Assembly: GCA_035541435.1 (NCBI GenBank)
Contig: DATKNL010000004.1
Coordinates: forward strand, 1 to 55,711
Length of the DNA stretch: 55,711 bases
Direction of reading: 5' to 3'
Origin: Minisyncoccota bacterium
Lineage (GTDB): Bacteria; Patescibacteriota; Minisyncoccia; UBA6257; 2-01-FULL-56-20
The translations under genes were made by a program, and so were the position numbers. Numbering within the stretch: the first letter of the stretch is position 1; each line of letters starts with the position of its first letter. Shown here piece after piece: positions 1 to 55,711 of the stretch. A model generated the notes under the pieces. That model did no database searches and had not been told where the DNA came from. It was given only the letters and a program-made list of their open reading frames with translations.

Positions 1-68
1 AAGAGATTCTGGCCTTCGACAACGCGCTTGACGCACCGCGCGTCGTTTTTCAAGGTTATCGTTTTCAC
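1..68 (-). CDS. partial CDS, first 22 codons only (continues past window start)
   Basis: GTG at 68-66 with GGAGG (rc of 74-78) 5 nt upstream; frame open to position 1 (VKTITLKNDARCVKRVVEGQNL). Confidence 0.3.
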   Translation of the reverse strand, partial: MKTITLKNDARCVKRVVEGQNL

Positions 69-119
69 GCACACCTCCCTCTCGGCGCATCATGCCCAGT
101 TTTCCTTAAAAAGTCAATT

Positions 120-1139
120 TCAACCCGCGACCTCCTCCGACGGCCGCTTGCGCTCGGACCACTCATAGACGACCTCCTGGAAGACCGCCGCCGCCGGCAC
201 CGAGATGATGATGCCGAGGATGCCGCCCACTTCGGCGCCGATGAGGAGCGCGCCGATCACGATCACCGGATGCAGCCCGACGGTGCGCCGCGAGAGCATC
301 GGCACGAGGATGTTCGACTCGAACTGCTGCGCGAGGATGAAGAAGATGAGCGTATAGAGCGCGAGGGTCGTCGACGTGAGCAGCGCCGTAATGACGGCGA
401 TCGCTCCCGAGAGGATCGGGCCGACGAACGGCACGAGCTCGAAGACGGCCGCGATGATCGCGATGAGGAACGCGTATTTCACGCCGAGGATCGTGAGCCC
501 GCCCCAGACGGTGAAGCCCATGATGACGCTGAGGAGGATCTGCATGCGGAACCACGAGCCGATCCGCTTGCGGGCGCGCGCATAGATGCGCATCGACTGC
601 GCCTCATAGTCGGGCGGCATGACGATCTCGAGGAACTGCTCGACGCCGTCGCGCCCGATCGTGAGATAGAACGAGCTCACGATGACGGCGACCGCGAGCC
701 CGAAGCTGCCGAGGGCGTTCGAGAAGAAGTCGAGCGGCGACGCGTTGCTGCCGATGAACTGCGACGAGAACTTCTGGATCAGGGCGCTCACGGACTGCGA
801 CGCCTTGAGGTTCCCGAGGATGCTCGTGCTCCCGAGGCTCGTCTGCCCGACGCCCGAAAAGACGTTGTTGAGCTCGACGACGAGGAGCGGCACGACCGTA
901 TAGACGAGGAGGATGATGACGATGAGGGCGGCGAGGAAGATCAGGATGACGCTCACGGTGCGCGGCAGGCCGATCCGTTCCATGATGTTCACGAGCCCCT
1001 CGAGCCCCGACGAGATGATGACGGCAAGGAAGAGGCCGAGCAGGATCTGCCGGCCCATGAAAAGCACCCAGACGATCACCACGAAGACAAGGATCCGCCA
1101 GAGGGTGAGCCAGGAGATTTCTATGCTCTTGCCGTTCAT
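120..1139 (-). CDS. AI-2E family transporter (PerM/UPF0118-like permease)
   Basis: 339 aa, multi-TM; overall sequence pattern typical of AI-2E/PerM permeases. Confidence 0.85.
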   Translation of the reverse strand: MNGKSIEISWLTLWRILVFVVIVWVLFMGRQILLGLFLAVIISSGLEGLVNIMERIGLPRTVSVILIFLAALIVIILLVYTVVPLLVVELNNVFSGVGQTSLGSTSILGNLKASQSVSALIQKFSSQFIGSNASPLDFFSNALGSFGLAVAVIVSSFYLTIGRDGVEQFLEIVMPPDYEAQSMRIYARARKRIGSWFRMQILLSVIMGFTVWGGLTILGVKYAFLIAIIAAVFELVPFVGPILSGAIAVITALLTSTTLALYTLIFFILAQQFESNILVPMLSRRTVGLHPVIVIGALLIGAEVGGILGIIISVPAAAVFQEVVYEWSERKRPSEEVAG

Positions 1140-1154
1140 GATGTCAAGCGATGG

Positions 1155-2429
1155 TTAATCGATTTTTAACAGTTTCCTGAATGCCGATTGCCGGCGGTAC
1201 GGACCGACGAGGGCGAGGTTCATGCCCGCGTCGCGGAAGACGGTGCGGCACACGCTCCGCACCTCGGCGGCCGTCGTTTTCTTAATTCTATCCACGAGTA
1301 CCCCGGGGGGCAACGCGGACCTGGTGATAACTTCCTGGCCGCCATAGAAGCTCGCGAGGTCGTCCGAGGTCTCAAGGCCGAGAATGATGCCGCCGATCAT
1401 GTGGTCCTTCGACTTCTGCAGCTCCTCGGCCGGGACGGTCTCGTCGCGCATGCGCCGGCACTCGCCCAGGATCGCCGCGATGACGGTCTCGAGCTTGCCG
1501 TGCCCCACGCCGGCAGAAATGCTCAGATATCCGTGGTCGAACGAGAGGTCGGCGCCCGCCCCGACATAGTACGCGGCGCCGAGCTCCTCGCGCACCTTCA
1601 TGAAGAGCCGCGAGCTCATGCCGCTCCCCAGGACGTCCGCCGCAAGCCGAAGGGCGTACCGGCGCGGGTCGAACGTGTCGAACGCCCTGAAGCCGAGCAC
1701 GAGATGGGCCTGGTCGGATTCCTTGAACTGGACCGAGAGGCGCGGCGCGGATTGGCGGTCCGTCGTGCGCGGCTTCTTCGCTGCCGTGCGGCGCTTGAGG
1801 CCGCCGAAAAGCGACTTCACCTGCGCGAGCACCTTCCGCTCGTCGAACCGGCCCGCGACGACGACGATCGTGCCCGGCATGACGTACCGCTGCTCGCGGT
1901 ACTTCCATACGTCGGCCCGCGAGATCTTCTGCACGCTCGCCTTCGTTCCCGCGACGTCCCATCCCGCCGGCTGGTCGCCATACATGAGGCTCAGAAAATT
2001 CCGGTGCACCCGCGCCGGAAGGTCGTCCTCGTACATGTTGATCTCCTGGATGATCACGCCGCGCTCCTTTTCCATTTCGGCGGGATCGATCAGCGGATTC
2101 AGGTACAGGTCCGAAATGATCTCGAGCGTCTTCGGCAGCTTCTCGGCCTGGGCCTTCACGTAATAGCCGGTGTACTCCTGGTCGGTAAAGGCGTTGTATT
2201 GCGCGCCGAGCGAGGCGAGCTCGCGGTCGATCATGCCCGGCTTCGGGCGGTTCGCCGTCCCCTTGAACATCAGATGCTCGAGGAAGTGCGAAACGCCGCT
2301 CAGCCGCTTCGTCTCATATTCGGACCCGGCCTGCACGAGGATGAGGACGGTCGCCGCCATGTTTTCGGGCTGCGGGACAAGAAGGACGCGCAGGCCGTTC
2401 GGGAGGACCGTCTTTTTGGGTTGTTTCAT
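1155..2429 (-). CDS. M16 family zinc metallopeptidase (insulinase-like)
   Basis: 424 aa; inverted zinc motif HFLEH (HxxEH) near N-terminus; M16 N and C domain length. Confidence 0.9.
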   Translation of the reverse strand: MKQPKKTVLPNGLRVLLVPQPENMAATVLILVQAGSEYETKRLSGVSHFLEHLMFKGTANRPKPGMIDRELASLGAQYNAFTDQEYTGYYVKAQAEKLPKTLEIISDLYLNPLIDPAEMEKERGVIIQEINMYEDDLPARVHRNFLSLMYGDQPAGWDVAGTKASVQKISRADVWKYREQRYVMPGTIVVVAGRFDERKVLAQVKSLFGGLKRRTAAKKPRTTDRQSAPRLSVQFKESDQAHLVLGFRAFDTFDPRRYALRLAADVLGSGMSSRLFMKVREELGAAYYVGAGADLSFDHGYLSISAGVGHGKLETVIAAILGECRRMRDETVPAEELQKSKDHMIGGIILGLETSDDLASFYGGQEVITRSALPPGVLVDRIKKTTAAEVRSVCRTVFRDAGMNLALVGPYRRQSAFRKLLKID

Positions 2430-2436
2430 ACGCTCT

Positions 2437-2442
2437 ATGATA
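2437..2442 (-). promoter_or_regulatory. -10 box TATCAT, 7 nt from ATG 2429 (leaderless M16 peptidase)
   Basis: rc of atgata; no SD in the spacer. Confidence 0.5.
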
Positions 2443-2483
2443 CGCCGCCGGGAGGGCTCCCGCTAGCGCGGAGGCTGCGGCGG

Positions 2484-3983
2484 CTAGCTGGTGCCCGCCT
2501 GGTTGAGCGTCTGGATGTCCGACGCGAAGCCCTGGGCCCGCTCGACGACCGCCTCACCATAGGTCCAGAGATAGCTCTTCCAATGGCTGCCCGCATAATA
2601 TTTCGCCGCCGTGCAGCGCTCCTGGCTCAGCACCGCGGAATAGGCGGCCTTGCAGCCGGTCATGGCGTCTTTCAAAAAGAGAGCTGTCGCCGCGAACGCG
2701 TCGCTGTTGTTCCAGGGCGACGGCGGATTGTTGCCGGTCACCGCCGAGATGCCCGGGGCATACAGCTCCCAGGTCGACGGGACGAACTGGGCCGGACCCA
2801 TCGCGCCGCCATAGGCGCCGTCCGCGTTGGGACACGAGACGAGCATCGTGTTCGGATCGAGGTGCAGCTGGTTCACGATATCGAGGAAGACCGGGATGTT
2901 CGCCGGGCTCATCGCCGTCTTATAGCTGCACTTGCCGACGTTCTGTCCGAGGGCCGACTCATGGTCGAGGATCGCAAGGACGAACGCCGGATCGATGCCC
3001 GTCGCGTTGCCGGCAAGCTTCGCATATTGATAGGCGTCGCCGAACGACAGCTGTCCCCCGCCGAGCAGCTGGAAGATGCGGCTCCTGATCTGCGCCGCGC
3101 TCGCCTGCGTCACAGCGAGCAGCTGCTGGTACTTCGTCTCCTGCCCCTTCGTCTCGGCGAGGAGTTCGGTCTTCTGATCCTTCGTGCTCGCGACGAGCGC
3201 CGCCTGGGCCGCCTGATAGGCCTTGGCCATCGACGCCGCATCGCGCGAGGCGGCGAATTCCTGCTCCTGTCCCTGAAGCTGCGACTGCAGGTCGGTGATC
3301 TGCTGCACGGCGACGCGCAGGTTATCCTGCAGCAGCGTGATGTCCTGCGAATCCTTCCAGAAGTCGGCGAGCGTCGGATTCTTCAAAAAGATCTCCATCA
3401 GGTTCTGCTGGTCGTTCTGATACAGGCTGTTCATGAGCCCCGCGATCGCCACCTTCTTCTGGGTGATGTCCCCCTGGGTCACCTGGATCTGCGACTGCGT
3501 CTGGGCGATCTGCTCATCGAGCTGCGAGAGCGTCAGGTTGATCGCCTTGATCTGCAGGTTCAGGCTGGCGATCTTCGCGTTCAGCTGGTTGATCTGGCTC
3601 GAGAGCGTCTTGCCCTGCGTCTGATAGCTCGCGATCTGGCCCTGGTACTGGTTGATCTGCCCCTCAAGGTCGGCGAGCTGCGCCTGAAGCGCCGCCTGTT
3701 CCGCGCCGACGTCCGTCGACGACGCGGCGATCCCGAGCGTGCTCGTCGCATCCGCGCTCGCACTCGCTGCCCGCGTAAGGCCGCCGAGCGTCGGCGCGCT
3801 CGCCGATCCGAAGATGAGGACGACGGCCGCGATGCCGATCGCAAGCCAGCGCAGCCCCGGGGTGAGCGGGACGCGCACGATGTTCTCCTGCGAGAGGTTG
3901 ATGCGCGAGGGGAGGGACGAATAGCTGGTCCAGCCGCGCCTGCGCGCGACAAGGTCGCCCACCACCTTAGGTTTCAAAGGCAT
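2484..3983 (-). CDS. membrane-anchored coiled-coil protein with C-terminal lytic transglycosylase (SLT_2/MltB-like) domain
   Basis: N-terminal TM, ~250 aa Q/L-rich heptad region, C-terminal ILDHES...GAMGPAQFVPSTW motif. Confidence 0.8.
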   Translation of the reverse strand: MPLKPKVVGDLVARRRGWTSYSSLPSRINLSQENIVRVPLTPGLRWLAIGIAAVVLIFGSASAPTLGGLTRAASASADATSTLGIAASSTDVGAEQAALQAQLADLEGQINQYQGQIASYQTQGKTLSSQINQLNAKIASLNLQIKAINLTLSQLDEQIAQTQSQIQVTQGDITQKKVAIAGLMNSLYQNDQQNLMEIFLKNPTLADFWKDSQDITLLQDNLRVAVQQITDLQSQLQGQEQEFAASRDAASMAKAYQAAQAALVASTKDQKTELLAETKGQETKYQQLLAVTQASAAQIRSRIFQLLGGGQLSFGDAYQYAKLAGNATGIDPAFVLAILDHESALGQNVGKCSYKTAMSPANIPVFLDIVNQLHLDPNTMLVSCPNADGAYGGAMGPAQFVPSTWELYAPGISAVTGNNPPSPWNNSDAFAATALFLKDAMTGCKAAYSAVLSQERCTAAKYYAGSHWKSYLWTYGEAVVERAQGFASDIQTLNQAGTS

Positions 3984-3990
3984 TTCCTCT

Positions 3991-3996
3991 ATTATA
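3991..3996 (-). promoter_or_regulatory. -10 box TATAAT, 7 nt from ATG 3983
   Basis: rc of attata; no SD. Confidence 0.55.
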
Positions 3997-4017
3997 ACGC
4001 AGAACCAAAAAAGCCGG

Positions 4018-4677
4018 TTACCCGGCCTTTTCGTCTTTCGTCTTCTCTGCCTGTCGCTCGGCTTTCTTCTCTTCGGTCTCGACCTTCACGGCCGAAACGT
4101 CAACGGTTTCCGCGACCACTGGCTCCTCTTCGGCCACCGGCGGCGTCGCGGTCACGACCGCGGTCTCGGGTTCGACGAGCATTTCGACGCCCTTCGGCAC
4201 CGAAAGGTCTTTGACATAGATCGTCTTGTCGAGGTCGTCGAGCGCCGAAAGGTCGACAGTGATGCTGTGCGGAAGGTCGTTCGGCAGGGCTTCGACTTCG
4301 ATCTCGGCCATCGCCTTGTTGAGGACGGCGCCCTTCTCTTTGATGGCCGGCGCCTCGCCCGTGAATTCGAGCGGGACTTTCGCCGTGATCTTCTCGTCCA
4401 TGCGGATCTGATGGAAATCGATCGACACGATGTCGCCCGTCAGGAAGTCGCGGCCGACTTCGTGGATCAGCGTCGGGCGCTTCTCTTTATTAATGACGAG
4501 GTTGACGACCGTGGTCGCACCGGCGGCCTTCAGGATCTTGTTGAAATCCTTTACGCCAACCGAAAGATGCATGTTCTTGATGCCATGCCCATAGAGTTCA
4601 GCCGGAACGAGGCCCTCCCTGCGGAGCGCCCTGACTTTCTTGCCGGTAATTTCGCGCGGTTGCGCTGCCAAATCCAT
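4018..4677 (-). CDS. rplY: 50S ribosomal protein L25 / general stress protein Ctc
   Basis: REITGKKVRALRREGLVPAELYG N-terminus and acidic C-terminal extension; start moved to MDLAAQ (ATG 4677) because TGCTACCAT lies 7 nt upstream. Confidence 0.85.
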   Translation of the reverse strand: MDLAAQPREITGKKVRALRREGLVPAELYGHGIKNMHLSVGVKDFNKILKAAGATTVVNLVINKEKRPTLIHEVGRDFLTGDIVSIDFHQIRMDEKITAKVPLEFTGEAPAIKEKGAVLNKAMAEIEVEALPNDLPHSITVDLSALDDLDKTIYVKDLSVPKGVEMLVEPETAVVTATPPVAEEEPVVAETVDVSAVKVETEEKKAERQAEKTKDEKAG

Positions 4678-4684
4678 GGGCTCC

Positions 4685-4693
4685 ATGGTAGCA
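4685..4693 (-). promoter_or_regulatory. extended -10 TGCTACCAT, 7 nt from ATG 4677 (L25)
   Basis: rc of atggtagca. Confidence 0.45.
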
Positions 4694-4756
4694 GAAAGCG
4701 CGCGCGGGCGCAACCCCGGCAGATGGGAGGATCATCCTCGATTTGCCGAGCGATTC

Positions 4757-5179
4757 CTAATCCGACACGATCTCCCCGACGAAAAACGCGTCGATCTGCT
4801 TCCTGTTCGCAAAGAAGATCTCTTTCGGCAACTCCCCCTTTCCGAACCATCGCCATTCGTAGAACCGATCGGGCTCGCGAACCTGCGGCTCACCCAAAGG
4901 GTCTTCCGCCAGGAACCCGACGTCGAGGTAATGATGGGGCTGGATATGCTCGCGGTCATTCGTCAGATTGACGAAGCGCAAAGAGGTCGCCTCAAGGCCG
5001 GTTTCCTCCCGAAGCTCACGGCGGGCGCCATCCTCCATTTTTTCACCGACCTCCATATGGCCGCCGGGCAATCCCCATGTGCCTTCGCCGAATCCCTTGC
5101 GCCTACCGAGCAGCAGCGCCCCGCCCCGGACCACGAACACATTGAGGCCGACATGGAACGAATACCGGTCGTCGGCCAT
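4757..5179 (-). CDS. NUDIX hydrolase
   Basis: Nudix box GGHMEVGEKMEDGARRELREETGL. Confidence 0.85.
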   Translation of the reverse strand: MADDRYSFHVGLNVFVVRGGALLLGRRKGFGEGTWGLPGGHMEVGEKMEDGARRELREETGLEATSLRFVNLTNDREHIQPHHYLDVGFLAEDPLGEPQVREPDRFYEWRWFGKGELPKEIFFANRKQIDAFFVGEIVSD

Positions 5180-5184
5180 GATGT

Positions 5185-6084
5185 CTAAATCCCGTTGAAC
5201 AGCCTAAGACGGCCCGAAACGATGTTTTTGATATGTTCAACCGACGGCCCAAGCAGCTTATAAGGAGCGATCTCGTCGGGCTGGTCCTTGAGGGACCGTT
5301 CCATCCCCTGCCGCCAGGCGAGCCGCAGCTCGCTCGAGACATGGATGATCGTCATGCCGTTCTTCGCGGCCGCGACGAAGTCCTCGTCGGCCGTTCCCGA
5401 TCCGCCGTGCAGCGTCATGAACCGGCAGCCCGCGCCGCCGATCGCCTTCTTGATCTCGCCGATGAGCGCGATGTCGAGCTTCTTGTGGTCCTCGCCCGTC
5501 ACCATCGACTTGAGGAGCCCGTGCATGTTGCCGACCGCGGGAGCCAGCACGTCCACCCCCGTCTCGCGGACGAACCGCGCGGCCTCGTCGGGCGTGGAAT
5601 ATTTCATCGATTCCTGCGGACGCTCGCTCACGATCTCGGACGACGAGCCGATATAGCCGATCTCGCCCTCGATGACGATCGCCGGATTGATCGAACGCGC
5701 AAGCGCGACGGCCTCCTTCGTCTGCGCGAGGTTCTCCTCGAACGGCAGCTTCGAGGCGTCGAAGATGATCTCGTCGAATCCCGCTTCGGCCACCTCTCTC
5801 ACCTTGTCGATGGAATGGGTATGGTCGGCATTGATATAGACGGGATAGTCGAACATGTCGCGCATGGCGCGGACCATGGCGGCCGCCTCCTTCACGCCGA
5901 GGAACTCCCGCTCCCCCTCCGAGACGCCGATGAGGATCGGCAGCTTGTCGCCGCCGTGCGCGGCCGAAAGTTCGCGCGCGCCGTCCATGATGCCCTTGAG
6001 CGCGCCGAATTCCGAAATGTTGAAGTGGCCGATGGCCGCCTGGCGCGCATCGGCGTCCGCCAGGGCTTCACGCAGGGTCTTCAT
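5185..6084 (-). CDS. fba: class II fructose-bisphosphate aldolase
   Basis: 299 aa; FbaA-type N-terminus (AIGHFNISE), INADHTHS and MTLHGGSG motifs. Confidence 0.9.
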   Translation of the reverse strand: MKTLREALADADARQAAIGHFNISEFGALKGIMDGARELSAAHGGDKLPILIGVSEGEREFLGVKEAAAMVRAMRDMFDYPVYINADHTHSIDKVREVAEAGFDEIIFDASKLPFEENLAQTKEAVALARSINPAIVIEGEIGYIGSSSEIVSERPQESMKYSTPDEAARFVRETGVDVLAPAVGNMHGLLKSMVTGEDHKKLDIALIGEIKKAIGGAGCRFMTLHGGSGTADEDFVAAAKNGMTIIHVSSELRLAWRQGMERSLKDQPDEIAPYKLLGPSVEHIKNIVSGRLRLFNGI

Positions 6085-6107
6085 GAGAGATTAAAAATAG
6101 ATGAAAG

Positions 6108-7109
6108 CTAGATTGACTTTGCCGAAAACTTCTTAGGGGCCTTCTTGAGGAGCGCCGTAAGCTGCGGCTTCGTGAGCAGGCCGGTCTGCGCGCCGAAGAA
6201 CTGCACGACGTGCATCGATTCGATCGGGGCCCAGCGGAGCGCCTCGGCGACCGGCAGGCCATAGATGAGCGCGCAGAGGAATCCGGTCGAGAACGCGTCG
6301 CCCGCGCCCGTGCGGGACACCGGCGGCTTCGGATCGGGATAGAGCGGCATGAAATAGCGGTTCGTGCCGTCCGACGCATAGGCGCCCTTCGGACCGTCGG
6401 TGATCACGACCACCTTCGGGCCGAGCGCATGCATGCTCCTGAAGAGCTCGTGGATGTCGGTCCCGCTCTTCTTCTTCAGCACGAGCTCCGCCTCTTCGCG
6501 GTTCATGAAGATGACGTACGTGTGCTTGTAGATCTCGCGGATCTTCTCGACGCCGTAGCGCAGCTGGAAGGTCCCGGGATTGAAGCCCATCCGCACGTTC
6601 GGATGCGAGTGGAGATACCGGGCCACCTTCCTGTGGAACGGCAGCGTGTCTTCGGCGATCGACGAGAAATAGAGCCAGTCGGTCGAATTGCCCAGCTTGC
6701 GCGGATCGTCGTATTCATAGGACTGGTGCTTGATGAGGATCGTCCGCTCGGCCTCATAGGTCAGCACGAAGTGATAGTTGGTCGGTTTCGCCTTGTTGAC
6801 CTTCACGAGGTCGCGCTTCACGCCCTCCTTCTTATATTTCTCGAGCACGTCGCGGCCATACTGGTCGCCGCCGATCGCCGTGAGCATCCCGACGGACAGG
6901 CCGAGGCGCGCGGCGCCGACCGCCACGTTCGACGAGTTGCCGACCGCGGGGATGACCTCGAGGGACTTGTACGGGATCTTGTCGGCAAACGACATCGAAA
7001 GCGTCGCATGCTCGTGATTCCTGTCCCAGGTCACTTTCGCCTCCTGGAGCGTGATGAAGGCGTCGACGACGACGTCACCGATGCTCACCAGGTCGTATTT
7101 CTTTTTCAT
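6108..7109 (-). CDS. PfkB-family carbohydrate kinase (substrate unknown)
   Basis: 333 aa ribokinase-like fold; C-terminal TGAGDAF signature. Confidence 0.85.
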   Translation of the reverse strand: MKKKYDLVSIGDVVVDAFITLQEAKVTWDRNHEHATLSMSFADKIPYKSLEVIPAVGNSSNVAVGAARLGLSVGMLTAIGGDQYGRDVLEKYKKEGVKRDLVKVNKAKPTNYHFVLTYEAERTILIKHQSYEYDDPRKLGNSTDWLYFSSIAEDTLPFHRKVARYLHSHPNVRMGFNPGTFQLRYGVEKIREIYKHTYVIFMNREEAELVLKKKSGTDIHELFRSMHALGPKVVVITDGPKGAYASDGTNRYFMPLYPDPKPPVSRTGAGDAFSTGFLCALIYGLPVAEALRWAPIESMHVVQFFGAQTGLLTKPQLTALLKKAPKKFSAKSI

Positions 7110-7115
7110 AAATGG

Positions 7116-8108
7116 TTATTTCTTTCGTTTGATCGCCTTCTTCGCGGCCGCCTTGATGTCGCGCACCGTCATGCCGTAGCGCGCGAGGAGCTTGTCAGGA
7201 GGACCTGATTCGCCGAAGGTGTCATGCATCCCGATGAACTCGATCGGCGCCGGCGCGTGGAGCGCGAGCGCTTCGGCGACCGCGCCGCCGAGGCCGCCCT
7301 GCACCTGGTGCTCCTCGGCCGTGACGACCGCGCCGATTTTTTTCGCGAACTCGGCGATCGTCTTCGCGTCGAGCGGTTTCACGGTATGGCAGTCGAGCAC
7401 GATGCTGCCGATGCCGTCGTCCTCAAGTTCTCGCGCGGCGACAAGCGCCGTGTGGACGATCGCTCCCGTCGCGATGATGAGGACCTCGGGCTTCTTCGAC
7501 CGCCAGAACACTTCGGCCTTGCCGGGCGTGTAGGGCGTCGCATCGGTCGTCACGACCGGCGTCTTCTCACGCTGAAAGCGCAGATAGACCGGGCCCCAGA
7601 CGTGCGCCGCGGCGAGCGTCGCCTTGCGCGCCTCGACGGAGTCGCACGGAATCCAGACCCGCATGTGCGGGATCGCCCGCATGATCGCGATGTCCTCGGT
7701 CGCCTGGTGCGTCGCGCCGTCGGGTCCCACCGAAATGCCGGCGTGATGTCCCGCGATCTTCACGTTCGCGTCGTTATAGGCGGCCGTCGTGCGGATCTGC
7801 TCCCAGTTGCGTCCCGGCGAGAACGTCGCATAGGACGAGATGAACGCCACCTTGCCCGTCACGCCGAGGCCGGCGGCGACCGTCGCCATGTTCTGCTCGG
7901 CGACGCCGAGCTCGATGAACCGGTACGGGAACTTCTTCGCGAACGGCTCGACGCGCGTCGATTCCGTGAGGTCCGCCGACAAGGCGACGACGTTCGGGTT
8001 GAGGTCGCCCGCGGCAACGAGTCCCGTCCCATACCCGTCGCGCGTCGGATGCTGCTCGACATCCGCGTCGAACAGGTTCGGATTGAGCTTGGCGTCGGGA
8101 TTCAGCAT
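7116..8108 (-). CDS. tkt: transketolase, C-terminal (pyrimidine-binding) subunit
   Basis: 330 aa; FIELGVAEQNM motif; split-transketolase half; TACAAT 6 nt upstream of ATG. Confidence 0.9.
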   Translation of the reverse strand: MLNPDAKLNPNLFDADVEQHPTRDGYGTGLVAAGDLNPNVVALSADLTESTRVEPFAKKFPYRFIELGVAEQNMATVAAGLGVTGKVAFISSYATFSPGRNWEQIRTTAAYNDANVKIAGHHAGISVGPDGATHQATEDIAIMRAIPHMRVWIPCDSVEARKATLAAAHVWGPVYLRFQREKTPVVTTDATPYTPGKAEVFWRSKKPEVLIIATGAIVHTALVAARELEDDGIGSIVLDCHTVKPLDAKTIAEFAKKIGAVVTAEEHQVQGGLGGAVAEALALHAPAPIEFIGMHDTFGESGPPDKLLARYGMTVRDIKAAAKKAIKRKK

Positions 8109-8114
8109 GACTTC

Positions 8115-8120
8115 ATTGTA
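8115..8120 (-). promoter_or_regulatory. -10 box TACAAT, 6 nt from ATG 8108 (tkt C-terminal half)
   Basis: rc of attgta. Confidence 0.5.
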
Positions 8121-8122
8121 CC

Positions 8123-8773
8123 CTATCCGGAAAACGTGAGCGTATCCACAATCTGATGCGCTGTCTGGCTGTTCGCGACCGGCAACGAGATGTTCGGGTT
8201 TTCCTGTGGAATCGGGAAATCGAACCGCAGGACCTCGCCTTCGTGCGCGACATAGACCTGTTCGGCGCGGTGATCGAATTCGAAGACGCCATAGAGCTCA
8301 TAGGTCTCGGTCAAACCGACATAGCCGAGCTCGGTCCGTTCGAACTGCGGCGTGGTCGCCGGCGCCCTGTTCTTGTCGGCGCCGCTCGCCGCATCGGCGG
8401 CCCGGTCCGCGGCAAGCATGGCGTGCACGTATTCGCCCGACGAAAGCGAGCTCGTGTTGTTCATGATGGAAATGCGGACGACATAGGTCTTCGTCCCCGT
8501 GAGCGGATTGCCGATCGCGACCCACGGCACGTCCGCCGCCAAGCCGCTGTCGTCGAGCTGCCACGCCGCCGGATAGCGCACCGTGAAGCCGTACGCGGCG
8601 CTCTCATACGTGGTCCAGTCGGCCGTCTGCACGGTCACGCCTTCCTGCTGGGCCGCGATGGCGTCGCCCACCGCCTGGATGCGCACGATGACGACATAGG
8701 CGCAGGTGCCGAGCGCCGCGATCGCGATCACGATGGCGGTAAGTACGGCGGTCGGTTCCTTCGCGTGGATCAT
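8123..8773 (-). CDS. hypothetical membrane-anchored protein
   Basis: Start taken at MIHAKEP (ATG 8773), 5 nt after the upstream stop; one N-terminal TM; no recognisable domain. Confidence 0.55.
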   Translation of the reverse strand: MIHAKEPTAVLTAIVIAIAALGTCAYVVIVRIQAVGDAIAAQQEGVTVQTADWTTYESAAYGFTVRYPAAWQLDDSGLAADVPWVAIGNPLTGTKTYVVRISIMNNTSSLSSGEYVHAMLAADRAADAASGADKNRAPATTPQFERTELGYVGLTETYELYGVFEFDHRAEQVYVAHEGEVLRFDFPIPQENPNISLPVANSQTAHQIVDTLTFSG

Positions 8774-8778
8774 GGGCC

Positions 8779-9330
8779 CTAGGCGGACGTTCGGCGCGCG
8801 GCGGAGCGGCGCTGCATGAGCCACATGCTGCCGCCGATCACGAGCACCGCGACGACGAGCCCCACGAAGAACTTGAGGCGGTCATCGATGCTGTCCCATC
8901 CCCGTCCGTAGCCATAGAGGATGCTCCACAGGCCCGCAAGCATCATGCCGATCGGCGCGCCCTGGTCGGTCAGCGCCGCATAGAGCACGAGGAAGAATCC
9001 GACGACGAAGACGATGATGCCGATCACGTTCGCGACGATGAAGACGTTGCGGTTATAGACCCGCATCGCGGATTCGTACTGCGCCTCCTGCGCGTCGAAC
9101 CGGCTCTGCGCGGCCTGCTGGTCGGCCTGCTGCTTCGCGCTCTGCACCTGTTCGGCCTGCTGGCATTCCACGTCCTTGGTCGCGCAGGGCGTGAGCGGCA
9201 CCGGGGCGATCGGCAGATTCGGATAGGTCGGCGACACCGGTTCCGGATAGAACGCCTTGATGCCGAGCGTGATGAGCGCGCCGAGGATGAACGCCGTCCC
9301 GATGGCCAATACGATGTTTACGATTTTCAT
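8779..9330 (-). CDS. hypothetical integral membrane protein
   Basis: 183 aa; N-terminal TM, Q/A-rich helix, three C-terminal TM segments. Confidence 0.6.
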   Translation of the reverse strand: MKIVNIVLAIGTAFILGALITLGIKAFYPEPVSPTYPNLPIAPVPLTPCATKDVECQQAEQVQSAKQQADQQAAQSRFDAQEAQYESAMRVYNRNVFIVANVIGIIVFVVGFFLVLYAALTDQGAPIGMMLAGLWSILYGYGRGWDSIDDRLKFFVGLVVAVLVIGGSMWLMQRRSAARRTSA

Positions 9331-9361
9331 GATTTTTTAATGAATGGTTTATGCGACCGCG

Positions 9362-10222
9362 TCATTCGTGCTCGCTCCTGATCTTGCCGCGCAGCGTGCG
9401 GAGTTCGGCAAGCGCCTTCTTCGCCTCGCCGGGCTTGAACGGCTTCGAATGCCACAGATAGTCGTTCTCCATGAAGTCGACGCCCTTGCCGGGAATCGTG
9501 TGCGCCAGGATCGCGGTCGGCTTCTCATAGACCGCCTTCGCCTCGGCGACCGCCGATACGATCTCCTCTATATTATGGCCGTCGATCTCGATCACGTGCC
9601 AGTTGAACGCCTCGTATTTCGCGCGGAACGGCTCGAGCGGCATCACGTCCTCGGTGAAGCCGTCGATCTGGATGTTGTTGCGGTCGAGGATGACCGTCAG
9701 GTTGTTCAGTTTGTATTTGCCCGCGAACATGATGCCTTCCCACGTGTTCCCCTCTTCGTGCTCGCCATCGGACGCCACGCAATAGACCTGGTATTTCTTC
9801 CTGTCGAGCCGACCGGCATAGGCCATGCCCGCCGCCTGCGAGATGCCCGAACCGAGCGGCCCCGAGGTCGTCTCGACACCCGGCAGCACGCCCCGATGCG
9901 GGTGTCCCTGCAGGCGCGATCCGAATTGCCGGAGCGTGTCGAGTTCCGCCACCGGGAAATAGCCGGCGTGCGCAAGCGCGGCGTACTGGATCGGGCACGC
10001 ATGGCCGTTCGACAAAACCAGCCGGTCGCGGTCGGGCCAGTCCGGCTTCTTCGGGTCATGGTTCATCACATGGAAATAGAGCGTCGCAAAGATCTCGGCC
10101 ATGCCGAGCGGTCCGGCGATATGGCCCGATCCCGCCTCGGAGACCATGCGGATCACGTCCTCGCGCAGGCGGTTCGCCGTGAGTTCAAGCTGCTTGGTCT
10201 GCTTTTCGCTGAGGGCGAGCAT
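9362..10222 (-). CDS. tkt: transketolase, N-terminal (TPP-binding) subunit
   Basis: 286 aa; GSGHIAGPLG and GDGEHEEGN TPP-binding motifs. Confidence 0.9.
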   Translation of the reverse strand: MLALSEKQTKQLELTANRLREDVIRMVSEAGSGHIAGPLGMAEIFATLYFHVMNHDPKKPDWPDRDRLVLSNGHACPIQYAALAHAGYFPVAELDTLRQFGSRLQGHPHRGVLPGVETTSGPLGSGISQAAGMAYAGRLDRKKYQVYCVASDGEHEEGNTWEGIMFAGKYKLNNLTVILDRNNIQIDGFTEDVMPLEPFRAKYEAFNWHVIEIDGHNIEEIVSAVAEAKAVYEKPTAILAHTIPGKGVDFMENDYLWHSKPFKPGEAKKALAELRTLRGKIRSEHE

Positions 10223-10245
10223 GTCAATGGTTGGTTAATGATTCT

Positions 10246-10890
10246 TTAAATTTCCTCAAGGGCCCTGAAGGCGGCCGCAGGGTCGGGACTGTCGAAAAGA
10301 TAGTGCGTCGTGACGAGCGTGTCCGCGCCGGCCGATTTCACGAGTTTGGCCGTCTCGAGGTTCACGCCCCCATCAACTTCAATTGTAGCATCCGGCGAAA
10401 CCTCCCTCAAAAACCTGATCTTTTCGAGCGTGACGGGAAGGAACGCCTGCCCGGGCGCCCCGGGGTTCACCGACAGGACCTCGAACAGCGTGAATTCGCG
10501 GACGTAGGGCTCGAGTTCGAGATAGTGCGTCTCGGGCCGGGACGTGAGCATGAGCTCGCCCCGGTACCGGTCGGCGACCTGGCGGAGCGAATGCAGCACG
10601 TCGCGCGAAAGCGTCTCGACGTGCACGATGAGCCGCCGCGCGCCGGCGGCGAACCAATCCTCGGCATAATCGAGCGGAAGCTCGACCATGAGGTGCACCT
10701 CGAGCAGATAAGGTGCGCCGAGACGGGACCACCCGTGCGGATGGTTCCAGATCTTGTAAGAGCTGAAGGCGCCGTCGGTCACGTCGCCGTGCACGAACGA
10801 TCCCTCGGGCAGGAAGCCGCGAAGCGTCTCGATCTTCTTCCGCGCGCACGCCTCGTCCTCGCAGTTTACGGACGGAATGACGTGCATCAT
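10246..10890 (-). CDS. rpe: ribulose-phosphate 3-epimerase (divergent)
   Basis: HGDVTDG, EVHLMV, VNPGAPGQAF and IEVDGGVN align with RPE motifs; ATGA overlap with rpiB stop. Confidence 0.8.
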   Translation of the reverse strand: MMHVIPSVNCEDEACARKKIETLRGFLPEGSFVHGDVTDGAFSSYKIWNHPHGWSRLGAPYLLEVHLMVELPLDYAEDWFAAGARRLIVHVETLSRDVLHSLRQVADRYRGELMLTSRPETHYLELEPYVREFTLFEVLSVNPGAPGQAFLPVTLEKIRFLREVSPDATIEVDGGVNLETAKLVKSAGADTLVTTHYLFDSPDPAAAFRALEEI

Positions 10891-11333
10891 CGCTCGTCGG
10901 CGGCTATTTTCTCGATGCGGCGCACGTAGCGCTCCTGCGGGTCGAAGGGCGTCTCGAGGAAGGCCTTGGCGGTCGCAAGCGCCGTCGGCTCGTCCGTGAA
11001 ATCGGCGGCGAGCGCGAGCACGTTCACGTCGTCGTCGCGCCGGCCCGCGGCGACGTGCTCGGGCGACATCGCAAGCGCCGAGCGGATGCCCTTGAACTTG
11101 TTCGCGACGACGTCGACGCCGATGCCCGACCCGCAGATCACGATCCCGCGGTCGTCGGACGGGTGCTCCCCCACCTTGAGCGCGACCGCCTTCGCGAAAT
11201 CGGCATAGTCGTCGTCATGATCCACGACATGATTGCCCAAGTCGACGACCGTGCGGCCGTCAGCCTCAAGTGCCTTCCGGATCGCGTCACGCAACGCGAA
11301 CCCGCGATGATCGGCTCCGAGATAGATGGTCAT
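10887..11333 (-). CDS. rpiB: ribose-5-phosphate isomerase B
   Basis: MTIYLGADHRGF...ICGSGIGVDVVANK; start set at ATG 11333 with TGCTATAAT 6 nt upstream. Confidence 0.9.
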   Translation of the reverse strand: MTIYLGADHRGFALRDAIRKALEADGRTVVDLGNHVVDHDDDYADFAKAVALKVGEHPSDDRGIVICGSGIGVDVVANKFKGIRSALAMSPEHVAAGRRDDDVNVLALAADFTDEPTALATAKAFLETPFDPQERYVRRIEKIAADER

Positions 11334-11339
11334 TCCCTC

Positions 11340-11348
11340 ATTATAGCA
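11340..11348 (-). promoter_or_regulatory. extended -10 TGCTATAAT, 6 nt from ATG 11333 (rpiB)
   Basis: rc of attatagca. Confidence 0.6.
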
Positions 11349-11429
11349 GGCGGTACGGAATGGGCTTGCCAAAAATCCGGCGAAATGGTTCGATGGTGGG
11401 AGTTCGATATCTCATCCGGGAGGTTTGAC

Positions 11430-12143
11430 GTGCGAGTCATGCGAGTCCTCGTCACCGCTTTGTTGCTGGCCGTCCCGCTCATCGGCGTGACCCAGCAGTT
11501 GCCCACCCTTTCCCCGCCCAAGTCCGGATTCACCTGCCTTGAGCGGTCGTTCGTCGAAGCCGACTTCGGCTATGCGGCCCTGCCCGAACTGCTGACCAAG
11601 CTTGGCGATTCGTCCGTTGTCGCCGTCCCGAACGCCTATGGGTTCACCCGAGCGGCGGCGGCCGGATGCGAATTCCACCCGGGCATGCGCGTGAAGTTCG
11701 AATACGCCCGGAACACCATGTCGGGCCGAGGACTCTTCGCTCAGTCCGACGGCAACGCCCATGGCACGTTCGGCCTCGCGCCGACGAGCAGGATGGTCGC
11801 GGTCGAATTCGACCTCTGGCGCACGCACCGGTTCCATCCATTCGTGGGAATCGGCGCGGGACGCACGAGCGTCTTCCATCATTTCGTCGGGAAAAGCGAA
11901 GCGGTCGTGATTTCCGGCGAGAACGCGGAAGACACGTTTGTCGTTCCGCCCCAACCCGTCTCGGATCTCGGCATGGACTACCGCTGGGACATCGCGCCCC
12001 GGTTCGGCGGCCGCTTCGTCCTCAAAAAGAACCTCGAAGCGAGCGGCGCCGTCTATGGCAAGGATTCCCTGAGCGCCGTCTTCGGCATTGCCTGGTTCCC
12101 AACCCAGTTCGTCAACCGCCTCTTCGGACACGTCGAGCGCTAG
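11430..12143 (+). CDS. hypothetical secreted protein (signal peptide)
   Basis: GGGAGG 6 nt before GTG 11430 (ATG 11439 alternative); hydrophobic leader MRVLVTALLLAVPLIG; followed by a bidirectional terminator. Confidence 0.6.
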   Translation: MRVMRVLVTALLLAVPLIGVTQQLPTLSPPKSGFTCLERSFVEADFGYAALPELLTKLGDSSVVAVPNAYGFTRAAAAGCEFHPGMRVKFEYARNTMSGRGLFAQSDGNAHGTFGLAPTSRMVAVEFDLWRTHRFHPFVGIGAGRTSVFHHFVGKSEAVVISGENAEDTFVVPPQPVSDLGMDYRWDIAPRFGGRFVLKKNLEASGAVYGKDSLSAVFGIAWFPTQFVNRLFGHVER

Positions 12144-12148
12144 TTTCA

Positions 12149-12191
12149 AAAAAAACGGCCGTTCACCTCACAGGGTGGACGGCCGATTTTC
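12149..12191. terminator. bidirectional intrinsic terminator between convergent genes
   Basis: 12-bp stem CGGCCGTTCACC/GGTGGACGGCCG (one G-U pair) flanked by an A-run and a T-run. Confidence 0.75.
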
Positions 12192-12215
12192 ATTGAGTGC
12201 GCCGCAGCCCGGCTG

Positions 12216-13247
12216 CTAGAGGATCTCGACGACCTTCTCCGCGTGCTTCACGAGCGTGCTCACGTACCCGGCTTCGTTGTCATACCAGCTGAGCACCTTC
12301 ACCAGGTCGCCGTCGATCACCTTGACGAGGTCGAGCGGGACGATCGCGCCGTACGGCTCGCCCACGATGTCCGACGAGACGATCTGGTCGTTCGTCACCT
12401 TGAGGATGCCGCGCCAGCGGTCAGAATTCGCGGCATCGGTCAGGATCTGCCTGATCTCGTCGACGCTCGTTCCGCGCTTCGCGAGGAAGGTGATGTCCGA
12501 GATGGAACCCGTGATGTTCGGCACCCTGAACGACAGCCCGTCAAACTTGCCCTTGAGGTCGGGAATGGCCCGGGTCACCGAGATCGCCGCGCCGGTCGTT
12601 TCGGGAACGGTGTTGTGCGCCGCCGCGCGGCCCTTCCTGAAATCGTGGCCGCCGCGGATCGGTCCGTCGACGAGCGCCTGGGTCGCCGTATAGGCGTGGA
12701 CGGTCGAAAGCGACGCCTTCACGATGCCCGGATTTTCCGAAAGGATCTGGATCACGGGCGACGCCGAGTTCGTCGTGCACGATCCGTTCGACGTGATCGA
12801 GCACGTGCGCAGCTTGTCCTCGTTCACGCCCACGAGCACGGTCTGACCGTTCTCGCCGTCGTCGTCCTTCGCCGGAGCCGTGATGATGACCCGCTTGGCT
12901 CCCTGGGTGAGGTGCACCTTCGCCTTTTCGTATTCGTCGAACAAGCCCGTCGACTCGACGACGATGTCGATGTTCATGTCCTTCCAGGGAAGCCGGCTCG
13001 GATCCTTCACCTGCAGGAAGGCGATCTCCCGGTTGTCGACATAGAGCTTGCCGTTCGGAAGGTCGGGCCTCACCTCTTTCGCATAGCGGCCGTACACCGA
13101 ATCATACTTAAGAAGATAGGCGAGGTTCTCGACGTCGCCCAGGTCGTTCAGCGCGACGATTTCGAATTTCGGGTTCTCGAACGCGCCCTTGAAGAATAGG
13201 CGACCGACGCGGCCGAAGCCGTTGATGGCGATCCGTGCTTTTTCCAT
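12216..13247 (-). CDS. gap: type I glyceraldehyde-3-phosphate dehydrogenase
   Basis: INGFGRVGR NAD-binding motif and SCTTN active site; 343 aa. Confidence 0.95.
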   Translation of the reverse strand: MEKARIAINGFGRVGRLFFKGAFENPKFEIVALNDLGDVENLAYLLKYDSVYGRYAKEVRPDLPNGKLYVDNREIAFLQVKDPSRLPWKDMNIDIVVESTGLFDEYEKAKVHLTQGAKRVIITAPAKDDDGENGQTVLVGVNEDKLRTCSITSNGSCTTNSASPVIQILSENPGIVKASLSTVHAYTATQALVDGPIRGGHDFRKGRAAAHNTVPETTGAAISVTRAIPDLKGKFDGLSFRVPNITGSISDITFLAKRGTSVDEIRQILTDAANSDRWRGILKVTNDQIVSSDIVGEPYGAIVPLDLVKVIDGDLVKVLSWYDNEAGYVSTLVKHAEKVVEIL

Positions 13248-13253
13248 TCCTTT

Positions 13254-13259
13254 ATTATA
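13254..13259 (-). promoter_or_regulatory. -10 box TATAAT, 6 nt from ATG 13247 (gap)
   Basis: rc of attata. Confidence 0.55.
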
Positions 13260-13269
13260 GAGGGCCTAT

Positions 13270-13764
13270 TCACCCCGCGTCCCTGTGGATAACGGAAACC
13301 GGATCCCCCACCTTGATGCCGTCCCGCGCCACGGTGCCCGCAGGGACTTCAAGCACCCGGTCGGTGCCGCCCGGCGAGGAATAGATCCTGAGCTTCCACA
13401 AAGCATCGCCCGGCTGCGGCTGGGCGTTCTCTGCGAATCCGGCGACGGCATCGTTGGCGATCCAGATGATGTCGATCGCGAAATTCATGTCCTTCATCCA
13501 GAAATGCTGGACGGCGGGCGCGCCGAAGACGAAGAACATGCCGTGCCCGTCCGCAAGGCTCGTGCGATAGGAAAGCCCCGTCATCTGCTCGAGGGTCGTC
13601 GACGCGATCTCGACGGTGAACGTCGCGCGTCCGACCGTCACCTGGTCTTCGGGCAGCGGAGGGTTCGCCCGACTCATCACCACATGCCACCACGTACCGC
13701 CCGCAATGGCGAGCGCGACAAGGATCAGGCCGGCAACGAGAAGCGTCATTTTGTTCGAGAACAT
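13270..13764 (-). CDS. DUF192 domain-containing protein
   Basis: 164 aa, N-terminal TM, GLSYR...GMFFVF...FWMKDM pattern typical of DUF192. Confidence 0.8.
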   Translation of the reverse strand: MFSNKMTLLVAGLILVALAIAGGTWWHVVMSRANPPLPEDQVTVGRATFTVEIASTTLEQMTGLSYRTSLADGHGMFFVFGAPAVQHFWMKDMNFAIDIIWIANDAVAGFAENAQPQPGDALWKLRIYSSPGGTDRVLEVPAGTVARDGIKVGDPVSVIHRDAG

Positions 13765-13772
13765 TTCATTCC

Positions 13773-13778
13773 ATTATA
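13773..13778 (-). promoter_or_regulatory. -10 box TATAAT, 8 nt from ATG 13764 (DUF192)
   Basis: rc of attata. Confidence 0.5.
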
Positions 13779-13819
13779 CGTGCGGCCGGGATCATCTGTG
13801 AATCAGCCCGAAGGCGGCG

Positions 13820-14290
13820 CTAATATTGGATGCCGAACGCAACGATCCCGAAGGCGACCGCCACGTTGAGCGATTCCTTCATGCCCCGCATGGGGATGTC
13901 TGCAACGACGTCGGCAAGGCCGATGATGTCGGGCGGCAAGCCGTCGACCTCGTTCCCCAAAACCAGGGCGATTTTCTCTGATCCGGCGCCCCGCAGGGAC
14001 TGAAACGGCACGGCGCGGTCGGACTGCTCGATCGCCGCGACCATCCATCCCTCGCGCTTCAGGGCTTCGATGGCGGCGGCGGTTTCGGGCTCATGGCTCC
14101 AGGCGACGCTGTTCTCGGCCCCGAGAGCCACCTTGGCGAAATCGGCCCGCACGGCCCCGAACCGGTCGAACGGAGTTGGCGTTATGCCGCAGCAGACGAT
14201 CTTGGCAACCCCAGCCGCATCGGCGGTCCTGAAGATCGATCCCACGTTGTGGACGCTCCTTATATTATGGAGGACGGCCGCAATGGTCAT
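13820..14290 (-). CDS. TrmH/SpoU-family RNA 2'-O-methyltransferase
   Basis: NVGSIFRTA, LVLGNEVDGL and IPMRGMKESLNVAVAFGI SpoU motifs. Confidence 0.85.
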   Translation of the reverse strand: MTIAAVLHNIRSVHNVGSIFRTADAAGVAKIVCCGITPTPFDRFGAVRADFAKVALGAENSVAWSHEPETAAAIEALKREGWMVAAIEQSDRAVPFQSLRGAGSEKIALVLGNEVDGLPPDIIGLADVVADIPMRGMKESLNVAVAFGIVAFGIQY

Positions 14291-14295
14291 GCCCC

Positions 14296-15462
14296 TCAGT
14301 GTAGCGTAAAATCAGCAGCATTGTTATCGGAATCGCCGGGGATCCCGCCGCTCAGCGTACGTGAAAGGATTTGGTTTGCGGCAGGATTCGTCGGGAACGG
14401 CGATCCCTCGACGTATTGGTTCGTGCCGTTCCCCCATGCGACCTCGTCGACGATCGTTCCCGATGCGTTGAGGAGCGCGACGCTGTTGTCGGCCGCGATC
14501 GTTTCGGTGCTCGAGACATCGGCGCCGACCGACGCCGCGAATCCGTTCGCCGAATTCGCCCAGACGAACGATCCGCCCGCCGCGATCGAAGCGCCGCTGC
14601 CGAGCACCTTGAGCGACGCATCGGTGCCGCCGGACGATTTCTTGCGCAGCCGCCAGCCGCCGAGGTCGACCGTCGCGGATGTCGGATTGAAAAGCCTTAC
14701 GAAATCGTTCGATGTCGCCGGGCCCGCGATCTGCACGGCGGCGATCACGACGTGGGTTGCCGCGCAGAAGGTCGAGGCCGTCGACGATGATGTCGTTGCC
14801 GGAACCGAAGAAGTCGCGGACGACGTCGAAACCTGATCCGCGGCCGTCGACGTCGATACGCTCGTTGTCTGGGTTGTCGTGGCGAGCGTACTCGAATCGG
14901 TGGTTGGCGCGGCAGCCGTCGGCACGACGCCAGCCGACGCCGCCGGGACAGGACTCGATGACGGATTCGATGAATTGCCGCCAGGCAATGGTGTGACGGG
15001 TTGCGTCGAAGACGGCGGAGTTGGCGGCGGTGGCCCTTGCGGTGAATTATTTGGCGTCACGGGGGCTGTCGCCGGCGGCTGAAAGGGTTTTTCGCCGGTT
15101 TGAACCGTCGTCGCCGCTTTCGCAACCGATTTCGCACTGCCCGGACTGCCTTTCGCGGCAGGTTTCGGTGGCGGCAGGTCGGGAGCGACATCCAAAAACG
15201 AATGTTCGGTCGAAGTTTCCTCATCGAATGCCGTATCCGAAGCCGTAAAGCCATCATCATCGTCGTCAGGCGGCGAAAAACCGCCGCCGCCCGCGAGGTT
15301 CTGCCACAGTTGCCCGATCATGGCACCGCCCTGGGACGCGATCGACCCTCCAAAGCCAAGCCGGCCCGCAACCATAAGAAGAAGGATGCAAAACGCGGCA
15401 ACGACTGCCGCAGAGACCGCCATTGAACGAGGAACCTTCCGCCGGTTGTCATCGGTGTGCAT
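14296..15462 (-). CDS. lamin tail domain (LTD)-containing membrane-anchored protein
   Basis: N-terminal TM, long P/S/T-rich linker, C-terminal LTD (VQIAGPATSNDFVRLFNPTSATVDLGGWRL). Confidence 0.8.
   Translation of the reverse strand: MHTDDNRRKVPRSMAVSAAVVAAFCILLLMVAGRLGFGGSIASQGGAMIGQLWQNLAGGGGFSPPDDDDDGFTASDTAFDEETSTEHSFLDVAPDLPPPKPAAKGSPGSAKSVAKAATTVQTGEKPFQPPATAPVTPNNSPQGPPPPTPPSSTQPVTPLPGGNSSNPSSSPVPAASAGVVPTAAAPTTDSSTLATTTQTTSVSTSTAADQVSTSSATSSVPATTSSSTASTFCAATHVVIAAVQIAGPATSNDFVRLFNPTSATVDLGGWRLRKKSSGGTDASLKVLGSGASIAAGGSFVWANSANGFAASVGADVSSTETIAADNSVALLNASGTIVDEVAWGNGTNQYVEGSPFPTNPAANQILSRTLSGGIPGDSDNNAADFTLH
14298..14303 (-). promoter_or_regulatory. -10 box TACACT, 7 nt from ATG 14290 (TrmH); overlaps the LTD gene stop
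   Basis: rc of agtgta. Confidence 0.45.
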
Positions 15463-15468
15463 GGCCCA

Positions 15469-15477
15469 ACCCTATCA
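15469..15477 (-). promoter_or_regulatory. extended -10 TGATAGGGT, 6 nt from ATG 15462 (LTD protein)
   Basis: rc of accctatca; fits TGnTAnnnT. Confidence 0.4.
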
Positions 15478-15603
15478 CGGCGAAGATTAAGAGGATCTTA
15501 AAAAACGTGTCAAGCCGGAACGGGGCGGAAGCCGTGCGCGAGAGCTGAATTTTACGACAGAAGACGGGCGTTTTTCCTGAGGAAAATTTCTATTCCGACA
15601 CAA

Positions 15604-15634
15604 TCCCCCGAAATCGCAAAATTCCCCCGAAAAT
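15604..15634 (+). repeat. direct repeat TCCCCCGAAA(A)T x2 upstream of nrdA
   Basis: 15604-15614 and 15623-15634, 19-nt period; related CCCTCGGGAATTCCGG at 15645-15660. Confidence 0.7.
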
Positions 15635-15671
15635 TTTCCACAGGCCCTCGGGAATTCCGGTCGCCATGGTG

Positions 15672-15677
15672 TAGAAT
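15672..15677 (+). promoter_or_regulatory. candidate -10 TAGAAT for nrdA (27-nt SD-less leader)
   Basis: Only -10-like hexamer near the nrdA start; no good -35. Confidence 0.35.
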
Positions 15678-15704
15678 AGTTTTACCTTAACCATCCCAAA
15701 CCTC

Positions 15705-18494
15705 ATGGACCTCACCATCACCAAGCGGGACGGCACCCGCGAACCGTTCAATGCCGATAAGATCAACCGGTCGATCGAGCGGGCATGCGCGGGCCTTGAA
15801 GACCCGATCAGCATGGTCACCCAGATCGCGACCGAGACGCGGCTCACCCTTTATGACGGCATCACGACCGAGGAGATGGACCAGGCGACGATCAATGCCG
15901 CCGTTCAGAACATCAAAGAGGACATCGAGTATGACAAAGTGGCCACCCGGCTGCTCCTGAAAACCATCTACCGCCGGGTCGTCGGCGAATATGACGACGA
16001 TTTCGCGGTTTTGCGCAAAAAGCACCGCGACCACTTCCCCGATTGGATCAAGGCGCACGTCGAAAACGGCATGTTCGACGCGCGCATGGTCGAAAAGTAC
16101 AACCTGAAGGAGCTTTCGGGCGTCCTCGACGTTTCGCGCGACGAACTGTTCGTCTATGCGGGCCTCTCGACGCTCCTCGACCGCTATGCGATCAAGGACA
16201 AACAGAACAAGCCGGCCGAGACGCCGCAATATTTCTTCATGCGCCTCGCCATGGGCCTTTCCTATAACGAGACCAACCCGACCGCGTGGGCGAAGAAGTT
16301 CTATGAGAAGATGTCGCGGCACGAATACATTCCGGGCGGATCGACCAACCTCGCCGCCGGAACGTCGCGCCCGAGCCTTTCGAACTGCTTCCTTCTGCAG
16401 ATCGAGGATGACATCGACCACATCGCGAAGTCGGTCGCGGACGTGATCAAGCTTTCGAAGGCGTCGGGCGGCATCGGCGCGTCGGTCACGAAGCTGCGCG
16501 CCACCGGCTCCCCGCTCTCGTCGAACAACACCCCGTCGTCGGGGCCGACGCCGTTCGCGAAGATCATCGACACGTCGATCCGCGCGATCCAGCGCGGCGG
16601 CAAGAAGAAGGGCGCGCTCTGCTTCTATATGGAGAACTGGCACATCGACTTCCCCGAATACATCGACTGGAAGCACAACGCCGGCGACGACTACATGCGC
16701 ATGCGCACGGCCGACACCGCGGTCTTCCTCTCGGACGAGTTCATGAAGCGCGTCGAGGACGGCGACATGTGGTACATGTTCGATCCGAAGGACACGCCCG
16801 ACCTCATCGAGCTGTACGGCAGGAAGTTCAGCGCGCGCTACGCCGAATATATCGAGATGGCCGAGGCCGGCAAGCTGCGCGTCTTCAAGAAGGTCCCGGC
16901 CGAGGAGCAGTACCGCCAGATCCTCGTCGCCCTGCAGGCGACCTCGCATCCCTGGCTCGTCTGGAAGGACAACATCAACCTGCGGGCGCTCAACAACAAC
17001 ACGGGGACGATCCACATGTCGAACCTCTGCACCGAGATCTGCCTTCCCCAGGACCGCGAAAACATCGCCGTCTGCAACCTGGCGTCCCTCAACCTCGCGG
17101 TCCACGTGAACCACAAGCAGATCAACTGGGAGAAGCTCGAGGACAGCGTGCGCTTGGCGATCCGGCAGCTCGACAACCTGATCGACATCAACCGGCTCCC
17201 GATCCCCGAAGCGGAGCGTTCCGACAAGGAAAACCGGGCCATCGGCCTCGGCGTCATGGGCTTCGCGGACATGCTCGAGCAGCTCGGCATGTCCTATGAC
17301 AGCCAGCACGCCTGGGATTTCGCCGACAAGGTCTTCGAGTTCGTGAGCTATGTCGCGATCGACGAGAGCGCCGATCTCGCGGCGGAACGCGGCAGCTATA
17401 TGCATTTCAAGGGTTCCGGCTGGTCGAAAGGGATGGTCCCGATGGACACGGTGAGGCTCCTCGAGGCCGACCGCGGCTCCGAGCTCGACCTCTCGAAGGG
17501 CAGCAAGTACCGCGGCCTCAACTGGGACGCGCTCCGCGAGAAGGTCCGCAAGGGCATGCGCAACGCGACGCTCATGGCGACCGCGCCGAACGCGAACATC
17601 GGGCTCCTCGCCGGCACGACGCCGGGCATCGATCCCCGCTTCGCGCAGGTCTTCTCGCGCAACAAGATCTCGGGCAAGTACCTCGACCTCAACCACAATC
17701 TCGTGAACGACCTGAAGAACATGGGCATCTGGGAGGATGTCCGCGAGAAGATCATCGCCGAGCAGGGCGACATCGCGATGATTGACGGGATCCCGCAGCA
17801 CATCAAGGACATCTATAAGACCTCGTTCAGCACGTCGCCCTATGCCTTCATCGAAGTCGCCGCGCGGGCGCAGAAATGGGTCGACCAGTCCCTTTCGCGC
17901 AACATGTACCTTGAGACCCGCGACATCGGCGAGACGATGAACATCTATCTCACCGCGTGGCGCAAGGGCGTGAAGTCCACCTATTACCTGCACATGAAGC
18001 CGCGGCACACCGCCGAGCAGAGCACGGTGCGCGTGAACAAGGCCGAGAAGATGGGCAAGCGCGGATTCGCCGCCGTAGCCCTCGACGATGACGAGCCGCA
18101 GACCGTCGAGTCGATCATCTCGCAGCCGGTCGCGACGCCGGCCGTCGCATCGTTCGCCGCCGAGCCCGTGATGGAAGAGGAACAGCCCGCGATGGCGGAC
18201 GATCCCGTCGTCGAAGCGCCCGTCATGCCGTCCGTTGCCCCTGTCGCCCGCGGTCCCTTCGCGTCACTCGAAGATGTCGCCCCCGCAAAGCCCGTGACGG
18301 CGAAGCCCGCCGCCGCGCGCGAGGTCCCGATGGGATTCGCTACCGCTCAATCCCGCGAAACCATCGTGAACGAGCATCGGCACGAACATAAGACCATGCA
18401 GCCTGAAACGCAGCAGCCGGCGGCGAAAAAGAAATACACCATCCTGCCGCCGAGCGACCCGTCAGAAGACAACATCTGCGACAGCTGCCAATAG
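15705..18494 (+). CDS. nrdA: ribonucleoside-diphosphate reductase alpha subunit (class I, ATP-cone)
   Basis: 929 aa; N-terminal ATP-cone, catalytic core (NLCTEI), C-terminal CDSC redox-shuttle pair; nrdB lies downstream. Confidence 0.95.
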   Translation: MDLTITKRDGTREPFNADKINRSIERACAGLEDPISMVTQIATETRLTLYDGITTEEMDQATINAAVQNIKEDIEYDKVATRLLLKTIYRRVVGEYDDDFAVLRKKHRDHFPDWIKAHVENGMFDARMVEKYNLKELSGVLDVSRDELFVYAGLSTLLDRYAIKDKQNKPAETPQYFFMRLAMGLSYNETNPTAWAKKFYEKMSRHEYIPGGSTNLAAGTSRPSLSNCFLLQIEDDIDHIAKSVADVIKLSKASGGIGASVTKLRATGSPLSSNNTPSSGPTPFAKIIDTSIRAIQRGGKKKGALCFYMENWHIDFPEYIDWKHNAGDDYMRMRTADTAVFLSDEFMKRVEDGDMWYMFDPKDTPDLIELYGRKFSARYAEYIEMAEAGKLRVFKKVPAEEQYRQILVALQATSHPWLVWKDNINLRALNNNTGTIHMSNLCTEICLPQDRENIAVCNLASLNLAVHVNHKQINWEKLEDSVRLAIRQLDNLIDINRLPIPEAERSDKENRAIGLGVMGFADMLEQLGMSYDSQHAWDFADKVFEFVSYVAIDESADLAAERGSYMHFKGSGWSKGMVPMDTVRLLEADRGSELDLSKGSKYRGLNWDALREKVRKGMRNATLMATAPNANIGLLAGTTPGIDPRFAQVFSRNKISGKYLDLNHNLVNDLKNMGIWEDVREKIIAEQGDIAMIDGIPQHIKDIYKTSFSTSPYAFIEVAARAQKWVDQSLSRNMYLETRDIGETMNIYLTAWRKGVKSTYYLHMKPRHTAEQSTVRVNKAEKMGKRGFAAVALDDDEPQTVESIISQPVATPAVASFAAEPVMEEEQPAMADDPVVEAPVMPSVAPVARGPFASLEDVAPAKPVTAKPAAAREVPMGFATAQSRETIVNEHRHEHKTMQPETQQPAAKKKYTILPPSDPSEDNICDSCQ

Positions 18495-18511
18495 CGCCAT
18501 AAAGCAACATT

Positions 18512-18537
18512 AAAACCGGCCCATGAGCCGGTTTTAA
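18512..18537. terminator. terminator after nrdA (bidirectional)
   Basis: AAAACCGGC-ccatga-GCCGGTTTT. Confidence 0.7.
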
Positions 18538-18564
18538 TCAATGTTTAACGAATGAAAAGGCCCG

Positions 18565-19032
18565 TCATTCGCGACGGGCCGCCAAGGTCTTCACCGGCGG
18601 ATTGCCGGCAAGGCCATAGGCTCCGAAAAAGAGCTTCTGGGCGCGCACGGGCAGGGCTTTCAGCCGTGGGCCGCAGAGCTCGGCAATCAGGTCCGGTTTT
18701 TTATGCCCAAAAAAGAAGGCGTCGGGATCGACCAGGAATCCGTCCTGGGTAACGGTCCATTGGGATTCCATGGAACGCCGCCCGTCGAGGCCCATCCTGA
18801 CCTTCACGCTGTGGCTCATCTTGGTCATGCGGCCGTCGGCTGCCGTGGTCTTGCTCGTCCACAGGTCAACCCCCTGGTTCGGCCGCACGATCACCTGGCA
18901 CCCATCGTTCGTAAAGATCTCGATCGCCGTCCCGTTGTCGGTCATCGGCTCCGGCCGCCATTGCTGGGCAGCCGCCGAAACCGCCATCGACGCTATCGCT
19001 ATCGCCACCGCCGTCAAAAGCCCCTTCACCAT
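18565..19032 (-). CDS. hypothetical secreted protein
   Basis: 155 aa; signal peptide MVKGLLTAVAIAIASMAVSAAA; GGGAGGG SD 7 nt upstream of ATG. Confidence 0.6.
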   Translation of the reverse strand: MVKGLLTAVAIAIASMAVSAAAQQWRPEPMTDNGTAIEIFTNDGCQVIVRPNQGVDLWTSKTTAADGRMTKMSHSVKVRMGLDGRRSMESQWTVTQDGFLVDPDAFFFGHKKPDLIAELCGPRLKALPVRAQKLFFGAYGLAGNPPVKTLAARRE

Positions 19033-19192
19033 GACAAAGCCCTCCCTACTTCAATATAAACAGATACGTGGTACGCTGATCAAGTAGGGACGTTAAAGGG
19101 CGGCCCTACGAGGAGGTCTCTTTAAAGGGCCGGTCCAATAGGATTGGCCCCTTTTTATTCACGCGCCCTATTATCCACACCTCTTGTCAATA

Positions 19193-19221
19193 TTGTTGCG
19201 CCCGCGCCTTCGCAGTATACT
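19193..19221 (+). promoter_or_regulatory. candidate nrdB promoter TTGTTG-17-TATACT
   Basis: direct read; 32-nt C/A-rich SD-less leader follows. Confidence 0.4.
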
Positions 19222-19253
19222 TTTTCTACCAACAAACCAACCTCACCACCATC

Positions 19254-20252
19254 ATGCTTATCGGCAAGGCGTCCCCCGAGGACATGAACCTCCACCCCAT
19301 CCAATACCAGTGGGCCTACGACCTCTATCAGCAGGCGGTCCGCAACACGTGGTTCCCGCACGAGATCGCGCTCAAAGAGGACCTGTACGACTGGGAGAAG
19401 ATGACCGACGACGAGCGCCACGCGATCAAGTTCCTCATGTCGTTCTTCAATCCCGCGGAGCTCATCGTCAACCGCTCGATCGCGCTCGGCATCTATCCCT
19501 ATCTCAAGTCGCCCGAATGCCACCTCTATCTCGCGAAGCAGATGTGGGAGGAGGCGAACCACTGCGTCGCCTTCGAGTACGTGCTCGAGACGTTCCCGCT
19601 CGACCGCACGAACGTCTTCAACCTGCACCTCGAGACCCCGTCGATGCGCGCGAAGGAGGCGTATATCAACCGCTACCTGAAGCGCATGACCGAGGACTCG
19701 CTCGACGTCACGACCACCGAGGGCAAGAAGGACTTCATCCGCAACCTCGTCGCGACGAACCTCGTCATGGAGGGCATCTGGTTCTATAGCGGCTTCATGG
19801 TGGTGCTCTCGTTCCGTCAGCGCAACCAGCTGCGCAACTTCGCGTCGATGATCAACTGGGTGATCCGCGACGAGTCGCTCCACCTCAAGTTCGGGATGAA
19901 CCTCATCCAGAACATCCTCGAGGAGAACTCCGAGCTGCTCACCAAGGAGTTCGCCGCCGAGATCAAGGGCATCGTGACCGAAGGCGTCGACCTCGAGACG
20001 GCCTACAACAAGGACCTCTTCCCGCGCGGCATCCTCGGCCTCAACGCCGACTATGTGAACCAGTACGTGCAGTACGTCGCCGACCGCCGGCTCGAGGAGC
20101 TCGGCATGAAGGCGCACTACGGCGCGAAGAACCCCGCGAAGTGGATGGCGGGCGCGACCGACGTCTTCGAGCTCGTCAACTTCTTCGAAGCGCAGAACAC
20201 GAGCTATGAAGTCGACTCGCACGCGGTCGACAAGAAGAAAAAGGAGCAATAG
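19254..20252 (+). CDS. nrdB: ribonucleotide reductase beta subunit, class Ic-like (R2c)
   Basis: 332 aa; ligand pattern E69...E100-x2-H103-x3-F107; close overall match to recalled Chlamydia R2c. Confidence 0.95.
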   Translation: MLIGKASPEDMNLHPIQYQWAYDLYQQAVRNTWFPHEIALKEDLYDWEKMTDDERHAIKFLMSFFNPAELIVNRSIALGIYPYLKSPECHLYLAKQMWEEANHCVAFEYVLETFPLDRTNVFNLHLETPSMRAKEAYINRYLKRMTEDSLDVTTTEGKKDFIRNLVATNLVMEGIWFYSGFMVVLSFRQRNQLRNFASMINWVIRDESLHLKFGMNLIQNILEENSELLTKEFAAEIKGIVTEGVDLETAYNKDLFPRGILGLNADYVNQYVQYVADRRLEELGMKAHYGAKNPAKWMAGATDVFELVNFFEAQNTSYEVDSHAVDKKKKEQ

Positions 20253-20274
20253 GCGCGCGGCACGGTTCCGCTGC

Positions 20275-20297
20275 GCCGCCGGACGGGCGGCCTTTTT
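20275..20297 (+). terminator. terminator after nrdB
   Basis: GCCGCC-ggacg-GGCGGC followed by CTTTTT. Confidence 0.7.
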
Positions 20298-20307
20298 CGC
20301 GCGGGAG

Positions 20308-20316
20308 TGGTAGAAT
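20308..20316 (+). promoter_or_regulatory. extended -10 TGGTAGAAT, 9 nt from ATG 20326
   Basis: direct read. Confidence 0.5.
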
Positions 20317-20325
20317 GAGTATTCG

Positions 20326-21000
20326 ATGACCCTCAGGCGCATCCTGCTCACCATCGTCGTCTTCGACCTCGTCCTCGCGACGATCGCGTATTTCGTCGTC
20401 TTCTATAACACCCCGGGGACCTATGAGGTCGCGACCTCGCCGCTCCCCACGACGAGCCTCGCGCTCTCGTCGTCGACCGCATCGTCGACCAACCTCATTC
20501 CGAGCTCGACGGCGTCGTCGACCGCATCGTCGTCGCCCGAAGCGAGCTCGACCACGCCCGAAAGCACCTCGACGCCGGTCGGCAACCCTGCGGGATCGGT
20601 CTATGGCAGCGAGTTCGCCCCGCCCTATCCCCTCACCTGGACCGAAGGCGGCGCGAGCCTTTCGATCGTGGGCGCCGTGCTGCAGGGCAACGCGCTCACC
20701 TTCCAGCTCGCCGTCGCGATGGGCGACGCGGCGCAATGCGTCCCGATGAACCTGCGCATGCTCGCCGACGAGCAGGGCGACCTCATCTCGCCCGCGACCC
20801 AGCAGTTCACGTTCCCCGAATCGGGATCGTGCGAGGGCGCGCCCGGCGCGACCTATACCGACCAGAAGGTGACGTTCAACATCAACCCGACCCTCGCGAG
20901 CCTTTTCTTCACGACGGGCGGGACGTCGAACATCTTCTTCCGCGTCGCGACGACGACGGACGGCGGCGTGAGCATCTCGCTCCCGCAGCAGAACGGATAA
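20326..21000 (+). CDS. hypothetical membrane-anchored protein with S/T-rich linker
   Basis: 224 aa; N-terminal TM; TGGTAGAAT 9 nt upstream of ATG. Confidence 0.6.
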   Translation: MTLRRILLTIVVFDLVLATIAYFVVFYNTPGTYEVATSPLPTTSLALSSSTASSTNLIPSSTASSTASSSPEASSTTPESTSTPVGNPAGSVYGSEFAPPYPLTWTEGGASLSIVGAVLQGNALTFQLAVAMGDAAQCVPMNLRMLADEQGDLISPATQQFTFPESGSCEGAPGATYTDQKVTFNINPTLASLFFTTGGTSNIFFRVATTTDGGVSISLPQQNG

Positions 21001-21056
21001 CGGCGCGACGGTAGCGGCGGTGGCGGCGGCGAACATGGCCGCGCCCCGCGCCGTCC

Positions 21057-21095
21057 CAAAATAAAAGAGGTCCGCCGCGATGTTCGGGCGAACCT
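21057..21095 (-). terminator. terminator after the 76-aa gene
   Basis: 9-bp stem (one G-U on the minus-strand RNA) followed by a U-run (A-run 21058-21066 on plus). Confidence 0.55.
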
Positions 21096-21325
21096 CATCC
21101 TCCTCGCATTGCGAGGACGTGCTTGTGTTTGGGTGAAAATACCTTCGGATGCGCCTTGAGCGTGATGGCGGCGGTCATGCGCACGCCGTCGCGTTCGAGG
21201 ACGATGTGGAACCGCTGGTCGGCCTTGAAGATGTTGCCGACGAACGACCATCCCTCCTCGACCATCAGGCGATCCACTTCGAGAAACGCTTCTTCGTCGC
21301 TTGCAAATCGCTGCGGGTCCGGCAT
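21095..21325 (-). CDS. hypothetical small protein (76 aa)
   Basis: Start set at ATG 21325 (GAGGAGG 6 nt upstream, TATAGT further up); terminator at 21057-21095. Confidence 0.5.
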   Translation of the reverse strand: MPDPQRFASDEEAFLEVDRLMVEEGWSFVGNIFKADQRFHIVLERDGVRMTAAITLKAHPKVFSPKHKHVLAMRGG

Positions 21326-21372
21326 GCGAGACCTCCTCTTTGCACTATACACCATCGGGCCGCGGCCGGCTA

Positions 21373-21400
21373 TTGAAAGAATTCCGGCGTCTGCTACACT
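21373..21400 (+). promoter_or_regulatory. candidate tRNA-Asn promoter TTGAAA-16-TACACT
   Basis: direct read; -10 ends 22 nt before the tRNA 5' end. Confidence 0.5.
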
Positions 21401-21422
21401 AGTACTCGTTGGCTTTTGTCAT

Positions 21423-21494
21423 TCCGCAGTAGCTCAATGGTAGAGCGGCGCCCTGTTAAGGCGATGGTTCCAGGTTCGAGTCCTGGCTGCGGAG
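21423..21494 (+). tRNA. tRNA-Asn (anticodon GUU), no encoded CCA
   Basis: Manual cloverleaf: acceptor TCCGCAG/CTGCGGA, D arm GCTC-AATGGTA-GAGC, anticodon loop CTGTTAA, T arm CCAGG-TTCGAGT-CCTGG, discriminator G. Confidence 0.9.
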
Positions 21495-21503
21495 CACTTG
21501 ACT
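21491..21503 (+). repeat. 13-mer GGAGCACTTGACT spanning the tRNA-Asn 3' end, copy 1
   Basis: Exact second copy at 22241-22253. Confidence 0.85.
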
Positions 21504-21526
21504 TTTATAATAATCAATTATATAAT
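21498..21526 (+). promoter_or_regulatory. cassette 1 promoter TTGACT-17-TATAAT
   Basis: -35 starts 4 nt after the tRNA discriminator base. Confidence 0.6.
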
Positions 21527-21586
21527 ACGCGCAGCGTAAATTTTCATTTCTACAATTTACAAGCACAAGATCGAAAGGAGGGCTCC

Positions 21587-22114
21587 ATGCCCAGAATGAT
21601 CACGCCGAAGTTCTTGACGGCTGAAATGGCCAAGACTGCGATCGAGGCCACTCTCAACTGTCTGTATGAGGGCAAGCTAAAGGATGCCCTCCAACCGCAT
21701 CGCAAACAGCTGTACGTAGTCGTCCTCGTGCCCGGCATGATGGACGACCGTCCGGATTATCCGGCGTGGCCGAATTATGACCTCCGACCCGTGGCACTCT
21801 ACGAGTACACACTCGGCGATCCCGAGGAGTTCCCCTACCCGTTCAACGACATCGCAAAGTGCAAAGCGCTCCAGCTCTGGCACGACCGCAACGATGACCG
21901 GACTGAGATCATCCCGCATTTGCTCTTCCCCGGGGACACTCCGTTCTGGGGCGGGGTCAAACGGCGCGGCATCGTTGTCTCGTGCTCTGGCGTGAAACCC
22001 TGGCTCGACAAAATGATCTCGGGCATGGTTGCCGACATGCTGGTTGCCATGGCTCACGCCGCCTGGGAGAAGAGCGCGGACAAGGCCGACGACGAGCTCT
22101 GCTTCCTCACCTAA
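21587..22114 (+). CDS. cassette 1: GlcG/DUF336-like (putative heme-binding) protein
   Basis: 175 aa; AAAGGAGGG SD; GGVKRRGIVVSCSGV resembles the GlcG GG...GAIGVSG core; functional call tentative. Confidence 0.55.
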   Translation: MPRMITPKFLTAEMAKTAIEATLNCLYEGKLKDALQPHRKQLYVVVLVPGMMDDRPDYPAWPNYDLRPVALYEYTLGDPEEFPYPFNDIAKCKALQLWHDRNDDRTEIIPHLLFPGDTPFWGGVKRRGIVVSCSGVKPWLDKMISGMVADMLVAMAHAAWEKSADKADDELCFLT

Positions 22115-22191
22115 TACCGCTTCGCCAACGAAGACCGTTTCGTCTTCAGGCGAGGCGGTTTTCTATTTTTAGGAGCCGCAAACTGTATAAT

Positions 22192-22245
22192 TCTGCCACT
22201 ACCCTTTCCCATTCCACAGTTCTGAACTTGTCTATTCGTGGGAGC
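22192..22245 (+). repeat. 54-nt junction repeat, copy 1 (upstream of cassette 2)
   Basis: 41/54 ungapped identity with 23004-23057 (31/36 over the first 36 nt). Confidence 0.8.
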
Positions 22246-22253
22246 ACTTGACT
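22241..22253 (+). repeat. 13-mer GGAGCACTTGACT, copy 2
   Basis: Exact match to 21491-21503; overlaps the end of 54-nt repeat copy 1. Confidence 0.85.
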
Positions 22254-22277
22254 GGTAAAGTATATTAATGCTATAAT
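22248..22277 (+). promoter_or_regulatory. cassette 2 promoter TTGACT-18-(TGc)TATAAT
   Basis: direct read. Confidence 0.6.
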
Positions 22278-22358
22278 ATAGCCAGCTATTTCACTATAAG
22301 TATTGGCAAAAATACCAATCGCCTGACCGGAACGGCAGGTTAAAGTGGAGAGGCTAAT

Positions 22359-22931
22359 ATGAAAAAGCAACGGATGGAACCGTGGGTCACATGGCGATTC
22401 GATGGAAACCCGTGCGAAAACGCTGGCAACCTCACCAGCATGTGGAACGAGAATCAGACGGATCGCTGGCGCGTAAAGGAAATCACCATTACCCGCGAGA
22501 AAGCTATCGGACACGTGCGAGTCTTGTTCACCGAATCGTGGGTCGAATGCGCCAACCAGCATTTCCCTGAAGTTGATCCCCAGCTGAACGAGAGGCTCGG
22601 GCCGCTTGTGAGTGGAGGCGTCTTCTTCAACTGGACCCGATACGGGAACGGCTTGTTACTCAAGTTCCAGCTGCAGAGTGGAATGTCCTTCTGCCAGGCC
22701 GCTGTGAGAAATGGCGTTATCCTCATCACGGCTCTCGGGATGGGCGACTCTGCGCTCCGGACCCCTGAAGTATCGTTCGTCCCGATGATGAAGCGAGTGG
22801 GCGAACGCCAAGGTAAGAAGGTCAGCTACCACATACCCTGGGGCGATGAACTGCGAGACAAGTTCTGCAGCGAGTTCTACTTCGGCAGCAGTAACCATCG
22901 CGAGCTCTTTCCCCAGCACCCAGTAAGATAA
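22359..22931 (+). CDS. cassette 2: hypothetical protein (orphan)
   Basis: 190 aa; own promoter, GGAGAGG SD and strong terminator; no recognisable motif. Confidence 0.65.
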   Translation: MKKQRMEPWVTWRFDGNPCENAGNLTSMWNENQTDRWRVKEITITREKAIGHVRVLFTESWVECANQHFPEVDPQLNERLGPLVSGGVFFNWTRYGNGLLLKFQLQSGMSFCQAAVRNGVILITALGMGDSALRTPEVSFVPMMKRVGERQGKKVSYHIPWGDELRDKFCSEFYFGSSNHRELFPQHPVR

Positions 22932-22936
22932 GGTCA

Positions 22937-22980
22937 CCCCGCCTCGACGAAAACTCGTCGCAAAGGCGGGTTTTCTTTTT
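22937..22980 (+). terminator. terminator after cassette 2
   Basis: Two-tier hairpin CCCGCC..CGACGA-aaac-TCGTCG..GGCGGG followed by TTTTCTTTTT. Confidence 0.75.
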
Positions 22981-23003
22981 ATGCATATCCAAATTGCCGC
23001 ATC

Positions 23004-23057
23004 TCTGCCGCTACCCTCCCCCACTCCACGGTTCTGAACGCGTCCAACAGGGGAAGC
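23004..23057 (+). repeat. 54-nt junction repeat, copy 2 (downstream of cassette 2)
   Basis: See copy 1; shares TCTGCC-CTACCCT-CCCA-TCCAC-GTTCTGAAC. Confidence 0.8.
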
Positions 23058-23085
23058 CAAATTTCAGTTTGGGATTTGTCACCAA

Positions 23086-23114
23086 TTGACCTCTGCCGGC
23101 TTTGCTCCTATGCT
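23086..23114 (+). promoter_or_regulatory. cassette 3 promoter TTGACC-17-TATGCT
   Basis: direct read. Confidence 0.5.
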
Positions 23115-23207
23115 ATCGATAGCTCGCGCTGGGAAGCGCCAATGGAACATTCAGAACATTCGCCGCTCGATGATCATCCGCGTTCTTCGACAGGCCGGGA
23201 GGCAATG

Positions 23208-23651
23208 ATGGAAGTGAACACGGTCAACTACGAGTTTCTTGCGCCAACAACAATCCGCGCCGGAGACGTGGATGCAATCAATCACCTGCTTCGCCAACTC
23301 ACCGACAACCCGGTTCCCATCGTAGAATGGCAGCTCCGAGAGGTCTGCGAAAAATCCACGCTCTGCGTGGCGCGGAACGTCGAGGGACGAATTGTCGGCA
23401 TGAACACGCTGACCATCCGATACATTCCCACCGGAAAGGTCGGCTTGCTCGACGACGTGGTCGTTGACGAGTCGGCGCGGGGACACCAGGTAGGAAGGAC
23501 GCTCGTTTCGAAACTGATTGAACACGCACAAAGCGTCAGCGTGAACCGCCTGGAACTCACCTGCAGACCCGCTCGAAAAGCAGCCAACGCACTCTATGAG
23601 GGCCTTGGATTTCAAAGAAGCGAGACTAATCGCTGGGTAATGAAGTTCTGA
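23208..23651 (+). CDS. cassette 3: GNAT-family N-acetyltransferase
   Basis: Acetyl-CoA motif VVDESARGHQVGRTLV; GGGAGG 5 nt upstream of ATG 23208 (23205 and 23142 are alternatives). Confidence 0.8.
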   Translation: MEVNTVNYEFLAPTTIRAGDVDAINHLLRQLTDNPVPIVEWQLREVCEKSTLCVARNVEGRIVGMNTLTIRYIPTGKVGLLDDVVVDESARGHQVGRTLVSKLIEHAQSVSVNRLELTCRPARKAANALYEGLGFQRSETNRWVMKF

Positions 23652-23673
23652 ACACGGACACCTCGAATTCTCT

Positions 23674-23698
23674 GCCGCCTCGTGTTAGGCGGCTTTTT
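23674..23698 (+). terminator. terminator after cassette 3
   Basis: GCCGCC-tcgtgtta-GGCGGC-TTTTT. Confidence 0.75.
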
Positions 23699-23742
23699 CA
23701 TTTCAAATGCAGGTTCTCACATCCCCACGCGCCGGAGCGAAA

Positions 23743-23772
23743 TTGACGTATTCTTTTCAAATACGCTATAAC
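23743..23772 (+). promoter_or_regulatory. cassette 4 promoter TTGACG-18-TATAAC
   Basis: direct read. Confidence 0.55.
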
Positions 23773-23804
23773 CTTACTAGCTACTCTCGGCAAAGGAGGC
23801 ATTC

Positions 23805-24686
23805 GTGAAGCTAACCGACGTCCTGCCCTCATATCGGGCATCGTCCAACAGGGAAGCGCCGATTGAAGATGCGCATTTCTCAAACGAACCCGCAAGGCTG
23901 TTTGGCGTTTTCGACGGCGTTTCGGAAGCGTACAGCCCCGCCCATCCGTTCAGCTGGTACTTCGGAGAGTTGACGGGCGGGCAGATGGCCGCAAACGTGT
24001 TCCGCACCCGCGGAAGCAGCCAGCTGCCGTCCGTCGACGTCGAACGGTTCCTGCTGGAGGCAAACGAGGAAATCTTGGCGCGCCACCGGCAACACCACAA
24101 GGATCCCCTCCTCGGAGACGACGTCGGCGGAGGAGCGTTCGCCGTATGCCGTCTCGGCAAGGAACGGATCACCTTCGTCGTGGGGGCGGACTGTTTCGCT
24201 TTTTACAAACTCAACGGACGCTTCCATTTCATCACCAACTTCGACGAAGCCGCCTATGAAGTCGAGGATCGCAACAACCGATTCTTTGCCGAGTGCCTCG
24301 AACGAGCTGCCGGCAGCAAAGCCGTGGCGTTCGACCTCTTCTGGGAACGCTACCGGCTCAAGAGGATCAGCACCGCCAACAAGAACAAGGGGACGGGCGG
24401 ATTTGCCACGCTGAACGGCGATCCGAACGTGCGAAACCTCTGGACCGTCGAGACGATCGACGCCGAACCGTGCCCCGAAGCAATCCTTCTCGGGACTGAC
24501 GGCTGCTTGGCCTCGACCCTCACCGACCCCAGACATCGGCCTGAATTCATAGCCACATTCAGCGAGGTCTATGGGCGAGGAGGTATCAACGGCATCCGGG
24601 CGTGGCGCGATGTAGTTGAAAGCGCCGAACGACACGTCACGGCCCGCCACGAAGGCACGGCGCTTGAATTGAAATTGGAACCATAG
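23805..24686 (+). CDS. cassette 4: PP2C/SpoIIE-like protein phosphatase (divergent)
   Basis: 293 aa; AAAGGAGG + 6 nt + GTG; FGVFDGVS, VVGADC and LLGTDGC resemble PPM metal-binding motifs. Confidence 0.7.
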   Translation: MKLTDVLPSYRASSNREAPIEDAHFSNEPARLFGVFDGVSEAYSPAHPFSWYFGELTGGQMAANVFRTRGSSQLPSVDVERFLLEANEEILARHRQHHKDPLLGDDVGGGAFAVCRLGKERITFVVGADCFAFYKLNGRFHFITNFDEAAYEVEDRNNRFFAECLERAAGSKAVAFDLFWERYRLKRISTANKNKGTGGFATLNGDPNVRNLWTVETIDAEPCPEAILLGTDGCLASTLTDPRHRPEFIATFSEVYGRGGINGIRAWRDVVESAERHVTARHEGTALELKLEP

Positions 24687-24700
24687 CTCGTGCCACCAGT

Positions 24701-24731
24701 GCCCGCAAGGCAACATCTTGCGGGCTTTTTG
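24701..24731 (+). terminator. terminator after cassette 4
   Basis: GCCCGCAAG-gcaacat-CTTGCGGGC-TTTTT. Confidence 0.85.
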
Positions 24732-24774
24732 TTTCAGAAAGGTCTTAGCATCTTCCACTCGCCAGAGCTGACAA

Positions 24775-24804
24775 TTGACTTCCATCCGACAAATAAATTA
24801 CAAT
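24775..24804 (+). promoter_or_regulatory. cassette 5 promoter TTGACT-18-TACAAT
   Basis: direct read. Confidence 0.55.
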
Positions 24805-24840
24805 TTCTGCGGCCACTTGATTCTTGAATGGAGGTTCGCC

Positions 24841-25392
24841 GTGAAAATCGCGCGTCACACCAACTTCAACTTCGCCCATCGCTTGGTTGATATCCTGCCC
24901 ATGCCAAATCCACAAGGTTTGACAAGGAAACCAAGGGAAATTGACCTGCGTTTCTTCGCCTGCGTAAGATTTACGGATGCTTACAATGGCAGAGATTCCG
25001 TCATCGATGGCCTTGAAGGTACCATCTATCTCTATGGCAGCCAAGTTGTTTGGATCAGCTGGAAATCCTATGAAAACGGCAGGCGTATTGGCCCTTCGCG
25101 CGGCGAAGGCAACCTCCTGTACCGCAAAATGTTTGACGTTGCGCGTGCGTACCAAGATATCCTCAGGATTGCGCGTCGCAAATACCTACACGAACCACTC
25201 TCAGAGGAGGAAAATGAAAATCCTTCTCGAGCGGATTTCGTTTTGATCGAAGACGAGGCCTTCGCTGCGCTCAAGAAGCACCCTCAATACAAAAACCTCA
25301 TCAAGGAGCTCGGCCTTGTCGATATCGTCCGGGACCGCGACGGTTTCGTAGAGGTGAATGTTCGAAAACGTGATCGGGAACCCGCCGCTTAG
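24841..25392 (+). CDS. cassette 5: hypothetical protein (orphan)
   Basis: 183 aa from GTG 24841 (GGAGG 6 nt upstream); flanked by terminators at 24701-24731 and 25381-25409. Confidence 0.6.
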   Translation: MKIARHTNFNFAHRLVDILPMPNPQGLTRKPREIDLRFFACVRFTDAYNGRDSVIDGLEGTIYLYGSQVVWISWKSYENGRRIGPSRGEGNLLYRKMFDVARAYQDILRIARRKYLHEPLSEEENENPSRADFVLIEDEAFAALKKHPQYKNLIKELGLVDIVRDRDGFVEVNVRKRDREPAA

Positions 25393-25409
25393 GCGGGCTT
25401 CTTTTTTTC
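25381..25409 (+). terminator. terminator after cassette 5 (overlaps its stop codon)
   Basis: CCCGCC-gctta-GGCGGG followed by CTTCTTTTTTT. Confidence 0.75.
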
Positions 25410-25443
25410 AACGAGACTCCGACATCCTGAACCGAATATAAGA

Positions 25444-25449
25444 TATAAT
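25444..25449 (+). promoter_or_regulatory. -10 box TATAAT, 6 nt from ATG 25456 (ABC ATPase)
   Basis: direct read; just downstream of terminator 25381-25409. Confidence 0.55.
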
Positions 25450-25455
25450 GCTCAT

Positions 25456-26196
25456 ATGTCCGTCCTCGAAGTAAAGGATCTGACGAAGACATATGGCACA
25501 AACCCCGCCGTCAAGGGAATCTCCTTTTCGGTTGCGCGGAACGAGATCGTGGGGCTTCTCGGTCCGAACGGAGCCGGAAAGACAACCACCATCGACATGA
25601 TCCTCGGCGTCCTCGAACCGACCAGCGGAACGATAACCATCGAGGGCAACGACGTCGCCCGCAAGAAGAGCGAGGCTCTTGCCGTGACGAATTTCGCCGC
25701 CGTATACGCCCAGCTTCCGGGCAACCACACGGTTCATGAGAACCTCAACATCTTCGGACTCCTCTATGGCGTGCCGAACCGCGAGCGGCGCATCGACGAA
25801 GTCATCAGGGAGTTCGACCTTGAACCGTTCAGGAATACGCGGTGCGGCGTGCTCTCGTCGGGCGAGCAAACGCGGGTCAGCCTCGCCAAAGCGACGATAA
25901 ACAGTCCTCATCTGCTCCTCCTTGACGAGCCAACGGCATCGCTCGACCCTTCAACCGCACAGACCATCCGTCAGAAGATCAAGGGGTATGCGGCGAAGGG
26001 CATCGGCGGCGTCCTTTGGACATCGCACAACATGCAGGAGGTCGCGGACGTCTGCAACCGCATCCTGTTCCTTTCGCACGGCAGGATCCTCCTCGAGGGC
26101 GACCCCCGGACGCTGCCGCACGAGCACGGCAAAAAAGACCTTGAAGAGCTTTTCATCTCGATCGCCCGCGAACCCCTCCTTCACGAATCCCTCTAA
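25456..26196 (+). CDS. ABC transporter ATP-binding protein (ABC-2 exporter type)
   Basis: Walker A GPNGAGKTT, signature LSSGEQTRV, Walker B LLLLDEPT. Confidence 0.9.
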   Translation: MSVLEVKDLTKTYGTNPAVKGISFSVARNEIVGLLGPNGAGKTTTIDMILGVLEPTSGTITIEGNDVARKKSEALAVTNFAAVYAQLPGNHTVHENLNIFGLLYGVPNRERRIDEVIREFDLEPFRNTRCGVLSSGEQTRVSLAKATINSPHLLLLDEPTASLDPSTAQTIRQKIKGYAAKGIGGVLWTSHNMQEVADVCNRILFLSHGRILLEGDPRTLPHEHGKKDLEELFISIAREPLLHESL

Positions 26197-26202
26197 GCGA
26201 TC

Positions 26203-27006
26203 ATGAACGCCCAACGAGTTTACGCGATATTCCTCCGTCAGTGGTATCTCATCCGCGGCAACGCCACGCGCTTCGTTCAGATGTTCATCTGGATAACCGT
26301 CGACATCGTGATGTGGGGATTCCTGAGCAGATACCTTGGCGGCATATCCGGATCGGGATTCAATTTCATATCGGTGTTCCTGGGGGCGATCCTGCTTTGG
26401 GATTTCCTCATTCAGATCATGCAGGGCATCACCATGTCGTTCTTCGAAGACGTCTGGTCGCGCAACTTCCTGAACATCTTCGCCTCGCCGATCAGGATTT
26501 CCGAATATGTGGCAGGGTTCACGCTCGCGAGCATCCTCCGCGGCATCATCGCACTGGCGGTCATGCTCGTTCTCGCTTCGGCGATGTTCGGATTTTCAGC
26601 CCTCATCTATGGAGCCGCCATCTCGTTGTTCCTTCTTGTTCTCTTTCTCTCGGGCGTCGCGCTCGGCATCGTCGCCGTGAGCATCGTGCTGCGCCTGGGT
26701 CCGGCGGCGGAATGGTTCATCTGGCCGATCCCCGCCCTGCTCTCGCCGTTCGTCGGCGTACTCTATCCCCTCACCGTCTTGCCGGCATGGATGCAATTTA
26801 TCGGCCATCTGCTCCCTCCATCTTACGTTTTCGCGGGAGTTCGCACCATCGTGAGCGGCGGAGCATTCCCGGGAACAGAATTATTACTCGGCATCGTTTT
26901 GGCGCTTCTCTATATCGTCCTCGCCTATTTCATGCTGATGACGGTCTATAAGAAAGCTATCCGCAGCGGATTGATCGCCCGGTATAGCGCCGAGACGGTA
27001 AATTAA
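26203..27006 (+). CDS. ABC-2 type transporter permease
   Basis: 267 aa, six predicted TM segments, 6 nt after the ATPase gene. Confidence 0.85.
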   Translation: MNAQRVYAIFLRQWYLIRGNATRFVQMFIWITVDIVMWGFLSRYLGGISGSGFNFISVFLGAILLWDFLIQIMQGITMSFFEDVWSRNFLNIFASPIRISEYVAGFTLASILRGIIALAVMLVLASAMFGFSALIYGAAISLFLLVLFLSGVALGIVAVSIVLRLGPAAEWFIWPIPALLSPFVGVLYPLTVLPAWMQFIGHLLPPSYVFAGVRTIVSGGAFPGTELLLGIVLALLYIVLAYFMLMTVYKKAIRSGLIARYSAETVN

Positions 27007-27034
27007 TTGCCCCTCCAAGCCTCTCATTCAAGCG

Positions 27035-27715
27035 ATGGACAACCTCTACGTTCAGACCATCCGCGCGTCGATCTCCGGAATGCTGGTATTCCTGGGCATC
27101 CTTTTCATTCCGGCATGGACGTTCGCCTATTGGCAGGGCTGGGCATTCTTCGCCACGTTCGGCGCGTCCGCCACGCTGCTCACGCTGTACATGGCGGTCT
27201 ATGACAAAAAATTGCTCGAACGCCGCCTGCACGCCGGACCAGGAGCAGAAAAAACACCCGCCCAGAAGGTCATCATGACCTTCGCCATGGCCGCCTTCGT
27301 CGCCTCGGTCGTCATCCCCGTCCTCGACCATCGCTTCTCATGGTCGCCCGCGGTGCCGTCATATCTTTCGATCATCGGCGACGCGTGCGTCGCCTTCTCT
27401 TTTATAATGATATTCCTCGTCCTGCGAGCCAACAGCTATGCCGCCTCGACCATTCAGGTCGACTCGGAGCAGAAAGTCATTTCGACGGGACCCTATGCCG
27501 TGGTTCGCCACCCCATGTACGCAGGCGCCCTGCCCATTTTCATCATGACACCGATCGCCCTCGGTTCCTGGTGGGGACTGATTTTCGTTCCTCTTTTCAT
27601 TCCGGTGCTCATCCTGCGGCTGCTTGATGAGGAAAAATTCCTGCGAAAGAACCTTCCGGGTTATGCGGAGTATGCCACGAAGACGCGCTGGCGCCTCATA
27701 CCGGGAATCTTTTGA
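27035..27715 (+). CDS. isoprenylcysteine carboxyl methyltransferase (ICMT)/PEMT-family membrane methyltransferase
   Basis: 226 aa multi-TM; GPYAVVRHPMYAG motif. Confidence 0.8.
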   Translation: MDNLYVQTIRASISGMLVFLGILFIPAWTFAYWQGWAFFATFGASATLLTLYMAVYDKKLLERRLHAGPGAEKTPAQKVIMTFAMAAFVASVVIPVLDHRFSWSPAVPSYLSIIGDACVAFSFIMIFLVLRANSYAASTIQVDSEQKVISTGPYAVVRHPMYAGALPIFIMTPIALGSWWGLIFVPLFIPVLILRLLDEEKFLRKNLPGYAEYATKTRWRLIPGIF

Positions 27716-27773
27716 TGGCGGCTGCTTGAGGTGAGAATATTGAGCTTCCCGTCGGCAGCAACCTGCCGAAACC

Positions 27774-27803
27774 AAAAGAAAAAGCTGCCTTCATCAGGCA
27801 GCT
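27774..27803 (-). terminator. terminator after 27825-28157
   Basis: AGCTGCCT-tcatc-AGGCAGCT preceded on plus by an A-run. Confidence 0.65.
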
Positions 27804-27824
27804 CGGCAAGGAGCAGTCCGCTCC

Positions 27825-28157
27825 TCAGCACGGTTGAAACTCGACTTCTTCCCGCTGGAACCCCAACGCCCTGATCGCCTCAAGGCTCGGCTGCCTGAGA
27901 TCGAAGAGGAGGTCGTATTGGTCCTGAAATTTTTGATGAAGCCCTGCAACGACGTCGCGAAGCGTCTTGCCGTTTGCGGCGGCGCCGCCATGTTCGGGAT
28001 CGCCGATGAACGAGCGAAAGGATCTTTCTCCCGTGCGCTCGATGGTGATCGTGGGAAAGGGCTCCCCATCCCACAGCACCCAATGTTCAAACTTGACCAC
28101 CCTGCCGCCCTTCACGGTTATGGTGTCCGGTGGCAGTTTCGCAGTCTGGTTCATCAT
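27825..28157 (-). CDS. hypothetical protein (110 aa)
   Basis: Start at ATG 28157 (AAGGAG 8 nt upstream); terminator at 27774-27803. Confidence 0.55.
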   Translation of the reverse strand: MMNQTAKLPPDTITVKGGRVVKFEHWVLWDGEPFPTITIERTGERSFRSFIGDPEHGGAAANGKTLRDVVAGLHQKFQDQYDLLFDLRQPSLEAIRALGFQREEVEFQPC

Positions 28158-28280
28158 ATGTCCGATTCTCCTTCCGTGAGCTGGGAACATCCTAATATGG
28201 CAGGTTGCCGTTGTCTAGCGGCACCCTCACCCGTCGGAGCACGTTCCACGCGATCACCCAGGCAGCAGGATGCGCTCATT

Positions 28281-28311
28281 AAAAAAACCCGCCGATCCCT
28301 GGCGGGTTTTT
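28281..28311. terminator. bidirectional terminator after the patatin gene
   Basis: AAAAAAA-CCCGCC-gatccct-GGCGGG-TTTTT. Confidence 0.75.
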
Positions 28312-29144
28312 CACTCCCTAAGCCAGCGCTCCAGGCGCTGGAGCACGGTTCCGCGTTTCTCGCCGAGCAGTTTTTCGATCTCCGCGATCTTGTGCGCGGC
28401 GGCGCGATAGCCGTGGTCGGCGAGCTCCTGCCCCTTCTGGAAATCGGACGACGCGTATTCCTCGAGGTGGGGCTCTATCATCACCTCGTTCTCGAGCGGC
28501 GGTATGGTGTAACGCGACATGATGCTGATCGACCGGTCCATGATGTCGAGAATGTTGCCCGGGATCTTCTTCGGCATCCATCGCGACAGGTTGACGCCGA
28601 CGCGCACGTCCGCACCCATCGAGACAAGCGGCGACATCGGGACGTTCTCGAGCAGTCCCCCGTCCACAAGCAAGTCGTTCCCGATCACGACCGGCGTGAA
28701 GACGATGGGGATCGCGGCGCTCGCCCGGACCGCCTGCAGGACGCTGCCGCTCCGGTACACGACCTTCTCCCCGGTGCTGATGTCGGCAGCGACGATCGCG
28801 AGCGGCATCCTGGCGTCTTCGATGCGGTGGTCGCCGCCGATCAGGCCCTTCACGACGCCGGCGAGGGCTTCGTTCGAAATGATCCCGAGCTTCGAGGGCG
28901 AGAACTTCGAGATCGACCGCCAGCTCAGTTTCTCGGCGGTCGTCCGCATCGTTTCGATCGAGACGCCGAACGCATAGCAGGCAGCCACGACCGCGCCCGC
29001 GCTCGTGCCCGCGATGCAGTCGATGGGGATCGCGCGGTCATGAAAGCACTGCAGGACGCCGAGATGCGCGTTTCCGAGCGCCGATCCGCCTCCGAGCGCA
29101 AGGCCAAGCCGCTTTTTCATCTCTTCATTATAGCCCGCCGCCAT
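28311..29144 (-). CDS. patatin-like phospholipase
   Basis: GGGSALG oxyanion motif, GTSAG (GxSxG) serine and DGG aspartate; start at ATG 29144 with AAGGAG 5 nt upstream (the long ORF extension is discarded). Confidence 0.85.
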   Translation of the reverse strand: MAAGYNEEMKKRLGLALGGGSALGNAHLGVLQCFHDRAIPIDCIAGTSAGAVVAACYAFGVSIETMRTTAEKLSWRSISKFSPSKLGIISNEALAGVVKGLIGGDHRIEDARMPLAIVAADISTGEKVVYRSGSVLQAVRASAAIPIVFTPVVIGNDLLVDGGLLENVPMSPLVSMGADVRVGVNLSRWMPKKIPGNILDIMDRSISIMSRYTIPPLENEVMIEPHLEEYASSDFQKGQELADHGYRAAAHKIAEIEKLLGEKRGTVLQRLERWLRE

Positions 29145-29212
29145 TTGAGCTCCTTGTCTTTTCGCAGCGCGAGACGCATACTCTACCGCAGGATCAGGCA
29201 GGGGGATTTGAC

Positions 29213-29410
29213 ATGAAGAAGGAAAACCGCTGGCAATGCGAATCAGGCAGGCACTCAGGCGCCATCGAAGCAAATGACGATTTGCTTCTTGAAGCGCTTC
29301 GACTATTTCACGAAAGAGGCGGCAAGGGGCCGTTGATCGTTCCCGAAAGCAGCTGCCCGGAGTGCTCCCCCATCGAAACAGAACCCATAACTCCCCGAAA
29401 GCCCCATTGA
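29213..29410 (+). CDS. possible small protein (65 aa)
   Basis: GGGGGA 6 nt upstream of ATG; hairpin CCCCAT-TGAAAG-ATGGGG overlaps the stop; no homology signal. Confidence 0.3.
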   Translation: MKKENRWQCESGRHSGAIEANDDLLLEALRLFHERGGKGPLIVPESSCPECSPIETEPITPRKPH

Positions 29411-29475
29411 AAGATGGGGCGTTGTTTATCTTTAGACCGATTGCGTGGATGGAGCTGATAAAAGACAACCCACCG

Positions 29476-29484
29476 TGGTATGCT
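29476..29484 (+). promoter_or_regulatory. extended -10 TGGTATGCT, 6 nt from ATG 29491
   Basis: direct read. Confidence 0.45.
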
Positions 29485-29490
29485 TGCCTT

Positions 29491-29820
29491 ATGACCGAAC
29501 GACTGCCGCGATCTGAATTTTCAGAGGCGGAACAAGCCCTCATCGCGAACCTCCGGGAAAAGGGACCGGCGGATCCGGAAACGCGACGGATGCTTCTCGA
29601 ATGGTGCGACGAAGAAGAAGCGAAGGTCGCCGAGATCAACACGTCCCGAGCGGGCATCGAGCTCGATCTCAAGAAAGCAAGGATCTATCAGGCATCCGGA
29701 TTTCACGAAGAAGCTTGGGCCAGCCTGGAGGCGGCAAGAACCGCTGCCCACAACGAAAATGCCGAGGATCTTTTCAACGAAGCTGAAGCGCTTATGAATG
29801 AGATGGATCAGGAGCGTTAG
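29491..29820 (+). CDS. hypothetical acidic helical protein (109 aa)
   Basis: ATG 29491 lies 6 nt after TGGTATGCT; coding-like composition. Confidence 0.5.
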   Translation: MTERLPRSEFSEAEQALIANLREKGPADPETRRMLLEWCDEEEAKVAEINTSRAGIELDLKKARIYQASGFHEEAWASLEAARTAAHNENAEDLFNEAEALMNEMDQER

Positions 29821-29834
29821 GTCCGATCCCTGCG

Positions 29835-29840
29835 TATCAT
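29835..29840 (+). promoter_or_regulatory. -10 box TATCAT, 6 nt from ATG 29847
   Basis: direct read. Confidence 0.45.
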
Positions 29841-29846
29841 TTCTTT

Positions 29847-30059
29847 ATGGCAAAGGCATACGTCAAATATCACGCCGATGGGACGCTCTGGGCCAAGGGC
29901 GGCAGGATGATCCAAGGCAAACCCGACGGTTTCTTCAAATGGTTTCGCAAAGACGGAAGCCTGATGCGTTCGGGCCATTTCAAAAAGGGAAAGCAGGTCG
30001 GCGCCTGGACGACCTATGACAAGAAAGGGAAGGTCGTCAAAGTCACCCACTTCGATTAG
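29847..30059 (+). CDS. MORN-repeat-variant (YwqK-like) small protein
   Basis: 70 aa with repeated G-x-W-x-x-[YF]-x-x-x-G-like units (DGTLWAKG, PDGFFKWFRKDGS, GAWTTYDKKGK). Confidence 0.65.
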   Translation: MAKAYVKYHADGTLWAKGGRMIQGKPDGFFKWFRKDGSLMRSGHFKKGKQVGAWTTYDKKGKVVKVTHFD

Positions 30060-30071
30060 GCTGGCCGCTCG

Positions 30072-30080
30072 TGCTATAAT
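30072..30080 (+). promoter_or_regulatory. extended -10 TGCTATAAT, 6 nt from ATG 30087
   Basis: direct read. Confidence 0.6.
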
Positions 30081-30086
30081 GAGGCC

Positions 30087-30302
30087 ATGCAAAGGATAGC
30101 CACCCGCATCTTCATCTGCGCTTCGATCGCGTTCGGCATCATCGGGATCCTGCTCGTGTCCGGTTCCGGCTTCGGACCGAACAGTTCGGACGCTTCGGAA
30201 CCCAACGCAACCCTGATCAGGCTTCTCTTCGCGACCGTCTTCATCATCTTGCCCTCGTTCGCCTTGAGCGTTGCCGGAAAATACCTGAACGGCAAATCCT
30301 AA
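30087..30302 (+). CDS. small membrane protein (71 aa, 2 TM)
   Basis: TGCTATAAT 6 nt upstream of ATG; two hydrophobic helices. Confidence 0.55.
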   Translation: MQRIATRIFICASIAFGIIGILLVSGSGFGPNSSDASEPNATLIRLLFATVFIILPSFALSVAGKYLNGKS

Positions 30303-30306
30303 CGGC

Positions 30307-30987
30307 TTAGCGTTTCGGCGCAAGCGGATGCTGCTTCAGGAGGTGGGCGTAATAGAGCAGGTTGCGGGCGAGATTCTGCGCCATGTGCGGCGTGGCCTGG
30401 TTCTTCAGGCGCCGCTCGCGATCGGTCGCCGGCGGCTGGCCGACCTCCCCGACCCAATACGCCGCGCACTCCGGCGGCAGGGTGAATCCCATCCAGGTGA
30501 GAACCATCATGATCGTTCCCATCGTCGACAGCGCGCCATCCTCGCTTCCCGTGATCACGACGCCGGCAACTTTGTTATAAAACGCGCTCCGGCCCTCGGC
30601 GATGTATTCCTCGTCGAACGCATCGAGGCGCTCGATCACCCGCTGCATCAGGCTTGACCGGCCGCCCCACCAGATGGGCGTGGCGAAGATGACGATGTCA
30701 GCTTTCCGAAGCTTGCCCGCGATCTCGGGCCATTCGTCGGCGTCGTTCTCTTTGAACTTCAGGCCGACCGGAATGTTCTTGTCGGCAAGACGGACCATCT
30801 CAGCCTCGACCTTCCCCGGCTCGATCTCGTTCATGCGGTCGATTACGAGCTGCGCGACCTCCCCGGTGTTCGAGACGTCATCGTTTGCGTGCTTCAGCGA
30901 CGCGTTCAGCACGAGTACGTTGATTTTTGCATCGTCCGGCTTGCAGTTCGGCATGTCGCAGCCGAACGAAGGCTTGGTTTTGTTCAT
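30307..30987 (-). CDS. flavodoxin-like fold NAD(P)H-dependent FMN reductase family protein
   Basis: INVLVLNASLKH and ADIVIFATPIWWGG motifs; start set at MNKTK (ATG 30987) with TATAAT 6 nt upstream. Confidence 0.8.
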   Translation of the reverse strand: MNKTKPSFGCDMPNCKPDDAKINVLVLNASLKHANDDVSNTGEVAQLVIDRMNEIEPGKVEAEMVRLADKNIPVGLKFKENDADEWPEIAGKLRKADIVIFATPIWWGGRSSLMQRVIERLDAFDEEYIAEGRSAFYNKVAGVVITGSEDGALSTMGTIMMVLTWMGFTLPPECAAYWVGEVGQPPATDRERRLKNQATPHMAQNLARNLLYYAHLLKQHPLAPKR

Positions 30988-30993
30988 GCATTC

Positions 30994-30999
30994 ATTATA
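30994..30999 (-). promoter_or_regulatory. -10 box TATAAT, 6 nt from ATG 30987 (FMN reductase-like)
   Basis: rc of attata. Confidence 0.55.
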
Positions 31000-31042
31000 C
31001 GTCATCGGTTCGTCCCGGAAGATTGAAACCCGCGCCAATCCC

Positions 31043-31051
31043 TGGCATACT
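31043..31051 (+). promoter_or_regulatory. extended -10 TGGCATACT, 6 nt from ATG 31058
   Basis: direct read. Confidence 0.45.
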
Positions 31052-31057
31052 TACCGC

Positions 31058-31528
31058 ATGAGCTTCGAAACCATGCCAACCAGCGAAGAGGGGCCGAAAC
31101 CCATCCCTCCCCAGGAACTCGCGAATCCGGCAGCGGACCGCGAAGCCACGGGCTATGCCGCCGACCGCGCGGCGGACCTCATCGAACAGCACGCGAGCTT
31201 CAGCCGTGCGGCCTTCGAGGGCAACCTCACCATGGACTACCTTGACCATATGGTCGACAAGACCCCGGCCGAAATAAAGGATCAGGCGGACCGGCTCGTG
31301 AACGACGTCCTTGCCCGCTACCTGAACCGGCAGATCGGGGAGGGGCTCCGCGCGGGCGTCCTCAAAGACATCCTTTCCGTACTCGAGAAGGATATGCGCG
31401 ACACGCAACTCAGCCAGGCGGCGAGCCCCGATCTCGTGCGCCGGCAGCAGCTGTTCTTGGGCGAGGTGCGCAACCAGCTTGAACCGATGCTCGCGAAGCT
31501 GGAGCACAAGGAGAAGCCGCAAAGTTAG
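31058..31528 (+). CDS. hypothetical protein (156 aa)
   Basis: ATG 31058 lies 6 nt after TGGCATACT; the upstream part of ORF 30602-31528 is antisense shadow of the reductase gene. Confidence 0.55.
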   Translation: MSFETMPTSEEGPKPIPPQELANPAADREATGYAADRAADLIEQHASFSRAAFEGNLTMDYLDHMVDKTPAEIKDQADRLVNDVLARYLNRQIGEGLRAGVLKDILSVLEKDMRDTQLSQAASPDLVRRQQLFLGEVRNQLEPMLAKLEHKEKPQS

Positions 31529-31573
31529 GCCTATCAATCGGGACGATGGCAACGCGGTCCTTTTTATTTGCTC

Positions 31574-31579
31574 TATAAT
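31574..31579 (+). promoter_or_regulatory. -10 box TATAAT, 6 nt from ATG 31586
   Basis: direct read. Confidence 0.55.
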
Positions 31580-31585
31580 AATGGG

Positions 31586-33874
31586 ATGAGACGCGGAGTG
31601 ATTTTCCTGGTGCTCACCGCGGGAACGCTCGCAATCGCCCTTCCCGCAATCTCGTCGACGGCGCCTATCCCTTCGGCATCCCTCACGGCCTATCTTTCCT
31701 TCAACGGCCCATCGCATCCGTCCGATACCTACCGCCTGCAGCTCTTCCTGGTCTCGCAGGGCTATCTCGCATCGACGACGCTTTATGCTCCCGGAACCTT
31801 CGACTATGCCACGCTCCGGGCGGTAACGGCGTATCAATGCGCGAAAGGGATCGCCTGCAACGGCGACCCTGGTTATGGGTTCGTGGGACCTCGCACCCGC
31901 GGTTCGATCAACGCCGCCCTCGGCACCCGTGATCAGATGATCGCACTCATCCAGGTTCTCGAGGCGGAGCTGCAGGCCCTTCAGGCGAAGCTGGCCGCGC
32001 TGCTCGCGCAGGCGAGTCCCGGGCCGACATCCTCGGTGCCGGTGCCGACGCCGACGCCCGCGCCCACCCCGACGCCAGGCAGTACGGGCTCGGGCGGCAG
32101 CAACCCGACGCCGGCGCCCACACCCACCCCATCCCCCTCGCCGCTGCCGACGCCAACGCCCACGCCGACGCCGATCCCGCCGATCCAGACGCCATCCGCT
32201 TTCGCGAAACCGGCAAGCTGCACCGCGGCGAACACCTATTATTACAGCTGGTCCATCGGCGACGACGCACGGACCGCGGCGCAGGCGCATAATCCAGCGA
32301 CACCCTGGAAGACCATTCCGTTCATGACGAAATCGGGCGTCGGTGCGAAATATTCGCATGCGGCCGGCGACTGCCACATCCTGCGCGGCAACGACGTATG
32401 GCCGATCGGACAGACGGGCGAACTCATCATCAACAAGATGAGCGGAACGGCGGCGGCGCCCGACTATTACGGCGCCGACCCGACCTTCTATGCCGGCGCC
32501 GCCTGGGGGCGGCCCGTGATCGACGGCGAATTCCATGACTGGTACGGCGATCCGAACCTGTCGGCGGTCGTCGGCTGCACGCGGGGGCCGGTCGCCTGCA
32601 TCGCCACGTCGAACAACATCGTCTTCGACAACATCGAGGTGAAGCGGCAGCTGTTCTGGTCGCTCGCCAACACGTCGTTCAACGAGATGATATCGGTGGT
32701 CGGATCGGCGAACGTCACGTTCGTGCACGACTATCTTCACGATTGGAAATACGAGACGTCGACCGTCTTCCCCGCCCTCACGGGGCAGGCGCCGGCGTGG
32801 AAACCGAACACCGCCTATGCCGGACGCGTCGCGGTGCTCGAGCCCGGACAGAACGTGCACACGACCTCGTACGCATGGTCGCTCGTCACGCCGGGAACCT
32901 CCGGCTCGTCGTCGCCCGCGTGGTGCACGACCTGCACGAGCATGACGGACGGAACGGCGGTCTGGAAGCCGGTCGGGATGGCGGCGGGCGGGAACGCGGC
33001 GATCAACGTCGCGGCCAACTCGTCGAACGTCACCATCGAATACAGCGAGTTCTCGAACGCCGAACAGAACGGCCCGTACACTGCCGGATATCAGACGAAC
33101 GGCATGGCCGTCTATGGCGGGGCGGCGTTCCTGCACAACAAGGTGCACGACATGCCGACGGCGATGAACGACGGCGCCGAAGTCGGATGGAATGAGTTCT
33201 ATAACATCGGCGTCCCGTACAACGCGATGGACCGCCAGGTCGGCGTGACCAACCCGCCGCTCACCCACGAGAACGTGATCTGGGGCGGCGGATCGAACCA
33301 GCGCATCCATCACAACCTCTTCCACGACATCGACGACGCCGTGATCACATTCCCTCACCCGTGCTGGGACAAGGTTTCGGGGACCGCGGTCATCGACGAC
33401 AACATCTATTATTCGCCGCTCGGCTATGCCGCGGTATCGCCCGATTCGTCGGACTGCAACACCACCACCGCGCTCGGCAGGGTCTATGTGGTCAACAACA
33501 CCTTCTATTCGACCGGCAACTCGACGCTGGTCTCGATCGCGATTCGCCCGGGAACCGAATGGACCGACGCCGTCATCGAGAACAACCATTTCGTCGACGT
33601 TCCCGGCTATTCGCAGCCGATCGGCGGATGCGCCGCCGGAAGCGTGGCGAACGGCTGCACGATCGCGAACAACCTCACCGAAACACCGGCCCAGGCGGCA
33701 GCCGAAGGCTACGCCGTCGGGAGCCTGTTCGCCCCCGCGAGCTCGACGTCCCCCACCGTCAACGCCGGCATCGACGCGAGCGCGCTTCTGCCGGGCGGCG
33801 TCGCCGATTTCGCCGGCGTCGCCCGCCCGCAGGGTTCCGCCTGGGACATCGGCGCGTACGAATGGAAGCCATGA
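31586..33874 (+). CDS. secreted peptidoglycan-binding domain / coiled-coil / right-handed beta-helix protein
   Basis: Signal/TM, PG_binding_1-like segment ([13 protein letters not shown]...[14 protein letters not shown]), PT linker, long Asn/Gly-rich beta-helix-like region. Confidence 0.8.
32035..32190 (+). repeat. coding low-complexity Pro/Thr linker (ACG/CCG-rich short repeats)
   Basis: Encodes [13 protein letters not shown]...[12 protein letters not shown] within CDS 31586-33874. Confidence 0.7.
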
Positions 33875-34218
33875 ACATCACCATTAAGCGCATTTATGAT
33901 CCCGCTGCGAAACAGGACGGCGCCCGCGTGCTCGTGGACCGCCTCTGGCCACGCGGTATCTCGAAGGACCGCGCACGCCTTGCGGCGTGGGCCAAAGAGG
34001 CGGCTCCGTCGAACGGACTGAGGGCGTGGTTTCACGAAAACCCCGGAAAACGCCGGGCCGAGTTTCAGAAAAAATATCGCGCGGAGCTGCGCGCCCATGC
34101 CAAGGAACTGAAAAAGATTTTCGCCGCGCTCGGACCGTCCATCACCTTCGTGACGGCCGTCAAGGACATCGAGCACTCGCATGCTCCCGTGCTGAGGGAT
34201 TTCGTGAAGGGGCTGTAA
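33871..34218 (+). CDS. DUF488 domain-containing protein
   Basis: KRIYDP...DGARVLVDRLWPRGISK...APSNGLRAWF family signature; ATGA overlap with the upstream stop. Confidence 0.8.
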   Translation: MNITIKRIYDPAAKQDGARVLVDRLWPRGISKDRARLAAWAKEAAPSNGLRAWFHENPGKRRAEFQKKYRAELRAHAKELKKIFAALGPSITFVTAVKDIEHSHAPVLRDFVKGL

Positions 34219-34229
34219 CCTGCCGCTGC

Positions 34230-34259
34230 TTGACCCTTCATGATGCGCCCTGCTATAAC
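34230..34259 (+). promoter_or_regulatory. promoter TTGACC-18-(TGc)TATAAC for 34303-34713
   Basis: direct read. Confidence 0.5.
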
Positions 34260-34302
34260 ATCCGCAGGCAGTGCAACATCCTAAATCTTTTTGGAGGTGC
34301 GC

Positions 34303-34713
34303 ATGGCGCAACGGAAAACCCTCGCCCTTCCTGGCGCGCTCGCCAGGAGGCAGATACGAAAGCCGCAATGGCGCTTCGAGGCGGACGACGACCTATGGAC
34401 CCTTGATCTTGTATCGGGCCTCATCGAGGTTTCGATCTGGGATGGGCGCCGACGCCCCATCCTCTGGCCGTGGTTCGACGGATTCCGATGTCAGATCAGC
34501 GGCGAAAAGAGCGTCGACCTGGAATTCCCGGGCGTGACGTCCGCTGACGAAGCGAAGCGGCTTGCGGTTCAGGAAGTCATGAACGTGCTCCACCAAGCAG
34601 GCAGCGAACTCGGTTTTTGGGCGAAGAAAACCGATGTCAAAGTCACCGAACCGATCGTTCTCCTTTCCACAAGGGCGCATGGGAAACGCGGAAGCGGAAA
34701 GGGGCGCTCATAG
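34303..34713 (+). CDS. hypothetical protein (136 aa)
   Basis: TTGACC-18-TATAAC promoter, GGAGG 5 nt before ATG, terminator at 34732-34766. Confidence 0.55.
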   Translation: MAQRKTLALPGALARRQIRKPQWRFEADDDLWTLDLVSGLIEVSIWDGRRRPILWPWFDGFRCQISGEKSVDLEFPGVTSADEAKRLAVQEVMNVLHQAGSELGFWAKKTDVKVTEPIVLLSTRAHGKRGSGKGRS

Positions 34714-34731
34714 GGTTGGAAATTTCTGAAA

Positions 34732-34766
34732 TAAAAACGGCTCGCGCAATGCGAGCCGGATTTTTT
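34732..34766. terminator. bidirectional terminator between convergent genes
   Basis: CGGCTCGC-gcaat-GCGAGCCG flanked by an A-run and TTTTTT. Confidence 0.8.
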
Positions 34767-34777
34767 AAAAACGATGA

Positions 34778-35131
34778 TCATGCGTTGATCTGACGCAGCC
34801 CCTCTTCTTCGGTGTCCCAGATTTCGAAGCAGGTATAAAGCTTCGTTATCAGGAGGAGGTCGCGTATCTTCCTGCAAAGGCACACGATCACAATGCGGCC
34901 GGCACGATTCCGCACCGTGGTATGGGCGTCGACCATTTCGTCGATGCCGGGCGCATCGATATAAGGAACGTCGGCAAGGTTCAACAGGATCTTCCGCTCT
35001 CCGCTGTCGAGCAGCTGGCGGACCTTGTCCCGAAAGGCAATTGATCCTTCTCCCAGCGTAATCCTGCCGGACAGGTCCACGATGGCAATGGTGTTGTCAT
35101 TGCCGCCGCGGCGCACATCGATCTTGAGCAT
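34778..35131 (-). CDS. STAS-domain protein (anti-sigma-factor antagonist, SpoIIAA-like)
   Basis: 117 aa; LSGRITLGEG...KILLNLADVPYIDAPGI pattern. Confidence 0.8.
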   Translation of the reverse strand: MLKIDVRRGGNDNTIAIVDLSGRITLGEGSIAFRDKVRQLLDSGERKILLNLADVPYIDAPGIDEMVDAHTTVRNRAGRIVIVCLCRKIRDLLLITKLYTCFEIWDTEEEGLRQINA

Positions 35132-35260
35132 AAGTCACCTCGAAGCAACTGTTCATCTTATATAACGGCCGCCGCATGCCGTCAACCGAACCGATTGATT
35201 TTCCCGACAACGCGCGCTTATCCCGTTCTGAGCACGTTCCACAAACCCACCCGCCCCGTC

Positions 35261-35269
35261 TGCTATACT
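35261..35269 (+). promoter_or_regulatory. extended -10 TGCTATACT, 6 nt from ATG 35276
   Basis: direct read. Confidence 0.55.
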
Positions 35270-35275
35270 GAATGC

Positions 35276-35665
35276 ATGGAACCCCTCGTCAGGCACTATC
35301 ATGGACCGGTCGTGCGAAAGCTCTTCCTCACGGGCGCCGTCATCATCATGGTCACGGTCCCCTTCTTTCAGGGCATCGACATCTATCCGCTCTGGCTTTC
35401 GATCTTCGCCATCATCCTTCTCGCGCTCGGAGCAGCCTTCACATCGCGTGAGAACCGCTGGTCAACGACTTTCGACCTCGCCGTCGCGGCGCTCAACGTG
35501 ACCATTTTCGAATATAACGCCGTGAACGCCTATGCGTCGGCCCATTACGCCTATTTCACCGTGAGCCAGGTGCTCGCGCTCATCTTCCTGCTTGCCCTGT
35601 ATTATGCGGCGAGGACGACCTGGGGCGTCTTCCGGGCCTTGAGAAACCAACAGGCAGGCTACTGA
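35276..35665 (+). CDS. hypothetical membrane protein (129 aa, ~4 TM)
   Basis: ATG 35276 lies 6 nt after TGCTATACT; hydrophobic helices; terminator at 35684-35718. Confidence 0.6.
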   Translation: MEPLVRHYHGPVVRKLFLTGAVIIMVTVPFFQGIDIYPLWLSIFAIILLALGAAFTSRENRWSTTFDLAVAALNVTIFEYNAVNAYASAHYAYFTVSQVLALIFLLALYYAARTTWGVFRALRNQQAGY

Positions 35666-35683
35666 CGCTCCGCATATCGGCAT

Positions 35684-35718
35684 AAAAAAGGCCCGCAGTG
35701 AAGTCACTGCGGGCTTTT
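35684..35718. terminator. bidirectional terminator
   Basis: 10-bp stem GCCCGCAGTG-aagt-CACTGCGGGC with an A-run and a T-run. Confidence 0.85.
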
Positions 35719-35726
35719 CGTTCCGG

Positions 35727-37628
35727 CTAGGGCCGTTTTGCGTCCGCCGTCGCAACGGCATTCGCGGTTAGGTCCGCCGGCAAGGACTGTGATCCAAGCA
35801 GGATCGGCGGAGCGTACGAGTTCGGCAGAAGGAACGCCGTGATCTCGTCCGCCTGTCCGTCGATGCCGCCCGTCACGACGGCGGTGCTCGCGGTACCGTC
35901 GCAGGCAATCAGGGTTTCGGGCTGGTTGGCATAGGGCTTGACCCACCAGCCGAATCCCGAGAGGTGGATATAGACGGCGATGTAGTAGTCCTTCGGAACC
36001 ACGTGCATCACCTGTTCAAGGAGCGGCGCACTGGAGCCCATCGCGGGGACCGACGTGAACGTGAGCGTCGGCGTCCCGGACCCTCCCGGCGGAGAAGCGC
36101 AGGTCCACGTGTCGGGGACGGTCTTCCCGTCGAACGTGTCCTGCATGCCCGCCTTGATGAGTCCGTTCTCGTCGAACACGCCCCAGCACCTGCCTTGCGG
36201 TCCCTCATAGGCGGCCTTCCATGCCTCATCGAAGAATTCGAAATAGAATACCTTGCGATGCCCGGCCTGGGCCCATGACGCGATCGTCTCGAAATAGGCT
36301 GCGGCGTTATCGGGCGAAGGCACGGCGCTCCCCTGGGGATTGCCGCAGCTCGGCCATCCCGTTTCGGAAACGATGATCTCCTTGCCGGGATAGGCCTTGG
36401 CGAGCTGGATGTCCTCGCCGTTCATGACCGCGATCGCGTTCGCCGCGTCGACCTTCTCCCAATAGGGATAGTAGTTGACGAAGACGAAGTCGGACGCGTT
36501 CACGATGTCGGGGTTGTTGAGCAGCTCGCCCCAGACGTCCGCCGTCGCGACGGGGACGCCGGGGAGGGCCGTCCGGACCTGGTTCATATAGCCGACGAGC
36601 TGCGTCGGCGTTACGTCGCCCCGCAGCGTCACCTCGCTCCCGACGATCACGGCCTGCACCGGGTTCGCCTGAGCGGCCGCGATGCAGTTCGCGATCTCGG
36701 TCGCATTGGCACCGGCATCCTTGCCGATCCAGACGCCGAGGTAGAGCGGGACGCCGAACCGCGCGGCGACTTCGGCGACTTTGTCCTGACCGTGCGTGCA
36801 CCCGAAGCTTCGAAACGCCGAAGCATAGGGTACCGCCATGCCGAAGCGCTGAACGAGCTGGTCCTCGCTCACGTCCGCACCGGTATTCGGGTCCTGCCCC
36901 GCCTCGTAGGGACTGACGTCGAACATCACCTTGTACGCGACCGCGGGGACGGTTGCCGTGACGGTGATCGTCGCCTGCGCGGCGAGGCCGTTCGCGTCGA
37001 CGACCTTCACGGTCGCCGTGTTCGTTCCCGGGTGATAATCATAGTCGCACGAGAAGGCCGTTCCGCTCACGCCGCAGTTCGCGACGGACGGATCGGTCTG
37101 CCCGACGAGCGAATAGGTGAATGGCGCCGTGCCGCCCGTCACGTACTGCGACAGGTCGGTCGGCGCTGCCTTCTGCCCGAGCCCGGCGAGCGTCACCGAC
37201 GGGATCGAACCGAGGACGGGCTGGCTGACCGGCGGCGGATTCACCGTCACCGTCGCCGAACCCGACTTCGTCGGATCGCCGACGCTGGTCGCCGTGACGG
37301 TCGCGACGGTCTGCGCCGCCGCGGACGGCGGCGTAAGGACGCCGCTTGCCGAAACGGTTCCCGCGGTCGACGTCCACTGGACGGCGGCGCTGAAGCTCCC
37401 GGTTCCCTGAACGTTCGCCGAACACAGCGCGGTCGGCTGCGTTCCTGAAGCGGCGAGCTGGAGCGTCGCGGGATTGCACGACACGGCAACCGACGTGATG
37501 GTTGGCGTTGGCGGTGGTGGCGGCGTCTGCCGCTGCGTCGAGGAGCCCCCTCCCCCACCTCCGCAGGACGCGAGCAATGCGAGTGCGGCCACAGCGACCA
37601 CCCCGCGGACAACCCGGATTGTAGACAT
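35727..37628 (-). CDS. lipoprotein with Ig-like repeats and glycoside hydrolase family 17 (beta-1,3-glucanase/transglycosylase) domain
   Basis: Lipobox LLASC; KEIIVSETGWPSCG matches the GH17 active-site signature; NYYPYWE motif. Confidence 0.85.
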   Translation of the reverse strand: MSTIRVVRGVVAVAALALLASCGGGGGGSSTQRQTPPPPPTPTITSVAVSCNPATLQLAASGTQPTALCSANVQGTGSFSAAVQWTSTAGTVSASGVLTPPSAAAQTVATVTATSVGDPTKSGSATVTVNPPPVSQPVLGSIPSVTLAGLGQKAAPTDLSQYVTGGTAPFTYSLVGQTDPSVANCGVSGTAFSCDYDYHPGTNTATVKVVDANGLAAQATITVTATVPAVAYKVMFDVSPYEAGQDPNTGADVSEDQLVQRFGMAVPYASAFRSFGCTHGQDKVAEVAARFGVPLYLGVWIGKDAGANATEIANCIAAAQANPVQAVIVGSEVTLRGDVTPTQLVGYMNQVRTALPGVPVATADVWGELLNNPDIVNASDFVFVNYYPYWEKVDAANAIAVMNGEDIQLAKAYPGKEIIVSETGWPSCGNPQGSAVPSPDNAAAYFETIASWAQAGHRKVFYFEFFDEAWKAAYEGPQGRCWGVFDENGLIKAGMQDTFDGKTVPDTWTCASPPGGSGTPTLTFTSVPAMGSSAPLLEQVMHVVPKDYYIAVYIHLSGFGWWVKPYANQPETLIACDGTASTAVVTGGIDGQADEITAFLLPNSYAPPILLGSQSLPADLTANAVATADAKRP

Positions 37629-37795
37629 ACGGACCCCCTGAATTCCTTGCCAATGTTGAGTTTTGACGGGCCCGCGCCCGCAGGACTACCTTCTTCATAG
37701 CAGCCGTCCAGCGGGTTGGCAAGCACGGCGCGCATGACCGTTCCTCGTTGAAAATCCGCACGGCTCGCGGTATAGTCCCCGCAGAGGAGCCATCC

Positions 37796-38143
37796 GTGTT
37801 GACAAAGAACCTCACCGACCAATCCCTGGGAGCGCACGCGCTTGCGGCGATCCTGAAAAACAACCCGAGCTGGAACCCGCACGAGAGCGACGAAGTCACA
37901 ATCTCGTCGACCACGTCCTATGTGCTCTCGCCGACCGACGTCCGGTTCAGGCTTTCCGCAGAACTTATCGAGGCGGCGCGCAGGATCCTAAGCGACGCCG
38001 ACGGATGCGAATGCGGCAAACCCGCGGCATGGGCACGCCGCACGCAGTTCGCGGGCGACCACTACTTCTGCGACGAGGATGCCCGCAGGCAGCGGGATTT
38101 CGGGAAATCCGACCCGTCGTATTTTCACTGGGAACGGCTCTGA
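37796..38143 (+). CDS. hypothetical protein (115 aa)
   Basis: TATAGT, then GAGGAG 6 nt before GTG 37796; terminator at 38218-38250. Confidence 0.5.
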   Translation: MLTKNLTDQSLGAHALAAILKNNPSWNPHESDEVTISSTTSYVLSPTDVRFRLSAELIEAARRILSDADGCECGKPAAWARRTQFAGDHYFCDEDARRQRDFGKSDPSYFHWERL

Positions 38144-38217
38144 TGGTGTATACTTATCTGTAGAAGCGTTTCCGGCACGAGCTGGTCTTGCATTCACATA
38201 GGAACTGGAAGAGGGTT

Positions 38218-38250
38218 GGGGGATCACGTGTGTGATTCCCCGTTTTTTTA
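38218..38250 (+). terminator. terminator after 37796-38143
   Basis: GGGGATCAC-gtgt-GTGAT(T)CCCC followed by GTTTTTTT. Confidence 0.75.
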
Positions 38251-38252
38251 TT

Positions 38253-38281
38253 AAAAAACCCGCATCCGTGAAGACGCGGGT
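38253..38281 (-). terminator. minus-strand-specific terminator ~195 nt downstream of the 358-aa gene stop
   Basis: 10-bp stem including two G-U pairs that form only in the minus-strand RNA, 4-nt loop, U-run. Confidence 0.65.
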
Positions 38282-38476
38282 CCTGCAACCGCCCAGACGG
38301 CAGTTCTTCGGGCGCGTACTGCGCCCGTCGAAGAGTGCTCCTTGGCCTTTATGCACGCCGAGACGTCAGCCCCTTCGAGGTTGCCTTTGGGCCCGACCTC
38401 CTACGCAAGCCAGCCGCCTGGGTTACCGCTGCGATGTTCTCGCTGATGAAGAATGTAACGCCTGGCGGCCCGGTTG

Positions 38477-39553
38477 TCAAAGGGACGGTCGATTTTTCTT
38501 GCTGTTCGAGTGCCCTTTGATGACGAGTTCGGCCTTTTGCTTCATCTCGTGCGCCTTGCGGATCTCTTGCAGCCGCCTTCCCTCGCGAAGAAGCAATTCA
38601 CGTTGCGAGAGGAGCATGGCCGCCCTTGATCCCGCGAAATACGCCTCGTCGAGCGAAGCCACCTTGCGATCCTCGATCACCGGATGAAGGTGCCGGCTCA
38701 ACTTGGTGCGAAACGCAATCTCCTTCAGCTTGTCGAGGCACGCCCTATCAAGCGAAAGCAGGCGTTCCCTGATAAGCGTCCATTCGTTGAGGCCGATCAA
38801 GACTTCAAGTATCCATGGCTTTGCTGTCTCGATGCGGGAACGCAGTTTTTCGTTCTCGCCGACCGCAGCCGCCCGATCCTCTTCTTCGCCGCAGAAATAG
38901 TCAGGCTCCTTCCATCCCCACATGAACGTCGACAGCTTCACCACGAAATCCCTTGCCTTTGCTTCGTAATGAGAGGCGTCTTGCCATTCGGGAACGTTCA
39001 GGTTGGGAATGCGGATCGATTCTTCATCAAGCCATCCCTTTTCTGTCCGGAAAAATTTCACAAGGGATGGGAAGAACCGCGGAGTGACGACGTCCAGCTC
39101 CCAATGACGATTCCATTCATCGCCGTGTTTCCCGGAGCCTTCCAATTCGAAGCTGCCGAAAAAGTTCTGGCAAAGCAGGTCGAACGCCTTCTTGGCAAGT
39201 ATCTGCCGCATGCCATGGGGCTTCCTCTTTGTGACATAGCCACGCTTGTCCTGTCCGAACTCATATTCCTTATCGGGATCGCCGGCCTTTTTCAACAACG
39301 AACCGTTGGACCAGCCGTCCGCCATCTTCATATAAAAGAGGACGCGGTCGATGTGGTCATATTTCTTCTCTTCCCAATGGCGGGTTCCCATCGGAACCTC
39401 AAACCCTACGTGCAGCAGCCCAAGCATCTCTTCGATGGTGACTGCCGCCTGCCAGCGTTCGAGCCATTCGTTCCAGTTATGCAGCGGACGGATTTCCCGG
39501 GTGAAAAGGTCGTGGATCGGCACTTCCTGCTTTTCTTCGATATTTGCGGGCAT
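38477..39553 (-). CDS. hypothetical protein (358 aa, orphan, lower GC)
   Basis: TTGACT-17-TATAAG promoter, AAAGGAGGG SD 5 nt before ATG; W/E/K-rich; no recognisable domain. Confidence 0.65.
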   Translation of the reverse strand: MPANIEEKQEVPIHDLFTREIRPLHNWNEWLERWQAAVTIEEMLGLLHVGFEVPMGTRHWEEKKYDHIDRVLFYMKMADGWSNGSLLKKAGDPDKEYEFGQDKRGYVTKRKPHGMRQILAKKAFDLLCQNFFGSFELEGSGKHGDEWNRHWELDVVTPRFFPSLVKFFRTEKGWLDEESIRIPNLNVPEWQDASHYEAKARDFVVKLSTFMWGWKEPDYFCGEEEDRAAAVGENEKLRSRIETAKPWILEVLIGLNEWTLIRERLLSLDRACLDKLKEIAFRTKLSRHLHPVIEDRKVASLDEAYFAGSRAAMLLSQRELLLREGRRLQEIRKAHEMKQKAELVIKGHSNSKKNRPSL

Positions 39554-39608
39554 TGAGCCCTCCTTTCAAGTTATGCCCCGCACTGTGACGGGACGGTACT
39601 GCTGCCTT

Positions 39609-39637
39609 CCTTATATGCCCGCGCTCGGGTTTAGTCA
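39609..39637 (-). promoter_or_regulatory. promoter TTGACT-17-TATAAG for the 358-aa orphan
   Basis: rc of agtcaa (39632-39637) and cttata (39609-39614). Confidence 0.55.
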
Positions 39638-39663
39638 ATTGACGTGCGCCGGCGGCTTTTTTT

Positions 39664-39697
39664 AAAAAAATACGGGCATCCCTTGCGGAATGCCCGT
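39664..39697 (-). terminator. terminator after 39711-39992
   Basis: ACGGGCAT-10 nt-ATGCCCGT followed by a U-run on minus. Confidence 0.65.
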
Positions 39698-39710
39698 GCG
39701 AATTTCCCTG

Positions 39711-39992
39711 TTACGTCGGATGTCCTGCATTCTGCTCCTCGAGGAACCTCAGATTCATGACCAGCAGGACATAGAACGTCGCGAGCAGGAAGATGTTTCC
39801 GGCCCAATGCAGCCGGTCGGCCACGATCACGATGCTGACCGTGATGCCGATGATCTGCATGAGGAAGCCGACGATCGCCGCCACGACCGGTCCGATCGAC
39901 CCCAACGGCTGTCGCAGCAGGAACCGCATGACGGCATAGGACACGGTCGCCACGGCAACGACGCCCGCTGCGACCAGGTACATGAGATGCAT
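39711..39992 (-). CDS. small membrane protein (93 aa, 3 TM)
   Basis: Start at MHLMYLV (AGGAGG 7 nt upstream); terminator at 39664-39697. Confidence 0.55.
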   Translation of the reverse strand: MHLMYLVAAGVVAVATVSYAVMRFLLRQPLGSIGPVVAAIVGFLMQIIGITVSIVIVADRLHWAGNIFLLATFYVLLVMNLRFLEEQNAGHPT

Positions 39993-40044
39993 CCTATCGC
40001 CTCCTTTTTTCCAAGGTGACAAACGCTAAAAACAATATAGCACA

Positions 40045-40053
40045 TGCTATAAT
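40045..40053 (+). promoter_or_regulatory. extended -10 TGCTATAAT, 7 nt from ATG 40061 (queA)
   Basis: direct read. Confidence 0.6.
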
Positions 40054-40060
40054 GCAGGGC

Positions 40061-41116
40061 ATGCGCCAGCCCCCTTCGGCCTATTCCTATGACCTTCCCG
40101 AAACGCTCATCGCCCGCCGGCCGGCAAGCCCGCGCGATTCGTCGCGGCTCTTCGTCTATGACACCGCGCGGGATGCGATCGCCTTCGACCGGTTCTCGAA
40201 CCTCGGCGCGCGCCTGCCTCCCCGCTCGCTCCTCGTCTTCAACGAGACGCGCGTCGTTCCCGCGCGCGCGATCCTTCGCAAGGAAACGGGCGGCAAGGTC
40301 GAGGCGCTGTTCCTCGTGAATGAGTGGCGCGGCGGCCCCGTTCCCGTCATCGTCGACCGCAGGGCCGAGGTTGGAAGAAGTTTGCACCTCGGCCCCGACA
40401 AAAAATTTCTCGTGACGGCTCAGAAGGAGAATATCTTCTATCTGAAGCCGCTCTTCCCCGCCGGCGAACTCATCGACATGTTGCAGCGCAGCGGTATCAC
40501 GCCGATCCCGAAATATATCGGCGCCGGCGGCATGCGGGAATCGGAACTGCGCAAGAAGTATCAAAGCGTGTTCGCGGCCCGCTCGGCATCGGTCGCGGCG
40601 CCCACGGCTTCGCTCCATTTCACCGAACGGCTGCTCGCCGCGCTGCGCGCCCGGGGCATCAGGCGGACCTTCGTCACGCTCGACGTCGGACTGGGGACGT
40701 TCGCCCCGGTCAAAGATGAAAATGTCATTAAAGGAACCTTGCATAAGGAATTCTTCGATATCCCTGCGGCAACGGCGCGCGCGATCCGTGACGCGAAGAC
40801 GTCCGGCTCGCCGGTCGTCGCGGTCGGCACGACGGTCGTCCGCACGCTGGAATCGCAGGCCCCGCGCATCGCGCAGGCGGCCCGCCGCGGACCGATCGCC
40901 GGCACGACCGACATCTTCATCCGCCCGCCCTATCGCTTCAGGATCGCCGATGCGCTGATCACGAATTTTCACCTTCCGGGGACGTCCCTCATGATGCTCG
41001 TGCAGGCGTTCCTCCTTCATAAAGGAGCAAAACGGTCCGTCGTCGACCTCTATAACATCGCGATCGCCGAGCGCTTCAGGTTCTATTCGTTCGGGGACGC
41101 GATGCTCGTTGTATAA
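40061..41116 (+). CDS. queA: S-adenosylmethionine:tRNA ribosyltransferase-isomerase
   Basis: MRQPPSAYSYDLPETLIARRP...SRL N-terminus as in QueA; ATG 40061 lies 7 nt after TGCTATAAT. Confidence 0.9.
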   Translation: MRQPPSAYSYDLPETLIARRPASPRDSSRLFVYDTARDAIAFDRFSNLGARLPPRSLLVFNETRVVPARAILRKETGGKVEALFLVNEWRGGPVPVIVDRRAEVGRSLHLGPDKKFLVTAQKENIFYLKPLFPAGELIDMLQRSGITPIPKYIGAGGMRESELRKKYQSVFAARSASVAAPTASLHFTERLLAALRARGIRRTFVTLDVGLGTFAPVKDENVIKGTLHKEFFDIPAATARAIRDAKTSGSPVVAVGTTVVRTLESQAPRIAQAARRGPIAGTTDIFIRPPYRFRIADALITNFHLPGTSLMMLVQAFLLHKGAKRSVVDLYNIAIAERFRFYSFGDAMLVV

Positions 41117-41117
41117 T
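41112..41117 (+). promoter_or_regulatory. -10 box TATAAT containing the queA stop codon, 6 nt from ATG 41124
   Basis: direct read; TAA at 41114-41116 lies inside the hexamer. Confidence 0.5.
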
Positions 41118-41123
41118 GATCCT

Positions 41124-41732
41124 ATGAGAAAAATCATCGTGCTCAGTTTCGTTTCGCTGGACGGGGTGATGCAGGCCCCGGGCGGACCCCGCGAAGACGC
41201 GTCGGGCGATTTCGTCTTCGGCGGATGGACGGTCCCCTATTTCGACGAATTCATGGGCGGCGTGATGGGTGAGCAGATGGGCGGGCCGTTCGACCTGCTG
41301 CTCGGCCGCAAGACCTATGACATCTTCGCGTCGTACTGGCCAAAGCAGGACGAGACAGCCAATCCGGCGGCCGGACCGCTGAACCGCGCGAAGAAGCACG
41401 TCGCCTCGCGGTCGCCGATCGCGCTCTCCTGGGAAAATTCGGAGCTGCTCCCGGGCGATGCCGCCGAAGCCGTGCGCCGGCTGAAGGCCGGGGACGGTCC
41501 GGACCTGCAGGTGCATGGCAGCGCGAACTTCATCCAGACGCTCCTCAAAAACGACCTCGTCGACGAACTGTGGCTCAAAATCTTCCCGGTCGCGCTCGGA
41601 ACCGGCAAGCGGCTGTTCGCCGAAGGCACGATCCCGGCGGCGTTCACCCTGCGCGAATCGAAAACCTCCCCGCACGGCGTCATCGTCGCGACCTATGTGC
41701 GTTCGGGCGACATCAAGACGGGAACGTTCTGA
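41124..41732 (+). CDS. dihydrofolate reductase-like (RibD C-terminal domain) family protein
   Basis: MRKIIVLSFVSLDGVMQAPGGP... typical of the RibD_C/DHFR-like family. Confidence 0.8.
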   Translation: MRKIIVLSFVSLDGVMQAPGGPREDASGDFVFGGWTVPYFDEFMGGVMGEQMGGPFDLLLGRKTYDIFASYWPKQDETANPAAGPLNRAKKHVASRSPIALSWENSELLPGDAAEAVRRLKAGDGPDLQVHGSANFIQTLLKNDLVDELWLKIFPVALGTGKRLFAEGTIPAAFTLRESKTSPHGVIVATYVRSGDIKTGTF

Positions 41733-41811
41733 ACGCGGGCGGCCTGCGGAAAAGCAAAAGGCGCTTCCGTGACGGAAAGCGCCTTTATGAATGCCCTCGA
41801 CCGCGCCGACT

Positions 41812-42204
41812 TCACACGCACACGAGGTCTTCGACGGACTCCTCCTCCCGGACGGCGACCGGCATCGCCCGGTTCGCCGCCCGCTCCTGCATCAGCTCCA
41901 TGCGCTGCCTGAAGATCGCCCGTCTCCAATCGATGGTCAGGATGTCATAGGCGGCGAGCACCTGAGGCGAACGCTGTTCACCCAAGACGAGGAGGCCCAA
42001 ATCGCACATCTTGGAATCGCCAAAGTTGAACCTCCCTCGCGCCTCGTTGTAGTCGCCTTCGAGCTGTCCGATGACGCAGTTTTCGGTACAAGCGATATTG
42101 AGCCGCTGAACGTCGATGCGTTCCACCCATTCGCGACCGCCATATCGTTCACTGAGATACCGCATCCCTTGCTGTACCCGATTATCGTCCTCAAACATAT
42201 GCAC
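41812..42204 (-). CDS. hypothetical protein (130 aa)
   Basis: ORF with coding-like composition; GTG 42204 or ATG 42198; no domain recognised. Confidence 0.45.
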   Translation of the reverse strand: MHMFEDDNRVQQGMRYLSERYGGREWVERIDVQRLNIACTENCVIGQLEGDYNEARGRFNFGDSKMCDLGLLVLGEQRSPQVLAAYDILTIDWRRAIFRQRMELMQERAANRAMPVAVREEESVEDLVCV

Positions 42205-42317
42205 CCCACAATCCTTTCAAGAATGAACTTGCTACCTTCATTTTCGTGATCCGCGCCGTGATTGTCAAACCGGCCCGCCCTGCGGCTCGGGGACGACCGG
42301 TCGTGACCGCTCACCAG

Positions 42318-42349
42318 AAAAAGGATCCGCTTGTGGGCGGATCCTTTTT
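42318..42349. terminator. bidirectional terminator
   Basis: AAAAA-GGATCCGC-ttgtgg-GCGGATCC-TTTTT. Confidence 0.8.
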
Positions 42350-42372
42350 GGACTGCTGTCGACCGGCGCTTC

Positions 42373-42801
42373 CTATTGATAGTTGTAATTCGACATCGCG
42401 CCCGGGAAGTGGCCCCAGGGAGCGAACGAAAGACCGACGATCGCGAAAAGGATGCCGACGACGACGAACGCGAGCGCGACATAGAACATGATGCGCCCCG
42501 CGTGATCGACCGCCTTCATGAATCCGTCGTATTCGCTCTGGTTGCCGAACTGGCTGCTCGCCGCGGCGAACTCATGACCCTTCGAGCCGAGATAGATCAT
42601 GAAGACGATGAAGAAGATCCAGTTCACGAACGGGATGAGCATCAAAAGGTACCACCAGAGAAGCTGGTACCGCTTGATCGCGATGATGAACGATGCGTTC
42701 ATCATGAACGCGCCCCACGACCATCCTGCGTGCGGGGTGATGCCGTTGCTAGGTGAGTTTTCCATGGATTTCGATATGCACTCGACCTTTTCATTCAGCA
42801 T
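42373..42801 (-). CDS. DUF2628-like membrane protein
   Basis: GWSWGAFMMNASFIIAIKRY motif plus TM helices; alternative start ATG 42765 (MENSPSN). Confidence 0.6.
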   Translation of the reverse strand: MLNEKVECISKSMENSPSNGITPHAGWSWGAFMMNASFIIAIKRYQLLWWYLLMLIPFVNWIFFIVFMIYLGSKGHEFAAASSQFGNQSEYDGFMKAVDHAGRIMFYVALAFVVVGILFAIVGLSFAPWGHFPGAMSNYNYQ

Positions 42802-42900
42802 AGCATAACGGCCCGGCGGGTCGGTGCCGGCAGCGGCGCGACCGCCCGTCCGATTACAAAAAAGGCGGCATCCCGAAGGATGGCCGCCATAGGCCGAAAT

Positions 42901-44163
42901 TCAATGCTTGGCATCGAGCGCCCCGACTCCCGGCAGGAACGGGATCGCGGCCGCGGTGACGATGAGGATCGTGCCGCAGAGGGCGATCTCGAACGGGCAG
43001 CCCCATCGGTTGGCGACATAGCCGCCGCCGAAATAGCCGACCGTCATGCTCCCATAGAAAAACGAGAACGCCACGCCCATCACGATGCCCATCAGCTTCG
43101 GATCGCTCAGATGGGTGATCGACGACCGCAGGGTCGAGAAGCTCACCATCACGCTTGCCCCGATGACGAATATCAGCACGAGGGCGACCGGCACGCTTCC
43201 TGTCCGCGACAGCGCGAGAAGCGAACCACCGAGGATGCCGGTTCCCGCCGCTAGGAACGTCCGATGCGAGCAGTGCCTGTCGAACACGATGACGATGAAC
43301 GATCCGAGCAGCGTTCCGGCGCCCGATGACGCCGCAAGCCGGCTATAGACGATCGGCCCTCCCCCGAACATGTCCCTCGCGATGACCGCGAGAAGCGCGT
43401 AATACGAGAAGCCGCATCCGGTGACGACGGACGAGAGCAGCACGCACAGCCTGATGCCCGGGTTCCCGAGCACATAGCCCATGCCGCGGTTCGCGGTGGA
43501 AACCCACCGCGCGACGGCAAGGCCGTTGCCATGGCACGCGACCATCCGCATCTTGAGCAATGCGACGACGAGGACGACGAACGACAAACAGTTCAGGACG
43601 AAGGTCCCGCCATATCCCACGGTGAGCACGAGATAGCCGGCGCAGCCGGGTCCCGCGAGCATCGCGATATTATAGAGGGACGTGAACCACTTCGATGCCG
43701 CCCGCACGTTGCGCGGGTCGAGCACCGCATCCTTCACGATCGCATTGCGACCGGGACCGTCGATCGCGTTCACGAACCCCATGAGGGCGGCGAGCGCGAT
43801 GATCTCGCCAATCGTGATGCGGTTCTCGAACACGAGGAGCGCGAGCGTGGCCGATTGGGCCGCGCCCAGGATTCCTGTCATGATCAGGATGCCCTTCTTG
43901 CTGTAGCCGTCGAGAAGGAGGCCGGCGAACGGGCCGAGGATCGCGCCGGGAGCGAGATTGAGCGCTCCGACGGTCCCCACCCACAACGCCGCACCGTCCC
44001 TGCCGACGATCTTTATGATGAGCAGCGAGAGCACCGCGGACTGCAGCAGCGATCCCGTCAGGGAAACGAGCTGGCCGCCGAGGTACCACCGCATGTTGCG
44101 TTCGCTGAAGACCCCCGCAGGCGGGGCCGCTGGCGCTTCGAACGTTGCCGATGCCATTTTCAA
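42901..44163 (-). CDS. MFS transporter
   Basis: 420 aa, ~12 TM segments, MFS-like loop motifs. Confidence 0.85.
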   Translation of the reverse strand: MKMASATFEAPAAPPAGVFSERNMRWYLGGQLVSLTGSLLQSAVLSLLIIKIVGRDGAALWVGTVGALNLAPGAILGPFAGLLLDGYSKKGILIMTGILGAAQSATLALLVFENRITIGEIIALAALMGFVNAIDGPGRNAIVKDAVLDPRNVRAASKWFTSLYNIAMLAGPGCAGYLVLTVGYGGTFVLNCLSFVVLVVALLKMRMVACHGNGLAVARWVSTANRGMGYVLGNPGIRLCVLLSSVVTGCGFSYYALLAVIARDMFGGGPIVYSRLAASSGAGTLLGSFIVIVFDRHCSHRTFLAAGTGILGGSLLALSRTGSVPVALVLIFVIGASVMVSFSTLRSSITHLSDPKLMGIVMGVAFSFFYGSMTVGYFGGGYVANRWGCPFEIALCGTILIVTAAAIPFLPGVGALDAKH

Positions 44164-44249
44164 AGAACCCTTTCCGCGGGACGAATCCCGGCTGAAACTT
44201 CCGGCGTCAGGATATCATAAATTTCCGTCTTTGTCCATTTGGCGGCGTG

Positions 44250-44279
44250 AAAAAAATCGGGACTCGACACGAGTCCCGA
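44250..44279 (-). terminator. terminator after the zinc-ribbon gene
   Basis: 10-bp stem TCGGGACTCG-aca-CGAGTCCCGA with an A-run on plus. Confidence 0.75.
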
Positions 44280-44293
44280 ACCTGACTGTTCCG

Positions 44294-44662
44294 TCACCGA
44301 TAATAACTAGGGCAGCCATCGCTCGCGGCCTTCACCGCGAAGATGACGCCGCACGCGTCGCACGCCCACTCGCCGACTTCGACGTTGAAGTTCGGCTTGT
44401 GGCAATAGGGGCACGTCGTCACGCAGTAACTGCGGAGATGCACGGTCATGACGACCGCGGGACGGCGCTGGCGTTTTGCCTTGGCGGCGACGTTGCGCGG
44501 CCATACCTGGCTCCGCAGCGTTTCAGCCTGCCGCGCCGTGATCACGCCGAGCCGCGGAATCTGGTTGCAGACCAGTCCGTGGGTGCGCGGCGCGAATGTG
44601 AGTCCCGTCTTCTGAGCCCGGGCAACTTCGTCGGCCGTAAGCCGCTCCGAATGCTGCATCAT
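44294..44662 (-). CDS. hypothetical zinc-ribbon protein (122 aa)
   Basis: GGAGG 5 nt before ATG 44662; CPYC...CDAC pairs; terminator at 44250-44279. Confidence 0.55.
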   Translation of the reverse strand: MMQHSERLTADEVARAQKTGLTFAPRTHGLVCNQIPRLGVITARQAETLRSQVWPRNVAAKAKRQRRPAVVMTVHLRSYCVTTCPYCHKPNFNVEVGEWACDACGVIFAVKAASDGCPSYYR

Positions 44663-44779
44663 GTCGACCTCCAAAAAACTTCTGCCCTTCAGCTTAGGCG
44701 AATTGCACCATGACGTCAACCAAAATGGCGCACGGCCTCACGCCATGCGCCATCGTCGTTCGCGGACCGGGATCAGCGC

Positions 44780-45676
44780 TTAATGGCTGCCGCCGTTCCC
44801 TTTTCCATTACCCCCGCCGCCGAAGCGGTTCTTGAAGAGGTCCTGAAGGCCCTTCAGCTGGTTCATGAGATCGCCGACGTGCCGGCTGATGTCGGTGGCC
44901 GACGTCACGACGGCATCGGTGGCGTTCCTGATCTCGCCGAAGCCGATCCCGTTCCCCTTGTCGTCCTTGTCGCCATCGCCGCCGCCGTGGCGTGCCGGGC
45001 GGACCATGACGAGGTTGTAATCGCGGACGACGTCAGCCGTCACGACGAACGGGCTCGAGGACGTGATGCGTCCCGAGACGCCGACCTCGTCGCCGACCGA
45101 AAGCTGGTCAGCGGGATTCGTCGTCGAGGTCGCGCCGTTCCCGCCGCGAAGGTAGAAGCGCGGGAAGCTGCCCGACCAGTTCACCGTATAGGTGATGCCC
45201 CAGACCTGCGCCTGGAACGATCCCGACGCGACGCTCGTCACGGTCATGCCGCGCGCGAGGAACGCGCCGCCCGGCGTGATCGAGAGCGACGGCGGATTCA
45301 CGCGCGGAAGGTGCGGCGTGGATGTCGGCGCGGGCGTCGGGGCGGGAGGCGGCGGAAGGATCGTCGCCGAGCACGTCGAGGTCGCCATGGTCGACGAGGC
45401 ATCGGTCGCCTGAACGGTCGCCTGGATGGTTCCCGTCGCGGCATACGACTTCACGAAGAGCGAGCTCGTCTGGCCGCTCACGCTTGAATCGCCCGACCAA
45501 AGCAGCGTGACCGGGGCTACGCCGCCCGTCGTGGTCGCGCTCCATGTGATCTGGCTGCTCGAGACGACGCCCGAACAGGCGACCGTAAGGCCGCTCGTCT
45601 GCGCGCTCGCCGCCATGATCGAACCTGCCACGATGGCCGTGGCGATGCTGCCAATGATGGCTATCTTTGTTTTCAT
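44780..45676 (-). CDS. secreted hypothetical protein with Ig-like N-terminal domain and Gly-rich tail
   Basis: Signal peptide MKTKIAIIGSIATAIVAGSIMAASA; 298 aa. Confidence 0.65.
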   Translation of the reverse strand: MKTKIAIIGSIATAIVAGSIMAASAQTSGLTVACSGVVSSSQITWSATTTGGVAPVTLLWSGDSSVSGQTSSLFVKSYAATGTIQATVQATDASSTMATSTCSATILPPPPAPTPAPTSTPHLPRVNPPSLSITPGGAFLARGMTVTSVASGSFQAQVWGITYTVNWSGSFPRFYLRGGNGATSTTNPADQLSVGDEVGVSGRITSSSPFVVTADVVRDYNLVMVRPARHGGGDGDKDDKGNGIGFGEIRNATDAVVTSATDISRHVGDLMNQLKGLQDLFKNRFGGGGNGKGNGGSH

Positions 45677-45812
45677 GATTGTTGGGGTTATGTTTTTGCT
45701 CTTATATATAGGAAGGAACTGCCTGCATAGGGAAGCATGCTTTCGACCTTTCGTCCCCTATCGAACCATGATACGGATTCAGGCCTGAAGCGTTACGCGG
45801 CCGAACCGGCCC

Positions 45813-48800
45813 CTAAGGCGCCGGCCATTTCGAGCGCATGAGCGCCCGCGTCTTCGGACCAAGGATCCCCGACGCCGGAACGACGCCGTTCGCAGCCTGC
45901 CATTTCGCAAGCGCCTGTCCGGTCTTCGCGCCGAAGCGCATGATCTCGCTGCCCGGCGAACCCGGCCCGGACGAAGCGACGGGGTAGCCGTTCATGTTCA
46001 GGAAGACCTGCAGGTCCTTCACGTCGTCGCCGGAGCTGCCGACGGTGAGCGTGCGGGTGAAGTTCGCGACGAGCTGCGCATCGAGGCGCGCAAGGAGCGC
46101 GTTGAACTGCGCGATGAGCGACTGCAGCAGCGCGGCGAGCGTCGAGGTCGACTGCGAGCCCGTACCCGTTCCCGAAGGCTGCGGGGAGGGACTGCCCGAG
46201 CCCGACGATGCTCCCGACGTGCCGCCGCCCGTTCCGCCGGAGCCGCCCGAACCCGAACCGCCTCCGGTGCCGCCCGGCGTGACTCCTCCGCCCACGGCGT
46301 TCGAAACCGTGACCGTCACGATGTTCGTGATCGCGGAATTGCCGGCCGCATCGAGCGCCTTTGCGGTGATCGTGTGGCTGCCGTTCCCAAGTCCGGCCGT
46401 GTTGAGCGAATAGGTCCACGAGGTCGATCCCGAAACCGGAACGTAGACACCGCCGTCGACCGAGACGGCGACCGACGCGACGCCCACGTTGTCCGATGCG
46501 GTTCCGGCAACCGTGACGACGCCCGAAACCGCCGCTCCGTTTGCCGGCGCCGTGAACGTGATGACGGGCGGCGTCGTGTCGGGGCCGGCGCCCGGCGTGA
46601 CGGTGCCGTTGCCGTAATAGTAAGCCTGCGCATTGAACGCGAGCGGGCTGCCCGGGCCGCCTTCCGCGCCGCCCATGCTGTTCATATAGACGGACTCGGC
46701 AGGGTTCATATAGGCATGCCCGCCGGGACCGATGCCGCCCGTGACGTCCGGTCCAACGGCCGGGAACGGGATCGAGGCGGGCCACCACGCGGGCCGTCCG
46801 GCGAGATAGAGCGACGCCGGGAGCGCATGTGAAACGGCGGGAAGCCACGTCGTCGAGCCGTCGACCGCGTTATATTCGCCGTGCAACGCGGCGGACTGAT
46901 AGGGCAGAAGGCTGCCGTTCACGCTGCTTCCGCTTTCGGCATTGTAATAGCCGAACAGGTATCCGTAGGACTGCTGCTGATAGGAAAAGGGCGTCGGCCA
47001 CGTTTCGAAGGCGACCTGCGGTTTCGGCGCGCCGTTATACAGCGTGAGCGCCGCCATCCCCGCCGAGCCGGCAACGTTCCCCACGAACGTGTCGTTGTTC
47101 GTGAGCGCCGCCTCCTGCACGGCGCCGCTCAGGTTGAGCGGGTACCAGCTGTTCACGGTCGTGTTCACCGTCTGGATATTCGTCGGACCGCCGAGCGGCG
47201 CGCAGGTGACCGTCGCGCCGCGCACGCCGCCTATGGCGGGCTCGCAGGTCTTCGTGAAGCCGACGGCCCAGTTCCTGAAATAGGTGGCGTGGTTCGCCGA
47301 TCCGTGGATGTCGTCGTTGTCGCCGATCATGTTGAACACGTTCCCTTCGATGAGGTTGTACTGCGGCTCGGCGCCGTGACCCGAATCGAGCGCCATGTTC
47401 GCGTCATACCAGGTCGTGTCATAGGCTCCGGTCGAATAGTTATAGGCGACGACGTTGCCGGCCGCGCCCCATTCGAGCATGACGTTCGCCACATGCAGTC
47501 GGTCGAAGATGTCGTTCTCGACGACCATGCCCGTCACCTTGTCCGCGAGGTTCACGTCGGAATCGTACTGGCCCGACGTGTGCCGGAACGCGTTCGAGAA
47601 ATAGCTGTCGGCGATCATGCCGCCGAACGTCCAGCTCACGTTCACGTGGTCGCCGTCGGCATAGTTCCCTTCGACGCCCTCGATCCAGCAGTACGCGCAC
47701 GCGTTCATTTTAAAATTGGAATAGTCGCCGCCCGTGTGCGTGTTATTGGCATAAACCTGCAGGTCCTCGACCCCGGCCCCGTGCGTCATCGTGAACGCGG
47801 TGACGAGCGGCTGCGTCGACGTGCCGAGGCCCATGTCGTGCCAGACGCAGGTGCCGTCGGCAACCGACGAGCCGTCCGTCGGGAATGCCGGCGCCGTCGC
47901 GCCGCTCGTGCAGGTGTACGGGAACGACGCGTTGTTGTAGGTCTGCTCATAATAGTGCGCCGGCTGCGCCGACGGATTGACATAGGTCGCAAGCCCATAG
48001 GCCTTGTTCGGCTGCCAGTCGGACAGGCGGATGTCATAGTCGGTGAAGAGCGGGCTCACGCCGATCGTCGTGCCGTTCACGCTGCGCACCTCGAGGATCT
48101 GCCCTTCGGAGCGCGAGCCGTCCGTCGACTGGCCCGTGTCGCACCACGTGCACGGCCCCTCGTCGCCGCCGATCGTCACGTCGCCCGTATTCAGCCGGCT
48201 GATCACGAGATATTCCCCGACCGAGATGCCGGCGGCGTTCGCGACCGTGATGCTCGTCGCGTCCTTGTTCGCGTTGCCCATGACGGGGATGAGCTGCGAT
48301 GCCGGCGTGAACCGCGGGCCACCGCTCAAGGTTCCGAGCAGGATCGGCGCACCCGTCGTCACCATCGAGTTCAGGACCGTCTTGTCGGCGCCCGCGCCGC
48401 GAAGCGTGACGTTGCCCGGAATGGCGATCGAGCTTCTGACGAGGAATGTCCCCGCCGTGAGCGCGACGACGCCGTTCGCCGGACAGGCGTTGAGCGCCGC
48501 CTGGATGTCGGCTGACGCGTCGCTTGCGCCGTTCCCATAGCTCGATGCCTTGATGGTCGCGCAGACCGCGGTCCGGTTCGGGATGCCGCCGGGAATGCCG
48601 GCCTGGCTCCAGTCGATGCGGCGGCTGGCCTCGATCACGCCGTCCGCGCCGGCGCCGCCGACCGTCACCGTCTGCGTTGGTGACGCCGCCGAGCTCCTGC
48701 CGGAAGGATCGTAGGCGTCGACGCTATAGGCATAGGTTCCCGGTCCGGGAACCGCGGTGTCGTCGAACCATGCCGTGCCATTCACGACGCTGTTTGCCGT

Positions 48801-49841
48801 CGCGATCACCGCGCCGTTGCGGCGCACGTGATACCCCGCGACGCCGAAGGTTCCCGACGAGACGGCCCACATCAGGTTGACCTGCGAGGGCGAGATGGCG
48901 AACGCGCGGAGGTCGGTCGGGACCGATGGCGGCTGGACGTTCGCGACCACCGTCGCCTGCGCCGTCGTCGCGCCATAGGCATTCGTCGCCGTGAGCGTAT
49001 AGACCGTCGTCGATGACGGACTGACGACCAGCGAGCCGACGGCGGTCGTCGTCGAGAACGATCCGGGGGCGATGGCGATCGACGACGCACCCGACACGTT
49101 CCAGAAGAGCGTGGAGGTCGCCGACGACGAGAACGTGACGCTTGGCGGACTCGATGCCGACCTGAAGGCCATCATGCCGGTGAGCCAATAGCTTCCGCCG
49201 TTCGGCGCAAACCATGCGGCGACCGGTCCCGCCGCGGGCGCGGTGCCGTCTTCGTCGTTGAAACCGCCGATCGCGACGCGCATCGAGAATCCGACGCCCG
49301 GCGTCGAGGTCACGCTTCCCGCCGAGTTCGCGGTCGCGCCGAAAACGAAGTCGCCGGCGAAGGCGGCCGTGCTCGTGCCGCTCGTGACCGGCGCGCTCGT
49401 GAAGCCGGCAAACTTCTCGCTCCACGTGTCAAGGGCCCCTGAAGCGTTCACGCCGGCGATCTCGGTCACGGCGATCTTGCTCGTTGCGCTGCCCGAAAGC
49501 GTCGCCGTCACGGTGCACGAGCCGGCGGCCGTTACCCCGCCATACGCCATCGCGAAACCATAATAGGGCGTGCTCGTCACGCCGACGAGGGACAGGCCGC
49601 CGCTCGCGCACGTCGCCGAAACGCCCGTCACCGAAACCGCATTCGATCCTACGTCGACCGCCACGGCGAGCGTATCGCCTGCGGCGACCGGCGCATCGAG
49701 CGCCTTGCTGATCGAGGTCGCGGCACCCGACGTTCCGCTCGCGCCCTGCACGAAAGAGACGGCCGCGCGGGCGGGCGCCGCCGCGACGAACGCCGCGCAG
49801 GCGACGAATCCGACCAGGGCGAAAACGCGATAAGGCCTCAT
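45813..49841 (-). CDS. giant secreted surface protein (FN3/Ig-like, beta-helix, C-terminal coiled coil + peptidoglycan-binding domain)
   Basis: 1342 aa; signal peptide; central beta-helix-like region; C-terminal PG_binding_1-like GDDVKDLQVFLNMNGY...GAKTGQALAKWQ. Confidence 0.85.
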   Translation of the reverse strand: MRPYRVFALVGFVACAAFVAAAPARAAVSFVQGASGTSGAATSISKALDAPVAAGDTLAVAVDVGSNAVSVTGVSATCASGGLSLVGVTSTPYYGFAMAYGGVTAAGSCTVTATLSGSATSKIAVTEIAGVNASGALDTWSEKFAGFTSAPVTSGTSTAAFAGDFVFGATANSAGSVTSTPGVGFSMRVAIGGFNDEDGTAPAAGPVAAWFAPNGGSYWLTGMMAFRSASSPPSVTFSSSATSTLFWNVSGASSIAIAPGSFSTTTAVGSLVVSPSSTTVYTLTATNAYGATTAQATVVANVQPPSVPTDLRAFAISPSQVNLMWAVSSGTFGVAGYHVRRNGAVIATANSVVNGTAWFDDTAVPGPGTYAYSVDAYDPSGRSSAASPTQTVTVGGAGADGVIEASRRIDWSQAGIPGGIPNRTAVCATIKASSYGNGASDASADIQAALNACPANGVVALTAGTFLVRSSIAIPGNVTLRGAGADKTVLNSMVTTGAPILLGTLSGGPRFTPASQLIPVMGNANKDATSITVANAAGISVGEYLVISRLNTGDVTIGGDEGPCTWCDTGQSTDGSRSEGQILEVRSVNGTTIGVSPLFTDYDIRLSDWQPNKAYGLATYVNPSAQPAHYYEQTYNNASFPYTCTSGATAPAFPTDGSSVADGTCVWHDMGLGTSTQPLVTAFTMTHGAGVEDLQVYANNTHTGGDYSNFKMNACAYCWIEGVEGNYADGDHVNVSWTFGGMIADSYFSNAFRHTSGQYDSDVNLADKVTGMVVENDIFDRLHVANVMLEWGAAGNVVAYNYSTGAYDTTWYDANMALDSGHGAEPQYNLIEGNVFNMIGDNDDIHGSANHATYFRNWAVGFTKTCEPAIGGVRGATVTCAPLGGPTNIQTVNTTVNSWYPLNLSGAVQEAALTNNDTFVGNVAGSAGMAALTLYNGAPKPQVAFETWPTPFSYQQQSYGYLFGYYNAESGSSVNGSLLPYQSAALHGEYNAVDGSTTWLPAVSHALPASLYLAGRPAWWPASIPFPAVGPDVTGGIGPGGHAYMNPAESVYMNSMGGAEGGPGSPLAFNAQAYYYGNGTVTPGAGPDTTPPVITFTAPANGAAVSGVVTVAGTASDNVGVASVAVSVDGGVYVPVSGSTSWTYSLNTAGLGNGSHTITAKALDAAGNSAITNIVTVTVSNAVGGGVTPGGTGGGSGSGGSGGTGGGTSGASSGSGSPSPQPSGTGTGSQSTSTLAALLQSLIAQFNALLARLDAQLVANFTRTLTVGSSGDDVKDLQVFLNMNGYPVASSGPGSPGSEIMRFGAKTGQALAKWQAANGVVPASGILGPKTRALMRSKWPAP

Positions 49842-49849
49842 TGCTCTTT

Positions 49850-49855
49850 ATTATA
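49850..49855 (-). promoter_or_regulatory. -10 box TATAAT, 8 nt from ATG 49841 (giant surface protein)
   Basis: rc of attata. Confidence 0.5.
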
Positions 49856-49918
49856 AATCATAACCCGCTTTACATCCGTCCCGGGCTCTGATATATCCTC
49901 AAATAGAAGGAGGGCTCC

Positions 49919-50059
49919 ATGGAAACGATCTTCCATCAAGACCCCAATGCAGCGCGGCGCGACAGCATCATGAAGAAAGTCTTCGTCGTGATAGGCATCA
50001 CCGCGGCAATCGGAGCGGCATACGGCGGCTATCACCTGCTCGCGCCGCTGCTCCATTGA
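49919..50059 (+). CDS. small membrane protein (46 aa; below ORF-track cutoff)
   Basis: AAGGAGGGCTCC-ATG identical to the cassette-1 SD context; one TM (VFVVIGITAAIGAAYGGYHLL); terminator at 50084-50111. Confidence 0.5.
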   Translation: METIFHQDPNAARRDSIMKKVFVVIGITAAIGAAYGGYHLLAPLLH

Positions 50060-50083
50060 AAGCCCGCGACCACAACCAAAGAA

Positions 50084-50111
50084 GCCGCGTCATCCGTGAC
50101 GCGGCCTTTTT
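50084..50111 (+). terminator. terminator after the 46-aa ORF
   Basis: GCCGCGTCA-tccg-TGACGCGGC followed by CTTTTT. Confidence 0.75.
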
Positions 50112-50119
50112 GATACAAT
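50111..50119 (+). promoter_or_regulatory. extended -10 TGATACAAT, 6 nt from ATG 50126 (VanY-like)
   Basis: direct read. Confidence 0.55.
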
Positions 50120-50125
50120 GATCAT

Positions 50126-51019
50126 ATGAAAATGAAACGGTACGCCCTCTTCGCAGCGATCGCCCTCGCCGTCGTCGCAGCGGGAGCCGCCTTCTGGTAT
50201 TTGGCTGAACAGAACGCCATCCTGCGCTCCGAAAACGACGCGAAGGCCGTGGAAGTCGCCACGCTCGAGAATGCGGTGAGCTCGACGAACAGCGAAGTCG
50301 CGACGCTGCAGATCACGCTTGCTTCGACGACGCTCGCGCTGCAGAACGAACAGAAAATCAACGGCACGTTCGAGGGTCAGATCAACGAGCTTTCGGGGAC
50401 GGTCGGACAGCTGCAGAAAGTCGCCTCCACCGATCCGCATCTGCTCGAGAAATATTCCAAGGTCTATTTCCTCAACGAGAATTACGCCCCCGCGTCGCTT
50501 TCCCCCGTCGACACGCAATACCTCTACAACCCCTCGCATACCGAACTCGTCCTTTCGGGAACCCTGCCGTTCCTCGACGGTATGCTTGCCGCGGCGGCGC
50601 GCGACGGCGTTGCGCTGCAGGTCGTGTCCGCCTATCGCTCGTTCTATCAGCAGGCTTCGCTCAAACTCGACTATAAGACGAGCTATGGCACGACGGCGGC
50701 CAACCAGTTCTCGGCCGACCAGGGATACTCCGAACACCAGCTCGGCACCGCGATCGACTTCGGCACGCCGAACGCCAAGAACCTCGTCACGCAGTTCGCG
50801 TCGTCATCGGCCTATCAGTGGCTCGTCGCGAACGCCTACCGCTACGGCTATGTGATCTCCTATCCGCCGGGCAACGTCTATTATCAGTACGAGCCGTGGC
50901 ACTGGCGCTTTGTCGGCGTTGCCCTTGCGACCTACCTGCACGGGAACGGCGAATATTTCTTCAACCTCAGCCAGGACCAGATCAACCAATATCTCGGATC
51001 GTTCTTCGATCTGCAGTGA
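50126..51019 (+). CDS. coiled-coil D-alanyl-D-alanine carboxypeptidase (VanY/M15B family)
   Basis: SAYRS, SEHQLGTAIDF and EPWHWRF zinc-peptidase motifs; TM + coiled coil at N-terminus. Confidence 0.85.
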   Translation: MKMKRYALFAAIALAVVAAGAAFWYLAEQNAILRSENDAKAVEVATLENAVSSTNSEVATLQITLASTTLALQNEQKINGTFEGQINELSGTVGQLQKVASTDPHLLEKYSKVYFLNENYAPASLSPVDTQYLYNPSHTELVLSGTLPFLDGMLAAAARDGVALQVVSAYRSFYQQASLKLDYKTSYGTTAANQFSADQGYSEHQLGTAIDFGTPNAKNLVTQFASSSAYQWLVANAYRYGYVISYPPGNVYYQYEPWHWRFVGVALATYLHGNGEYFFNLSQDQINQYLGSFFDLQ

Positions 51020-51164
51020 TCCGGAATTCAGATCTGTAACAAAAGGATCTTCGATCCTGTATTAATCAGTAGCTCCATCGCGCAGGTCGATGTATGCGCG
51101 GTGATTTTTATTGCCCTTTCTTGCAAAACAACCAACGCGTCGAACAAACAAAAGATTAAAACGA

Positions 51165-52175
51165 ATGAAAAAGACATTTGCTTTTTCGGCAATCGCCTTC
51201 ACGGCGATCGCCGGCATGGTTTTCGGTGCCTTTCCCCGCGGAACGCAGGCAGCGACGGTCTATACGACAGCCCAGGTCGCCACGCACAACACGGCAAGCG
51301 ACTGCTGGCTGATCATCAGCGGCAGCGTGTATAACGTGACGAGCTTCATCCCGATCCATCCGGGCGGCAACGCCATCGTCGCCTATTGCGGCCAGGATGC
51401 AACGAGCGTCTTCCTGTCGATCCACGATCAGACGGCGATGAACATGCTGCCGACCTATCTCATCGGCACGGTAGGCACGCCGGCCCCGACGATCACGGCG
51501 CCCGTGATCACGAACGCGACGGCGACCACCTCGACGGTCACGATCTCGTGGAGCGCGTCGACGGGCGCAACGGCCCCGGTCACGTACACCGTCCTCCGCA
51601 ACGGGAACTCGATCGGCTCGACGACCAACACGTCGAACGCCTTCACTGACACAGGACTCTCGCCCGGCACGACCTATACCTATATCGTGAAGGCGACCGA
51701 CAGCTCGACTCCGACGCCCGCAACGGCGACGTCGTCAGCGAAATCCGTGACGACACTCACCGTCACGCCGACGCCCACGCCAACACCGACGCCGACACCT
51801 ACTCCGACCCCGACGCCAACGTCGACTCCGACATCGACATCGGCTGGCATCGCCATCGTCTCCCCGGCTGCGAGCACGACCGTCGCGCGCTGGACGATGA
51901 TCAGGGCGACCACGACGGCGGGTTCCGGGATCACCAAAGTCCAGCTGCTCATCGATGGCAACCTCAAAGCGACCCTGACCCACGCGCCGTACCGGTTCTA
52001 TTGGTACACGGGATGGACCGCGAGCGGGACGCATACGATCCAGGTAAAGGGACTTAACGCGAGTGGGACGGTCATCGCTTCGGCAAGCGAAACCGTCACC
52101 GTGAGCAACGTTCGGCAGCATCGCGAAAGCGACGACGGCCCGAACGAGCATGAAGGGTCGGGCTTCGACGACTAA
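51165..52175 (+). CDS. secreted cytochrome b5-like heme-binding domain protein with FN3 and Ig-like domains
   Basis: Signal peptide MKKTFAFSAIAF...; HNTASDCWLIISGSVYNVTSFIPIHPGG (HPGG motif); PT linker. Confidence 0.8.
   Translation: MKKTFAFSAIAFTAIAGMVFGAFPRGTQAATVYTTAQVATHNTASDCWLIISGSVYNVTSFIPIHPGGNAIVAYCGQDATSVFLSIHDQTAMNMLPTYLIGTVGTPAPTITAPVITNATATTSTVTISWSASTGATAPVTYTVLRNGNSIGSTTNTSNAFTDTGLSPGTTYTYIVKATDSSTPTPATATSSAKSVTTLTVTPTPTPTPTPTPTPTPTPTSTPTSTSAGIAIVSPAASTTVARWTMIRATTTAGSGITKVQLLIDGNLKATLTHAPYRFYWYTGWTASGTHTIQVKGLNASGTVIASASETVTVSNVRQHRESDDGPNEHEGSGFDD
51764..51842 (+). repeat. coding (Pro-Thr)n linker
   Basis: Encodes [24 protein letters not shown] within CDS 51165-52175. Confidence 0.7.
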
Positions 52176-52206
52176 CCCGCCCACCCGCAAGGAACCGGCA
52201 AGCAAA

Positions 52207-52234
52207 GACAGGCGCGACAAGCGCCTGTCTTTTG
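52207..52234 (+). terminator. terminator after the cytochrome b5-domain gene
   Basis: GACAGGCGC-gacaa-GCGCCTGTC-TTTT. Confidence 0.75.
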
Positions 52235-52246
52235 TCCGTCCATGCG

Positions 52247-52281
52247 AAAAAATAAAAAAGGCGGCATCACGCGATGCCGCC
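52247..52281 (-). terminator. terminator after 52300-52806
   Basis: GGCGGCATC-acgc-GATGCCGCC preceded on plus by a long A-run. Confidence 0.75.
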
Positions 52282-52299
52282 GCTCACTAGGAGAACCGC

Positions 52300-52806
52300 T
52301 CAGCCATAGAACACCCCTTGCGTATTCGGGACTGCCTCTTCGGGAATGAGCCGAAGGGCGATGCTCCCGGCCTGAGCGTACTGCCGCATCCGTCGCGCAT
52401 TCACGGAAGCATCGGAACCGGGCATGAGGCGCAGTTCCCGGATGAGACCCGACCGAAGGATCGGGGCATAGAGCCCGTCGAACAGCTTCCCTTGCAGCTC
52501 GCGTTCCTCGTCGTGCGAGAGGCTGCCGCCGTCGCGCCCGCCAAGAAGGATCATTACGGCGCGCTTCCTGAGCGGCAGATAGTTGAACGTCGGGACGTGC
52601 TTCTTCTTGAGCCATGCGATCATCTGCCTGATCCGTTCACCGTTCTCTTCGAGCGTCCTTGTTCCGGACGTGAAGGGACCGACCACGGTGCAGATCTGCG
52701 GCGGCATGCGCCGCAGGACGTCGACGGCTATCCCAACCAGCTCGTGAAGCGTTTCAGCCTTCTCGATTCGCTCCGGGTCGGAGGAATCATAATAATGTGT
52801 AACCAC
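52300..52806 (-). CDS. hypothetical protein (168 aa)
   Basis: GTG start with GGAGAA 6 nt upstream; terminator at 52247-52281; no confident domain. Confidence 0.55.
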   Translation of the reverse strand: MVTHYYDSSDPERIEKAETLHELVGIAVDVLRRMPPQICTVVGPFTSGTRTLEENGERIRQMIAWLKKKHVPTFNYLPLRKRAVMILLGGRDGGSLSHDEERELQGKLFDGLYAPILRSGLIRELRLMPGSDASVNARRMRQYAQAGSIALRLIPEEAVPNTQGVFYG

Positions 52807-52893
52807 GTGTCGTTCTCCAAGAATGAAATGATCTGGGATAATTATATCATTAAAAAAATCTAAGTCAATATGTTCCCGCCCGTGCGGCCGCCG

Positions 52894-54075
52894 TCAGGTC
52901 GCGAGCCCCTCGCAGAACCGGCGGAGGTCCGCGTCGCCGATCGCCCCGCACAGTTCCCGGGCCTGGAATTTCGAATCATATTGATAGATGAAATCCTGAA
53001 CCGCCCCCTCGATGCAGCTCGACCGCTCATAGAAGTCCGTCCCGAGGCCGCACACGGCGACCGTCGTCGATGCGTCGTACACGTCGCGGCCGTCGGCGTC
53101 GCGACCGATGCTCTGATAGCACAGGCCGCGATAGGCCTCTTCGGCCTGGTCGCATAGGGCGAACACCTTCGAGGGATCGCCCAGGTGGTCGAGCGCATAT
53201 GACGGCTGGATCAGGTAGCACGCGGCCTTGTACTGTTCGCCGACCGCCGTGCAGGGATAGAACGGCTCGTCGGGCCTCAGGTATTTCGTCACGTGATCGG
53301 CGTCGATCGCCTGCTGATGGATGTCGCCCACGATCACGTTCTCCATGAAGACGCCACCATAGCACGACGTCTGCTGCCACATGCCGGTCAGGCGGTCGCA
53401 GTCGTTGAGCGACGCAAAGAGGTCGTCATCCGTGATCTCCATGAGCCCGTGTCCCAGGCCATGCAGGCAGCTGAAATAATCCGTCGAAGCCGGACTCGAG
53501 CCCAATCCGTCGCAGATCGTGTTCAGATTCTCGAGAAGCTTGTCCTTGCCCATCCTGAAGGCAAGCCCCTCGAGGACGCCGTGATAATAGCCCGATGCGC
53601 AGAAGGCGTCGCCGTGCCGGTAGGCCTCGGCAACGGACGGATACAGGCTGACGGCGGCCTGACCGATGATGTGCGTGATGGGATGACAGTCACGGCTCAC
53701 GTAATCGTTCACGGTGAAACGCGCCTTGAGGTCGGCGAAGGCCGCATCGACGCCCTTCGCAAGGACGAGGTCCTTATAGAACGCCTCGTAGCAGGAAAAA
53801 TCCTCCCGCTCGCCCTCTGAGGCGCACACGACCGGGAGCGAGCTCGTGGCGAGCGGCTTCGCGCCGCCCGCGTCCCATCCGCCGATCGGGTTGCGCAATT
53901 CGCTCCCGATCGCCTGCTGCAGCAGGGTACCGACGTCGGTCGGTGACGCAACCGCCCCCTCGTCCGGAGCGGGACGCCAGAGAATGACCGCGATGCTTGC
54001 GATCCCGACAGCCACGAGACCCAGGGCCCAGACATACCAGAACCGATCCCATCCTGACGCTGTTCGACGGCGCAT
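52894..54075 (-). CDS. membrane-anchored cysteine-rich repeat protein
   Basis: 393 aa, N-terminal TM, about seven repeats built around C-x-x-G/H motifs (CLHGLGHGL, CASGYYHGV, CYGGVFMEN). Confidence 0.65.
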   Translation of the reverse strand: MRRRTASGWDRFWYVWALGLVAVGIASIAVILWRPAPDEGAVASPTDVGTLLQQAIGSELRNPIGGWDAGGAKPLATSSLPVVCASEGEREDFSCYEAFYKDLVLAKGVDAAFADLKARFTVNDYVSRDCHPITHIIGQAAVSLYPSVAEAYRHGDAFCASGYYHGVLEGLAFRMGKDKLLENLNTICDGLGSSPASTDYFSCLHGLGHGLMEITDDDLFASLNDCDRLTGMWQQTSCYGGVFMENVIVGDIHQQAIDADHVTKYLRPDEPFYPCTAVGEQYKAACYLIQPSYALDHLGDPSKVFALCDQAEEAYRGLCYQSIGRDADGRDVYDASTTVAVCGLGTDFYERSSCIEGAVQDFIYQYDSKFQARELCGAIGDADLRRFCEGLAT

Positions 54076-54142
54076 ACGTCCAGTGTATCACGCGCGGAAC
54101 GCCGATTTGCTATGATTAAATAAAACTAAAACAACCCTTGAC

Positions 54143-54655
54143 ATGCCGCTATTCCTTGCCGTCCCCGTCCTTGTCATCCCGTTCATCTTCATGGTCAAAT
54201 ACCGCGACGCGATCGTGCGCGCGATCAGGAAAATCCGCCTGCCGAACCTCGTGCTCGCACTCCTCACGTCGGTCGTCTTGATGATCCCCGAAGAACACGT
54301 GAACTGCGGCGCCTATGGATGCGCGCCGGTCTTCTTCCCGCCCACGATCCCGATTCTCGTCATCCTTGAGCTCATCTTCTTTTTCATCCTTTATGTCTTC
54401 CGCGTGAAGTCCCTCCTGTGGCGCACGATCGACCTCAGCATCATGGGCTTCCTTTTCGAATTCATATTCGGCTCCGCAAGCAAGGCGCTGCAGGCGCTCC
54501 TCGGATCGAACTTCCTCATTTTCCTGTTCATCCTGATCTGGACCGCGTTCAGCTATGCGTTCGTCTATTTCCTGCCGCTCGCCCTCCTGCAAAAACCCGC
54601 CGCCCAGAACCAGGGCAGCATGCCTTCGGAAAAACCGGCAGCGGCTACAGGTTGA
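54143..54655 (+). CDS. hypothetical integral membrane protein
   Basis: 170 aa, ~5 TM; TGCTATGAT promoter 26 nt upstream; 11-nt convergent overlap with the pilin gene. Confidence 0.6.
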   Translation: MPLFLAVPVLVIPFIFMVKYRDAIVRAIRKIRLPNLVLALLTSVVLMIPEEHVNCGAYGCAPVFFPPTIPILVILELIFFFILYVFRVKSLLWRTIDLSIMGFLFEFIFGSASKALQALLGSNFLIFLFILIWTAFSYAFVYFLPLALLQKPAAQNQGSMPSEKPAAATG

Positions 54656-55211
54656 GGTTCGTCCCTGTCTCGTACGTGCTCGAATCGATGCCGCCATCGG
54701 TTGAGACGGCGTCCCTGTCGCCGCCTTCGCCATAAACCTTGCTTTCCATCGTCGCGGTCACCTTGAAGTCCGTGCCGTTCACGATGTACGAATAGAAGTA
54801 ATTTCCGGACGTGCTGTTGATCGGATCCTGCGGCAGTGAGCCGAAGGGCGCTCCCGCGCTCAGTTCGTCGAAGTCCACGGGGATCCACCCGGAACCGTCG
54901 ATCGAGCTCGAAGCGTTGCCAAGGGGCGTATCGCTCGCCGTCGCGGACCACGGGCAGTCGCTCGTCGACTGAAGGTCCTCGTAGCATGTCGCAGGACTGC
55001 CAAGGACCGGCATCTCGGCATCGTCGAGATACATGCTGAGCGCATTCTTGATCGTCGCCATGTCCGAAAGCCTGTTCGAATCGCGTGACTGCTTGAGGAG
55101 CTCGGCCGGGTTGAGGTCGAGAATCGCGACGACGGCAAGCACGGCGATGATCGCGATGACGACAAGCACCTCGATCAGGGTGAACCCCCGGTTTTTTGCG
55201 GCGGTGTGCAT
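54645..55211 (-). CDS. type IV pilin-like protein (prepilin-type N-terminal cleavage/methylation domain)
   Basis: MHTAAKNRG|FTLIEVLVVIAIIAVLA class III signal peptide with Glu5. Confidence 0.85.
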   Translation of the reverse strand: MHTAAKNRGFTLIEVLVVIAIIAVLAVVAILDLNPAELLKQSRDSNRLSDMATIKNALSMYLDDAEMPVLGSPATCYEDLQSTSDCPWSATASDTPLGNASSSIDGSGWIPVDFDELSAGAPFGSLPQDPINSTSGNYFYSYIVNGTDFKVTATMESKVYGEGGDRDAVSTDGGIDSSTYETGTNLNL

Positions 55212-55369
55212 AGGGATATATCAATCATACAAAATAAAACGGTGTCAAATTATCCCCAATCGCCCCGACCGGCCGTTTGCTACCATTAATGCAATACAGA
55301 GAAGGGTGGAAGGGCTCCCCGGCCTTCCCGGTTCGGGTCGAAAAATCCGCATAATCGCGGCAATTGTTC

Positions 55370-55711
55370 ATGCGAACATCACAACAGGGTTTCTCATTGG
55401 CGCAGATCCTCATAACGATCGCCGTACTTGCGGTGCTTGCCGTCGTGGCCGTCCTTCTGCTCAATCCCCGCGAAGCCATCAACCAATCCCAGGACGGCGT
55501 GCGCATCGACGACCTCAGGTCGATCTATGGCGGCGTCGGGCTCGTGAGGGCCCAGGATTCGAGGATCGACCTCGGCTCGACGACCCTCATCTACCTCTCG
55601 CTCATCGACCCGACCGCGACCTCGAGCGCCGGCACGGACTGCACCTATTTCGGCCTGGGCGGCGGCGGGTACCACTGCGCCGCGTCGTCGAGCGTCTACA
55701 ACATCGACGGC
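55370..55711 (+). CDS. pilin-like protein, partial (3' end beyond window); Gln at +5
   Basis: ATG 55370: MRTSQQG|FSLAQILITIAVLAVLAVV...LNPREAINQSQD parallels the neighbouring pilin; frame open to window end; absent from the ORF track. Confidence 0.7.
   Translation, partial: MRTSQQGFSLAQILITIAVLAVLAVVAVLLLNPREAINQSQDGVRIDDLRSIYGGVGLVRAQDSRIDLGSTTLIYLSLIDPTATSSAGTDCTYFGLGGGGYHCAASSSVYNIDG

Follow-up and report, generated by a model that had tools for sequence, protein, structure and literature searches.

Composite SCC/SCCmec islands of staphylococci are made at rlmH (orfX) by the large serine recombinases CcrAB and CcrC, with units of 3-60 kb, and tRNA-linked islands with tandem att repeats, such as P4-type elements at asn tRNAs and the Prochlorococcus islands and tycheposons, are served by tyrosine integrases. 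The locus considered here lies in 55.7 kb of DNA from an uncultured patescibacterium (the whole stretch analysed, hereafter the window), where five small genes follow tRNA-Asn; it is probably an array of small cargo cassettes that has no recombinase gene, built up as elements using a large serine recombinase (LSR) integrated repeatedly and site-specifically at the tRNA-Asn 3' end, with a conserved element of about 57 nt, termed B, as the repeated site.

Likenesses to SCC/SCCmec comprise LSR targeting of a conserved housekeeping gene at its 3' terminus, arrays of tandem insertions bounded by direct repeats of integration-site sequence, and recombinase-less pseudo-elements, presumably moved in trans; the anchor here, however, is a tRNA gene, the host is a patescibacterium, a unit is in most cases one gene of about 0.4-1.5 kb as opposed to 3-60 kb, and the repeated site is conserved across many species. 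Integrons and CALINs (attC clusters lacking an integrase) also hold small co-oriented cassettes, most with a single ORF, whose functions are unrelated and often orphan and which all end in a conserved recombination site, with one fixed proximal insertion site and no recombinase near many arrays. They differ in that the enzyme associated with B is a serine recombinase, not the IntI tyrosine recombinase; B shows no hairpin of the attC kind (folding z-scores between -0.9 and +0.6) and has no R''/R' GTTRRRY boxes; each cassette has a promoter of its own and does not rely on Pc; a tRNA 3' end serves as the proximal site; and any recombinase gene is located within the array and converges on the site. 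With tRNA-linked islands the locus has in common a tRNA 3' end as reusable hotspot, a sharp synteny break at the tRNA, several directly repeated att scars in a hypervariable island, and satellite units without an integrase, but in those islands the repeat faithfully duplicates 15-50 nt of tRNA 3' end, whereas here only GGAG(CA) is common, the repeat appears to be the element's own arm, and crossover would fall at the very end of the tRNA.

Gene array downstream of tRNA-Asn

The features of the locus are as follows, a slash in a motif marking the putative crossover.

21423..21494 (+): tRNA-Asn(GUU) (Rfam 69 bits; ARAGORN 21423-21495, anticodon GTT)
21471-21494 (+): tRNA 3' end, GTTCGAGTCC-N7-GG/AG, putative attB-type left arm and array anchor
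21491..21503 (+): J0, first copy of the 13-mer, GGAG + CAC + TTGACT
21495..22245 (+): cassette 1; promoter 21498-21526 (sigma70-like score 11/12), U1 21587-22114, terminator 22130-22163, B1
22178..22247 (+): B1; core 22189-22245, GTTCTGAAC 22219-22227, GTCT 22230-22233, GGAGC 22241-22245
22246..23057 (+): cassette 2; promoter 22248-22277 (11/12), U2 22359-22931, terminator 22949-22975, B2
22985..23063 (+): B2; core 23001-23057, GTTCTGAAC 23031-23039, GTCC 23042-23045, GGAAGC 23052-23057
23058..23700 (+): unit 3; promoter 23086-23114 (9/12), GNAT acetyltransferase 23208-23651 (alternative start 23142), terminator 23674-23693
23691-23747: intergenic region IG3
23701..24730 (+): unit 4; promoter TTGACG-18-TATAAC 23743-23772 (identified by reading), PP2C-fold protein 23805-24686, terminator 24701-24725
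24723-24779: intergenic region IG4
24731..25410 (+): unit 5; promoter 24775-24804 (10/12), 183-aa protein 24841-25392, terminator 25381-25397
25456..28190 (.): ABC ATPase, ABC-2 permease, PEMT-like gene, 121-aa ORF

The original prediction, partly confirmed in its observations, described five co-oriented monocistronic units with their own promoters, and this holds: five ORFs lie on the + strand behind promoters scoring 9/12-11/12 or recognised by reading, and three of the eight sigma70-like matches of at least 10/12 in the entire 55.7 kb fall inside the 4-kb array. Terminators, expected for units 2-5, follow all five genes, unit 1 included, and many core genes have TATAAT 6-8 nt ahead of the start codon, in keeping with leaderless flanking genes. 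The proposed contrast in architecture is overstated: the combination of consensus promoter, SD and terminator seen in the array is also found at 52300-52806(-) and 38477-39553(-). Low GC is likewise borne out for the array (54.7%, units 50-59%, against 61.4% for the window), while flanking core genes reach 60-66%, not the 65-70% first given. GC (57.7%) and GC3 are also lowered across 25456-28190, which probably continues the variable region; the patatin gene beyond it (28311-29144, minus strand) lies just 3.4 kb past tRNA-Asn in the relative L104, with different genes between.

The array is of foreign composition, and its genes include orphan or sparse families. The GlcG-like, GNAT and PP2C-like gene calls were all upheld: U1 has a DUF336/GlcG-like fold (Foldseek probability 0.94-0.99, TM about 0.45-0.57), U3 a strong Pfam match to GNAT, and U4 a PP2C fold (E about 1e-9). 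The two genes called orphans fared differently, with zero homologs of U2 among 5.8 billion proteins and about 40 distant homologs of U5. The U1 family is common in Patescibacteria, in many non-tRNA contexts without B, and U1 is therefore no obvious accessory gene; in the closest relative, a U1 ortholog with a decayed B stands third after tRNA-Asn, two other genes ahead of it.

Element B within and beyond the window

The exact 13-mer at 21491-21503 and 22241-22253 is real, and its GGAG, the core common to tRNA and B and the putative crossover GG/AG, lies in the mature tRNA as proposed, but the remainder is CAC plus the -35 hexamer of U1 (TTGACT), possibly also a right half-site. The 38 nt from the B1 core through the U2 promoter resemble J0. 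The 54-nt repeat (41/54 identical; IG1/IG2 score 49, above every control intergenic pair) consists of copies of B, ..CCAAT..A..GTTCTGAAC..GTCC-N7-GG/AGC. An HMM from 151 non-window copies matches B1 at 37.1 bits (E=9e-11) and B2, whose core has one extra A, at 46.7 bits (E=9e-14), and finds exactly these two copies in 55.7 kb (best of 20 shuffles, 6.5 bits); B1 would represent an attP-type left arm plus core, that is, an attR-type junction.

The same HMM detects no B after units 3-5 and does not match the 'degenerate versions' proposed at 23732-23748 and 24764-24780. IG3 and IG4 score 35 against each other, the maximum of 435 control intergenic pairs being 34, and IG3, containing GTTCT..CCCC-N7-GGAGC, may, not demonstrably, be a decayed B. 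A detectable B thus closes only units 1-2; the other three units are cassette-like and may have the same origin. The suggested likeness of the repeat to the tRNA T-arm is at chance level (best tRNA-array local alignments 17-19, shuffles averaging 19.7), and, taken alone, the match between B and the tRNA end does not reach statistical significance.

Beyond the window, B is present in at least 120 metagenome contigs and six other genomes, an unbiased pattern scan of metagenomes giving at least 120 loci against roughly two estimated chance matches. Among the matches listed, 177/177 copies are co-oriented within their own locus, with about 40% of the coding sequence between them on the opposite strand, and at the 19 B loci with tRNA-Asn in view the tRNA is always upstream and co-oriented. 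Across 119 genomic tRNA-Asn loci, every strong copy (in L017, L024, L053, three in L057, L058, L068) lies downstream of the tRNA in the same orientation. Conservation extends to about 54 nt from the centre and drops sharply right after GGAGC, at positions outside the search pattern. B intervals (n=84) have a median of 954 nt (IQR 700-1534), of which the window's cassettes of 751 and 812 nt are typical; 46 hold a single ORF and only two a long LSR gene (all among the matches listed).

B might instead regulate in cis, as the operator or upstream activating site for an accessory-gene regulon, with GGAGC-N-TTGAC a mere promoter-family part and the tRNA-Asn link incidental. B1 does end 2 nt upstream of the U2 -35; TTGAC follows GGAG within 16 nt at 23/157 B junctions and 5/114 tRNA junctions against a background of 0.9% among the matches listed, an enrichment of about 16-fold right after B; GTTCTGAAC is a palindrome, doubled in tandem in L057; and a GGGAaCA-TTGACT promoter occurs 30 kb off at 52841-52868(-) with no tRNA near. 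Yet B keeps to one strand whatever the orientation of the neighbouring gene, the L057 copy at 5844-5896 precedes a minus-strand gene, only two copies accompany about 11 same-class promoters in 55.7 kb, homology between genomes breaks at the right edge of B, and the LSR 3' end partners B or the tRNA-Asn end interchangeably, making a purely regulatory role very doubtful.

Serine recombinase and junction behaviour

The most frequent gene family downstream of tRNA-Asn (44 loci) encodes an LSR with Resolvase, Recombinase and Zn_ribbon_recom domains, always antisense. Its 3' end adjoins the tRNA-Asn 3' end in 28/119 related genomes, 19 with ORFs of at least 900 nt, and elsewhere adjoins B; in L026 and L095, where it abuts tRNA-Asn, the left flank NrdAB-p224-tRNA is the same as in the window. 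Neither an LSR nor any other recombinase could be detected in the 55.7-kb window (tblastn E>1), as first reported, and the mobilising machinery, left unnamed in the original prediction, is identified as this enzyme.

Related tRNA-Asn loci are differently filled, with downstream ORFs unrelated across species. For six pairs of closely or moderately closely related genomes, homology reaches the tRNA and goes no further; in five pairs read base by base the break lies 0-3 nt past GGAG-CA (among them L017/L024, L039/L049, L078/L118 and L079/L091), and blastn coordinates place that of L053/L057 at the tRNA end. A single type of right arm, formed by the LSR 3' end and conserved at 85% identity or more, follows B in L149 and L151 and tRNA-Asn in L210, the switch point being GGAG/C.

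Conservation of the tRNA-Asn (72 nt) and B (57 nt) across species, and wholly different cassette content among relatives retaining both, could also be accommodated by homologous recombination after DNA uptake, with these sequences as homology arms and no site-specific recombinase. Such exchange is highly improbable: breakpoints cluster at GGAG-CA, not spread along the arms, the LSR gene is tightly and directionally tied to tRNA and B, and B conservation would be left unexplained, as would the site geometry, in which a 5-bp attB/attP offset plays no part in homologous recombination.

Inverted motifs GTCC...GGAC flank the GG/AG centre. Counted along the half-site, tRNA and B both have GTCC at 10-13, with identical GTCC-N7-GGAG spacing; GTTC falls at 21-24 in B but at 16-19, 5 bp closer to the centre, in the tRNA. 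At about 54 nt, the conserved arm of B has roughly double the length of a usual LSR half-site. Because attL is not normally a substrate on which LSRs act, apparent reuse of an occupied tRNA site needs explanation; for example, the old P' arm might be tolerated in the role of B', or excision might precede re-entry.

The att sites of phage serine integrases (Listeria A118/LI, Bxb1, phiC31) likewise carry inverted half-site motifs around a central dinucleotide, with the zinc-ribbon-domain motif 5 bp inward in attB relative to attP, and the shift of GTTC matches this geometry (PMC3783163). The domain set is also that of phage serine integrases; the long left arm, the reuse while occupied, the tiny cargo and the near absence of B from viral contigs (one match) set the present system apart.

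A model of serial integration

Homology breaks, the common right arm and the GTTC geometry support serial insertion at the tRNA end. The data establish B as a site, together with where it occurs, its polarity, the behaviour of its junctions and its tie to the LSR; the crossover position, the assignment of arms, the sequence of events and any mobility of ~0.8-kb cassettes are inferred from them. Crossover would occur in the last tRNA bases, GG/AG, with GTTCGAGTCC-N7-GG/AG acting as attB-type left arm; an incoming element would bring B as attP-type left arm, and in complete elements the right arm would be the 3' end of the LSR gene, read towards the site. The predicted product, tRNA/element...B/older DNA, means that each event adds a B copy and shifts earlier insertions downstream. 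Cassettes 1 and 2 keep intact B ends, and units 3-5, probably with the ABC and PEMT-like genes, would be older or differently acquired cargo with decayed sites. Each cassette comes with an SD, a terminator and, right behind the junction, a -35/-10 promoter of its own; the LSR would act in trans from elsewhere or have been lost. The earlier interpretation is partly supported: repeated insertion, an att role for the junction repeats and the displacement of older units away from the tRNA are retained, but the repeat, taken for a displaced tRNA-end copy, is better read as an element-borne (attP-type) arm plus the common GGAG core.

Serial integration would equally apply if only large LSR-carrying elements of several kb integrated, the short cassettes being internal-deletion leftovers and B copies either inactive scars or 3'-terminal pieces of defunct LSR genes, with no cassette-level mobility and nothing integron-like. 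Short antisense ORFs after many B copies still resemble the LSR C-terminus, a 9-kb element in L210 stands in front of an older LSR remnant (tRNA/LSR...B/old LSR remnant), searches for a circular or excised form, mini-circles included, found none, and units 3-5 of the window have no sites. Against this, sizes are tightly short and LSR genes rare among the B intervals above, promoters lie directly at the junction in many cassettes, and B is highly conserved, with no codon periodicity, though the adjoining LSR sequence is gone. Descent from larger elements alone is judged unlikely, and cassettes of ~0.8 kb may be independently mobile in the preferred reading of serially integrated small cassettes.

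No description of such an integron-like LSR gene-capture site was found in the literature. The array belongs with the tandem integrative arrays already known and is possibly a serine-recombinase analogue of integrons; in many related genomes, the 57-base site appears to mark repeated LSR insertions, as an integron-like spot for the capture of small foreign genes.

Promoters, composition and products of the five genes

Behind tRNA-Asn(GUU) lie five genes on the forward strand (U1–U5), and, in agreement with the original prediction, each has a −35/−10 promoter match of its own:

21423-21494: tRNA-Asn(GUU), followed by the five + strand ORFs
21498-21526: consensus-type promoter
22248-22277: consensus-type promoter
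23086-23114: weaker promoter
23743-23772: weaker promoter
24775-24804: consensus-type promoter

Three of the eight best promoter matches of the whole window fall within the 4 kb of the array, and a terminator-like hairpin stands behind each of all five genes; terminators had been predicted for units 2–5, where they are present, and unit 1 has one too. The array differs in composition (GC 54.7% against 61.4% for the window; GC3 of 0.57–0.73 against 0.8–0.94 in core genes), and the GC of 65–70% first estimated for core genes proved too high. A copy of the window exists in the 71.9-kb ENA metagenome contig ERZ27256510 k141_3040692, with 15 substitutions and 2 indels, and a 4.2-kb Logan contig is 100% identical across 22260-26467. 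Seven of the 17 differences from the ENA contig are packed into 35 nt (21048-21082), in the intergenic region between p224, a gene left of the tRNA, and an 86-aa minus-strand ORF.

The gene content of the window includes DUF192, SpoU, LTD and small genes, and a census of all predicted genes distinguished two modes of initiation. Many core genes look leaderless, because they carry a TATAAT-like hexamer near the start codon (6–8 nt before it) and no Shine-Dalgarno (SD) sequence. A minority class with −35/−10, leader and SD (lower GC3, 0.68–0.75) comprises the five units and others, so the proposed opposition between leaderless core genes and promoter-plus-SD units holds for many core genes, but the minority class also occurs outside the array.

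3983(-): start with close TATAAT-like hexamer
13247(-): start with close TATAAT-like hexamer
13764(-): start with close TATAAT-like hexamer
14290(-): start with close TATAAT-like hexamer
49841(-): start with close TATAAT-like hexamer
25456(+): start with close TATAAT-like hexamer
52300-52806(-): minority-class gene outside the array
38477-39553(-): minority-class gene outside the array
41812-42204(-): minority-class gene outside the array
34291-35131: minority-class gene outside the array

The U2 promoter (22239-22293) aligns over 57 nt, GGGAaCA-TTGACT included, with 52807-52893 (minus), the promoter region of gene 52300-52806(-), near which there is neither a tRNA nor a repeat of the kind described below. 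U1 and gene 38477-39553(-) have the SD-region 13-mer GAAAGGAGGGCTC in common.

The labels initially given to the products (GlcG-like, GNAT, PP2C-like, orphan) hold by Pfam, predicted structures and homolog searches. The GNAT of unit 3 is clear in Pfam, while the folds of U1 and U4 were recognised only once structures were predicted, PDB sequence-profile searches having found nothing for either; the U1 model is confident (pLDDT 92), with best structural matches that are all DUF336/GlcG-type proteins, and U4 adopts a PP2C fold. The U1 family (313 matches, 50–82% identity) is conserved in Patescibacteria in many different contexts, named homologs coming from Candidatus Yonathbacteria, Pacebacteria, Uhrbacteria and Parcubacteria; taken with the gene content of the window, these homologs assign it to the Patescibacteria/CPR. 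No homolog of U2 was found among 5.8 billion proteins, U4 and U5 have distant homologs only, 7 and about 40 respectively, and PHROGs and PADLOC returned nothing for U1, U2, U4 or U5. Tandem duplication of a promoter-gene-terminator unit is out as an origin of the array, U1–U5 being unrelated at protein and DNA level. Two U4 homologs are embedded in clusters for sugar/polysaccharide biosynthesis, in both cases with a DegT-type aminotransferase immediately downstream, and the family may act in glycan pathways, not protein signalling:

L009:8001-8903: U4 homolog
L011:8001-8891: U4 homolog

Junction repeats and the B element

Comparison of the intergenic regions along the array (IG0–IG5) related the tRNA end/IG0 to IG1 over 38 nt, IG1 to IG2 over about 76 nt and IG3 to IG4 over about 57 nt. 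As a control, 435 pairs drawn from the window's remaining intergenic regions scored 34 at most (all terminators); beside these, IG1~IG2 is clearly exceptional at 49 and IG3~IG4 borderline at 35. The 54-nt repeat found at IG1 and IG2 is one copy of a conserved element of about 57 nt, here termed B, and an HMM built from non-window copies only locates exactly two B in the window, B1 at 22178-22247 and B2 at 22985-23063, with no match at IG3–IG5. The degenerate repeat copies predicted before the later units thus go undetected by the B model, though inspection by eye and the IG3~IG4 likeness suggest that IG3, IG4 and IG5 may be decayed B copies.

Further copies of the 54-nt repeat, a search for which had been proposed, occur at other species' tRNA-Asn loci (L017, L024, L053, L057 with three copies, L058 and L068), where the tRNA is always upstream and in the same orientation and the surrounding ORFs are unrelated between species, and at no fewer than 120 metagenome loci, recovered by an unbiased scan of contigs with the pattern CCANTNNANNGTTCTGAACNNNNCNNNNNNNNGGAGC (at least 120). 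Among the matches listed, these loci carry 177 B copies, throughout on one strand per locus, with at least two copies in 41 loci; tRNA-Asn is present in 19 loci, upstream and co-oriented every time, and of the 26 loci that extend 3 kb or more beyond the first B on its upstream side, 12 show this tRNA. No terminal repeats that would mark circular forms were found in 120 contigs among the matches listed. One metagenome contig (L175, B-forward) has tRNA-Pro at 703 and B at 1131 and 1695, with no tRNA-Asn in that place, and tRNA-Pro may be a second target of the family.

In a profile of 146–157 copies, conservation is strong between −30 and +26 relative to GTTCTGAAC, also at positions that the search pattern left free; it extends weakly to −48, collapses directly past GGAGC and has no codon periodicity. 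The element is kept 25–54 nt from the putative crossover (A..TC......AT.......CCAAT..A..), well past a normal serine-integrase half-site, so that its conservation reaches about twice as far as such a half-site. The outer part of B (−30 to −1 relative to GTTCTGAAC) is found in the window at:

22189-22218: outer part of B1
23001-23030: outer part of B2

In an Adlerbacteria genome (L057), two B copies (4744-4817 and 5844-5917) contain the GTTCTGAAC-NN-GTCC module twice in tandem, at a spacing of 30 nt. Coding sequence, as the C-terminal tail of a large serine recombinase (LSR), was rejected as the main constraint on B: third positions are not relaxed, and where the LSR is joined to the tRNA its ORF stops earlier. 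A structured RNA or DNA hairpin (attC, REP) was likewise rejected, B folding no better than shuffles and Rfam finding the tRNA alone, as was a phage origin, the B pattern having one match and the tRNA pattern none in 2.9 million viral contigs. The single viral copy (L253:8810-8860, an IMG/VR contig) has a short antisense ORF behind it, and a search for a tRNA found none, so the contig may be a misclassified chromosomal fragment.

The junctions had been proposed to be older att or tRNA-end copies, the repeat weakly resembling the T-arm in sequence. Local alignment of the tRNA with the array on both strands gave similarity at chance level, no tRNA-derived segment above chance lies in 21497-25500, only GGAG(CA) is common to tRNA and repeat, and the B HMM matches no tRNA-Asn; tRNA-derived att copies were therefore rejected as sequence homology. 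What tRNA-Asn and B have in common is a GTTC/GTCC/GGAG architecture, and this shared site architecture, not sequence copying, would account for the apparent T-arm likeness. The 13-mer GGAGCACTTGACT reported at the tRNA 3' end is present, but only its GGAG portion is tRNA. At 23 of the 157 B junctions TTGAC follows GGAG within 16 nt, compared with a rate of 0.9% for random positions; the 13-mer is therefore the shared core plus the opening bases of a cassette, its own −35 usually leading.

To count as a B-element cassette array, a locus must have two or more B copies (HMM E<1e-8) that lie downstream of tRNA-Asn in its orientation, with short unrelated cargo between the copies; the window has two such copies, B1 and B2. 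Bona fide junctions of the system are those of the tRNA with cassette 1 (J0), of B1 with cassette 2 and of B2 with unit 3, and cassettes 1 and 2, at 751 and 812 nt, are typical members. Units 3–5 have GGAGC or AGAGC ahead of the −35 and are like cassettes 1 and 2 in architecture, composition and rarity; because no B is demonstrable there, we only infer that they arose by the same route.

The tRNA-Asn hotspot and an associated serine recombinase

A degenerate-pattern scan of species-representative genomes yielded 119 tRNA-Asn loci, ten of which retain the left flank of the window (LTD / NrdAB / p224 leading to tRNA-Asn). A comparison of such loci had been suggested with the original prediction: in all ten, U1–U5 and the ABC/PEMT genes are missing from the downstream side. 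The variable stretch probably extends to about 28.2 kb, since a patatin gene sits 3.4 kb behind the tRNA in L104 and 6.8 kb behind it in the window. Homology between related genomes continues up to the tRNA and then ends, the break falling 0–3 nt past GGAG-CA in the junction sequences of L017/L024, L039/L049, L078/L118 and L079/L091, and at the tRNA end by blastn coordinates in L053/L057; for L017/L024 and L053/L057, only the B core is common downstream of the tRNA.

The closest relative, L003, whose U1 is 82% identical, has tRNA-Asn followed by a VTT-domain gene, a Fic gene, the U1 homolog and other genes, with a decayed 54-nt repeat behind U1. At L003:3945-4316, a small GIY-YIG ORF is flanked on one side by the intact tRNA-Asn and on the other by a partial copy of the tRNA-Asn 5' end in which a hairpin takes the place of the D-loop; the arrangement suggests an insertion of the homing-endonuclease type next to the tRNA. 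A tRNA-like T-arm/acceptor fragment GGTTCGAGTCCTGTCCGCAGGTAC (~6195-6285, minus) lies immediately upstream of the U1 homolog in L003; ARAGORN and Rfam made no call for it. L120 carries a direct copy of the tRNA-Asn 3' half (CCCAGGTTCGAGTCCTGGTCGCGGAGCA), 17 nt past the intact tRNA (~2512-2540, tRNA-forward), which is a classical tRNA-end duplication, not like B.

When the ORFs of 240 loci were clustered into families, the one most often found downstream of tRNA-Asn (44 loci, invariably on the opposite strand) was an LSR with Resolvase, Recombinase and zinc-ribbon domains (Pfam, three full-length proteins). Its 3' end abuts or overlaps the tRNA-Asn 3' end in 28 of 119 genomes (19 ORFs of at least 900 nt), including L026 and L095, where the left flank is NrdAB-p224 as in the window, and elsewhere abuts B. 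The window itself, as had been stated for its 55 kb, has no recombinase, with no match to the LSR (tblastn E>1) or to Xer/Int-like tyrosine recombinases (tblastn E=0.33). The LSR 3' end adjoins B in L149 and L151 and tRNA-Asn in L210; identity among the three right arms is at least 85%, and GGAG|C is the point at which the left arm changes, so that L149/L151 set against L210 display the hybrid attL/attR ends of LSR elements. Enzymes of this class normally ignore attL. L210 contains a whole 9-kb element (tRNA|LSR...B), then an older LSR remnant, and this arrangement is a tandem insertion at the tRNA.

By reading, GTCC-N7-GG|AG forms the left arm of the site, and junctions next to the LSR have C-N4-5-T(A/T)GGA(C/T) as the right arm, from which putative inverted motifs, GTCC-N7-GG|AG-N7-GGAC, would be arranged round a centre within GGAG. 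GTCC occupies half-site positions 10–13 in tRNA-Asn and B alike, and the outer GTTC positions 21–24 in B (GTTCTGAAC being 16–24) and 16–19 in the tRNA. In the Listeria LI integrase, the zinc-ribbon-domain (ZD) motif lies at 16–24 in attP and 5 bp nearer the centre in attB (PMC3783163). Inverted half-sites and a 5-bp offset of the outer ZD motif, as in LSR att sites, are thus found here on sequence reading, with a putative crossover position; given this offset, B would be an attP-type arm and the tRNA end an attB-type arm.

A candidate gene-capture platform

The arrays can be set against several known systems. With SCC elements they share the mechanism class, in which an LSR integrates where a conserved gene ends (3'), insertions form tandem arrays and some units have no recombinase. 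With integrons and CALINs the array anatomy is alike, but every defining integron feature tested fails: the site-associated family is a serine recombinase, with no Xer/Int-like match in the window in place of an IntI tyrosine recombinase by attI; B1 and B2, on either strand, fold no better than shuffles (z −0.9 to +0.6), unlike the hairpin-forming imperfect palindromes of attC; GTTCTGA in B does not, on reading, match the R''/L''-L'/R' boxes (GTTRRRY); and every unit has its own −35/−10 and terminator, unlike promoterless cassettes under Pc. Classical tRNA islands directly repeat 15 nt or more of the tRNA 3' end at the distal boundary and have a tyrosine integrase by the tRNA; 21497-25500 contains no such repeat and the window no such integrase, and in relatives it is an LSR that adjoins the tRNA. 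No description of such arrays was found in the open-access literature, which is absence of evidence, not proof of novelty.

Among the matches listed, 84 intervals run from a tRNA or B to the B that follows; their median length is 954 nt (IQR 700–1534), 46 of them contain one ORF and only 2 a long LSR gene, and the B strand carries about 60% of the coding sequence. The cargo at other loci consists mostly of unknown proteins, with NYN, ECF sigma and SRPBCC also represented. A tentative and somewhat doubtful reading is that Patescibacteria own an integron-like gene-capture platform built on the LSR, with mobile single-gene mini-cassettes. Each mini-cassette would comprise one ORF with a promoter of its own, a terminator and a B site of 57 nt; cassettes would enter successively, either at the 3' end of tRNA-Asn or at B sites already present, and would be excised and shuffled as units, the recombinase often being supplied in trans. 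The mini-cassettes may instead be leftovers of larger LSR elements, not units that move integron-like. Should the capture platform exist with individually mobile mini-cassettes, the integron principle would have arisen convergently on a serine recombinase.

How the very small genomes of Patescibacteria (CPR) gain genes is little understood. The tRNA-Asn hotspot, a searchable 57-nt site and a recombinase family together give a concrete handle on horizontal gene flow in this group; the B site allows accessory and orphan genes to be mined, as in attC-targeted integron surveys, and putative natural attB/attP pairs for a new LSR clade with a universally present target are of interest for genome engineering. 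If true, the proposed platform would provide these tiny-genome symbionts with a dedicated, exchangeable accessory-gene locus.
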